Part shown: piece after piece, positions 1 to 64,000 of the stretch
Layout: each line of letters starts with the position of its first letter
Position numbering within the stretch: the stretch's first letter is position 1
Notes under the pieces: model-generated
Told to the model about the DNA's origin: nothing
Seen by the model: the letters and a program-made list of their open reading frames with translations, nothing else
Databases searched by the model: none
Source: Pristiophorus japonicus
Taxonomy: Eukaryota
NCBI RefSeq assembly: GCF_044704955.1
Contig: NC_091994.1
Span: forward strand, 47,492,001-47,556,000
Direction of reading: 5' to 3'
DNA length: 64,000 nt
Made by a program: the position numbers and the translations under genes

Positions 1-26
1 AATGGTATTCTAGAGGTCACAATACA

Positions 27-150
27 ACTAAAATAGTTGTAATCAAGTGCTCCCTGATTAAAGGGGGAGGGGGCGCACACTTCAAAAACTTTTCAAGTGA
101 ACCCTTTTTTTTGAGGGCACTAGAAACACAAATTGTACAAGTGGAGGCCT
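27..150 (-). mobile_element. Short 3'-UTR fragment of a Tx1-like LINE
   Basis: Reverse complement resembles the Tx1 3' UTR at 17730-17870; flanked by CAATACA/CAATGCA; absent from the paralogous site near 31845. Confidence 0.5.
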
Positions 151-255
151 CAATGCAGAATGAATTAATACTCGCCTGGCGACGTGGGTTTATTAAGCAG
201 AACAAGCAAGGGTTCACGTGTGGTATTTGATAGAACCGTTTTGAGGAGAGAGGCT

Positions 256-2316
256 ACAGAAACAGAAAATAGGAACAGCATTCGGTCCTTCGAGTCTGCA
301 CTGCCATTCAATATGATCATGGCTGATCATCTATCTTAACACCATATTCCTGCTTTTTCCCCATACTCTTGATGCCTTTTTTTTTCTAGAAATCTATCTC
401 CCACTTAAATATATTCAGTGACTTGGCCTCCACAGCCTTCAGTGGTTGTGAATTCCACAGGTTCACCACCCGCTGAGTGAAAAAATTTCTCATTTTGGTC
501 CTAAATTTCCAACCCTGTATCCGGTCACCCCTAATTCTAGACTTCCCAGCTAGAGGCTAGAGGCAACATCCAGTCTATCCAACCCAGTCAGAATTTTATA
601 TGTTTCAATGAGATCCCCTCTCATTCTTCTAAACTCTAGGCCCAGTCGACCCAATCTCTCCTCATATGCCAGTCTTGCCATCCCAGGAATCAGTCTGGTG
701 AATCTTCACTGCACTCCCTCTGTGGCAAGTATACCCTTTCTTCAGTAAGGAGACCAAAACTGCACACAATAGTCCAGGTACGGTCTCAACAAGGCCCTAT
801 ATAACTGTAGTAAGACATCCTTGTTCCTGTACTCAATCCTCTTGCAATGAAGGCCAACGTACCATTTGCCTTCCTAACTGCTTGCTGCACCTGCATGTTT
901 GCTTTCAATGACTGGTGTACAAGGACATTCAGGTCCCTCTGTACATTAATATTTCCCAAGCCATCATCATTTGAATAATATGTTTTTCCTACCAAAGTGG
1001 ATAACTTCACATTTATCCACCATCTGCCACGTGTATGCCCACTCACTCAACCTATCTAAATTGCCTTGCAGCATCTTTGCATCCTCCTCCCAACTCACAA
1101 TCCCACCTAGTTTTGCATTGTGTTGTCAGCAAACTTGGAAATATTATATTTGGTTCCCTCATCCAAATCATTTATATATATATATATTATATATAGTGAA
1201 TAGCTGGGGTCCAAGCACTGATCCCTATAACATCCCACTAGTCACTGCCCACCACCCCGAAAAAGACCTGTTTATTCCTACTCTCTGTTTTCTGTCAGTT
1301 AATCAATTTTCAATCCATGCCAATACATTACCCCCAATCCTATGTGCTTTAATTTTGCACAATAACCTCTTTTGTGGGATTTTATCAAAGGCCTTCTGAA
1401 AATCCAAATACACCACATCCACTGGTTCTCCCTTATCTATTCTATCAGTTACATCCTCAAAAAACTCCAGTAGGTTTGTCAAACATAATTTTCCTTTCAT
1501 AAATCCATGTTGACTTTGTTTAATCCTGTTGATATCTTAGTGTGCCGTTGCCACATCCATTATAATAGAGTCTAGCATTTTCCCTACTACTGATAGGCTA
1601 ACCAGTCTGTAGTTCCCTGTTTTCTCTCACCCTCCTTTTTTAAATAGTGAGGTTACATTTGCCACTCTCCAATCTGCAGAAACTGTTCCATAATCTATAC
1701 AATTTTGGAAGATGACAACAAATGCATCTACTATTTCCATGGCTACCTCTTTTAGTACTCTGGGATGCAGCTCATCAGGCCTTGGGGATTTGTCGGCCTT
1801 CAGTTCCATTAGTTTCTCCAGCATTATTTTCTTACTAATACTCATTTCATTTAATTCCTCTTGCTCACTGGACCCTTGGTTCCCTAGCATTTCTGGGACG
1901 TTATTTGTGTCCTTTTCCGTGAAGACAGGACCGAAGTATTTATTGAATTGTTCTGCCATTTCCTTGTGCCCCATTACAAATTCTCCCATTTCCGTCTGTA
2001 AAGGACCTACGTTTGTTTTCACTAATCTTTTTCTTTTTACGTACTTGTAGAAACTTTTGCAGTCGGTTTTTATATTCCTTGCAAGTTTACTCTCATACTC
2101 TATTTCTCCCCTCTTAATCAATCTCTTGATCCTTTTTTGCTGAATTCTAAACTGCTCCCAACCCTCAGGCTTGCTACTTTTTCTGGCAACTTTGTATACC
2201 TCCTCTTTGGATCTAATACTATCCTTAATTTCTTTTGTTAGCCACTTTTCCTTTTGTGTTTTTACACCAGAAAGGAATGTATAACTGTTGCAATTCATGC
2301 ATTCGTTCCTTAAATA
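256..2316 (-). mobile_element. 5'-truncated, degenerate CR1 LINE (ORF2 RT region and 3' tail)
   Basis: ORF fragments with CR1 motifs (KSFYKYVKRKR, DKSPRPDELHPRVLKE, DWRVANVTSLFKKG, DVVYLDFQKAFDKIP); AGAAAC-type tail near 256; site empty in duplicate copy 2 (~31945). Confidence 0.92.
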
Positions 2317-4499
2317 TTATTGATGAGTGAAATGCAGCAGATGTTGTGTATATGGAGTTTCAAAAAGGGGTTTGATAACCTGCAACATTAGAGGTTTGTT
2401 GATAAAACTAGAGGGAGTGTGGAATTGTTGAACAGAGATAAAAGATATATCCGGGATGAGAGGCTTTAGTTATGAGGAGGGTCGAGAGTAATTGAAGACT
2501 TTTGCAGATCAAGGAAGGTTAAGAAAAGATCTAATACAGTTGCTCAGAACTTTTGGTAAGGTAAATCAGGTCAAAACTATTTCCAGTGGTTGGTGAGTTA
2601 GTAATTAGAGGGAATAAATTTAAGATTATCACCGAAAGAATGAAAGGAAAGGGCTGGTGAATGTTTATTTTGTGGAGGGGAGTTGGGACATGGAATACCA
2701 ATCAGAAACAGTGGGGGAAACAATGCAAACAGGTTTTAAAGGGGAAGTGAATATAAATTTGCAAAATACTATTGAAAAGGGCATTTGAAATGGAACCAAG
2801 TGGCTGGGTCTTTCAAAGCACCAGCATAGGTGCATGGGTCGGATGGCCCCATTCTGTGCTGTCAGATTCTATGGTTCTATGTGTGGTCACGGAAGGAGTG
2901 CATTGTGTGGTCGAGTGTACAGACACATGTCCCAACTTCTCCCAACACTTTTTTCTCAACGTGATTAGGAAAGGCCCGAGCCCATTCTGAATTGAAACTT
3001 AACCTTATGTATGCAGTGAATGGGAGGCAGCATGTTTGGTTGGGGTTGGGTTAAGACTGGAAATCCTATGGGATGCATTATATTCCATGATCTCTCGAAT
3101 AACCCCACACTGAAAGGTCATATCTTTCAAGCTAATCTACAATTTTTATTAATTTCAAGACACAAATATACATGAAGCAAGTTAAATCAGCAGAGAAAAT
3201 AGCAACACACTAATTTTCAGATACTTTCAAGCTTTCTCTGTGTGTAAATGAGCAAAGTGTTTTGAGATTCTTCGTCGTTTATCAGAGTTCTTTCTGTGAG
3301 CTTTTGTCGTATGTGGACATCTCGGCAATCATAGTAAAGTCTCAACATGGTGACCTGGAAACACGGGTCACCTGAATGGACTGAAGATGAGCAGCTATTG
3401 CAAGGCCCTTATGCCAGAAAACCCTCTCACATCACAGGTGCTAATTTTGAGATCTCACCCCTCCCCTCACCCCCCAGTCTCCAGGCATGATGCACCCCCT
3501 GGTCGGATTGCCATTGCAAATTATACAAATTTTTGGTCTGCACTCGATATTCTCTTGAGTTTGGTGTCAATGTTCACTCCCGTAAGTGGAGCTCTCCTCC
3601 CCTACGATCGGGAGAGAATCCTTATTGTCCAATGTGTAGTTAAATAATAGTGCGACCCAGGGATTGTAACAATAAGATGCCTTATGTTGTGTGTGTGACA
3701 TTAATGTCTCATGCACTGCCACTTCTGTTAGCCTATTTAAGGCAGTTTGAAAAGAGAAACGAGTGAGAGGAGGCCAATTGTAAACTAAACTGGTTTACTA
3801 TGAGTGAAATATGTGAACGCGTCAGAATGTCGTTTTCACTGCATATTTCAATCAATTGCCTGTCATCTACAAGGGGAGTTTTTCCAGGGCTGGGAACAGG
3901 GCACACTGGAATCCTGGGCTATCAGCAAGTTGGGCAGGTCAAAGCACACACCTGTAAAGCAACCACCTCCCCCCGGCCCCACCCCCACCCCAGTTTCCCT
4001 CAGACCCAACACATTCTCTGATATTTGCAGCTTCCAGGTAACAGCTCTGTCTCAATCTGCCTGTTGCAGATTCAAACTGCCCTGGGCTCACTTCTAGAGA
4101 GGCAAAGGCTGACCTCTGATGTCTCTATGTCAACATTGGCTCATCAAGGCAAACCACACTGTCATTTATATAGCGTCTTTCACAACCTCACAGGGTCCTA
4201 AAGTGCTTTAAATCCAATGATGTGCTTTTTGAAATGTAGTCACAGTTGTAATGTAGAAAATACAAAGAATACATCAATTTCTGATAGCTGCTTCATCTGA
4301 TATTCAAACTAATAGTCCTAATCGATATCTTGGATAGCTTGTGTGTCTCTGGTAGTTAGGCAGAACTGAATTTAACTTCACAGCAACACCTTCAAATAAA
4401 TAAAAAACAAACTAACGTTTAGGCCAAGTAGGTAAAACTCTCAAACTATGAGTAATGGCTCTGTCTCTCTCCAGAATGACAAACTGTGCACATTCTCAG

Positions 4500-5100
4500 A
4501 GGAACTAATCAAACCAACATTGTCTGAGATTCATTTATGAACAGAGGTGAGCTATGCTTTGAAGCTAGCTCCTGTAACCTTGAATAGGGGTAACTGTTAC
4601 TCCTGGGCTGCTGTATGATGCACAACACCCATATTGTGGCAGGCCTTGGTTCCTGGGAGACTTGGTCTGCTTTTGGAAACTGCCTTTTAGCCATGGCCAA
4701 AGGACAAAAGAGTTGGGAAAAGCCCGATCCAATGCAAGGTGCACTATGGGAAGGGAACCCACATCTCCTGTTTGCTCGACTCAAAGTAACAAAATTTTTC
4801 CATTGAGAAACTTTGGTGAAGGGCAGGACATCACAAAGGTTGAAAAGAGTAGGGTCCTGTGGGTGAGATAAGGAACTCAAGAATGAAGACAACATTGGGG
4901 TTACAACAGCTGGATTATAGGAGGAAGGAGAGACTCAGGAGTTCCATATTTCTGGCACGCTTGAACAAATGAGTTAAAATGGGGGACATTGTGATAAGTC
5001 TTGATTTCAACACAGTGACAATGTAGGAAGAATGAAGGGTCTGTAGGACAGACTATTTTTAGCTCAGTAGGAATAGGAGAGGAATGTTCATATAACCACA
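4500..5100 (-). mobile_element. Possible highly decayed non-LTR reverse transcriptase remnant
   Basis: Translation EIKTYHNVPHFNSFVQACQKYGTPESLLPPIIQLL weakly resembles the RT segment DxxKAYDxVxH...L.K.G.P......I..L. Confidence 0.3.
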
Positions 5101-6009
5101 ATAATGATCAAATAGAGAGAACTGATATTTCTGAGAGAGAAAGAAGTGGTGAAGCTGTGCTCCCAGAATGCACCATGCTGTTATAAAATGTGTCTCTGAC
5201 AGCTCGAAGGTTCGGGCCTGCTTCGGCCTAAAGCCATGTTGAGCTGGAGGTGGACTGGAGTTTTTTGTTTGCAGTGAGCAATTTATCTACTTTTCCATTT
5301 AGTTATGTGCTCGGGCCTGGTGAGGAGTTGCAGCGTAATCAGGGTGGGCGAGGACAGGTGGGGGCAGGAAATGGGGGGGCGGGACTTGGCGATAATATGA
5401 GCACAGGGATTTCCCCAGGAGCTGGGATGGCCAGTAGTTGCATCTACCCCTTTGTAGCCGGAGGTATTAAAAGGAAGTGGGACTGGTGGGATAGTGTTGT
5501 CTGCTGGAGCTTTGCCTCCTGAGCCCTCAGCAAGGCGTATGCTGTCAATATACAGGGCTGGGCCCACCAGGGTGTTCCAGGATATCTTAATGGCTTAGAA
5601 CACTCGAATGCTGGAGTTGTGGCCAGCAATAAATGGGGTCCAATATCAAATGTTCTGAGATTTTTATAGTTGGACCTACCAGCTTCGCCCAGCCTGGAAA
5701 ATGCCATGTTTTACTCTCCTCCCCTCTAGTGCACGCCCAAGTTTGCACTGATACTGACATGGGTGTGAGTGACATCATCTGTCTGATCTCAGGATCTCGG
5801 TAGGGTCAGACTCTTGGGTCAGTGCACAGTGCCCACTCCATCACCATGGAGACGGATCGGGTGTCGGCCTTTGGCTGACGGTATCTCTGATTGTTTTCCT
5901 TTGGGAACTGTTCCTTTAAATCCAGGCACAGTACAAAGACAGCTGTAAGGGAACTGACTGAAATTCAGATTCCAGTGCAAAGTATTGCCTTTGAGAGGGC
6001 GACAGATAT

Positions 6010-6245
6010 GATGAAAGGTGAAACGCAGTGGATGTGGTGTACACGGACTTTCAGAAAGCCTTTGACAAGGTATCACACAGGAGACTATTGGAGAAGATTC
6101 AGGGGGAGTGGAATTAGGGGAAGGATAGCAAATTGGATTAAAACTGGTTATAATGGGGGAGACGGAGTGTAGGGGTTAAGGGCAGTTTCTCAGAGTAATT
6201 GACAGTGGTTAGTGGTGTGTCACCGTGTTCTGTTCTGGGATCATT
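6010..6245 (+). mobile_element. Old CR1 RT fragment
   Basis: gtggatgtggtgtacacggactttcagaaagcctttgacaagg (VDVVYTDFQKAFDK). Confidence 0.75.
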
Positions 6246-6365
6246 TATAAAACAAAGCTAGAAACATGCCAATAACACTGGCCCGGATTTTGCGTTAAGA
6301 ATAACGGTGAGGTAAACAGCACTCACTGTTATTGTGGAGTAAATCGGACAGCAACTTCCGGAGTC

Positions 6366-6790
6366 CATCATCATCATCATAGGCAGTCCCTCGAAATGAG
6401 ATGTCTTGCTTTGAAGCCAAAAACAGATGAGTTCACAGGTGTTTCAATGAAGAACCTAATATTCCACGTCCTGAACTACATCCTGAAGGGTGGAAGATGC
6501 CTGTGCATGGATTTTTTTTAACATGGGGTGGCCGTTGCACACCAGCCACTACACGGGCTTGACAGAGCGAGGTCTTGGTGCAGTGGCAAGGGTTAACCAA
6601 GACAACTGGAGACCTGCTCTGCTGCACGGGCCTAGTGCACACACATATCGCAGTGTGGGCTGGCCCATGCTGCCTCTGGGCCCTCGCCCCTTCTGGTCCC
6701 GAACTCTCGCCTCTCCTGGGCCCCGATCACTTCCCTCTACAATCTCTTGCCGCTCCTTCGCCCGGACCTCGCCACTCCTGCTCCATCTGC
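6366..6790 (-). mobile_element. Non-autonomous retroposon with (GAT)n tail, probably RTE-dependent
   Basis: (ATC)n run at 6367-6380 followed by aggcagtccctcgaa, typical of an RTE-type 3' end in antisense; GC-rich body. Confidence 0.5.
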
Positions 6791-7365
6791 CACAATTCAC
6801 AATTCCTGTTATCACTACCACTTGGGAATTTAGCAATAGGAAACATTTCTTTATCCCTGGGATCATAATCCAGTCAAATAAATTTGTTTTTATGTCACAA
6901 ATTTACTTCAATAGAGAACACTACAGAAATGTCAAGTTTCCTATTAACAAAATAATAAAGCAACCATAGTCTTCAGTGAAGTCCACACACGCGCAGTTAA
7001 ACATGGAAATCCGCCAATTGCTGTCTGATTTTCCCTGCTCCTCCAGAAGCTTCACTCCATCGGTACCTCGCATTGAAACCATTGTAAGGCGTGAAGTTGT
7101 GGAACCCAATAAACACGCTGCATAAAGTTAGAACTGGCTCATTCAGGTGTAAGTGAATTTTTAACGACATGATAACACTTAATTACTGTCAAACAAACTC
7201 TCTTGCACTGAAAATTTAATTTTACAAGTGTGGAGATTAATTTCTTCAGAATTGAATTATTGTTGGAGATTTTATAAAAGTAAAAATTACAATCATTTAA
7301 AAAAAAAATTCTGCCTTTTTTATGTCTCACTCTTAATGCCATCTTTCTTTTCCTCACTTTATTTC

Positions 7366-7580
7366 TGTTATGTATTTAACCCTTTATAACCTGCATCACA
7401 CCTGACCACCAGAGGACCCACCTGTTGGAGTCCCAAGGTATCCCAGCATCCCTTAGGAGCACAGTATATAAGCAGGCCACCCACGAGGTACCTGCACTCT
7501 GGAATCTTAATAAAGGAGCTAAAGTCACACTTGTTCATTACACACAGTACTCAGTTTCACCATTTATTATGAGTGTAACA
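7366..7580 (+). mobile_element. Solo LTR of the Gypsy family found at 37868-42383
   Basis: TG...CA termini, 5-bp TSD ATTTC (7361-7365 and 7581-7585), TATA-like and AATAAA signals; reverse complement of LTR 37868-38082. Confidence 0.93.
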
Positions 7581-7749
7581 ATTTCCCTTTCTGTAAGTGA
7601 TTTTACAATGAATTAAACATTCCAAATCTTTTCAACGGCATTTTTATATTTTATTGAAGTCGTGGCTTGGTGCAATAGATTTTAAAAGTTTGTGTAGGGA
7701 GTGCTCCTGGACGCGTGCAAGTCTTTGGATGGTAAAGGAAGGCCTCTGT

Positions 7750-7925
7750 GAAGACAGGAAATGCTGGAAATACACAGCAGGTAAGGCAGCATCTGTGGAG
7801 AGAGAAACAGAGTTCACATCTCAGGTCGATCCGCTGCCTGACCTGCTGAGTATTTCCAGAAATTTCTGCATTTATTTCAGACTTCCAGCATTTTCTGTTT
7901 TAATTTGCGATTTCCAGCATCTGCT
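7750..7925. repeat. Palindromic short interspersed repeat, possibly Penelope-derived (paralog ~42760-42935)
   Basis: Inverted arms gctggaaatacacagcaggtaaggcagc / gctgcctgacctgctgagtatttccag. Confidence 0.55.
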
Positions 7926-8410
7926 AGCAGAGGGAAGGAGAAGGCGCAGAGGAGGAAGACACAGAGAGATAGAAGCAGAAGAGGAGGAAGCTGATGGGAG
8001 GATGCAATGCAGACAGCCCCTTTCTGGCCGGGATATCCGGGATGGAATCATTCACCTGCAGTACCAGTGAGCACAACCCCAATGCCCCTTTCAATATTTG
8101 TCCCCACCTTACCTTCCCTCTGTTACTGACCATCACAGCGTTCGCTTGGCCACAATGCTGAAATAAAACCCACCACAATGCAACCATTCCAATCCAACTT
8201 TATACATTTATTCATCCAACATGACCAGAAATCAACTAATCACCCTTATGCATTCCCTTAGTGACTGTCTTGTGTGTGCCTTTACCTGTCCTACTGATGT
8301 CACTCAGTGCTACCCCAGTGTCTGCAGCATGGCTGGTGGGAGGCTGCTGACTTTCAGTGGGGGACACTGCAGATGGCCTTGTATGTCGCCCTCTAGGAGC
8401 TGGTGGCTGG
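7926..8410 (+). mobile_element. Probable PIF/Harbinger remnant (acidic transposase C-terminus and downstream region); paralog ~42936-43430
   Basis: Reading frame ends EEEEADGRMQCRQPLSGRDIRDGIIHLQYQ*, resembling HARBI1-type transposase tails (acidic run then R..II...F/Y). Confidence 0.4.
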
Positions 8411-8420
8411 GAGTGTCAAA

Positions 8421-8595
8421 TCTTCTTCTTCTCCCTCCTCCTCCTCTTCCTCCCTCCTCCTCCCTTCTCCTCCCTCCTTATCTCACCTCCTCCTTCTTCC
8501 TCCTCCTGCTTCCTCTTCTTCTCATTTTTCTTCCTCATCTGCATCTTTCTGCTCCACTTCCTCTTCTTCCTCCTCTTTTTCCTCTTCTTCTTCTT
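8421..8595. repeat. Polypyrimidine (CCT/CTT)n tract; paralog 43432-43620
   Basis: Directly visible low-complexity sequence. Confidence 0.9.
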
Positions 8596-8709
8596 AATGC
8601 ACAGAAGGAAGTTTAGCTTTAAGAGCTGAAGACTGCCATTTTAGAATTATTTTTTTGGAGAAGGCAGTTGAGCTCTAAGGGCTTAAATACTAGCTATTTT
8701 TGTGGATCA

Positions 8710-11217
8710 TTTACTTGGCATTTCGGGCGAAGGTGGTTGAAAATGCTTCAGCCTTGTCTTTTGAACTCACGTGCTGGGCTCCTCCATCATTGAGGATTGG
8801 GATTTTCATGGAGCCTCCTCCTCCCGTTAGTTGTTTAATGGTCCACCACCATTCACGGCTGGCTGTGACATGACTGCAGAGCTTTGATCTGATCCTTTGG
8901 TCGTGGGATCGTTTAGCTTTGTCTGTAGCATGCTGCTTCTGTTGTTTAGCATGTATGTAGTCCTGTGTTGCAGTATCCCCAGGTTGGCACCTCATTTTTA
9001 GGTGTGCCTGGTGCTGCTCCTGACGTGCTCCTCTACACTCTGCATTGAACCAGTTACATAAGAACATAATATAAGAAATACAAACAGAAGTAGGCCATTT
9101 GACCACTCGAGCCTGCTCCGCCATTTAATAAGATCATGGCTGATCTGATCATGGACTTAGCTCCGCTCCCCTGCCCACTCCCCATAACCTTTTATTCCCT
9201 TATTGCTCAAAAATCTGTCGATCTCCGCCTTAAATATATTCAATGACCCAGCCTCCACTGCTCTCTGGGGTAGAGATTTTCAGATTTACACCCTCAGAGA
9301 AGAAATTCCTCCTCATCTCAGTTTTAAATGGGCGGCCCCTTATTCTGTGACTATATGTCCCCTAGTTTTATTTTCCCCTATGAGTGGAAATATCCTTTCT
9401 GCATCCACCTTGTCGAGCCCCCTCATTATCTTACATGTTTCGATAAGATCACCTCTCATTCTTCTGAACTCCAATGAGTATAGGCCCAACCTACTCAACT
9501 TATCTTCATAAGACAACCCCCTCATCTCCGAATCAACCGAGTGAACCTTCTCTGAACAGCCTGCAATGCAAGTATATCCTTCCTTAAATACAGAGACCAA
9601 AACTGTACACGGTGCTCGAGATGTGGCCTCACCAATACCATGTACAGTTGCAGCAGGACATCTCTGCTTTTATACTCCATCCCCCTTGCAATAAAGGCCA
9701 ACATTCCATTGTCCTTCCTGATTACTTGCTGTACCTGCATACTAACTTTTTGTATTTCATGCACAAGGACCCCCAGGTCCCTCTGTACTGCAGCACTTTG
9801 CAATTTTTCTCCATTTAAATTATAATTTGCTTTTCTATTTTTTCTGTTCAAGTAGATAACCTCACATTTTCCCACATTGTACTCTACCTGCCAAAGTTTT
9901 GCCCACTCAATTAGCCTGTCTATATTCCTTTGCAGATTTTTTGTATCCTCCTCAGAATTTGTTTTTCCACCCATCTTTGTATCCTGGTCCCTAGCTTGAT
10001 GGTAATGGTGGAGTGAGGGATATACTGGGCCATGATGTTACAGATTGTGGTGGAATATAGTTCTGCTGCTGCTGATGGCCCACAGCGCCTCATGGAAGGC
10101 CAGTTTGAGCTATCCCATTTAGCATGGTGGTAGTGCCACGATGGAGGGTGTCCTCAGTGTGAAGATGGGTCTTCGTCTCCACATGAACTGTGCTCTGGTC
10201 ATTGCTACCAATACCATCATGGACAGATGCATCTGCGACAGGTAGATTGGTGAGTTGAGGTCATGTATTTATTCCCACGTGTTGGTTCACGACGTGCCGC
10301 AGGCCCAATCTGGCAGCTTTGTTCTTCAGGAACTGCCAGCTCAGTCAGTAGTGTTGCTACCGAGCCACTCTTGTTGATGCACATTGAAGTAATCCACCCA
10401 CAGTACATTCTGTGCCCTTGATACCCTTAGTGCTTCTTCCAAGTGGTGTTAGCCATGGAGGAGTAATGATTCATCAGCTGAGGAACGGCGGTAAGTGGTA
10501 ATCAGCAGGAGGTTTCCTTGCTCATGCTTAACCTGAAGCCATGAGACTTTGTGGGGTTCGGAATCAGTGTTGAGAACTCCCAGGGCCACTACCTACTGAC
10601 TGTATTCCACTGTGCCGCCCCCTCTGGTGGATCCGTCCTGCCGGTGGGTCAGGACATACCCAGGAATGGTGATGGAGGAGCCTAAGACATTGGCTGAATA
10701 GTATGATTTTGTGAGTGTGACTATGTCAGGCTATTGCTCTCCCAATTTTGGTACAAGCCCCAGATATTGGTAAGAAGGACTTTGCAGGGTCGACTGGGCT
10801 GCGTGTGCCATTGTCATGTCCGAAGCCGGTGTCGATATCAATGCTGGATGTTCTCTCCGGTTTTATTCTTATTATTGTTTTCCGTAGCGTTTTGTACAAC
10901 TGAGTGGCTTGCTAGGCCCTTTCAGAAGGCAGCTAGGAGTCAACCACATTGCTGTGTGACTGGAGTCACGTATAGGCCAGACCAGGTAAGGACGGCAGCT
11001 TTCCTTCCCGAGAGGACATCTGTGAACCAGATGGGTTTTATGACAATCCGGTAGTTGCATGGTCACCATGACTGATACTAGCTTTATATTCCAGATTTAT
11101 TCAATTAACTGAATTTAAATTACCCAGCTGTCGTGGTGGGATTGGAACTCACTTCTCTGGATCATTAGTCCAGGCCTCTGGATTAGTAGTTCACTAACAT
11201 AACCACTGTGCTACTGT
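8710..11217 (-). mobile_element. Degenerate APE-type LINE (clade unassigned) with a tRNA-like 5' head; paralog ~43735-46257
   Basis: APE motifs LTNIWGLVPKLG, PDIVILT, GGGT, LLLITTYR; downstream REWWWTIKQL and KDKAEAF; A/B-box head at 11138-11213; interrupted by a CR1. Confidence 0.75.
9055..9982 (-). mobile_element. 5'-truncated CR1 nested in the previous LINE; paralog ~44090-45012
   Basis: CR1 C-terminal motifs (YNVGKCEV, QRDLGVLVH, LVRPHLE, RRMRGDLIET) and ACATAAGA-type tail. Confidence 0.92.
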
Positions 11218-11219
11218 AC

Positions 11220-12210
11220 TTACATTGGCTTTTGAGTGGGCAATGCTTAGATTCTAAAATTTTCATCCTTTCTTTCTATGGTCTCACCCCTCCCCATCTC
11301 TGTAATGTCCTCCAGCCCTACGACCCTCCAATATCTCTGCACTCCTCCAATTCTGGCATCTTGAACATCGCTCCATCATTGGCACCATGCCTTCAGCAGC
11401 CTAGGCCCCAAACTCTGGGATTCCTTGCTAATCCTCTCTGCCTCTCTACATCTCTCTCCTCCTTCATGACGCCATTAACACCTATCTCTTGGAGCAAGCT
11501 GAAGGTCACCTGTCCTAATATCGCTTTATGTGGCTTGCTGTCAGATTTGTGTCTCATTACGCTCCTCCGAATCTCCTTGGGACATTTTCTATTTTAAATG
11601 AGCTAGATAAATGCAAGTTGCTGTTGAGATATGTAATGCAAAGCTTTTGTTCTGTATATGTAATGCAAAGCTATAGGCCATGGGCTAGACTGTATTCGAG
11701 CATTAGAAGCCCAGGCACATCCGTCCTATTTGTGTGTACATTTGTAATTTGCTGCCTCATTGAGTGGGCTGTTTGACTATCTTAACTTCATAGTTAGACT
11801 GGACTACCCACTGAGCCACGGCTGACACTAGTCACTGCTCATCCTTCATCGCCTCATGCCTCCCTATCTCTGTAATCTCCTCCAATCCTAGAACCCGCCC
11901 CCCCTCCCACTTCTCTGAACTCACCGTTCCTGTGACTCGGGCATTTTTTACATTCTGCCCTTCCTTTGTCTCACCATTGGGGGCCATGCCTTCAGCCGTC
12001 TAGGCCTCATGCTCTGGAATTCCCTCCCTAAACCCTTCTCTCTCTCCACCTCCTTCACTGACTTGAAGACCTTCCATAAAACCCCCTCTTTGACCAAGCT
12101 TTCAGTCACCCCTCCGAATATCGTCTTTGTCTCGATGTCCTTGTTGTCTGATTACACCTCTGTGAGTCGCCGTGGGCTTTCTACTATGTAAAGGCAGGTT
12201 GTTGCTGCTG
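11220..12210 (+). mobile_element. Two L2-like 3'-end fragments (about 11220-11625 and 11840-12210); paralogs ~46260-47250
   Basis: Related segments (gccttcagc...ctctggaattccctccctaaacc) ending in ataaatgcaagttgctgttg / aggcaggttgttgctg tails. Confidence 0.6.
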
Positions 12211-12539
12211 GGAATGGTGGGGGATGCGGCCTGGTTTTGGGCTCCTGATTCCCTTCTTTGGGAGCCATGTAGGGCTGACCGGCACCTTATTGATTTGGGA
12301 CAAGTTGCTGGATGAAGAAAATAAAGGAAAGTGTCAACTGTAGTGGGACGGAGCTCCTAATTCATGCTGCAGTACTCAGCACATTGTTGATAATCACTTC
12401 CTGGAGGACAGTATAAAACGGCCTTGAGCCGCGCAATCCAAGAACTTACTGACTTTGCAAATTGTAACTCGATCCATTTTGACTTCTTGAAGTGACAGAG
12501 GGCAGAGCTCCCCAGCAGACAGCAAGGACCACCCAAAGT

Positions 12540-14465
12540 CCCGTGCCCCTGTTCAAGTACATCCCTCCCCCAGCCAAAGTCCTGTACCCCAGACCAAGTG
12601 CATGCCTCCCCCAGCCGAAGTGCCTTACCCCAGTCCAAGTACATGCCTCCCCCAGCCGAAGTGCCTTACCCCAGACCAAGTGCATGCCTCCCCCAGCCAA
12701 AGTGCCTTACCCCAGTCCAAGTACATGCCTCCCCCAGCCGAAGTGCCTTACCCCAGCCGAAGTGCCTTACCCCAGTCCAAGTATTTCCCCCTCACAGCCA
12801 AAGTTTTTTACCCCAGTGCAAGTGTATGCCTCCCCCAGCCAAAGTGCCTTACCCAATCCAACGACTTCCCTCCCCCAGCAACATGCTTTATCCCAGTCCC
12901 AGTGTATGCCTCTCCAGCCAAAGTGCCTTACCCCAGTCCAAGTGTTTGCCTCCCACAGCAAAAGTCCAAAAGCCCAGCGCAAGTGCATGCATGCCCCAGC
13001 CAAAGTGCTTTCCTCCAGTCCAACTACTTCTCTCCCCCAGCCAATGTGCCTTACCGCATTCCAAGTGTATGCCTCCCCCAGCCAAAGTGCCTTACCCGAG
13101 TCCAAGTACTTTCCCCGCACAGCCAAAGTTCTTTACCCCAGTCCAAGTGTATGCCTCCCCCAGCCAAAGTGCCTTACCCAATCCAACGACTTCCCTCCCC
13201 CAGCGACATGCTTTATCCCAGTCCAAGTGTATGCCTCTCCAGCCAAAGTTCTTTACCCCAGTCCAAGTGTATGCCTCCCCCAGCCAAAGTGCTTTACTCC
13301 AGTCCAAGTGTATGCCTCCCACAGCAAAAGTCCAAAAGCCCAGCGCAAGTGCATTATCCCATTTCAAGTGGATGTCTCTACCTGCCGAAGTGCATAACTC
13401 CCAGTCCAAGTACTTCCCTCCATAAGCCGAAGTGCCTTACCCCAGTTAAAGTATATTCCTCCATTCCAAGTGCATGCCTCCCCCAGCCAAAATGCCTTCC
13501 TCCAATCCAAGTGCATGCCTACCCCAGCCAAAGTCCCGCAGCCTAGCGCAAGTGCATGCCTGCCGCAGCCGAAGTGCCTTACCCCAGTCCAAGTGTATGC
13601 CTCCCTCAGCCAAAGACCTGTACCAAAGCTCAAGTGTATCCCTCCTCCAGCCAAAGTGCCTTACCCCAGTCCAACTAGATGCTTCCACCAGACGAAGTGC
13701 CTTACCCCAGTCCAAGTGTATGCCTCCCCTAGCCAAAGTCCTGTACCCCAGCGCAAGTGCATGCCTTCCCCAGCTGAAGTGCCTTACACCAGTCCAAGTA
13801 CTTCCCTCCCCCAGCCAAAGTCCTGCAGCCCCAGTCCAAGTGTATGCCTCCCCCAGCCGAAGTGCCTTACCTGAGTCTGTGTATGACTACTCTAGCTGAA
13901 GTGCCTTACCCCAGTCCAAGTTTCTGCCTCCCCTAACCAAAGTGCCTTACCCCAGTCCAACTACTTCCCTCCCCCAGCCAAATTGCCTTACCCTAGTCCA
14001 AGTGTATGCCTCCCCCCGCCAAAGTGCCTTACCCCAGTCCAAGTTTATGCCTCCCCTAGCCAAAGTCACATACCCCAGCGCAAGTGCATGCCTGCCCCAG
14101 CAGACGTGCCTTACCCCAGTCCAAGTGCATGCCTCCCACAGCCGAAGTGCCTTACCCCAGTCCATGCCTCCCCTAGCCAAAGTCACATACCCCAGCGCAA
14201 GTGCATGCCTGCCCCAGCGGACGTGCCTTATCACAATCCAAGTGCATGCCTCCTCTAGCTGAGCTGCCTTACCCCAGTCCAAGTGCATGCCTCCCACAGC
14301 CGAAGTGCCTTACCCCAGTCCAAGTGTATGCCACCCCTAGCCAAAGTCAATTACCACAGCGCAAGTGCATGTCTCCCGCAGCCAAAGTGCCTTACCCCGT
14401 CCAAGTGTATGCCTTCACCAACCAAAATGTCTTACCCAAGCACGTGCATCTTCTGCCCCCTCCCC
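12540..14465. repeat. 41-bp minisatellite (CCCCAGCCAAAGTGCCTTACCCCAGTCCAAGTGTATGCCTC), built from two related ~20-bp halves
   Basis: 41-bp period visible at 12601/12642; explains the overlapping Pro-rich ORFs on + and their antisense ORFs. Confidence 0.93.
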
Positions 14466-14639
14466 AATAGATGGGGTATTGTGTAGGGATTGTTAACAGG
14501 TTAATTGGGTATGAAGTGAATCGTGACAGTGTCGTGGCTTCTGGATATCATCCATTCCAAAGATGTCCCTTGTAGGAGTTTGGAAGAATGTGATCGATTT
14601 TTCCTGAGTTCACTCTGTCCTCTCTGATTCCCACCGCCC

Positions 14640-17314
14640 CCCCCCCCACTGTTGCTCGGGACTCGTGGCTCACTGCTCAGCGGGAGGCCCGCTGGGCCTA
14701 GCTAGTCCCGGGGGAAGGGGGGGGGCGGGGCTGCGGTGCAAGTCGGTGAGGATAACAGCGGAGTCTCGGGGCTCAGCTCCGGCCTCTCGGCACCACGTGG
14801 GCCGAATGATTCGGGGCCTGGGAGGGTGCGGTGGGCGGAGCTTGACAGGGGCGGGGCTTGTCGTCTGTTGGTCAAAAAAGTGCAGTGCGGGCCGGGGGGG
14901 CTGGACGGACGCCTGTCTGTCCAAGAAAAGTGCAGCACAAATAGTTAGCCTTAGACTTTACACTTTACATCGCCCATCTAATCGCTCAAAACGGACCTCT
15001 ATCGCCCATTTTCACCAAAAAATGGAAACTAGGCCCAAAACATCGCTGGAAAAATAGGCCCCCAAGTTTCGGCTCACTTTGCCAAAATGATCGCCGAACT
15101 GATCGCCCAAAACAAGGCCCATTCCACTTTCGGCACAGAGTCAGCACTTCACTGGGCTGATGGAAGGCCGAAAACATCGCTGAGAAATAGCTGCTTTTCC
15201 CGGGCTTTACAGAAGGAAATGGGCACTACGGACGCCATTTTGAAGATTGGACGACGGGTGGGGGCAACAGAAAAAACGAGCTAAATAGTTGTGAGTTATT
15301 TAGAGAGTTATTTATAGATAGATCAACTCAGAATATGATATTATGGTATATATATTGAGAGTAGCTATTGTAGAGGCATTTTTTTGCGAAAAGTGTTTTG
15401 TAGATAGTGAAAAGAATTATTGATATTGTTGAGGTCTATTAGACTGACTGGTATACAGTATAGAGAGAGTAGAGAGATTAGTTTAATTTAGTGAAAGTAA
15501 TTATTGATAGTGATGGGGCCTATGCTTTCTCTGCCATTACTTGTAACTGCTCACACGCTGGTTTCTGAAAGGATCAAGCGAAGAGATGGCAGAGTAATGT
15601 GTAGTCCCCTGCAGCAATGGTAGCTGTGACATCGCCCGTCACACACTCCATCATGTTCAAGTCGATATGGGCTCTTCGGGAATCTTCCATCATTTCCAGA
15701 CGGGTAATCCTGGGCTCCAAGCTGTGTGCAGAGCCCCGTACAATATTGGAGATGGACTCCTCCATGTTCCTTGACATTGCCAATAGTCTCTCTGGCAGGC
15801 TAGCCATTGCACCCAGCACTTTGGTCTGCATGTCCATCACCCTTCTGCTGAAGACCGACCCATCAAGGTCCTTATCTGAGTCTTGTGCAGCAGAACCCGT
15901 GTGCGAACTCACTCTCCGGGAAGCTGACCCCGAGCTACCCTTTCCCCCCTGGCCTTGCTGCAGCCCACTTGTGCCCGGTGCCTCACCTGTGCAGATCCCA
16001 CTTCTACTCTAGCCTCAAATATGCGCAGTGCCAGTTTCTGAGCTACTTTCTGCGAGTGACAAATGCAGCAACGCTGCGTCGTCTTCTTCTCCCCCCTCGC
16101 TCTCGTGCATTGCCTCAGAGACCGGCTTCTCAGGTGCTTGTTGCTGATTATCTGCAAGCAGAAATGCAGAAGAGTTGGGTTATGATGAGGGGAGGGGGGC
16201 ATGAAGCAGGATACGCATGCATACAACATCAGCAGCTTGAACGTGAGAAGAGATTGTGGGATGAGGGGGAAGTGCGGTGTGAGGAGAATTAGGAATGAAC
16301 ATACCGTTGATGTCCCCAAGGGGTTCAACCTCGCTGGTTTGAGGCCTGCCTCTATGATCTGCTGCCCAATGATGTCCACCGCTTTCTCCTCCAGCAGGCT
16401 GAGGTCATGGTTGTCAGTCTGCCCCCCGCCTGTCTGCCGCTGCTCCCTCTGATGATGCGCGACCTTTGCCTGCAAGAGAAAGAGAAGTGTGTGAGTGAGT
16501 GTGGTGCAATGTGTTTGGGTGATGTGCCTGCCATGGTTGAATAGCTGTCAGTATGTGCAAAGTGAGAGATGTGGGTGTGAGTGTTGCAGCAGTGGTAAGG
16601 CTGTGAGGGTGAAGTGAAGCTCTGATTATGAGGGGTGAGTGGTGATGGGTAGAGATTGTTGGTAGGTGTGTGCTGGGGGTGTGGTACATTGAGCAGTGTG
16701 TGAGGCTTGTGGTGCAGATGGTGGGATATGGCAGTTGCTGAAGCATTTACTGACCTTGACCGGTCGTGTGAGGTCATTAAACTTCATCTGACACTGGATG
16801 GCCGACCTTGGGACCGCCATGCTGGCCGTGATGTGGGTGACTATGTCCTGCCAGAGATTTCACGAGGAGTGTGACGAGAGCTTCCTGCCAGTGTGGGGGA
16901 AGTGGACAGGCCGCCTCCTCTCCATGGCCACGAGCAGTGGCTCAAAAACCGCTTTGGAGAATCTGCAGGCTCTCCCTGTGCCGAGGCTCCGCCATGGGTT
17001 TGCACTAATGTCTTCTTCCAGCTGCACTTGTGAGGGGCTTGACAATGAGGTGCAGCAGCATCAGTGCATCTCCCCTTTAAGTACTGAATAAAGCCTGTGG
17101 CAAACATGACTGGGAATTAGACTGGACCCAATATTGGCCCATCTTGAGCGTTAAGCCAATGAGCAGCAGTTTCAGCGTGAAATCAAGACTATAATCATGA
17201 TAATGAGGACTGAGCACGAATTTTACGTGCTACCTAGATCTTTTGGACCTGGTGCAGCTTAACATCGTTGGGCCAGGACACTGTCCGTTTCGTGGCCATT
17301 TCTAATTTCTAGGC
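14640..17314 (-). mobile_element. Internally deleted PIF/Harbinger transposon carrying a decayed, intron-containing Myb/SANT-like gene (about 15574-16995)
   Basis: Myb/SANT motifs RFSKAVFEPLLVAMERRR, RSAIQCQMKFNDLTR, AKVAHHQREQRQTGGG; splice sites near 16753, 16470, 16303 and 16152; terminal aatttctaggcc at 17303-17314. Left end not defined. Paralog 62530-64000 runs off the window. Confidence 0.7.
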
Positions 17315-17687
17315 CATTATCCCTTTAAACAGCGAGGTGTCTCACAGTTACTGAAAGGAACATGTCAGATGGAACAGAAACCAAGATATTTGTGTAATGT
17401 GGCTATAAACTACAGACCTAGAGGGTTGGACTCTGTTCTGGACAGTCCCTCTCCTTAAAATAACAGAGCACAGTTCCTGTCCGGGCCCCAGGTGTGTGTC
17501 AGTCTCACGCCCACCCGGGGCAGCTGGTTTGGGCGTCACCAAACCGCCTTCAAATACTGGAAGCTGATTGGCCGAAGCCACCAACCGACAGTTTAGCTTC
17601 AACCAATCCCCTTTGGTATTTAAATGTAGTGTAATTGGCTCTCAATGTCCTGATTCTGTGAAAACAGCAGAGACTGAGAAAATAGAT

Positions 17688-18074
17688 TGTATTTAGCAGT
17701 TTACTGTCCCCCTCCCCTTTTATAGGGGGCACTTGTAAAATATATAATTTTAATGCCCAAAAATCACAAAAAACCCCCACAAAAAACAAAAAAACAAAAT
17801 AAAAATTTAAATAAGGGGCAGTTGAAAAATGTTTGGAGTGTCCTCCAGATCGGGCGGCACTTGATCTAACTGTTAATTTTATCCCCCAAAAAGAGTTGTA
17901 TTTAGCAGTTTACTGTCCCCCTCCCCTTTTATAGGGGGCACTTGTAAAATATATGATTTTAAAGCCCCCCCCCAAAAAAAGGCATTTGAAAAGCGTCTGC
18001 GTGTCCCCCAGATCGGAGGGCACTTGATCTAACTGTTAATTTTGTCTCCTTAAAAAGAGTTGTATTTAGCAGTT
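17688..18074 (+). mobile_element. Tandem pair of very short 5'-truncated Tx1 3' ends separated by three copies of a TSD
   Basis: TGTATTTAGCAGTT at 17688-17701, 17897-17910 and 18061-18074; units 17702-17896 and 17911-18060 both end AAAAAGAGT and match the Tx1 3' UTR at 19560-19735. Confidence 0.9.
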
Positions 18075-18498
18075 AGTAGAATGGAGTTCATAGTCATACT
18101 GGTCAGCTGCTGGTTGACAGAATATGATAGTCAGCTGGCTGGCAAGTTAGTACTTCGGTAACTAGTTATAACTTTAGTCCCTTCCCTGTTAAGCATGTTC
18201 ACTCATGTTGGAGCACTGGCAACACACACACAGCAAGATTGTCTAAACACTAACTGAGGGGGTTCACCGACAGATTGAGTCAGGACTGTGTATGGGAGTC
18301 ACACAGTAAGTGTCCCAGGGTGAGGAGCTTGCTGTATGGAGAATGTTTCAGATGGTTTCTCTGGGAGGGAGCTGCCAGTAACGTGCGCTGTATCAGTGTG
18401 TGGTGCAGAAAGTGTCCCAGTCCTCCAGCTTTATAAGGTGTCTGTATTAATGAGAGAGCCACAAGCTGAGAGTACTGCACCAGACTGTGGTATGGCGG

Positions 18499-19735
18499 CT
18501 GGAGTGGCGGCTGTCCTGCAGGAGCCGCTGCTCGGGAATCCGTACCTCCATGACCGTGGTTTTAGGTGGCAGTCGGACGAGAGGGCTGTGGCTGGTGAGG
18601 TGACCAGGGTCAGGGGCCTGCTCGATGGCGGAGGAGCGGGCTGGATAGTCCGCCGCGCGGCCGATGCCATCGAGTCGCTAAAAACAGCCCTGGGCCCTGA
18701 CTCCGTTAGGTGTATCGAGGAGGCTCAAGCACGTGGGGAGATCCCGTCCGAACTGACCCCGTCTGGACGGAATTACTCATCGGCGCCAAACCCCGGAACC
18801 TCCCTCGGGAGCCGGCGCTTCACAACTTGAGCCGCCTCAGGTAAATCCCCTCCGTGCCTTTCAGTTCTGCGCGGAGGGGTTTCCTGTACGGGCTGCTCCT
18901 GCACACTCTCAACCTTGCCATCCTCGTCTGCTGTCCGGACACGCCTTGGCGCAACATCTTGCCATCCGGAGGAGGCGGGGGTCCCCGATGGAGTGCACTC
19001 TACGCGGGAGTCCTCCCAGTATTTATCGGGGACTTGGCCTGGAGGGTGGTGCATGGAGCAGTCTCGTGCAACAAATTTTTAAGCCGGTTCACGGGCTCCC
19101 AGGCCACCTGCAATTTCTGCGGTCTGGAAGAGTCCGTGTTCCACGTTTTTATGGAGTGTGCGATGTTGCAGCCACTGTTTCATTATTTAAAGGGGCTGCT
19201 CCTCAATTTCTGGCTGCACTTCAGTCCCACACTCCTGATCTTTGGGCACCCTATGCGGAGGGGAGTGGGTAGGTCCAAGGGCCTCCTCGTAGGACTGCTC
19301 CTGGGCACGGCCAAGGGTGCCATCATCCGGTCCAGGCAGCGGGCGGTCGAGGGGGTCGTTCAGCCCGACTGCCTGCCTCTCTTCCGCGCCTACATCCGGG
19401 CTAGGGTGTCCTTAGAGATGGAGCACGCGGTGTCCACCGGTACACTCGCGGCCTTCCGCGAGAGGTGGGCGCTGGAGGGACTGGAGTGCATCATCACACC
19501 CGGCAACCAAATTTTAATTTCATTTTATGTTTTAAAGTTCAATTTGTTTTAATTGCCGGGTTTTAGTGACCCCTCCCCTTTTATAGGGGGCACTTGTAAA
19601 CTATATGATTTTAATGCCCCCCAAAAAAATCACAAAAAAAAACACAAAAAAAAAGGCCAGTTAAAAGTGTCTGGAGTGTCCCCCAGATCGGGGGGCACTC
19701 GATCTAATGTTTAATTTGTCTCCCCCAAAAAGAGT
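18499..19735 (+). mobile_element. 5'-truncated Tx1-clade LINE (ORF2 C-terminus and 3' UTR)
   Basis: CNFCGLEESVFHVFMEC zinc finger; closely similar to 52201-53265; 13-bp TSD TGTGGTATGGCGG (18486-18498 and 19736-19748). Confidence 0.93.
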
Positions 19736-19950
19736 TGTGGTATGGCGGAGAGTTCTTGTTATTGGAGGAGTAATCTGCAATTTAAACTCCAGCCCAGGAC
19801 AGAAGAAGCAGAAACTGAGAAATATCAGGCAATAAACTATCTTCTGATTAAGATGTCGGTCAGTTGCTAACAGTGCTGAGGTGTCCTGCCTCAATCTGAC
19901 GGTCTCTGACGCTGAATGGGCGGGTTTCCGATCCTTGCCCTGGTTGGTCA

Positions 19951-20005
19951 GTGTGAATGGCTCTAATTTGCATGGATTTCCTGCCTGGTGTGAATGGGTC
20001 TATAA
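19951..20005 (+). promoter_or_regulatory. Ig light-chain V promoter: octamer and TATA
   Basis: ATTTGCAT at 19966-19973 (light-chain orientation), TATAA at 20001-20005, ATG at 20084. Confidence 0.88.
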
Positions 20006-20083
20006 CTGGGCTCAATGGGCAGCTGCTACTACAGTCTGTCACAGATACACTCGGGGAAGGCAGGCAGCTCAGTGGCAGGAACG

Positions 20084-20129
20084 ATGCAGACGCTGTGCTT
20101 TTTCTGGTCTCTGGCACTGTGGCTGGGCT
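20084..20129 (+). CDS. Ig light-chain leader exon (MQTLCFFWSLALWLG)
   Basis: Hydrophobic signal peptide with phase-1 GTAAGT donor at 20130; splices in frame to the V acceptor, giving MQTLCFFWSLALWLGCGQS-QTLTQ. Confidence 0.9.
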
Positions 20130-20213
20130 GTAAGTACAGACACTGAACTCTGCTCCTCCCGCAGCAGCACATGGGGCGCTTGGGGTCACTTTTAAAGAGT
20201 CAATGTGTAATGT

Positions 20214-20441
20214 GTGGGGTGGCTTGACCCATCCACCTCCACGGAGGTGTGTGGGGGGCCTGACCCATCCACCTCCATGGCACGAACCTGGTATTGCAGT
20301 ACTTCCAGGAACGGTGCAGTGGCTCTAGGCCTTTTGGCTAAGAGCATTGGCGCAGAGTGATCCTTGATGTGTGCAAGGTGACCTCTGGCGTTTGTGATTT
20401 GATAAAGAATTGGAAAGATTGGCAACGAATATAAAAAAAAA
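20214..20441 (+). mobile_element. U2 snRNA-derived, poly(A)-tailed retroposon (candidate SINE) in the leader intron
   Basis: 12-bp TSD AATGTGTAATGT (20202-20213 and 20442-20453); A-tail; 20286-20318 matches the U2 3' end (stem-loop IV); 20328-20343 matches the U2 5' stem-loop I sequence. Confidence 0.85.
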
Positions 20442-20474
20442 AATGTGTAATGTTTAATCCCTGCTCTTTTACAG

Positions 20475-20801
20475 GTGGACAGTCTCAGACTCTGACTCAG
20501 CCTCCAGCCCTGACCGTGAAACCAGGGGACACGGCCACACTCGACTGCAACATTGGAACGGTTGATAGCTATTATGTCAACTGGTACAAGCAGACACCAG
20601 GAGCAGTTCCTCAATGGATCCTCTATTACCATCACTCTCTCAGTGCCCCAACCTATGGTTCGGGGTTTACCAGCGACCGTTTCACATCGAAAGCCAACAG
20701 CGGCCACAACATTTACCAGTTAATCATAAAGTCCGTGGAGGTGAATGACGCTGCCGTCTATTACTGTGAAAAATGGGTTTCAGCAAGCAGTGCTTATGTG
20801 T
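20475..20801 (+). CDS. Ig light-chain V segment, probable sigma isotype
   Basis: tttacag acceptor; intact V domain with C, WYKQ and DAAVYYC; sigma-like ATLDCNIG and long CDR2 YYHHSLSAPTYGSGF; followed by an RSS. Confidence 0.95.
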
Positions 20802-20829
20802 CACAGTGACAGAAGGTAACACAAAAACT
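20802..20829 (+). other. 12-bp-spacer recombination signal sequence (V)
   Basis: CACAGTG, 12 nt (acagaaggtaac), ACAAAAACT. Confidence 0.97.
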
Positions 20830-21142
20830 GGGAGCAGCTAAATGTTATACACTTAACAACATTTTGCATCTGAAAACTTTCTAATGTTTTACATTTCATA
20901 AAATCACTTTAATGTGTTTTTTTTATACAATATTTTCTAATTTATCCCGTTTCAGAGTTGGTAACATTGAGTCTCACTGCCCAGTATTGGGTGTTGCTGA
21001 CCTTTAATGTCAGTGTGTGGATGTTGCTGAGAGTTCATTCCTTCCTGTCCCACACCAGCTGGGACACTCGCAATACATGGAGTCTGATTAATGCTGGCAC
21101 TGGAGCTTCTGAACGTGTTTTCTGTCTGATTCCAGGGTCCTG

Positions 21143-21181
21143 GGTAATTGTATGGACTGAACCCTAGAGCAACTCACTGTG
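21143..21181 (-). other. 23-bp-spacer recombination signal sequence (J)
   Basis: GGTAATTGT (21143-21151), 23 nt, CACTGTG (21175-21181); nonamer has 2 mismatches to consensus. Confidence 0.92.
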
Positions 21182-21218
21182 GGGGTGTTCGGCAAAGGGA
21201 CCAAGCTCTTTGTAGCAG
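21182..21218 (+). CDS. Ig light-chain J segment (GVFGKGTKLFVA)
   Basis: FGxG motif, upstream RSS, GTAAGT donor at 21219. Confidence 0.96.
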
Positions 21219-21228
21219 GTAAGTGGCT

Positions 21229-21238
21229 GGGAAATCCC
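21229..21238 (+). promoter_or_regulatory. Candidate NF-kB site in the J-C intron
   Basis: GGGAAATCCC fits GGGRNWYYCC; motif match only. Confidence 0.35.
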
Positions 21239-21796
21239 TCCTGCAGGGACTCTCTGGGTTTGAACATTTAGACATTCATTAATAATTTAAACTGTTATTT
21301 CTACTATTTGTTAGACATTAATTTGAGTGAAAATGCTGATTGCAGTACAATCCTGTTTAGTGTCCAGCACTAGCTCTGTTAATTAGTGCTGTGTAATTTT
21401 TGAATTCTAATTGAATTGTTTCTCGAAATTATCTGCAGATTGCTTTTTAAACAGTTGGTGCAGATAGTGTCTGGGTCACAGTGTCTGTCTGATGCAGTTT
21501 ACTCCAAACCTGGATGGAAGGCAGTGCTGGAAAAAGGGTTAAATGATTTCCCTCAACCCCACCCCCACCCCCACCCCCACTCCTCCCATGGTTGAGCTGT
21601 TTTATTTAACAATGGTGGGAATGTTTTCACCATTAACTGGATTGGGATGGATTATACTGAAGGCATATGTGGTTTGGTTAGTAGTACTCTTGCCCCTGAG
21701 TCAGAAGTTTGTTCCACTCCAGACTAGGCTGACATTCCAGTGCCATACTGAGGGAATGCTGCACTGTCAGAGGTGCTGCCTTTTGGCTGAGTTGTC

Positions 21797-24700
21797 AGAA
21801 ACATAGAAACATAGAAAATAGTTGGAGGAATAGTCCATTTGGCCCTTTGAGCCTGCACCACCATTCAATAAGATCATGGCTGATAATTCCCTGAGTACCC
21901 TTTTCCTACTTTCTCTCCATAACCCTTGATCCCTTTAACCATAAGGGCCATATCGAACTCCCTCTTGAATATATCCAATGAACTGGCATCAACAACTCTG
22001 CGGCAGGGAATTCCACAGGTTAACAACTCAATGAAGAAGTTTCTCTTCATCTCAGTCCTAAATGGCCTTTCCCTTATCCTAAGACTGTGTTCCCTGGTTC
22101 TGGATTTTCCCAACATCTGGAACATTCTACCTTCATCTAACCTGTCTCGTTCCATCCTGTCAGAATCTTACATGTTTCGATGCGATCCCCTCATCCTTTT
22201 AAACTCCAATGTATAAAGGCCCTGTTGATCCAGTGTCTCCTCATATGTCAGTCCTGCCATCCTGGGAATCAGTCTGCTGAACCTTTGCTGCATTCACTCA
22301 ATAGCAAGAATATCTTTTCTTGGATTAGGAGACCAAAACTGAACACAATATTCCAGGTGAGGCCTCACCAAGGCCCTGTACAACTGCAGTAAGACCTCCC
22401 TGCTCCTATACTCAAATCCCTTAGCTATGAAGGCCAACATTTGCTGCCTTCACTGCCTGCTGTACCTGTGTGCCAACTTTCAAAGACTAATGAACCATGG
22501 CACCCAGGTCTTGTTGCACCTACCCTTTTCCCAATCTGCCTTCATTCAGATAATCTATCTTCATGTTTTTGCACCCAAAGTGAATAACCTTACATTTATC
22601 TGCATTATACTGCATTTGCCCACTCACCTAACCTGTCCAAGTCACCCTGCAGCCTCTTGGCGTCCCGCTCACAGCTCTCACTGTCTCCCAGTTTAGTGTC
22701 ATCTGCAAACTTGGAGATATTACACTCCATTCCTTCATCCAAATCATTGATGTATATTGTAAAGAGCTGGGGTCCCAGCACTGAGCCCTGCGGCACTCCA
22801 CATCACTGCCTGCCATTCTGAAAAGGACTTGTTTATCCTGACTTGCTGCTTTCTGTCTGCCAACCATTTCTCTATCCACTTCAGTATATTACCCCCAATA
22901 CCATGTGCTTTGATTTTGCACACCAAAAACCTTTTTAAAAGCCTTTTGAAAGTCCAAATACACCACATCCACTAGTTCTCCCTTGTTCACTCTACTGGAA
23001 TTTTTTTGAGGATGTAACTAGATTTGTCAAGCATGATTTCCCCTTAAATCCATGCTGACTTGGACAGATCCTGTCACTGCTTTCCAAATGCGCTGCTATT
23101 TCATAATAATTGATTCCAACATTTTCCCCACTATTGATGTCAGGCTAACTGGTCTATAATTACCTGCTTTTTCTCTTCCTCCCTTTTTTTAAAAAAGTGG
23201 TGTTACATTAGCTACCCTCCAGTCCATAGGAACTGATCCAGAGTCGATAGACTGTTGGAAAATGATCACCAATGCATCTACTATTTCTAAGGCCACTTCC
23301 TTAAGGACTCTGGGATGCAGACTCAGGACCTGGGAATTTATCGGCCTTCAATCCCATCAATTTCCCTAACAATTTCCTGCCTAATAAGGATACCCTTCAG
23401 TTCCTCCTTCTCACTAGAGCCTTGGTCCCCTAGTATTTCAGGAAGGTTATTTGTGTTTTCCTTCGTGAAGACAGAACCAAAGTATTTGTTCAATTGGTCA
23501 TCCATTTCTTTGTTCCCCATTATAAATTCACCTGAATCTGACTGCAAGGGACCTACATTTGTCTTCACTAATCTTTTTCTCTTCACATATCTATGGAAGC
23601 TTTTGCAGTCAGTTTTTATGTTCCCGGCAAGCTTGCACTCGTGCTCTATTTCGAGCCCTCTTAATTAAACCCTTTGTCCTCCTCTGCTGTATTCTAAATT
23701 TCTCGCAGTCCTCGGGTTTGTTTTTTCTGGCCAATTTATATGCCTCTTCCTTGGATTAACACTATCCTTAATTTCCCTTGTTAGCCACGTTTGAGCCACC
23801 TTCCCTGCTTTTTTTTAAACTCCAGACAGGGGTGTACAATTGCTGAAGTTCATCTATGTGATCTTTAAATGTTTTCCATTGCCTATCCACCGTCAACCCT
23901 TTAAGTATTACTTGCCAGTCTATTCTAGCCAATTCACGCCTCAAATCATCGAAGTTACCTTTCCTTAAGTTCAGGAACCTAGTTTCTGAATTAACTGTCA
24001 CACTCTATCTAAATAAAGAATTCTACCATGTTATGGTCACTCTTCCCCAAGGGGCCTTGTACAACAGGATTGCTAATTAGTCCCTTCTCATTACACATCA
24101 CCCAGTCTAGGATGGCCAGCTCCCTAGTTGGTTCCTCAACATATTGGTCTAGAGAACCATTCCAGGAAATCCACCTCCTCTGCATTGCTACCAGTTTGGT
24201 TAGCCCAATCAATATGTAGATTAAAATCACCCATGATGACTGCTGTACTTTTATTGCATGCATCCCTAATTTCTTGTTTGATGCTGTCCCCAACCTTACT
24301 ACTACTGTTTGGTGGTCTGTACACAACTCCCACTAACATTTTCTGCCCCTTGATATTCCGTTGCTCCACTCATATCGATTCCACATCATCCAAGCTAATA
24401 TCCTTCTTTACTTTGCATTAATTTCCTCTTTAACCAGCAATGCTACCCTGCCTCCTTTTCCTTTCTCTCTATCCTTCCTAAATGTTGAATTCCCAGCCTT
24501 GGTCACCCTGGAGCCATGTCTCCATGATGCCAATTACATCCTGTCCGTTAACTGCTATCTGTGCAGTTAATTCGTCCACCATATTCCGAATATTCCTCGC
24601 ATTGAGGCACAGAGCCTTCAGGCTTGTCTTTCGAACACACTTTGCCCCTTTAGAATTTTGGTGTAATGTGGCCCTTTTGGCTTTTTGCCTTAGGTTTCTT

Positions 24701-25210
24701 TGCCCTCCACTTTTACTTTGACTTCTTTCCATCTTTTGCTTCTGCCCCCATTCTACTTCCCTCTCTCCCTGCATAGGTTCCCATCCCCCTGCCATATTTA
24801 ACTCCTCCCCAACAGCACTAGCAAACACGCCCCCTAGGACATTGTTTTCTGGTCCTGCCCAGGTGCAGACCGCCTGGTTTGTACTCGTCCCACCTCTCCC
24901 AGAGCCGGTTCCAATGTCCCAGGAATTTGAATCCCTCACTTGTGCATCACTCCTCAAGCCACGTATTCATCTGAGCTATCCTGCGATTCCTACTCTGACT
25001 AGCACGTGGCACTAGTAGCAATTTTGAGCATACTACTTTTGAGGTCCTACTTTTTAATTTATCTCCTAGCTCCCGAAATTCATCTCATAGGACCTCATCC
25101 CATTTTTACCTATATCGTTGGTACCTATATGCACCATGACAACTGGCTGTTTACCCTCCCTTTTCAGAATGTCCTGCACCTGCTCTGAGACATTCTTGAC
25201 CCTTGCACCA
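21797..25210 (-). mobile_element. Degenerate CR1 LINE (ORF1 esterase C-terminal part, APE, RT) in the J-C intron
   Basis: VVMVHIGTNDIG (SGNH), [41 protein letters not shown]; AGAAACAT tail near 21797. Confidence 0.92.
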
Positions 25211-25214
25211 AATG

Positions 25215-25475
25215 TCTGCCTTCTTGAGATAGTGCCACAAGATATTTTACACCTATGTTGAAGAGCAGTGGTTATCCATGAGTGTTCGGTCAATATTTAT
25301 CCATCGATCAACATCACTGGTTATTATCAAATTGCTGTTTGTGGGACTTGCTGGGTGTAATTTAGCTGCTGTGTTTTCTACATTACAAAAGTGACTATTT
25401 TTAAAGTACATAATTGTCTGTAAAGCCCTTTGGAACACCATGAAAGGTGCTATATAAATGCAAGTGTCTTTCTAT
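25215..25475 (+). mobile_element. SINE 3' portion (Deu/SacSINE-like); related fragments at ~4160-4258 (-) and ~21670-21795
   Basis: gtgtttt.ctacattacaaaagtgact...gtaaagcc.tttgg...aaaggtgctatataaatgcaagt tail; family assigned from recall. Confidence 0.5.
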
Positions 25476-26435
25476 TACATTAAAACATTGAAAAAGAAAT
25501 TGCATTTATGTAGCACTTTTTTAAAAAAAGAATCTAGGGAAGAGATAGCAGATGTATTACTACACATATTTAATAATTAGTTAGAAAACAGTGTAGTGCC
25601 AGAGGACTGATGAAAGCTTAATTTTCTATCCCCCTTAAATATAGGTATTGCATGTCCAATCAGCTTAACATCGGTGGTAGGAAAAATAATGGAATCTCTC
25701 CACTAAAGGAGAAAATAAGATCTGGAGACTAAAAATATAATGAATGGTCAGCATGGATTTCAAAAGGGAAATTCTTGCTTGACCAATCTTATTGAAATTT
25801 TTGAAGATATAACAGAGGGAGTGAACAATGGTAATGAAGGAGATGTAATTTATCTAGATTTTCAAAAGGCCTTGGATAAGGTAGCCCATAATAGACTGAT
25901 GAGCAAGGTCAGAGAATGTGGAGTGAGGGGCCAAGTAGTGGAATGATCATTATCTGGCTTCAGGACAGAAAGCAGAGAGTAGGAGTAAAGGGTAGCTATT
26001 CACAGTGGCAGAAGGTGGGTAGTGGTGTCCCACAAGGATCAGTGCTGGGGCCACTGCTGTTCACAATTTATATCAACTGATTTAGACTTTGGAATTAAAA
26101 ACACAATTTCTAAATTTGTGGATGGTGCCAAATTGTGAGGGGTGAGTGAATAGTCAATACCAAGGAGTACTGCAACAAATTACAGGAGGATATTTATAAA
26201 CTTGGAGAATGGGCATTTCACTGGCAAAATGAAGTTCAACACAGAGAAATGTGAGGTGTTACATTTTGATAGGAAGAATAGGGAGGTCACGTATTACTTG
26301 GAGGGTGCGAGTCTCGGTGGGGTAGAGGAACAAAGGGATCTGAGTACAATTCACAAATCGGTAAAAGTTGTGACACAGGTTAGCAAGGCAATAAAAAAAG
26401 CAAACCAAGCACTGGGGTTTATTTCTAGAGATATA

Positions 26436-27645
26436 GGGCCCAAGTTTCCACATGATTTGCACCTGATTTTTAGGAGCAACTGGTGGAGAACGGATTATCT
26501 TAGAAATCGCAATTCTCCACATTTTTTTTTCTGCAGTTCTAGTCAGGTAGAACAGTTCTACTTTGGAACAGAATTTTTTCTTCAAAAGGGGGCGTGTCTG
26601 GCCACTGACGCCTGATTTCAAAGTTTCCACAGTGAAAACGTACGCCAAACTAAAATAGAATGCAGCAAGTGAAGATTTTTGTAGAACTGAAAAAACCTGT
26701 TCTACACTAAAAAATCAGGCGCAGGTTACAAATTAGGCGTCCAGAACGAGGTGGGGGGGAAGGGAACTCATTAAATTCTACAATAAATCCTTATTTATAC
26801 TTCTACAAATATTATACAAATAAATCCAACCTGAATAAACATTTATAAGCAAAGAAAAGATTAAATAAACCATCTTCCTACCTGTGAAAGTGCTTCAGGC
26901 ACAGAGAATTCTGCAGTCAGCCTGAGGCGCCCGTTCTTTCCCGTGGGGGGGGGGGTAGGAGGCGCCCGTTCTTCCCGCGGGGGAAAGGGGAGAGGAGGGG
27001 CCCGTTCTTCCCGCGGCGGGGGGTAGGAGGCGCCCGTTCTTCCCGCGGGGGGGGTAGGAGGCGCCCGTTCTTCCCGCGGGGGAAAGGGGAGAGGAGGGGC
27101 CCGTTCTTCCCGCGGCGGGGGGTAGGAGGCGCCCGTTCTTCCCGCGGGGGGGGTAGGAGGCGCCCGTTCTTCCCGCGGGGGAAAGGGGAGAGGAGGCGCC
27201 CGTTCTTCCCGCGGCGGGGGGTAGGAGGCGCCCGTTCTTCCCGCGGGGGGGGTAGGAGGCGCCCGTTCTTCCCGCGGGGTGGGGGGAAGGAGACAGTGAG
27301 AAGGCTGCAAGTGCTGATGTGCTGATGGCAATGTGCTTTTATTAAAAAAAATGTTCAAAAATTAAACAGCTACAAAGAACTACAAAAATGGCCGAGTGCC
27401 AATATTTTTTTCACACTGAGCATGCGCGAACGCTCCAACGCGCACGCGCAGCATTGCCGGCAGGAAAAAACTAACTTAAATAGTACCCACCCCCTCCCAC
27501 TTACAAAATCGGCGCGAGTGTAGGCTCCGCCCCCCTGGGTGACGCGCCAGACAGACAAGGAGCTGCAGAACACTCCAGAATCGCGAGGTTTTTTTTAGAC
27601 GTGAAAAACGGGCGCCCGTTTTTTATCGTGTGGAAACTTGGGCCC
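26436..27645. mobile_element. Non-autonomous DNA transposon (PIF/Harbinger-like MITE)
   Basis: TIR GGGCCCAAGTTTCCACA(T/C)GAT at both ends; 3-bp TSD ATA (26433-26435 and 27646-27648). Confidence 0.9.
26925..27290. repeat. G-rich minisatellite with a 99-bp higher-order period inside the MITE
   Basis: Monomer GGAGGCGCCCGTTCTTCCCGCGGGGG; AAAGGGG marker at 26984, 27083 and 27182. Confidence 0.92.
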
Positions 27646-29866
27646 ATAGAATTGAAAAGTAGGGAAGTTATGCTAAACCTGTGTTGAACCTTGGTTAGAC
27701 CACATTTGCACTGTCCAGTTCTGGTCGCCATATTATAAAAAGCATGTAGAGGCACTGGAGAGGGTGCAGAGAAGATTTACAAGGATGATGCCTGAAATGT
27801 GAGGGTATACATATCAGGAAAGGATGAACAGGCTGGGTCTCCTCTCTTGAACAAAGGTGGCTTAGGAGTGACCTATTACAGGTCTTTTAAATTATGAACG
27901 GTTTTCATAGAGTCGATAGAGAATGTTTCCATTTGCAGGGAAAAGCTTAACTAGTGTCTTCTATCAGAGATAGCACCACTAATAATGTATTACTGTACTT
28001 GTGAGTACTGCACTGAAATGTTGGCCGAGACATAGTCCATATATTTCTCCTTCCCAATTAGACTGCTCACGATTGGTCGGTCTGGATCTGTTTATTACCA
28101 TAGATGATGCCGAGTGTTCATTATTCTGTCATTCTTACCCATCCCCAACATTCCCCCATATTCTGATTTGAATTGTGATGTGATGCGCTTTAATTCACAT
28201 TTGTCTGCACCGATTTCATCCTGATCATAACTTCCCCAACAGTTACTTCCTCCCTGCGCCAGTTGAGGTACTCAACACTGCATTTTGAGCCAGTTCAGAG
28301 ATGCTGAACCCCATCCAATTCTCTACCCCCATACACTCGCACTATACCCCATCCAACACCCTACACTCTCTCAATTCCTCACAGTTCATGCTGGAATTCC
28401 CCTTTTGACTCTCATCCAAAAAAGCACTGCTGCCAGCCTCTACTCCCTTCCCTCTTCCCTTCATAGCCATCCATTCCCCTCGGCACTGCTCCTTTGTGTC
28501 CTGTTGCTAAATGATTCTGATTGCTGCACATTAAGGCTGGAGCTCCGGTTCTGGGTACAATTTCCTACCCCCCCCTTGCCCTGCCTTGTGTGGGGACCAT
28601 AATCTGTCTGTAGCCGGACTCCAGTCAGACCGACACTGCTGTGAAAAGGCTGGATGGTTTGTGCTGATGTTTGGCATTGACCGCTAACACCCGGACTGGG
28701 CCCACACCACTGGCTCACTGAATTCTGTCGTTTGCCGTGTCGACACTGAGCGTGTGCCGGTGGGTTAGTGTTGCTGCATCGTGAACATCTCCGGCTGCCC
28801 CACATCAGCACTTGTACATTTTCCTTAGTAGTTTAAACAAAGCACTTTGCAACTTCCTATTTCTGACCATGTACACTTGGATATTGAGAATCGTCCCTCC
28901 CATTCCCTCAGGATCCTGTCCATGGGAGTTGTGAGCCAGCCCCATCTTGCCTTAAATGACCATTCTTCATAGATTGGCCGGGACAGTGAGTGTTAGTGGA
29001 TCATTCATCTGTCAATGGCCTTGTCTTGTCCTCGCCTCACACCCACAACAGCGCACCTTCCCAGTTGGGGAGTGGGAGATGGGAAAAGGGGACGTTGCCA
29101 TTTTGTTCCCCTCTCCCAACCTCTGGATAATATCCCAATTGGAGCATCACTGCCCATGGACCAACCTATCACTGACTGGTCTGTGGAGCTCGGGACCACA
29201 CAGTATCCTCACCCACTGGCACAGGGGAGGATTTGAGATCTTTTTATCCTTCCTGTGGCAGTGGGTGGCAATGCAGGGACATTAGTGATGGGTGGGAAGG
29301 GGTGAATTGTAGAGGTGGAATGTGCAGCCGGTAGGACAGGGTGTGGGCACATTAAACGGGTATGATACCACTTTACACTGGCAGTGTGTCTCCAAGTCCT
29401 TTAATGGCTCAGTGCCAAATCACATCACTCTTTGGGGCAGATTTTTAACTTGAAATCAAAGGTTGCAGAGGTCACTGGTTTGTGGTCAGAGATCCAGGGT
29501 CACTCCTCTCCCTAACCAAGGATACTGAGGCCAAGTGAAGGGTCCCTGGTGCACTCGCCCTAGATCAGCTAACTTGGCACAGACTGGGGATGGATCCTGG
29601 GAGCAGGAGGTGAAGTACCAGAGCGAGTGATGCTCTAATCCACCCAGTCACCAGGAGGATCCGAAAACAATAATTGTACATCAAGAAATTGTAGTCCTTT
29701 GTTTTGATAAACTATGTTCAACCTTAAAGGGGCAATGTACTCACTGAACTTCTGGGGCCCACTTTCGGAAGATGCAACCGTTAAAATCTGCTTCGCTTAA
29801 ACTCTGAAATATGTTAAACATTTCTATAACTTTATTCAAACACTCCTTTTCTGGTTCCTATTGCAG

Positions 29867-30189
29867 CTCAGCAACTCCCTGAACCTTCACTAAAAGTGCT
29901 CGGGCCTTCAGCCGAGGAGATGAGCGCTAAAGGAGCAGGCACGTTAGTTTGCCTGGTCAGCAAACTGTCCATGGGCTTCGCTGCGGTCAGCTGGACAGTC
30001 GATGGGAGTCCGACGAGCAGTGAGGTCCAAACCAGCGCGGTGTCGCGGAACACGGACAACACCTTCAGTCTCAGCAGCTACCTGATGGTCCCTGGCACAG
30101 ACTGGAGCAGTGGGAAGGTGTACTCCTGTACAGTTCAACAAGGGACAGCTTCGAAAACATCCGCTACTGTCACACAATCCGACTGTTAA
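29867..30189 (+). CDS. Ig light-chain constant exon, probable sigma
   Basis: Polypyrimidine-ttgcag acceptor, phase compatible with J; AQQLPEPSLKVLGPSAEE...TLVCLVS...VSWTVDG...FSLSSYL...VYSCTV...SDC* with terminal interchain Cys. Confidence 0.96.
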
Positions 30190-30596
30190 ATAGATCGAAG
30201 CTTCACTCGCGTATGCTGCCTGATTATTGGTGCAGTGTCACTTGCCCCATTATCCACCCTGTATCCCTCAGCAACCCCATCTTCTTTCCCCTACCCCATT
30301 CTCCACCCTCTCCCCTTGGTCTCTGCTGCATTTTGTGCTCCTGTTTTGCATTGTGTGGTTCTGTTGTATCACCTTGAAGTGTTTGTACCTGAGGCAGGTT
30401 TGTTCAGCTTCTCCTATTAAGAGGCTGCACAAGGGTTACAGTGACCAGGTACTGGTCTAGAATCAGAAAGTTCATTTGAAATTGGTAGTTTGTTCAACAA
30501 CACTGAAGGATTTAATGAAAATGATTAATGAAGATTGTTTATGATCTGCCAACAGCATCAGGCTGACAATGATGGTCTGTGACTGATCTAACTTCC

Positions 30597-30602
30597 AATA
30601 AA
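30597..30602 (+). terminator. Polyadenylation signal of the Ig light chain
   Basis: First AATAAA seen after the C stop codon, followed by GT-rich sequence. Confidence 0.7.
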
Positions 30603-30749
30603 GAGAATCTGTGCAGGAAATATTTGTGTGTTTTGTCACCTTGTGTGTCCTCCCCAGCCCTGACACCACCAAGTGGGCTAGATGTGAAGGGACCCAACAC
30701 TTTGCTCCAATTCTGGTTCTGTCTCCATGTATTCAAGAATGTTGAGGGA

Positions 30750-31640
30750 AGCCATGGAATCGTAGAAATTTATTGCACTGAAGGAGGCCATTCGGCCCAT
30801 CGTGTTTGTGCCGGCTGTAAAATAGCTATCCAGCCTAATCTCACTTTCCAGCTCTTGGTTCGTAGCTTGGCCGGTTACGGCATTTTAAGTGCATATACAG
30901 GTACTTTTTAAACGTGATTATTTCTACCTCTACCATCCGTTCAGGCAGTGAATTCCAGACCCCCACCACACTCTGGGTGGAAACATTTCTCCTTAAATCC
31001 CCCCTAATCTTTGTAAATCTGCACCCCTGGTTATTGACCTCTCTGCTAAGGGATTTATCGAGGGGTCTCAATTTTATACACCTAAAGTAAATCTCCCCTC
31101 TGCCTCCTCTGTTCCAAAGAAAACAACCCCAGCCTATCCAATATTTCCTCGTAGTTAACATTCTCCAGTCCTGGCAATATCCTCGTAAATCTCCACTGTA
31201 CCTTCTCTCGTGCAATCACACCCTTTCCGTAATGTGGTGACCAGAACTGTATGCAGTACTCCAGGTGTGGCATCACTAATGTTTTATGCAGTTCACGAAT
31301 AAAATCCCCTCCTTGTATTTCAATCTGCAGCTAATAAAGTAAAGTATCCCCTTTGTCCTTAACCGCATTATCTTTTTGTCCTGTTACATTCTGTGGACTT
31401 GCACTGCAAGATCCCTCTGTTCCTCTACAGCTCCCAGTATCCTACCATTTATTGTGCATTCTGTGCCTGTTTATCCCTCCCCAATTACATTACCTCATTT
31501 CTCATGATCAAAGTTCATTTGTTACTTTTCTGTGCACCTGGCCAGTCCATTGATATTTTCCTGCAGTCTACAGCTTTCTTTGTCACTATCAACTGTAAGG
31601 CCACTTTTCTTATTAACAAACCGCTTAATCATGCCCCCTA
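30750..31640 (-). mobile_element. Old CR1 3' fragment
   Basis: PHLEYCIQFWSPHY and RLGLFSLEQRRQRGDL motifs. Confidence 0.8.
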
Positions 31641-31977
31641 CAAAAGAGTCTAAATCAATGCTATGGACTAATTAGTCAGAGGAAATTGCAGTGGATCTGA
31701 CCACCATCTTTCAAAGATCCTTGGATATGGAATTTGGATCAGATCTGTGGAGGGTTGTCACTGTAACACATTGTTTTTAAGGAATGAACTAGCTAATGAT
31801 AAACCAGTCAGATTAACAGTCGCAATAGTATTCTTCTTGGTCACAATACAGGATGAATTAATACTCACCTGGAGACATGGGCTCATTAAGAGCAAGCAAG
31901 GTTTCACCTGTGGCATTGAATAGAATTCTTTGAGGAGAGAGGCTATTGATGAATGAAATGTAGCAGATGTATATATG

Positions 31978-34900
31978 TGTAATGACTTAAGAGTCTTGTT
32001 ACTGTAAACGGCCTCCGGTGTAAACCTGATCCAACTTTATTCGTGCTCAAAGTACCCGCCTGACATAGTACCCGCTCTTATATATCAGTGACCGCATGCA
32101 CGCCTGTGCAGCCTGATGACTTGTGACAGTGGCCCTAAGCATCAATACATAACATCCCCTTTCAAGACCTTAATATCAGTTTCTTTACAAATTAAGATGG
32201 TCTGGGATTTTCCTCTCATGAGTTGATCGTCTCAGTGACTGAAGGCTGAGTAACTGATCTGATGGGAGTGGTAATGACCACATCAGAGACTGAAGGTCCA
32301 GGTTCAGTAATGACAGCAAAGTCCTCTGATGAATGAATGTTGGTTGGTCACTGACTGCATCTTCCTCAAATGGTTCCAGTTCATCTGTGTGCTGCAGTTT
32401 TACCTGATCAACATGTTTCCTACATGTTTGCCCATTCTTGAGCATAATAAACAGTTATCCTCCTTGGCTGTAACAGTACCGGCGATCCACTTTGGATCTT
32501 GACCATAGTTCAGTACATAAACTGGATTGTTCACACAGATGTCATGTGACACAGCACCATGATCATGATACCATTGCTGACTTTGGCATCTGTTTTCAAC
32601 ATGATCATTCTGATCAGGCTGAACAAGAGAAAGCTTGGTCTTGAGTTTTCTCTTCATCAGTAGTTCAACAGGGGAAACCCCAGTAAGCGTATGAGGTCGT
32701 GTCCTGTAACTGAACAATATACATGACAAACGAGTCTGCAGTGAACCCTGAGTTACACGTTTCATACTCTCCTTGATCGTTTGAACAGCATGCTCTGCTT
32801 GACCATTGGAAGCAGGTTTGAATGGAGCTGACCTCAGATATCTAATACCATTGAGTTTCATGAACTCCTGAAACTCAAGACTTGTGAAGCAAGATCCATT
32901 GTCACTCACAATGTCAGGCAAACCATGAGTAGGAAACATGAAACGAAGGCTCTCAATATTAGCTGTAGATGTGCTGGATGACATAATATACTCTATCCAC
33001 TTTGAACATGCATCCACCACAACAATAAACATTTTTCCCATGAAAGGGCCCGCAAAATCGATGTGGATCTTCGACCATGGTTTAGATGTCCATGACCAAA
33101 GACTCAGCAGAGATTCCGCTGGTACTTTACGTAGCTGCATGCAAATATTGCACTGATGCACACATGATTCCAGATCAGAGTCAATTCCAGGCCACCATAT
33201 ATGAGACCTAGCAATGGTTTTCTTCAGGACAATATCGGGATAAGTGCTATGTAGTTCACGTAAATATTATTCCCAACCTTTCTTAGGCATAATGACACAA
33301 TTACCCCAAAGTAAACAATCTGACTGACTGGACAGCTCATCTTTGCGACGGTTGTAAGGTTTGGTCTCATCACACATCTCCATAGGTATTGCAGACCAAT
33401 CACCACTAAGGACACAACGTTTCATAACTGATAAAATAGGGGCATGGCTGGTCCAGATCCTAACTTGAGCAGTGACAGGAGTTCCTTCACTCTCAAAAGC
33501 ATCCATTACTAACAGTAGATCTGCAGATTGAGGGGTCTCCATATCAGGTGTGGGCAAAGGCAGACGACACAGTGCATCAGCACAATTCTCAGTGCCTGGT
33601 CTATGACAAATAACATAATCATAGGCAAACAATGTCAATGCCCATCTCTGGATACAGGACGATGCATTGGTATTAATACCTTTGTTTTCCGAAAACAATG
33701 AAATGAGTGGCTTGTGATCCATTTCGAGCTTAAAACGAAGAGCAAACAGGTACTTTCCGCCTTTGACAAACTTCTCGAAGCATACGCAACAGATTGTAGC
33801 TTACCCGACTCATTTGCTTGTTGGAGTACACATCCAACCCCATATGATGAAGCAGCACAGGCCAATACAAGACGCTTACATGGATCATAATGAACAAGCA
33901 ACTTGTTTGAACAGAGCAGATTCTTAGCTTTCTCAAAGGCTCTATCTTGAGACACACCCCAGACCCAGTTGTCACCTTTTCTGAGTAGTATGTGCAGTGG
34001 CTCTAATAAAGTGCTCAATCTGGGTAAAAAATCACCGAAGTAGTTGAGTAGCCCAAGGAATGAACGCAGCTCTGTCACATTCTGAGGCCTGGGTGCATTT
34101 TTGATGGCCTTAGTTTTCGAATCAGTAAGCCTGATGCCATTCAGCAGCAATCTCCCTCCCCAGGAATTCAACTTCAGGTGCCATGAAGACAAACTTCGAA
34201 CGTTTCAGCCTGAGTCCCACTTTGTCCAGACGATGTAGGACTTCTTCAAGATTATTCAGATGTTCAGCAGTGTCGTGACCTGTGACCAGAATGTCATCTT
34301 GAAACACGACAGTTCTAGGAACAGATTTCAGTAGACTCTGCATATTCCTCTGAAATATGGCTGCAGCTGAACGAATTCCAATAGAACACCTGTTGTAGAC
34401 AAACAGTCCTTTATGGGTGTTGATGCAGGTGAGTTTCTTCGAAGTGCCGACAAGCTCCTGTGTCATATAAGCCGATCTAGTTTAGTGAACGACCTGCCAC
34501 CAGCTAACATGGCGAACAGGTCATCAGCTTTCGGTAACAGATACTAACCCTGTTTCGAAAATCGGTTAATCGTCGCCACAAATCCTGACAGTGACATCAC
34601 TCTTCAATACAGGAACAATGGGACTGGCACACTCGTTAAACTCAACCGGTGATATGATCCCTTCATGTTGGAGTCTGCCAACCTCAATTTCAACCTTATC
34701 CCTCATCATTTAAGGAACAGACTGAATTTTATGATAGGCAGGTTTTGCATCAGAATCTAGATGAATCTGCACCTTGGCTCCAGGAAAATTACCAATGCCC
34801 AGTTCAAACAAAGAAGGAAACTTTTTCAACACTAGAGCACATGAAGTGTCATCCACCGAGGACAATGCATCATTCCAGTTCCACTTGATGTTCTCGAGCC

Positions 34901-36286
34901 AATTCCTGCCGAACCGCGTTCGGATAAACACCTGGGATGATCCATAATTGTAGATCATGAACTGCACCATTTAATGACACCTTGACTACTATACTACCAA
35001 TCACCAGTATGAGTTCCTTAGTGTAAGTACGCAACTTGGCATTGACTGGACTCAGCTTAGGCTGCACAGCCTCAGTGTCCCACAGCTTGTTGAATGCCCT
35101 TTGGCTCATTATCGACTGACTCACACCTGTCAGCTTCACATTAACGATTATTGGCTGGCTCTTTCCCAAGAATGAATACAGACCATACACTTCCTCCCCG
35201 GCTTGTGTATCCGGGCCAGCACTGGACTGATCATCATCAACAATGTAATGAGTGGCAGCACGGTTGTTCAGTTTTGGGCACATTCTCTGAAGATGCCCCA
35301 CTTTCGAACAGCCATTACAGGCGTATTGTTTAAACTGACACTGATGAGGCCGATGATTGCCCCCACAATGCCAACAGGGTGAAATCAAAATTTGTACCAG
35401 TTGGCGGACTCTGAGCAGCTATAGGTTTCACATAAGCAGTCGAGTAGGCCTTGCCATAAGCAGGTCTGCCAGAAGACGACACAATCTTGTTTACAGTAGC
35501 TGTCGTGGAGCTCCGATTCTTCGTTGATATCTGCCTCAAATTATCATCAGTCGTTATGCATGCCTGGGTAGTCGCGATGGCCTTTCTCAAATCCAGCTTC
35601 TCTTTGGCCAAAAGCTTCCGCAGAATCACATCGTGGTTGATGCCTATCACGAAGAAATCTCGCAACATGTCTTCCAACACGTTCCCGAACTTACGCGGCT
35701 CAGCAAGACGTCGTAGGTCGGCGATGAATCCCGACACAGCTTGGTCCTCAGCACGAACATGTATATAGAAGCAATAGTGTGAGATAATGATTCCCTCTTT
35801 TGGCTTAAGATGGCCACACATCAAAACACACAAATCCTCGTGCTCTTTGTCCATTTGACGTAAAGGCGTGAGAAGATTCTTCATAAGGCCGTAAATTTTC
35901 GGATGACAAATGGTGAGGAAAACCGCCATGCGCCTAATTGCATCAGCCTCTCCCTCCATTTTGTTGGCCACAAAATACTGATCCAGGCGGTCGATAAAAT
36001 CAGCCCAATTTTCGCCCTCCGCAAATCTCTCCAGAATTCCAATAGTGCCCATTGTACATGCGAAGGTTTTAAGTTACCTCGTCGTCAAATGTAATGACTC
36101 AAGAGCTTTGTTACTGTAAACGGCCTCAGGCGTAAACCTGATCCAACTTTATTTGCGCTCAAAGTACCTGTGTGACATAGTACCCGCTCTTATATATCAG
36201 TGATCGCGCACATGCGCATACAACCCGATGACCTCTGACAGTGGCGCCCCCTGGTGTCTGGCGACCCCAAGTATCAAGATATAACA
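31978..36286 (-). mobile_element. Full-length degenerate Gypsy LTR retrotransposon
   Basis: LTRs 31978-32154 and 36090-36286 (TG...CA); TSD ATATG; degenerate PBS TGACGACGAGG; gag from 36052 with CCHC knuckles, RT (FQDDIL), RNase H (DHKPL), integrase (HIDFAGP, SDNG). Confidence 0.95.
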
Positions 36287-36631
36287 ATATGGAGTTTCAA
36301 AAAGGGGTTTGATAACCTGCAACATTAGAGGTTTGTTGATAAAACTAGAGGGAATGTGGGAGTGTGGAATTGTTGAACGGAGATAGAAGATATATCCGTG
36401 ATGAGAGGCTTTAGTTATGAGGAGGGTCGAGAGTAATTGAAGACTTTTGCAGATCAAGGAAGGTTAAGAAAAGATCTAATACAGTTGCTCAGAACTTTTG
36501 GTAAGGTAAATTGGGTAAAAACTATTTCCAGTGGTTGGTGAGTTAGTAACTAGAGGGAATAAATATAAGATCATCACCGAACGAATGAAAGGAAAGGGCT
36601 GGTGAATGTTTATGTTGTGGAGGGGAGTTAG

Positions 36632-37572
36632 GACTGGGTGGATGAAGGGGAGCCAATGGATGTGGTGTATTTGGACTTCCAGAAGGCATTTGACAAGGTG
36701 CCACCTAAAAGATTACAGCAGAAGATAAAAGTTCACGGGGTTGAGGGTAATATATTAGCATTGATAGAGGATTGGCTAACTAACAGAAAACAGGGAGTCG
36801 GGACAAATGGTTCATTCTCGGGTTGGCAATCAGTAACTAATGGGTGCCGCAGGGATCAGTGCTGGGGCCCTAACTATTAACAATCTATATTAACGACTTG
36901 GAAGAAGGGGACCGAGTGTAACATAGCCAAGTTTGTTGACGATACAAAGATGGGAGGAAAAGCAATGTGTGAGGAGGACACACAAAATCTGCAAAAGGAC
37001 ATAGTTAGGCTAAGTGAGTTGGTAAAAATTTGGCAGATGGAGTATAATGTTGGAAAGTGTGAGGTCATGCACTTTGGCATCAAAAAATCAAAGAGCAAGT
37101 TATTATTTAAATGGAGAATAATTGCAAAGAGCTGCAGTACAGCAGGACCTGGGGGTACTTGTGCATGAAACACAAAAGGTTACTATGCAGGTACAGCAAA
37201 TGATCAGGAAGGCCAATGGAATCTTGGCCTTTATTGCAAAGGGGATATTGTATAAAAACAGGGAAGTCTTGCTACAGTGATACAGGGTATTAGTGAGGCC
37301 ACACCTGAAATACTGCGTACAGTTTGGTTTCCATAATTACGAAAGGATATACTTGCTTTGGAGGCAGTTCAGAGAAGGTTCACTTTGGTTGATTCCGGAG
37401 ATGAGAGGGTTGATTTATGAGGAAAGGTTGAGGAGGTTGGGCCTCTACTCATTGGAATTCTGAAGAATGAGAGGTGATCTTATCAAAACGTTTAAGATTA
37501 TTAAATGGCGGAGCAGGCTCGAGGGGCCGTAAGGCCTACTCCGGCTCCTATTCCTTATGTTCTTATCTTCTT
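36632..37572 (+). mobile_element. 5'-truncated CR1, specific to copy 2
   Basis: DVVYLDFQKAFDKVP and YNVGKCEVMHFG; CTTATGTT tail; empty site at ~2688. Confidence 0.9.
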
Positions 37573-37867
37573 ATGGCATGGAATGCCCGATCAGAAACAG
37601 TGGGGGAAACAATTCAAACAGGTTTTAAAGGGGAAGTAAATATGAATTTGCAAAATAATATTGAAAAGGGCTTTTGAAATGGAACCAAGTGGCTGGGTCT
37701 TTCAAAGCACCAGCACAGGTGCATGGGGCGGATGGCCCCGTTCTATTCTGTCAGATTCTATGGTTCTATGTGTGGTCACAGAGGGAGTGCATTGTGTGGT
37801 CGAGTGTACTGACACATGTCCCAACTTCTCCCAACACCTCCCAACACTTTTTACTCAACATGATTAG

Positions 37868-40800
37868 TGTTACACTCATAATAAATGGTCAAACTGAGTA
37901 CTGTGTATAATGAGCAAGTGTGATCTTAGCTCCTTTATTAAGATTCCAGAGTGCAGGTACCTCGTGGGTGGCCTGCTAAAATACTTTGCTCCCAAGGGAT
38001 GCTGGGATCCCTTGGGACTCCAACATGTAGGCCCTCTGGTGGTCAGGTGTGATGCAGGTTGCAAGGGGTTAAATACATAACATCACTCCCCCGTGAAGTC
38101 AACAGTACACTTATTTACAAGGTGAGACGATCTGGGACTTTGCAGTCCCTTGTCGATCGTCTCGGTACAAATGCTGGTGTGGGTGGGTTGGTCAGTTCTT
38201 CACTGGGCTGTTGGGCAGCCAGCCTTGCTGGGCTGCTGGGGATGATGAGTTTGGTTTTGTGGTCAACTATGGTGCCAGTTGTCACTTGTATGTGTGTGTG
38301 TTGGAGGGTCAAATTTGGTGGTGTCTTCTTCAGGTTGGTGAACCTCAATTTGATTTGGTCCAAGTGTTTTCTGTGCATTTGTCCATTGGCCAGTTTGACC
38401 TGAAACACCCTACTCCCCTCTTTGGCTGTTACCATGCCAGCGAGTCATTTGGGACCATGTCCATAATTGAGCACAAACACAGGATCATTGATCTCAATAT
38501 CGCGTGACAATTTTACGCAGTCATGGTACACACTTTGTTGATGCCGCTTGCCCTCCACGTGATCATGGAGATCAGGGTGGACATGACAGAGCCTTGTTTT
38601 AAGCGTTCTTTTCATGAGCAGCTCAGCTGGGGGAATGACGGTGAGTGATTCGGATCTGGTGCGATAGCTGAGCGGTACTCGGGACAACCGGGTCTGCAGG
38701 GAGCCTTCCGACACGCGTTTCAAGCTCTGCTTGATGGTCTCAACTGCCCGTTTTGTCTGGCCATTTGATGCGGGCTTGAACGGGGCAGGTGTGACATGTT
38801 TGATCCGGTTGCGGGTCATGAATTCCTTGAATTCAGCACTGGTGAAGCACTGCCCATTGTCGCTGACTAGGACATCAGGCAAGTCGTGCGTGGCAAACAT
38901 GGCTCGTAGGCTTTCAATGGTGGCTTTGGATGTGCTTACAGACATTATTGCACATTCAATCCATTTTGAGTAAGCGTCCACGACAACCAAAAACATTTTG
39001 TCTTGGAATAGGCCCGCATAGTCTACATGGATGCTCGACCATGGTTTGGATGGTCATGATCACAAACTTAGTGGTGCCTCTCTGGGTGCATTGCTCAACT
39101 GAGAGCAAGTGTTGCACTGGCACACGCATGACTCTAAATCTGAGTCGATGCCAGGCCACCACATGTAGAATCTGGCTATGGCTTTCATCATTACGATGCC
39201 TGGGTGGGTGTTGTGCAGTTTCCAAATAAATGTCTCTCTGCCTTCCTTGGGGAAGACTACGCGATTGCCCCACAAAAGACAGTCCACCTGCAGGGACAAC
39301 TCGTCTTTGCATCTGTGGAATGGCTTAATCACTTCCTGCATCTCCACTGGGACACTGGACCAGCTCCTATGGAGGACACAGATTTGTACAAAGGACAGTA
39401 AAGGATTCTGGCTGGTCCAGGTCCTGATCTGGTGGGCCGTAATGGCGGACTTCTCGTTCTCAAATGGCTCCATGATCATGAGCAAGTCTGCTGGCTGTGA
39501 ATTTTCCATTGGGCAATGGTAGCCGACTGAGAGCTTCTGCACAGTTCTCTGTGCCCGGTCTGCGGCGGCTTACATAGTTGTATGCCGACAGCATGAGTGC
39601 CCATCTTTGGATGCGAGCAGAGGCATTGGTATTAATCCCTTTGCTCTCCGAGAATAACGATATGAGCGGCTTATGGTCAGTTTCGAGCTCAAACTTGTGG
39701 CCAAATAAGTACTGGTGCATTTTTTTTACCCCGTAAGCACATGCCAGAGCCTCTTTTTCAACCATGCGCTAGGCCCTTTCGGCCTTGGACAAACATCTGG
39801 ATGCATACGCAACCGGTTGCAAAATTCCCGATTCATTAGCCTGTTGTAACACACACCCGACCCCGTATGACGATGCATCGCAAGCTAACACTAATCACTT
39901 ACATGGGTTATACAGGACAAGCAGTTTGTTAGAACATAATATGTTTCTGGCTTTCTTAAAGACAGCCTCTTGTGAATTCCCCCATACCCAGTCGTCTTCC
40001 TTGCGCAGTAGCGCATGTCGGGGTCCTAGCAGGGTGCTTAACCCAGGTAGGTAATTACTGAAATAGTTAAGGAGCCCCAGGAATGACTGCAACTCTGTCA
40101 CATTCTGTGATCGCGGCGCGTTCTTGATGGCCTCCGTCTTGTCGCGGTGGGTCTGATGTCGTCTGCTGTGATTCTCCTTCCTAAGAATTCGACGCCCTGT
40201 GTCAGGAAAACACACTTCGAGCGTTTCAACCTGAGCCCCACGCGATCCAACCGACTAAGAACCTCCTCCAGATTCTTCAAGTGCTCCGTGGCGTCCCGAC
40301 CTGTAACCAATATTTCGTCCTGGAAGACCACTGTTAAAGGAACCGACTGTAGCAGGCTCTCCATGTTCCGCTGGAAGATCGCTGCGGCAGACCAAATCCC
40401 GAACGAGCACCAGTTGTAGATAAACAGACCTTTGTGTATGTTGATGCAGGCGATGCCTTTCAAAGACTCCTCCCGCTCCTGCATCATGAAGGCCGAGGTC
40501 AGGTCCAGCTTGGTGAATGTCTTCCCTCCAGCCAGGGTCGCAAATAGGTCGTCTGCCTTGGGTAGTGGGTACTGGTCCTGCAGCGAAAAACGGTTAATCG
40601 TTACTTTGTAGTGCATGCAAATTTTAACCGTACTGTTCTCCTTGAGTACCAGAACAATCGGACTGGCCCAGTCATTGAATTCCACCGGCACGATGATGCC
40701 TTCACGTTGCAGCCTGTCCAGCACGATTTCCACTTTTTCACGCATCATGTACGGTACCGCACGAGCCTTGTGGTGATTGGGCCGCGTACCGGGAACCAAA

Positions 40801-42383
40801 TGGATGTGCACTTTCGCTCTCGAAAAGCTTCCAATGCCTGGCTCAAACAACGAAGGGAACTTGCTTAGAACCTGGGTACATGCGGTGTCGTCGACGGATG
40901 AAAGCGCTCAGATTTCATCCCAGTTGCAGCAGATTTTCCCCAGCCAGCTTCAACCAAACAAAGTGGGGCTAGCCCCTGGCGCAATCCACAGTGGGAGTTC
41001 GTGTACTGCTCCTTTATAGGAGACTTTGACTGCCAATTACAGGGATTAGTTCCTTGGTATACGTCCTTAGTTTGGTGTGAATGGGGCTGAGCTTGGACCT
41101 GTGTGTCTTCTTTCCCCACAACCTGGTGAAGACTGTTTTACTCATTATGGACTGACTTGCCCCTGTGTCCAACTCCATAGACACTGGAATGCCATTCAGT
41201 TCAACTTTCAACATTATTGGTGGGCATTTCGTCATGAACGTGTGTACCCCGTACACCTCTGCCTCCTCAATACGAGTTTCCAATTCCATCTGATCCACTG
41301 TGGATCGATCTTCCTCTGCAACGTGGTGGTTTGCAGGGTTTGCAGCTCGCCTCCACATTCGCTGGAGGTGACCAATTGTTCTGCAGCCATTACACGAATA
41401 GTGCTTAAAGCGGCATTGATGGGGCCGATGATCACGTCCGCAGCACCAACATGGTGTTAACTGCCTCGCATTAACAGATGATGGCTGACTCTGGGTCAAC
41501 TGAGGTCGGACCACAGCAGCAGGCGTGTACTTTCTGCCATGTACATTTCTGCTCAAAACCGACGTTACTTTATGCACTGTACTTGCCGAAACTTCTTTGT
41601 TCTGCGAAATCTGCTTGGTGCTGTCATTGGTGGACATAAATGCCTGGGCTATCATTATGGCTTTACTCAGACTCGGAGTTTCTACAGTCAACAGTTTGCG
41701 AAGGATTGTCTCATGTCCAATAACCAGTACAAAAAAGCCTCTGAGCATTTGTTCTAGGAATCCCTCAAACTCACAATGTCCTGCAAGGCACCTTAGTTCG
41801 GCGACATAGCTCGCCACTTCCTGGCCCTCCGATTGTTGACACTTGTAGAACCGATATCTCACCATCAAAATGCTTTCCTTAGGATTTAGGTGCTCCCGGA
41901 GCAGCGTACAGAATACTTCATAGGATTTCTCTGTTGGTTTTGCCGGGGCCAGGGGATTCTTCATGAGGTTATAGGCTGTTGCCCCACAGACAGTTAGGAG
42001 GATCGCCCTTTGTTTGGTAGCGGTCTCGTCCCCTTCCAGCTCATTGGCCACGAAGTTTTGGTTGAGTCTCTCCACGAAGGCCTTCCAATCGTCCCCTTCT
42101 GAGAACTTCTCCAGGATGCCGACTGTTCTTTGCATTTTCGCGTGGTTGTTTGTTACCTCGTCGCCAATTGTTGCACTCATAATAAATAGTCAGACTGAGT
42201 ATTGTGTGTCATGAGCAAGTGTGACCTTAGCTCCTTTATTAAGATTCCAGAGTGCAGGTACCTTGTGGGTGGCCTGCTTATATTCTGTGCTCCCAAGGAT
42301 TGCTGGGATCCCTTGGGACTCCAACAGGTGTGCCCTCTGGTGGTCATGTGTGATGCAGGTTACAAGGGGCTAAATACATAATT
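37868..42383 (-). mobile_element. Second full-length degenerate Gypsy LTR retrotransposon
   Basis: LTRs 37868-38082 and 42169-42383; TSD ATTAG/ATTCG; PBS TGGCGACGAGG (tRNA-Ser(GCU)-type); PPT; gag, protease LDTGA, RT, RNase H and integrase in Gypsy order. Confidence 0.95.
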
Positions 42384-45300
42384 ATTCGGAATGGCCCGAG
42401 CCCATTCTGAATTGAAACTTAACCTTATGCATGAAGTGAATGGGAGGCAGCATGTTTGGTTGGGGTTGGGTTAAGACTGGAAATAATATGGGATGCTTTC
42501 ATGACCTCTCGAATAACCCCACACTGAAAGGTCATAATCTTTCAAGCTAACATAGAATTTTTATTAAGTTCAAGACAGAAATATAGTTTATTTCCCTTTC
42601 TGTGAGTGATTTTACAATGAATTAAACATTCCAAATCTTTTGGAATGCTTTTTTAATATTTTATTGAAGTCGTGGCTTGGTGCAATAGATTTTAAAAGTT
42701 TGTGTAGGGAGTGCTGCTGGATGCTTGCAAGGCTTTGGATGGTAAAGGAATGCCTCTGTCAAGACAGGAAATGCTGGAAATACTCAACAGATAAGGCAGC
42801 AACTGTGGAGAGAGAAACAGAGTTCACATCTCAGGTCGATCCGCTGCCTGACTTGCTGAGTATTTCCAGAGATTTCTGCATTTATTTCAGACTTCCAGCA
42901 TTTTCCGTTTTTAATTTGCGATTTCCAGCATCTGCTAGCAGAGGGAAGGAGAAGGCGCAGAGGAGGAAGACACAGAGAGATAGAAGCAGAAGAGGAGGAA
43001 GCTGATGGGAGGATGCAATGCAGACAGTCCCTTTCTGGCTGGGAGATCCGGGATGGAATCATTCGCCTGCAGTACCAGTGAGCACAACCCCAATTCCTCT
43101 TTCAACATTTGTCCCCACCTTACCTTCCCTCTGTTACTGACCATCACAGCGTTCGCTTGGCCACAATGCTGAAATAAAACCCACCACAATGTAAATGTTC
43201 CAATCCAACTTTATACATCTATTCATCCAACATGACCAGAAGTCAACTAATCACCCTTATGCATTCCCTTAGTGACCGTCTTGTGTGTGCCTTTACCTGT
43301 CCTAATGATGTCACTCAGTGCTACCCCAGTGTCTGCAGCATGGCTGGTGGGAGGCTGCTGACTTTCAGTGGGGGACACTGCAGATGGCCTTGTATGTCGC
43401 CCTCTAGGAGCTGGTGGCTGGGAGTGTCAAATCTTCTCCTTCTCCCTCCTCCTCTCCCTCCTCCTCCCTTCTCCCTCCTCCTACTGCTCGCTCCACGTCC
43501 TCCTCCTCCCTGCTTCTCCTCCTTCCTCCCTCTTCCTCCCTCCTCCTCCTTCCTCTTCTCATTTTTCTTCTTCATCTTCATCTTCCTCCTCCTCTTCCTC
43601 CTCTTTTTCCTCTTCTTCTTAATGCCCAGAAGAAAGTTCAGCTTTAAGAGCTGAAGTCTGCCATTTTAGAATTATTTATTTTTGAGAAGACAGTTGATCT
43701 CTAAGGGCATAAATACTAACTATTTTTCAGGATCATCCACTTGGCATTTCGGGCAAAAGATGATTGAAAACGCTTCAGCCTTGTCTTTTGCAGTCACATG
43801 CTGGGCTCCTCCATCATTGAGGATTGGGATTTTCATGGAGCCTCCTCCTCCCTTTAGTTGTTTAATGGTCCACCACCATTCACGGCTGGATGTGACATGA
43901 CTGCAGAGCTTTGATCTGATCCTTTGGTAGTGGGATCGTTTAGCTTTGTCTGTAGCATGCTGCTTCTGTTGCTTAGCATGTATGTAGTCCTGTGTTGCAG
44001 TATCCCCAGGTTGCCACCTCATTTTTAGGTGTGCCTGGTGCTGCTCCTGACGTGCTCCTGTACACTCTGCATTGAACCAGTTACATAAGGACATAACATA
44101 AGAAATACAAACAGGAGTAGGCCATTTGACCACTCGAGCCTGCTCCACCATTTAATAAGATCATGGCTGATCTGATCATGGACTCAGCTCCACTTCCCTG
44201 CCCACTCCCCATAACCCTTTATTCCCTTATTGCTCAAAAATCTGTCTATCTCTGCCTTAAATATATTCAATGACCCAGCCTCCACTGCTCTCTGGGGCAA
44301 AGAATTTCACAGATTTACAACCCTCTGAGAGAAGAAATTCCTCCTCATCTCAGTTTTAAATGGGCAGCCCCTTATTGTGAGACTATGTCCCTAGTTTTAG
44401 TTTCTCCTATGAGTGGGAATATCTTGTCTGCATCCATCTTGTCGAACTCCCTCATTATGTTATATGTTTCAACAAGATCATCGTACATTCTTCTGAACTC
44501 AAATGAGTTCATGCAATCTACTCAACTTATCTTCATAAGACAACTCTCCCTTATCTCCGGAATGAACCTAGTGAAACTTCTCTGAACAGCCTCCAATATA
44601 AGTATATCCTTCCTTAAATACGGAGACCAAAACTGTATGCTGGACTCTAGCTGTGGCCTCACCAATACCATGTACAGTTGTAGCAGGGCATCTCTGCTTT
44701 TAGATTCCATTCCCCTTGCAATAAAGGCCAATATTCCATTTGCCTTCCTGATTACTTGCTGTACCTGCATACTAACTTTTTGTGTTTCATGCACAAGGAC
44801 CCCTTGGTCCCTCTGTACTGCAGCATGTTGCAATTTTTGTCCATTTAAATTATAATTTGCTTTTCTATTTTTTCTGCTAAAGTGGCTAACCTAACATTTT
44901 CCCACATTGTACTCCACCTGCCAAATTTTTGCCCACTCACTTAGCCTGTCTATGTTTCCCTTTGCAGATTTTTTGTGTCCTCCTCAGAATTTGCTTTTCC
45001 ACCCATCTTTGTATCCTGGTTCCTGGCTTAATGATAATGGCGGAGTGAGGGATATACTGGGCCATGATGTTACAGGTTGTGGTGGAATACAGTTCTGCTG
45101 CTGCTGATGGCCCACAGTGCCTCATGGAAGGCCAGTTTGAGCTATCCCATTTACCACGGTGGTAGTGCCACACAACACGATGGAGGGTGTCCTCAGTTTG
45201 AAGACGAGACTTCGTCTCCACATGGACTGTGCTCTGGTCATTGCTACCAATACTGACATGGGCCGATGCATCTGCGACAGGTAGATTGGTGAGTCGAGGT

Positions 45301-47589
45301 CATATATTTATTCCCACGTGTTGGTTCATGACCTGCCGCAGGCCCAATCTGGCAGCTTTGTTCTTCAGGAACTGCCAGCTCAGTCAGTAGTGGTGCTACC
45401 GAGCCACTCTTGTTGATGCACATTGAAGTAATCCACCCACAGTACATTCTGTGCCCTTGATACCCTTCGTGCTTCTTCCAAGTGGTGTTGGCCATGGAGG
45501 AGTAATAATTCATCAGCTGAGGAAGGGTGGTAAGTGGTAATCAGCAGGAGGTTTCCTTGCTCATGCTTAACCTGAAACCATGAGACTTTGTGGGGTTCGG
45601 AATCAGTGTTGAGAACTCCCAGGGCCACTACCTACTGACTGTATTCCACTGTGCCGCCCCCTCTGGTGGATCCGTCCTGCCGGTGAGTCAGGACATACCC
45701 AGTAATGGTGATGGAGGAGACTAGGACATTGGCTGAATAGTATGATTTTGTGAGGATGACTATGTCAGGCTGCAGCTCTCTCAATTTTGGCACAAGCCCC
45801 AGATGTTGGTGAGAAGGACTTTGCAGGGTCGACTGGGCTGGGTGTGCAGTTGTCGTGTCCGAAGCCGGTGCCGATATCAATGCTGGATGTTCTCACCGGT
45901 TTTATTCTTATTATTGTTTTCCGTAGCGTTTTGTACAACTGAGTGGCTTGCTCGGCCCTTTCAGAAGGCAGTTAGGAGTCAAATACATTGTTGTGTGACT
46001 GGAGTCACGTATAGGCCAGACCAGGTAAGGACGGCAGATTTCCTTCCCTAGGAGGACATCAGTGAACCAGATTGGTTTTATGACAGTCCTGTAGTTTCAT
46101 GGTCACCATGACTGATACTAGCTTTATATTCCAGATTTATTCAATTAATTGAATTTAAATTACGCAGCTGTTGTGGTGGGATTTGAATTCACTTCTCTGG
46201 ATCATTAGTCCAGGCCTCTGGATTAGTAGTTCACTAACATAACCACTGTGCTATTGTACTTACATTGGGGTTTGAGTGGGCAATGCTTAGATTCTAAAAT
46301 TCTCATCCTTTCTTTCAAATAACTCTATGGTCTCGCCCCTTCCTACTTCTGTAACGTCCTCTAGTCCTACGACCCTCCAATATCTCTGCACTGCTCCAAT
46401 TCTGCACATCGCTCTATCATTGGCACTATGCCTTCAGCAGCTTAGGCTCCAAACTTTGGGATTTCCTTGCTAATCCTCTCCGCCTCTCTACATCTCTCTC
46501 CTCCTTCAAGACGCCATTAACACCTACTTCTTGGATCAAGCTTAAGGTCACCTGTCCTAATATCGCTTTATGTGGCTTGGTGTCAGATTTGTGTCTCATT
46601 ACGCTCCTCTGAATCTCCTTGGGGCATTTTCTATTTTAAATGAGCTAGATAAATGCAAGTTGCCGTTCAGATATGTAATGCAAAGCTTTTGTTCTGTATA
46701 TGTAATGCAAAGCTATAGGCCATGGGCCAGACTGTATTCGAGCATTAGAAGCCCAGGCACATCCATCCTATTTGTGCTTACATTTGTAATTTACTGCCTC
46801 ATTGAGTGGGCTGTTTGACTATCTTAACTTCATAGTTAAACTGAACTACCCACTGAGCCACGGCTGACACTAGTCACTGCTCATCCTTCATTGCCTCATG
46901 CCTCCCTATCTCTGTAACCTCCTCCAATCCTAGAACCCGCCCCCCCCCACTTCTCTGAACTCACCCTTCCTGTGACTCGGGCATTTTTTACATTCTGCCC
47001 TTCCTTTGTCTCAACATTGGGGGCCGTGCCTTCAGCCGTCTCGGCCTCATGCTCTGGAATTCCCTCCCTAAACCCTTCTCTCTCTCCACCTCCTTCACTG
47101 ACTTGAAGACCTTCCTTAAAACCTCCTCTTGACCAAGCTTTCAGTCACCCCTCCGAATATTGTCTTTGTCTCGATGTCCTTGCTGTCTGATTACACCTCT
47201 GTGAGTCGCCGTGGGCTTTCTACTATGTAAAGGCAGGTTGTTGCTGCTGGGAATGGTGGGGGATGCGGCCTGGTTTTGGGCTCCTGATTCCCTTCTTTGG
47301 GAGCCATGTAGGGCTGACCGGCACCTTATTGATTTGCGACAAGTTGCTGGATGAAGAAAATAAAGGAAAGTGTCAACGGTCGTGAAACGGAGCTCCTAAT
47401 TCATGCTGCAGCACTCAGCACATTGTTGATAATCACCTCCTGGAGGGTGTGAACCGACAGTATAAAACGGCCTTGATCCGCGCAACCCAAGATCTTACTG
47501 ACTTTGCAAATTGTAACTCGATGCATTTTGACTTCTTGAAGCGACAGAGGGCAGAGCTCCCCAGCAGACAGCAAGGACCACCCAAAGTC

Positions 47590-47846
47590 CCGTGCCCCTG
47601 TCCAAGTACATCCCTCCCCCAGCCAAAGTGCCTTACCCCAGTCCAAGTAAATGCCTCCCCCAGCCAAAGTGCCTTACCCAATCCAACGACTTCCCTCCCC
47701 CAGCGAAATGCCTTATCCCAATCCAAGTGTAAGGCTCTCCAGCCAAAGTACCTTACCCCAGTGAAAGAGTATGCCTCCCACAGCCAAAGTCCCAAAGCCC
47801 AGCGCAAGTGCATGCCTACCCCAGCCAAACTACTTCTCTCCCCCAG
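47590..47846. repeat. Copy-2 remnant of the 41-bp minisatellite (continues at 62161-62265 after the CR1)
   Basis: Same unit as 12540-14465. Confidence 0.88.
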
Positions 47847-48220
47847 GAGTTCGGCGAGAGGCGGGAGTTCCGGGGATCGGAGAGGCCTACAAAAGGCCAG
47901 TGAGACCAGGAGCAGCGCGAGTTCCATGAGAGGCGGGGGTTCCGGGGATCGGAGAGGCCTACAAAAGGCCAGTGAGACCAGGAGCAGTGCGAGTTCGGTG
48001 AGAGGCGGGAGTTCCGGGGATCGGAGAGGCCTACGAAAGGTCAGTGAGACCAGCAGCAGTGCGAGTTCGGTGAGAGTTCCGGGGATCGGAGAGCCCTACA
48101 AAAGGCCAGTGAGACCAGGAGCAGCGTGATTTCGACGAGAGGCGGGAGTTCCGGGGATCGGAGAGGCCTACAAAAGGCCAGTGAGACCAGGAGCAGCGCG
48201 AGTTCGGCGAGAGGCGGGGC
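47847..48220 (+). repeat. 72-bp tandem monomers in the CR1 5' UTR
   Basis: Unit starts at 47847, 47919, 47991, 48063, 48128 and 48200. Confidence 0.92.
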
Positions 48221-51200
48221 TTGTGAAGCTGCAGGGGGAAGGCAAAAAAGAACTAGAAAAAAATAGAAAGGTGATGTCACAGCCAAGGGGGTAAGTGATT
48301 GGCTGGTGATTGGTGAGTAGTTTTTCTTTTTTCTCTTCAATAACAGTGAGTAAACTTTAGCATTGTTGTTGCCAATTTAAGTGTATCTAAGGGTTAAGTC
48401 ATGGCAGGAGAGCTCGGTCATTTGATATGCTCCTCCTGTACCATGTGGGAACTCGGGGACACTTCCGGTGTCCCTGACGACTACGTGTGCGGGAAGTGTA
48501 TCCGCCTCCAGCTCCTGACCGTCCGTGTTGCGGAATTGGAGCTGAGGGTGGATTCACTCTGGAGCATCCACGATGCTGAGAATGACGTGAGTAGCACGTG
48601 TAGCGAGTTGGTCGTACCGCAGGAGAAGGATCCACAGCCAGATAGGGAATGGAAGGCCAGCAGGAAGAGCAGTGCAGGGAAGGTAGTGCAGGGGTCCTCT
48701 GCGGTCATCCTCCTGCAAAACAGATACACCGTTTTGAGTACTGTTGAGGGGGATGACTCATCAGGGGAGGGCAGCAGCAGCCAAGTTCATGGCACCGTGG
48801 CTGGCTCTGCTGCACAGGAGGGCAGGAAAAAGAGTGGGAGAGCTATAGTAGTAGGGGATTCAATTGTAAGAGGAATAGATAGGCGTTTCTGCGGCTGCAA
48901 CCGAGACTCCAGGATGGTATATTGCTTCCCTGATGCAAGGGTCAAGGATGTCTCGGAGCGGGAGCAGGATATTTTGAAAGGGGAGGGTGAACAGTCAGTT
49001 GTCATGGTGCACATTGGTACCCATGATATAGGTAAAAAAAAGGGATGAGGTCCTACGAGACGAATTTAAGGAGCTAGGAGCTAAATTAAAACATAGGACC
49101 TCAAAAGTAGTAATCTCTGGATTGCTACCAGTGCCACGTGCTAGTCAGAGTAGGAATCGCAGGATAGTTCAGATGAATACGTGGCTTGAGCAGTGGTGCA
49201 GCAGGGAGGGATTCAAATTCCTGGGGCATTGGAACCGGTTCTGGGGGAGGTGGGACCAGTACAAACCGGACGGTCTGCACCTGGGCAGGACCGGAACCAA
49301 TGTCCTAGGGGGAGTGTTTGCTAGTGCTGTTGGGGAGGAGTTAAACTAATATGGCAGGGGGATGGGAACCAATGCAGGGAGACAGAAGCAAAAGACAGAA
49401 AGGAGATGAGTAAAAGTGGAGGGCAGAGAAACCCAAGGCAAAAAACAAAAAGGGCCACTGTACAGCAAAATTCTAAAGGGTCAAAGTGTAATAAAAACGC
49501 AAGCCTGAATGCTTGGTACCTGAATGCGAGGAGTATTCGGAACCCAGGAAAGGGCTCTGAGCTAGTTAGAGTGGGTGAGAGCTCAGATGAACAGGACCCC
49601 AAGAAAGAATTCAAAAGGCAGGAGGCAACAGAGCAGAGTAGCACTGGGGTAAGTGTAAACCACAAGGTGATAGGAAGGGACAATATGTATGATTATAAAG
49701 GGGCTGCAGGAGGGGTCAAAGCTAAAAATCATGGTTTAAAAACCAGTCCGAAAACACTCTACCTAAACGCATGCAGCATTCGAAATAAAGTAAATGAGTT
49801 GACGGCTCAAATCATTACAAATGGGTATGATTTGGTGGCCATTACAGAAACGTGGTTGCAGGGTGGCCAAGACTGGAAATTAAACATACAGGGGTATCTG
49901 ACAATTCGGAAAGATAGACAAGAAGGGAAAGGAGGTGGTGTAGCTCTGTTAATAAAGGATGATATCAGGGCAGTTGTGAGAGACGATATTGGCTCCAATG
50001 AACAAAATGTTGAATCATTGTGGGTGGAGATTAGAGATAGTAAGGGGAAAAAGTTACTGGTGGGCGTAATTTATAGGCCCCCAAATAATAACTTCATGGT
50101 GGGGCGGGCAATAATCAAGGGAATAATGGAGGCATGTGTAAAAAGAACGGCAGTAATCATGGGGGATTTTAACCTACATATCGATTGGTCAAATCAAATC
50201 GCACGGGGTAGCCTTGAGGAGGAATTCATAGAATGCATACGGGATTGTTTCTTAGAACAGTATGTTACAGAACCTACAAGGGAGCAAGCTATCTTAGATC
50301 TGGTCCTGTGTAATGAGACAGGAATAATAAACGATCTCCTAGTAAAAGATCCTCTTAGAATGAGTGATCACAGTATGGTTGAATTTGTAATACAGATTGA
50401 GGGTGAGGAAGTAGTGTCTCAAACGAGTGTACTATGCTTAAACAAAGGGGACTACAGTGGGATGAGGGCAGAGTTGGCTAAAGTAGACTGGGAACACAGA
50501 CTAAACGGTGGCACAATTGAGGAACAGTGGAGGACTTTTAAGGAGCTCTTTCATAGTGCTCAACAAAAATATATTCCAGTGAAAAAGAAGGGCGGTAAGA
50601 GAAGGGATAACCAGCCGAGGATAACCAAGGAAATAAAGGAGAGTACCAAATTAAAAACCAATGCGTATAAGGTGGCCAAGGTTAGTGGGAAAGTAGAAGA
50701 TTGGGAAAATTTTAAATGATAGCAAAGAATGACTAAGAAAGCGATAAAGAAAGGAAAGATAGATTACGAAAGTAAAATTGCACAAAACATAAAAACAGAT
50801 AGTAAAAGCTTTTACCGATATATAAAACGGAAGAGAGTGACTAAAGTAAATGTTGGTCCCTTAGAAGATGAGAAGGGGGATTTAATAATGGGAAATGTGG
50901 AAATGGCTGAGACCTCAAACAATTATTTTGCTTCGGTCTTCACAGTGGAAGACACAAAAACCATGCCAAAAATTGCTGGTCACGGGAATGTGGGAAGGGA
51001 GGACCTTGAGACTATCACTATCACTAGGGGGGTAGTGCTGGACAGGCTCATGGGACTCAAGGTAGACAAGTCCCCTAGTCCTGATGAAATGCATCCCAAG
51101 GTATTAAAAGAGATGGCGGAAGTTATAACAGATGCATTCGTTATAATCTACCAAAATTCTCTGGACTCTGGGGTGGTACCATCGGATTGGAAAGCAGCTA

Positions 51201-52200
51201 ATGTAACGCCTCTGTTTAAAAAAGGGGGCAGACAAAAGGCAGGTAACTAGGTCGGTTAGTTTAACATCTGTAGTGGGGAAAATGCTTGAAGCTATCATTA
51301 AGGAAGAAATAGCGGGACATCTAGATATGAATAGTGCAATCAAGCAGACGCAACATGGATTCATGAAGGGGAAATCATGTTTAACTAATTTACTGGATTT
51401 CTTTGAGGATATAACGAGCATGGTGGATAGAGGTGTACTGATGGATGTGGTGTATTTAGATTTCCAAAAGGCATTCGATAAGGTGCCACACAAAAGGTTA
51501 CTGCAGAAGATAAAGGTACACGGAGTCAGAGGAAATGTATTAGCATGGATCGAGAATTGGCTGGCTAACAGAAAGCAGAGAGTCGGGATAAATGGGTCCT
51601 TTTCGGGTTGGAAATCGGTGGTTAGTGGTGTGCCACAGGGATCGGTGCTGGGATCACAACAGTTTACAATATACATAGATGGCCTGAAAGAGGGGACGGA
51701 GTGTAGTGTAACAATATTTGCAGATGACATAAAGATTAGTGGGAAAGCGGGTTGTGTAGAGGACACAGAGAGGCTGCAAAGAGATTTAGATCGGTTAAGC
51801 GAATGGGCTAAGGTTTGGCAGATGGAATACAATGTCGGAAAATGTGAGGTCATCCACCTTGGAAAAGAACACAGTAAAAGGGAATATTATTTGAATGGGG
51901 AGAAATTACAACATGCTGCGGTGCAGAGGGACCTGGGGGTCCTTGTGCATGAAACTCTTTTGTAGTTTACCTGTAAAACATAAACATTAATCGGTGCCAC
52001 CCGACCTGGATGACACACCAGATATTTACAAGGCCCATTATTTTTCTTTTTTGTGGTTTTTTTTTTGTGTTTTTCTTTTTTTTGGTTTTTTTTTGGGCAC
52101 TAAAATCAAATTTTTTTTTTCCTCCAGTGCCCCCTATAAAAGGGGAGGGGGACACTAAAAGCACTGGCAATTAAAACAAATTAAACTTTAAAACGTAAAA

Positions 52201-55200
52201 TCAAATTAAAATTTGGTTGCCGGGCATGATGATGCACTCCAGTCCCTCCGGTGCCCACCTCTCGCGGAAGGCCGCGAGCGTACCGGTGGACACCGCGTGC
52301 TCCATCTCCAAGGACACCCTGGACCGGATGTAAGAGCGGAAGAGAGGCAGGCAGTCAGGTTGAACGACCCCCTCGACCGCCCGCTGCCTGGACTGGCTGA
52401 TGGCACCCTTGGCCGTGCCCAGGAGCAGTCCTACGAGGAGGCCCTCGGACCTACCCGTTCCCCTCCGCACAGGGTGCCCAAAGATCAGGAGAGTGGGACT
52501 GAAGTGCAGCCAGAATTTCAGGAGCAGCCCCTTTAAATAATGAAACAGGGGCTGCAACCTCGTGCACTCAATAAAAACAGAACACGGACTCCTCCAGACC
52601 GCAGAAATTGCAGGCGGCCTGGGAGTCCGTGAACCGGCTTAAAAATTTGTTGCACGGCACTGCTCCGTGCACCACCCTCCAGGCCAAGTCCCCGATGAAT
52701 AGTGGGAGGACTCCCGCATAGCGTGCCCTCCATCGGGGACCCCCGCCTCCTCCGGACGGCAAGATGGTATGCCATGGCGTGTCCGGACGGCCGGCGAGGA
52801 TGGCAAAGTTGAGAGTGTGCAGGAGCAGCCCGTACAGGAAACCCCTCCGCACGGAACTGAAAGGCACGGAGGGGATTTCCCCGAGGCGGCTCAAGTTGTG
52901 AGGCGCTGGCCCCCGAGGGAGGTTCCGGGGTTTTGCGCCAATGAGGAATTCCGTCCGGACGGGGGTCAGCTTGGACGGGATCTCCCCACGTGCTTGAGCC
53001 TCCTCGATGCACCTAACAGAGTCAGGGCCCAAAGCTGTTTTTAGCGACTCGATGGCTTCGGCCGCGCGGCGGACATCGGCTGAATTTAGGCGCCGTGCCA
53101 GCGTGCCTGGTGCCATCCAGCCCGCTCCTCCGCCATCGAGCAGGTCCCTGACCCTGGTCACCTCACCAGCCACAGCCCTCTCTTCCGACCGCTACGTAAA
53201 ACCTCGGTCGTGGAGGTACGGATTCCCGAGCAGCGGCTCCTGCAGGACAGCCGCCACTCCAGCCGGCGGAGAGCTGCGCTTGGCGGAGACTTTGTTCCAG
53301 ACCCTGATGAGTTCCTTGTAAAAGACAGGCAGCTCCCGGAGGGTGGTCCTGACGCCCCCCAAGTTCACAAACAGGAGCTGCGTGTCGTAATTGAGGTCGC
53401 GCTGCTGGCGGAAGAAATACGTCGCCAGAGCACACCACCTAGGAGGGGGCTCGACGTAAAGGTATCTCTGCAGGGTCTGAAGACGGAAAGTCGCGAGCTG
53501 GGCGCTGACGCACACCAACGACTGACCGCCCTCCTCAAGCGGGAGACTCAAGACCGCGGCAGAGACCCAGTGCTTCCTGTTGTTCCAGAAGAAGTCCACC
53601 AGCTTCTTCTGTATCTTGGCGACAAACGCAGGGGGAGGGGTCAAAGTGACCAGCAGGTACCACAACATTGCGGCCACCAGCTGGTTTATGACTAGCGCTC
53701 GACCCCTGTAGGACAGCACTCGGAGCAATCCTGTCCAGCGCCCTAGGCGAGCGGCGACCTTGGCCTCCAGCTCCTGCCAGTTCGCCGGCCAGGCTTCCTC
53801 GTCGGGGCTAAGGTAGACTCCCAGATAGAGGAGATGGGTCGTGCTCCAGGCAAAAGGCCTGAGCTCCTCTGGCAGGGAGTCCACCCGCCACTGACCCACC
53901 AGGAGTCCGGAACATTTCTCCCAGTTGATCCTGGCGGAGGACGCGGCCGAGTAAATCTCCTGGCACTCACGCATCCTCCGCAGGTCAGCGGGATCCTCTA
54001 CCGTGAGGAGCACGTCATCGGCGTAAGCCGAGAGGACGACCTCCACGTCCGGCCCTTGCAGAGCCAGTCCCGTCAACCTCGTCCGCAGGAGGCGCAGGAA
54101 AGGCTCCACGCAGACGGCGTATAACTGGCCGGACATGGGGCATCCCTGGCGCACCCCTCTCCTAAAGCGAAGGGGCGCCGTCAAGGACCCGTTAACCTTA
54201 ATCAGACACTCCGCGGCGGCGTACAAAAATCGGATCCGGGCGACGAAATGCGTCCCGAACCCGAAAGCGCGCAGAGTTCCGAGCAGATAGTCGTGATCCA
54301 CCCTGTCGAACGCCTTCTCTTGGTCGAGAGATAAGAAGGCGACCGACAGACCAGCCTCCTGGGAATGATGGATGAGGTCCCGGACCAGATGGATGTTGTC
54401 GTGGATTGTCCGGCCCGGGACCGTGTAGGACTGGTCGGGGTGGATCATGTGGTCCAGCACGGCACCAAGGCGAGCAGACATCGCCCTGGCGAAGATTTTG
54501 TAGTCCGTGCTGAGGAGGGAGACCGGGCGCCAGTTCTTAAGGAGGCAGAGATCACCCTTCTTAGGCAGCAGGACGATGACTGCCCTGCGCCAAGAGAGGG
54601 GCATCTCCCCGGTCGCCAGACTTTCCCCCAGGACCCGCGCGTAGTCGCCCCCCATGACGTCCCAGAATGCCCTGTGGAACTCCACGGTCAGCCCGTCCAG
54701 CCCCGGGGTTTTTCCCCTCAAGAGCCGGTCGAGGGCACCGGTCAGCTCCGCCAGGCTTAGCGGAGCTTCCAAATTTTCACCGCCCTCCGGGCTGACTTTC
54801 GGCAGGTCCTCCCACAAAACTCTACGCGCTTCCTCGCTGGACGGCTCCGGAGAGAACAGAGCCCCGTAATATTCACAGGCCCTGTTGTTGACGCCCTCCG
54901 GATCCGAGACGAGAGAGCCGTCGTCGGCCAGCAGCGTCAAGAGCTGCTTACGGACACTCTGTCTTTTTTCCAGCGAGTAGAAGAAGGGGGAGCCGCGGTC
55001 CAGATCCCGCAGGAACCGGATCCGCGACCTCACGAACGCGCCTCGGGACCCGACGAGCTGCAGGTCCTTCAGCGCGGCCTTCTTCGCTTCGTACACCGTC
55101 CGCAGGGCCGGGTCCTCGACGACTTGACCGAGATGGGATTCCAGGTCGAGCACCTCTTTTTCTAGGCGCCCGACTCTGGCCGCCCGCCTCTTGGTCGACC

Positions 55201-56098
55201 CCCTCGCGTACTCTTGACAGAAGACGCGGACGTGAGCCTTGCCCACGTCCCACCATAGCCTCAAGGAGGGGAAGCCCCCCTGCTTCCTTCTCCAGTCGGA
55301 CCAGAATCGACGGAACGAGTCCTGGAATCGCACGTCCTCCAGCAGCCGGTTGTTAAAATGCCAGTACGCGGACTCCGTCCTCGCGCGGAGCGAAGCGAGC
55401 TCCGCCCACACCAGGTGGTGGTCCGAACACGGCACTGGCCGCATGGAGGCCGCCGGGACGCAGGAAACGTACGCCCGAGACACGTAAAGGCGGTCGACTC
55501 TGGACCATCCTACTCCAGGCCTCACCCAAGTAAAGGCGCTGGAGTCGGGGTGGAGATTTCGCCAGACGTCCACCAAGTCGAAGGACCCGACCAGATCCCT
55601 CAACTTCTCCATCGCCGTCATGCACTGCGGGGCACCGGAGCGGTCCCTCGCCTCGAGGGTGCAGTTAAAATCCCCCCCGAGGGCAATGCAGTCGCCAACG
55701 TCGACGGAGCCAAGAAGAGCGGACACCTCTTCAAAGAAACGCGTTTGCTGTGGGCCAGGCTGAGGGGCGTACACGTTCACGAGATGGAGCGGCACGTCCC
55801 CCAGGCGAACCGTTACGTGCAGCAAGCGGCCTGGCACGGGCTCCTCGACCCCCAAGATCTCCGGCTGAAAATGCGGGCCCAGCAAGATGGCCACCCCACT
55901 AGAAGTGGCGGTGAGGTGGCTCATGCGGACCTCTACTTGCCATTCCAGGAGCCACGTGGCTTCGTCTCCCGGAACGGTGTGGGTTTCTTGCAGGAAGCAC
56001 ACCGCATATTTCCCCTCCCGCAGGAGCGTAAAATTGTGAAATCTACAGCGTGCCCCTCTGCCGCCGTTGATGTTGAGGCTGGCTATGGTTATCTTCAT
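52201..56098 (-). pseudogene. Tx1 ORF2 (APE endonuclease, RT, C-terminal zinc finger)
   Basis: SLNINGG, LQETH, GGDFN, SDHH, DQEKAFDRV, GVRQGCPMS, YADDV, CNFC; nonsense codon at 53192-53194 and frameshift near 52575. Confidence 0.93.
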
Positions 56099-56124
56099 GG
56101 CAAAAGCATAGTGCAACCTCTACC

Positions 56125-58187
56125 TTAACCTATTATGGGGGAGGGAGCGGAGTCTTTTGTTGAACTCCACTCCCTCCGCAGCCCAGCGAGGAGTCCCTCG
56201 AGCTCGCGCTGCTCAAGGTGTTGCGCCTTTGTCAAGGGCCCGCCCGCGGCCAAGGTTTTAGCGGTGGCGCGGACGGACCCCTTGATCAGCTCTGGCTCGG
56301 ACCATTTGTCCAGGGCCAGTTGGGCTCGGTTGCAGCGACCCCGGCTCTGGGCCAAAAAGTCCCGGAGTTCCTTTGCAGGAATGAGGAGGGTCTCAGCGGC
56401 GGCCGCGAGCAGATCCACCGCCTCGCTGGCGGTGGTCTCTCGTTCTTCTCCCGCGTCCCCCACCGAGTCCCCGTCCTCCTCCGGGAGGTGGCCGCCAGCA
56501 GCCGGCCCATCGACCTCACAAGGTACGGTAAATGACCCGGCCGCTCCAACCGGCCCTGGCTCTGCCCCGATCCCACCCCCAGGATCGTCGGCAGAGGAGT
56601 CCCCACTGGGCTCTTTTAAAAGTGGTGCTGGGTCGGGAAACGACAGCGGAAGGGGTTCCCCCTCCGCCCCAGGAACCGGGGAACAAAGAGAGACCCGGCC
56701 ATAGGAAATCCCCAGGCCCTCCAAGTGCTCCAGCTCCAAAGTAGGGGGCGAGGGTGGGTGTTCCTCCCCCTCCCCGCTGCCACCCACCGGCCCAGCATGT
56801 ACAGTGTTGTTATAATTATTAATTCCAGTTTCTGCCGGGTCGAGCGACTCCCGGGGGAAGTTGGATAATAGCTGGGCGGGCTCAGGTTCGGCCTTTTCGG
56901 CCCCGCCCGCCTCAGTCCCCAGGACGCCCGGCCCGGCGGCTACGCATTCCTCCGCTGGCCCCACGCCCCCCACGACAGGCAGATCCTCCACGCCATCCCC
57001 GGGAGGCAGAGGCTGGGCAGCCTCGACTGTCTCACCCTCCCCGGGGACAGACTCCTCTCGCCTACAGCGCAGCTTGGGGGCGCTGGTGGGGGACGCGGGA
57101 CACGCGGCGGGCACCGACTCCTCCGCGGAGGGATGTTGTTCCCCCTCCGCCTCATCGGAGCGGCGCCTCCTTTTGTTCCTGGGGGTGCGCGGAGGCAGGG
57201 AGACCTCCATGTCTGCCGAGTCCTCCCGCTCCACCCCCCCCTTTTTCTTTTCTTGCCCGCGCCCGAGACCCTCTGCGGTATTGGTCAAGGGCTCGGGCAC
57301 GGGCTCAGGGCACCCCGCGCTTGCCGGTGACTGGGTTGGGCCGAGCGCGGTGGTCAAACTTTCCGGCGCACCGAGGGGATCCGCCTCGAGATGTTTCGCC
57401 CTCGTCCGCGCCTTCCTTCCGATCGGACTCTCTCCCTCCCCCCCGCCAGAGGCCGTGAAAGCACGCGGACGCTACTAGGGGGAGGGGTGGCGGCGGCGCC
57501 AGCCTTGGCCGCCTTCGGTGGTTTGGCGGCTTTGGTGGCGGGGCAGTTCTTGCGAACGTGCACCACCTCCCTGCAGGCATGGCACCGCACGCCGTCCGAC
57601 GTCCAGAAGACGCGGTAGGCAGTCCCCTCGTGCACCACATTAAAATTTCCCTCCGTCGTCTCCTCCCGCGCCAGCCGGACAAAGAGCTGGCGGCGGAAGG
57701 AGAACACGTGGCGCAGGCTGCTCTCCCTGAGGCCGAGCGGTATGGGGTTGATCCCCGACCTTACCTCCCCCAGTTGGTGTAGGTGAGGGAGGAGGAGCTC
57801 AGCGGGAACAAAGGGCGGGACGTTTGAAATGATGACCTTCTGCGCGGTGGCCTCGAGAGGGTCCACCGGCAGGAACGTCCCGCCCACCGTGAGCCCCTTT
57901 TCGAGGGCCAGGGACACCGCCCGCTCCGACCCCAGGAAGAACACGGCCTTCCCAGACATCTTGGAGGCCGCGACAATGGCCGAGGGGCCGACTACCCCGG
58001 CCATCGCCCGCACGCACTCCTCGATGCTCATTGTGGGGTGAGTGTAGCCCTTGACCCCGTGTTTCTTCATTATAAGTCTGAAAGGTGGCAGGGCAGTAGG
58101 TGGCGCAGGAGGTGCCGTGGTTGTGGATGCCGCCTGCGCATAAGTCCTAGCTGGCCCTGCCACCGGCGTAGATGGGGTCGCCATCAC
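56125..58187 (-). pseudogene. Tx1 ORF1 (RRM-like region, zinc knuckle, long disordered region)
   Basis: KVIISNVPPFVP and CHACREVVHVRKNC; split by a frameshift near 57460. Confidence 0.88.
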
Positions 58188-59148
58188 GGGGTCCCTTTAA
58201 GGGCTACACCCACCCCAAAGTCACAGGCCTTAATGGTCTTTATTGGCCTCGTTTGTGTTTTGAGCAGAGGGAGCTCTGAAAGAGGTACACCTCTCCCCTA
58301 GTTAACGATTGGGGAGGGGCCTTGTTCCCTCTGCTCAGTGTCTTAATTGTTTTGTTTTTTAAAATTAGGAGGAAGGGCTCTCAGAGAGAGAGGGGAGAGA
58401 CAGAGAGAGAGAGATAGAGTGAGGGGGTGCGGGAAAGAGGGAGGCTACGAGGGCAGGTCTCCCCTCACAGCGATGGGTGGGTGTTTTTCTTGGGGTGCAC
58501 TCCCCAGATGATGGAAAAAAAAGAAACACAGTCTTTGGGGTGATCTTCGGGTGGGGGGAGAAGATGTCTTCACCAGGGGCAGCTAGAGCCACCCAGGCAC
58601 ACACTCCCAACGATGTTCAATAGGTGATTAAATATTCTTCAGCCAGGTAGCTCCAGCTATCCCAGGCTAGGCAATGGGGGAGGGGTGTTTCAATTGTGTG
58701 TGGGGCCTAGCTGTAGGCAAGACCCCCACACACACTTCCACACACACACACCCCCCGCGATGTTCCGGCCCTCAGTGGTCTTCTTTCCTCCCCCCACCGA
58801 TACAACAAAGTCTATTGGGGAATGCAGCAAAACACACCCACCTGTCGAAGATGTGGAAATGACTCTCCCTCCTTCCACACTGGATGGTGTTTCCTCAGGT
58901 TGTTCTTTCCCCCTCTCTCCAACTCTCTGTAGTTGTAATAAATGATAATTGTTCAGCTCTCCACCTCTCCCTTCAGATGTTGAATGGGTAGCAAGCTAGC
59001 CCTTTCCTTCTCTTCCTGGGCTGTTCTCAGGGCTCACTCCAGGCCTTCCAAGGCAGGAGCAAAAGCAGCAGCTCCTTCTCTCACTGCTCACAGCTCCAAC
59101 TGAGCAGGACATGCCTCCACTGCTCCACGATTGGTCCTTGTGCATGAA

Positions 59149-61473
59149 ACTCTTTTTGGAGTTTATCTGCAAAACATAAAACATTAATCTGTGCCACCTG
59201 ACCTGGATGACACACCAGACATTTACAAGGCCCTTTTTTTCTTTTTTGTGTTTTTTTTTTTGTGTTTTTCTTTTTTTTTTTTTCTTTTTGGGCACTAAAA
59301 TCACATTTTTTATTTTTTTTCCAGTGCCCCCTATAAAAGGGGAGGGGGACACTAAAAGCACCGGCAATTAAAACAAATTAAACTTTAAAACGTAAAATCA
59401 AATTAAAATTTGGTTGCTGGGCGTGATGATGCACTCCAGTCCCTCCGGTGCCCACCTCTCGCGGAAGGCCGCGAGCGTACCGGTTGACACCGCGTGCTCC
59501 ATCTCCAAGGACACCCTGGACCGTATGTAAGAGCGAAAGAGAGGCAGGCAGTCAGGTTGAACGACCCCCTCGACCGCCCGCTGCCTGGACCGGCTGATGG
59601 CACCCTTGGCACCTTGTGCATGAAACTCTTTTTGGAGTTTATCTGCAAAACAAAAACATTAATCGGTGCCACCCGACCTGGATGACACACCAGACATTTA
59701 CAAGGCCCTCTTTTTTTGTTTTTTTTGGGGGGGGTTTTTTGTGTTTTTTTTATTTTTTTTATTTTTGGGCACTAAAATCACCTTTTTTCCCCAGTGCCCC
59801 CTATAAAAGGGGAGGGGGACACTAAAAGCACCGGCAATTAAAACAAATTAAACTTTAAAACGTAAAATCAAATTAAAATTTGGTTGCCGGGTGTGATGAT
59901 GCACTCCAGTCCCTCCGGTGCCCACGTCTCGCGGAAGGCCGCGAGCGTACCGGTGGACACCGCGTGCTCCATCTCCAAGGACACCCTGGACCGGATGTAA
60001 GAGCGGAAGAGAGGCAGGCAGTCAGGTTGAACGACCCCCTCAACCGCCCGCTGCCTGGACCGGCTGATGGCACCCTTGGCACCTTGTGCATGAAACTCTT
60101 TTGAGTTTACCTGCGAAAACATAAAACATTAAACGGTGCCACCCGACCTGGGTGACACTCCAGACATTTACAAGGCCCTTTTTTTTTTTCCCCCCTTTTT
60201 TTTTGTGTTTTTCTTTTTTTTTTTTTTTGGGCACTAAAATCACAATTTTCCCCAGTGCCCCCTATAAAAGGGAAGGGGGACACTAAAAGCACCGGCAATT
60301 AAAACAAATTAAACTTAAAAACGTAAAATCAAATTAAAATTTGGTTGCCGGGCGTGATGATGCACTCCAGTCCCTCCGGTGCCCACCTCTCGCGGAAGGC
60401 CGCGAGCGTACCGGTGGACACCGCGTGCTCCATCTCCAAGGACACCCTGGACCGGATGTAAGAGCGGAAGAGAGGCAGGCAGTCAGGTTGAACGACCCCC
60501 TCGACCGCCCGCTGCCTGGACCGGCTGATGGCACCCTTGGCACCTTGTGCATGAAACTCTTTTTGGAGTTTACCTGTAAAACAAAAACATTAATCGGTGC
60601 CACCCGCCCTGGATGACACACCATACATTTACAAGGCCCTCTTTTTTTTTTTCCTTTTTTTGGTTTTTTTTTTGGGCACTAAAATCAAATTTTCCTTTTC
60701 CCAGTGCCCCCTATAAAAGGGGAGGGGGACACTAAAAGCACCGGCAATTAAAACAAATTAAACTTTAAAACGTAAAATCAAATTAAAATTTGGTTGCCGG
60801 GCGTGATGATGCACTCCAGTCCCTCCGGTGCCCACCTCTCGCGGAAGGCCGCGAGCGTACCGGTGGACACCGCGTGCTCCATCTCCAAGGACACCCTGGA
60901 CCGGATGTAAGAGCGGAAGAGAGGCAGGCAGTCAGGTTGAACGACCCCCTCGACCGCCCGCTGCCTGGACCGGCTGATGGCACCCTTGGCACCTTGTGCA
61001 TGAAACTCTTTTTGGAGTTTATCTGCAAAACAAAAACATTAATCGGTGCCACCCGACCTGGATGACACACCAGACATTTACAAGGCCCTCTTTTTTTGTT
61101 TTTTTTGGGGGGGGTTTTTTGTGGGTTTTTTTGTGTTTTTTTTTTGGGCACTAAAATCACCTTTTTTCCCCAGTGCCCCCTATAAAAGGGGAGGGGGACA
61201 CTAAAAGCACCGGCAATTAAAACAAATTAAACTTTAAAATGTAAAATCAAATTAAAATTTGGTTGCCGGGCGTGATGATGCACTCCAGTCCCTCCGGTGC
61301 CCACGTCTCGCGGAAGGCCGCGAGCGTACCGGTGGACACCGCGTGCTCCATCTCCAAGGACACCCTGGACCGGATGTAAGAGCGGAAGAAAGGCAGGCAG
61401 TCAGGTTGAACGACCCCCTCAACCGCCCGCTGCCTGGACCGGCTGATGGCACCCTTGGCACCTTGTGCATGAA
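59149..61473 (-). mobile_element. Array of five ~0.45-kb 5'-truncated Tx1 copies, each followed by CCTTGTGCATGAA
   Basis: Units 59149-59611, 59625-60081, 60095-60542, 60556-60991 and 61005-61460; 13-bp repeats at 59612, 60082, 60543, 60992 and 61461. Confidence 0.95.
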
Positions 61474-64000
61474 TCCCAAAAAGTTAGTTTGCAGGTGCAG
61501 CAGGTAATCAGGAAGGCAAATGGAATGTTGGCCTTCATTGTGAGAGGGATGGAGTACAAAAGCAGGGAGGTCCTGCTGCAACTGTACAGGGTATTGGTGA
61601 GGCCGCACCTGGAGTACTGCGTGCAGTTTTGGTCACCTTACTTAAGGAAGGATATACTAGCTTTGGAGGGGGTACAGAGACGATTCACGAGGCTGATTCC
61701 GGAGATGAGGGGGTTACCTTATAGATAATGGATTGAGTAGACTGGGTCTTTACTCGTTGGAGTTCAGAAGGATGAGGGGTGATCTTATAGAAACATTTAA
61801 AATAATGAAAGGGATAGACAAGATAGAGGCAGAGAGGTTGTTTCCACTGGTCGGGGAGACTAGAACTAGGGGCCACAGCCTCAAAATACGGGGGAACCAA
61901 TTTAAAACCGAGTTGAGAAGGAATTTCTTCTCCCAGAGTGTTGTGAATCTGTGGAATTCTCTGCCCAAGGAAGCAGTTGAGGCTAGCTCATTGAATGTAT
62001 TCAAATCACAGATGGATTTTTATTCAATAAGGGAATTAAGGGTTATGGGGAGCGGGTGGGTAAGTGGAGCTGAGTCCACGGCCAGATCAGCCATGATGGC
62101 GGAGCAGGCTCGAGGGGCTAGATGGCCTACTCCTGTTCCAAATTCTTATGTTCTTCTGTTGAGCCAAAGTGCCTTATCCCAGTCCATGTGGATGCCTCCC
62201 CCAGCCAAAGTGTCTTACACCAGTCCAAGTGGATGCCTCCACCAGCTGAAGTGCCTTACCCAAGCACGTAGATGGGGTATTGTGTATGGATTGTTAACAG
62301 GTTAATTGGGTATGAAGTGAATCATGCCAATTTTGTGACTTCTGTTTATCATCCACTCCAACGATGTCCCTTGTTGGGGTTTTGAAGAACGTGATCTGTT
62401 TTTCCTGAGTTCCCGCTCTCCTCTCCGATCCCACCCGCCCGCCACGCCGCCGCCAGCCGCTCTCCAACAGCCTCTCTCACTCGCGGCCCCAAGGCCCTCC
62501 GACACCCTCAACTGCCTCCCCCGGCCGCCGCTCGGGACTCGTGGCTCATTGCTCAGCGGGAGGCCCGGTCGGCCTAGCGAGTCCCGGTGGGCCCAGTCAG
62601 TCCATGGGTGTGTGGGGGAATTGGTGGGCCTTGCGAGTCCCAGGGAGGGGGAGTCGGTGGGCCTAGCGAGTCCCGAGAGCAGGGGAGGGGGGCAGCGGAG
62701 TCTCGGGGCTCAGCTCCTGCCTCTCGGCACCACGTGGGCAGAATGATTCGGGGCCTGGGAGGGGGCGGTGGGCGGAGCTTGACAGGGGTGGGGCTTGTCG
62801 TCTGTCGGTCAAAAAAGTGCAGTGCAGGGCGGGGGGGCTGGACGGACGCCTGTCTGTCCAAGAAATGTGCAGCACAAATAGTTAGCCTTAAAACGGACCT
62901 CTATCGTCCATTTTCACCAAAAAGTGGAAACTAGGCCCAAAATATCGCTGGAAAAATAGGTCCCCAAGTTTCGGCTCACTTTGCCAAAATGATCGCCGAA
63001 CTGATCGCCCAAAACAAGGCCCATCCCACTTTCGGCACAGAGTCAGCACTTCGCTGGGCTGATGGAAGGCCGAAAACATCGCTGAGAAATAGCTGCTTTT
63101 CCCGGGCTTTACAGAAGGAAATGGGCACTACGGATGCCATTTTGAAGATTGGACGACAGGTGGGGGCAACAGAAAAAACGAGCTAAATAGTTGTGAGTTA
63201 TTTAGAGAGTTATTTATAGATAGATCAACTCAGAATATGATATTATGGTATATATATTGAGAGTAGCTATTGTATAGGCATTTTTTTGTGAAAAGTGTTT
63301 TGTAGATAGTGAAAAGAATTATTGATATTGTTGAGGTCTATTAGACTGACTGGTATACAGTATAGAGAGAGTAGAGAGATTAGTTTAATTTAGTGAAAGT
63401 AATTATTGATAGTGATGGGGCCTATGCTTTCTCTGCCATTACTTGTAACTGCTCACACGCTGGTTTCTGAAAGGATCAAGCGAAGTGATGGCAGAGTAAT
63501 GTGTAGTCCCCTGCAGCAATGGTAGCTGTGACATCGCCCGTCACACACTCCATCATGTACAGGTCGACATGGGCTGTTCGGGAGTCTTCCATCATTTCCA
63601 GACCGGTAATCCTGGACTCCAAGCTGTGTGCAGAGCCCCGTAGAATATTAGAGAGGGACTCCTCCATGTTCCTTGACATTGCCAATAGGCTCTCTGGCAG
63701 GCTAGCCATTGCACCCAGCACTTTGGTCTGCATGTCCATCACCCTTCTGCTGAAGACCGACCCATCAAGGTCCTTATCTGAGTCTTGTGCAGCAGAACCC
63801 GTGTGCGAACTCACTCTCCGGGAAGCTGACCCCGAGCTACCCTTTCCCCCCTGGCCTTGCTGCAGCCCACTTGTGCCCGGTGCCTCACCTGTGCAGATCT
63901 CGCTTCTACTCTAGCCTCAAATATGCGCAGTGCCAGTTTCTGAGCTACTTTCTGCGAGTGACAAATGCAGCAACGCTGCGTTGTCTTCTTCTCCCCCCTC

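Follow-up and report, generated by a model that had tools for sequence, protein, structure and literature searches.

A Tx1-Clade LINE Inserted Repeatedly at One Nucleotide of a CR1 Subfamily in Pristiophorus japonicus, Probably Guided by a Two-Part Target Signal

In the Pristiophorus japonicus genome, a Tx1-clade LINE has inserted thousands of times at one nucleotide of a CR1 subfamily. Its target signal probably consists of two parts, i.e., a CANNTG word about 18 bases upstream of the nick, likely read by a protein of the element itself outside the endonuclease, and a short core at the nick, which would be TTCA in the CR1-directed lineage and TGT in a sister lineage. Intact copies, thousands of precise insertions, and a sister lineage that has about 95% identity in the endonuclease gene but another target make this young vertebrate LINE suited to testing how APE-type LINEs acquire and switch targets and by what means new insertions are joined at their 5′ end. 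The element is furthermore a candidate LINE-on-LINE parasite, disabling copies of a dominant CR1 subfamily, and tools for site-specific gene insertion might be developed from it.

The insertions were analyzed in a window of 64,000 nucleotides (the whole stretch of DNA under study, on contig C18) and by searches of the 5.9 Gb genome. Features of the window are listed in Table 1. As read from the frame, the CR1 coding sequence runs to ...RDLGVLVHE at 51953 and continues with SQKVSLQVQQ from 61474. The gap of about 9.5 kb between the two halves holds one 7,179-bp Tx1 and five units of 449–476 bp (lengths that include the 13–14 bp target copy), all on the minus strand, and one target copy follows each of the six Tx1 units. 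A sequence-only reading of the window had already described a CR1 frame that breaks and resumes about 9.5 kb later around antisense insertions, and the positions 51953/61474 and the six minus-strand units bear this out. The host element has an ORF2 with a PF14529-type endonuclease and a reverse transcriptase (RT) as well as a short-repeat 3′ tail; from these features and the resemblance of its motifs, we take it to be a CR1. No insertion is present at the homologous CR1 sites near 9757, 37160, and 44787, as the same reading had cautioned. Regarding the surroundings, a block of ~4.7 kb is duplicated (7641–12378 and 42651–47417, spacing ~35 kb, 91–96% identity) and contains two of the empty CR1 sites. 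The window also holds a 41-bp minisatellite array and shorter copies of it (12475–14470, 47576–48290, and 62162–62263), one of which lies beside the 5′ part of the host CR1.

Table 1. Coordinates of the CR1, Tx1, and target-site features in the window.
Position	Strand	Feature	Basis or remark
17688..18075	+	Two type-B short units in tandem, one common 5′ joint, different 3′ UTRs	Read directly
18486..19735	+	Type-B truncated Tx1 at an off-target site, 13-bp duplication TGTGGTATGGCGG	
49325..51953	+	Host CR1 ORF2, endonuclease and RT part, with stops/frameshifts	Pfam PF14529/PF03372, PF00078
51940..51953	+	Target-site copy TCCTTGTGCATGAA, 3′ junction of the full-length Tx1	Presumed primer strand for reverse transcription
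51954..59132	-	Full-length Tx1-clade LINE, 7,179 bp, without poly(A), 3′ end ...AAAAGAGT	
59133..59148	+	16-bp target match: 14-bp duplication plus, probably, the element's own 5′-terminal bases	GGGCC/GGACC 5′ ends elsewhere
59149..59624	-	Truncated unit adjoining the full-length copy; likely the first short insertion and founder of the common 5′ joint	Order is presumptive
59625..60094	-	Truncated unit; 3′ subtype and two rare variants in common with 61005–61473	
60095..60555	-	Truncated unit; last 72 nt identical to copy L057 on another contig	
60556..61004	-	Truncated unit; last 72 nt identical to copy L088 on another contig	
61005..61473	-	Truncated unit farthest out, 5′ target copy included; probably a twin or local copy of 59625–60094	
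61474..62155	+	Host CR1, 3′ continuation from SQKVSLQ to its own 3′ end	Reading frame
61492..61497	-	CACCTG word (CAGGTG on +), 18 nt from the nick, likely upstream address	

By its protein sequence, the inserted element is placed in the Tx1 clade. In the full-length copy of the window, ORF1 (start at 58184) is broken, and ORF2 (start at 56098) has a stop at codon 969 and frameshifts further on. Five copies among the loci fetched outside the window carry an intact ORF2 of 1,299 aa, whose best named full-length match is the Xenopus Tx1L ORF2 (YTX2_XENLA; 50% identity over the full length). Domains PF03372, PF00078, and PF13966 were recognized in this protein, the last one weakly and below the cut-off, and the layout with an N-terminal APE endonuclease, RT, and a C-terminal zinc-binding region matches that of the clade. 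Two ORF1 copies of ~699 aa contain a possible zf-CCHC at residues 200–215, matched with E-values of 0.005–0.03, below the Pfam cut-off. The best PDB match of the endonuclease was 2v0r, an L1/Tx1L loop chimera, which scored only marginally better than L1. A domain search of ORF1p and ORF2p revealed neither a bHLH nor another dedicated DNA-binding domain. Target and growth pattern differ from those of the published Tx1 elements considered below.

A 30-base pattern from the 3′ UTR gave 507 matches, and 90 loci were sampled from contigs C1–C3. This sample covers the subtypes caught by the 30-mer, and its count excludes L031–L035 (window) and L036–L040 (chosen by joint). The CR1 site was occupied by 80 of the 90 copies, with TTCATGCACAAGG (≤2 mismatches) next to 74 and a CR1-derived variant next to six more, and the remaining ten copies were off-target, mostly at targets starting with TTC. 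The sequence-only reading had made its claim depend on a genome-wide enrichment of this site in the 3′ flanks; such enrichment was found, as 80/90 flanks compare with 0/50 for the UTR type at 19560–19735. Genome-wide, the exact CR1|Tx1 junction occurred 6,844 times (reversed-pattern control: 0), a second junction pattern matched 6,341 times, and the corresponding CR1 site had 24,593 exact matches in a young and very abundant CR1 subfamily. Roughly one in five exact sites of this subfamily is thus interrupted, a figure that is approximate because the junction and site patterns are unequal in length. Kojima's criterion for a target-specific Tx1 family is that more than 20% of flanks belong to one sequence type; here, the figure was 80/90, with 81 different positions of 5′ truncation. 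The insertions also bear the marks of target-primed reverse transcription, namely target-site duplications, a fixed 3′ end, and 5′ truncation with microhomology. Altogether, sequence-specific targeting of one CR1 nucleotide is strongly supported. At four loci (L016, L062, L082, and L083), the insertion consists of just the last ~11 element bases with a full target duplication.

Counted from TCATG, the target-site duplication was 13 bp long in 14 of the 24 cases having one and 14–15 bp in the rest, and it was absent in four further cases. The usual length is thus 14 bp, and the longer duplications were probably produced by microhomology. In the window, the short units are delimited by CCTTGTGCATGAA (13 bp), and the full-length Tx1 is bordered by a 16-bp match (51938–51953 = 59133–59148). 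Full-length copies start with GGACC, GGGCC, or CACC, followed by AAT, and they do so at target-deleted junctions as well (L055 and L080). Because the same 5′-end bases occur at these junctions, the 16-bp match does not represent a distinct duplication length, and its extra bases are probably the element's own 5′ end (GGACC/GGGCC). Both match lengths reported earlier are present. The independence of the insertions holds by their 3′ UTR subtypes, whereas its derivation from 16 versus 13 bp was weak; and the site was indeed used repeatedly, although the count of "at least twice" gives way to about five source RNAs according to the 3′ subtypes. In L015, L053, and L095, the first T of the 3′ copy corresponds to an A in the 5′ copy. 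This T hence comes from the RNA, which leaves an uncertainty of one base in the position of the nick. Recurrent target deletions in L055, L075, and L080 stop at the upstream CACCTG, suggesting a pause or an alternative top-strand break there.

Copies with the second 3′ UTR type (19560–19735 and 17688–18075), here called type B as opposed to the CR1-directed type A, were sampled at 50 loci (20/20 and 30/42 matches), and none of these lay at the CR1 site. The window copies at 17688 and 18486, for which other targets had been noted before, do use other targets and both belong to this sister lineage. Type-B junctions started with TGT in 37 of 47 parsed cases. A preferred site is located near the start of a ~280-bp LTR-like repeat, with 2,562 exact junctions genome-wide, and a type-B UTR was present in 30/30 LTR-repeat junctions inspected. 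The repeat itself is solo-LTR-like, with TG...CA ends and an AATAAA (3′ flanks of L110 and L141–L143; 5′ flanks of L104, L111, L120, L139, and L150). In an unrooted ORF2 tree of 26 CR1-type and nine type-B copies (one of ten long type-B copies was omitted for gaps), the two groups separated with a FastTree support of 0.99. Endonuclease divergence amounted to 0.053 between the lineages, compared to 0.032 among type-A and 0.059 among type-B copies (26 CR1-type and ten type-B long copies). The majority residue differs at positions 15, 67, 74, 163, and 201, none of which is fixed and none of which lies in the β-hairpin loop, a loop linked to target reading (PMC1950540). Type-B insertions were also seen in the Tx1 5′ UTR just upstream of the ORF1 start (L103, L119, and L138; flank TGTAGCCCTTAAAGGGAC; window 58186–58210). 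The Tx1 family hence inserts into its own relatives.

In both main targets, the CR1 and the LTR-like repeat, a CANNTG word starts 24 nt before the nick. Such a word starting 22–27 nt upstream was found in 32/35 CR1-site and 19/19 LTR-site flanks, compared to a background of 3.5% per 6-nt span. The off-target set comprised 29 automatically labelled flanks, seven of which were dropped by eye (five LTR-target variants and two after another element end), and the L077 row was moved to type B. Among the 22 true off-target flanks, the word was present at 23–25 nt in 14 (6/8 type A and 8/14 type B) and absent in eight, both window type-B sites included. The off-target words were CAGCTG, CACCTG, CAGGTG, CAGATG, CATCTG, CACATG, and CAACTG, i.e., the centre is free and asymmetric words occur in both orientations. 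Within the preferred CR1 subfamily, 4,318 of 20,388 CACCTG sites (21.2%) had no CR1 continuation after the 14-bp core, compared to 105 of 782 TACCTG sites (13.4%; p = 5e-8), and the CATCTG control, which keeps the word, reached 128/568 (22.5%; p = 0.44). These shares mix occupancy with ordinary mutation, so that occupancy itself must fall by a larger proportion than from 21.2% to 13.4%, and TACCTG copies could differ in age. The three empty sites of the window are all TACCTG, which fits the lower interruption of such sites; their CR1 subfamily has TACCTG in 7,141 versus 184 exact sites. The sequence-only reading had suggested a preference for the conserved GVLVH codons of CR1, with a hypothetical evolutionary role as a safe harbour. 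Its choice of site holds (80/90), but the codons as such are a less likely explanation: the TACCTG subfamily encodes identical codons and yet provides 1/34 classifiable occupied flanks versus 31% of exact sites. When sites of the other CR1 subfamily were inspected directly, 3/40 CACCTG and 1/40 TACCTG sites were occupied, with no significant difference in this small sample (p = 0.31), in which one of the three occupied CACCTG loci was the locus that had prompted the test. Given this result and the eight of 22 off-target sites without the word, CANNTG makes insertion likelier, and a strict requirement is not supported. The evidence points to recognition of the upstream CANNTG plus a short nick core rather than of the GVLVH codons as such.

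Several other explanations of the targeting have to be weighed. If the CR1 machinery had multiplied one composite CR1 with a Tx1 fragment inside, the common junction would go back to one ancestral event, and a young host subfamily with 24,593 exact sites would suit such amplification. This scenario is nevertheless extremely improbable. The 81 truncation points exclude a single composite element, the variable 5′ junctions rule out its amplification, and many 3′ subtypes, locus-specific duplications, and the occupation of a second CR1 subfamily speak against it as well. It is also unlikely that specificity resides in the endonuclease only, with the APE domain reading the bases at the nick and the upstream word being a by-product of the repeats hit. 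Target choice of Tx1-type elements is mainly attributed to the endonuclease (PMC4494074), and five of its positions differ in majority residue between the lineages. However, none of the five is fixed, the β-hairpin loop is alike in both lineages, and the divergence between lineages (0.053) stays below the 0.059 within type B, although the lineages are fully sorted by target (0/50). Moreover, unrelated off-target sites carry the word as well, and a single base of it shifts the interruption rate. A more serious competitor, which we regard as possible though not as the likelier reader, is an E-box factor of the host, for instance a bHLH dimer, which would bind CANNTG and tether the element RNP at a fixed distance. 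A free word centre and both orientations of asymmetric words, as seen at the off-target sites, are expected of a two-fold symmetric binder, and no matching domain was detected in the element proteins. The spacing of 23–25 nt, on the other hand, is tight, as if one protein spanned word and nick; the upstream-motif spacing of R2Bm tolerates +1 only (PMC10499050). On account of this tight spacing and the R2 precedent (PMC10499050), we favor an element protein over a host factor as the reader of the word.

The stack of short units adds a second aspect. All five share one joint, AAGG-T-GCCAAGG, at element position 6720, and the exact joint was matched 5/5 in the window and nowhere else. Position 6720 is a microhomology hot spot; it is also the breakpoint at five other loci with A for T, and at a sixth locus with a further variant. 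The 3′ ends of the five units fall into four dispersed subtypes. Across 13 arrays, 32/35 units were nearer to another locus than to their array mate (three ties), a comparison that favors the larger cross-locus pool, and mean 3′ distances were 0.089 for mates and 0.087 across loci. In the first 60 nt past the joint, mates differed by 0.012 and cross-locus copies by 0.028. Adjacent truncated pairs had a common 5′ joint in 23/44 cases for type A and 49/77 for type B (seven pairs unassigned), compared to 27/3,221 cross-locus pairs (0.8%) by chance. Truncated copies also occur in front of full-length ones, where the duplication includes the full-length 5′ end (L043, L069, L097, and L098), and 4/10 off-target type-A loci carry a repeat insertion. 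In L093, two joint mutations are common to two upstream units and absent from the third, which fits annealing of new cDNA to the 5′ end of a resident. Judging from these sequence comparisons, the five short units are likely mostly fresh insertions in which the resident's joint was copied. The units at 59625–60094 and 61005–61473 probably derive one from the other, which leaves about five independent sources for six units.

A single insertion with local tandem duplication and later overwriting of the 3′ ends by gene conversion would account for the identical and locus-unique 5′ joint and for the 59625 and 61005 units being mutual nearest relatives with two rare variants in common, and TE dimers can grow by unequal exchange (10.1101/158386). 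We still consider it quite improbable for the stack as a whole: similarity between mates is lost within about 60–150 nt of the joint, four dispersed 3′ subtypes are present, two units are identical over 72 nt to dispersed copies, and conversion would need to overwrite nearly every unit. A dispersed source for the two look-alike units was not found, as none of the 10/13 other rare-variant loci inspected had the same UTR. This duplicate pair, together with type-B arrays with alternating joints (J1-J2-J1 in L128 and L129) that simple front addition does not explain, indicates that some array growth took another route. The restriction of the exact joint to the window rules out a short, non-autonomous mobile unit whose 5′ end is fixed. 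An assembly artefact is ruled out on the assembled sequence, in which the units differ at 9–41 aligned positions and match different dispersed subtypes. Regarding the order of insertion, CpG decay showed none (16 v 18 and 15 v 22 pairs), and allele painting near the joints pointed both ways, with too few subtype-diagnostic sites. For annotation, the lesson is that common truncation points in tandem arrays need not imply tandem duplication.

Taken together, we propose the following course for fresh insertion. Its products would be those observed, i.e., a fixed 3′ junction without poly(A), 13–14 bp duplications, and variable 5′ truncations. An element protein would bind the word, which is associated with on- and off-target sites and with less interruption when broken. 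Standard target-primed reverse transcription would follow, in which the core is perhaps partly chosen by pairing of read-through RNA with the primer. Each insertion would leave the word and the duplicated core in place on its upstream side, which would keep the site usable and let newcomers land in front of the resident. The new cDNA may then anneal to the resident's 5′ end to complete the insertion and so inherit the joint, as could apply to the roughly half of tandem pairs that have a locus-specific 5′ joint in common and different 3′ subtypes. As a tentative extension, targeting could be modular: an E-box-like address read outside the endonuclease would set the position, the nick bases would be chosen by read-through RNA from the previous site, and one off-target landing could thus give rise to a lineage directed at another target (LTR repeat -> CR1) while the enzyme stays unchanged, with the second strand commonly completed by annealing to the resident. 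The type-A 3′ end contains TTTGCAGRT and CCAAAAAG, which recur in swapped order just past the nick on the plus strand of the CR1 (59149–59175 vs 61474–61497). This match is possibly due to chance, or to RNA-target pairing or capture. The element's 3′ end as a target mimic (A-tract at −9..−5) was set aside, since the sister lineage ends identically but uses a different target.

Among the targets of published Tx1 families are DNA transposons, LTR elements, snRNA genes, and microsatellites (PMC4494074, PMC3747384). For a CR1-targeting Tx1, an E-box address of an APE-type LINE, or inherited truncation joints, we found no literature report; Repbase and the supplements of PMC4494074 on Tx1 targets were outside this search and may hold one. 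Tx1L of Xenopus laevis likewise combines APE endonuclease, RT, and C-terminal zinc knuckle, has a zinc-knuckle ORF1, which our element may share, and inserts sequence-specifically into another mobile element, namely the non-autonomous piggyBac Tx1D (PMC4494074). In contrast, the target described here is the coding region of another LINE, hit in antisense, with evidence for an upstream word and for stacks with inherited 5′ joints. The crocodilian families Tx1-Mar, Tx1-8_Crp, Tx1-4_AMi, and Tx1-9_AMi prefer Mariner, Harbinger, or LTR elements, the latter being a target type like that of our sister lineage, and tandem insertion was noted for them (Kojima 2015, PMC4494074). They are old and degraded, and the passages of PMC4494074 cited here describe no CR1/LINE target, whereas the present family has intact 1,299-aa ORF2 copies and single-nucleotide precision. 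R1 of Drosophila resembles it as an APE-type element with a 14-bp duplication, tandems by insertion into the TSD before the resident, and microhomology priming of the second strand; its tandems arise at the 5′ TSD (PMC2718515). However, R1 targets 28S rDNA, and copying of the resident's truncation point is not among the features of R1 in the cited parts of PMC2718515; double insertion has been described generally (10.1101/158386). Pairing of RNA and target at initiation has precedents in the annealing reported for SART1 and R1Bm (PMC7265360). Regarding the two-part target, selection by the endonuclease only is cited for the APE-type class (PMC10499050), and the closest parallel is R2Bm with its RUM/RASIN, in which an upstream motif lies at a constrained spacing from the nick, corresponding to the genomic association reported here. 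R2Bm differs in that it uses a restriction-like endonuclease and N-terminal ZnF/Myb domains (PMC10499050), whereas our element has an APE domain and no such domains.
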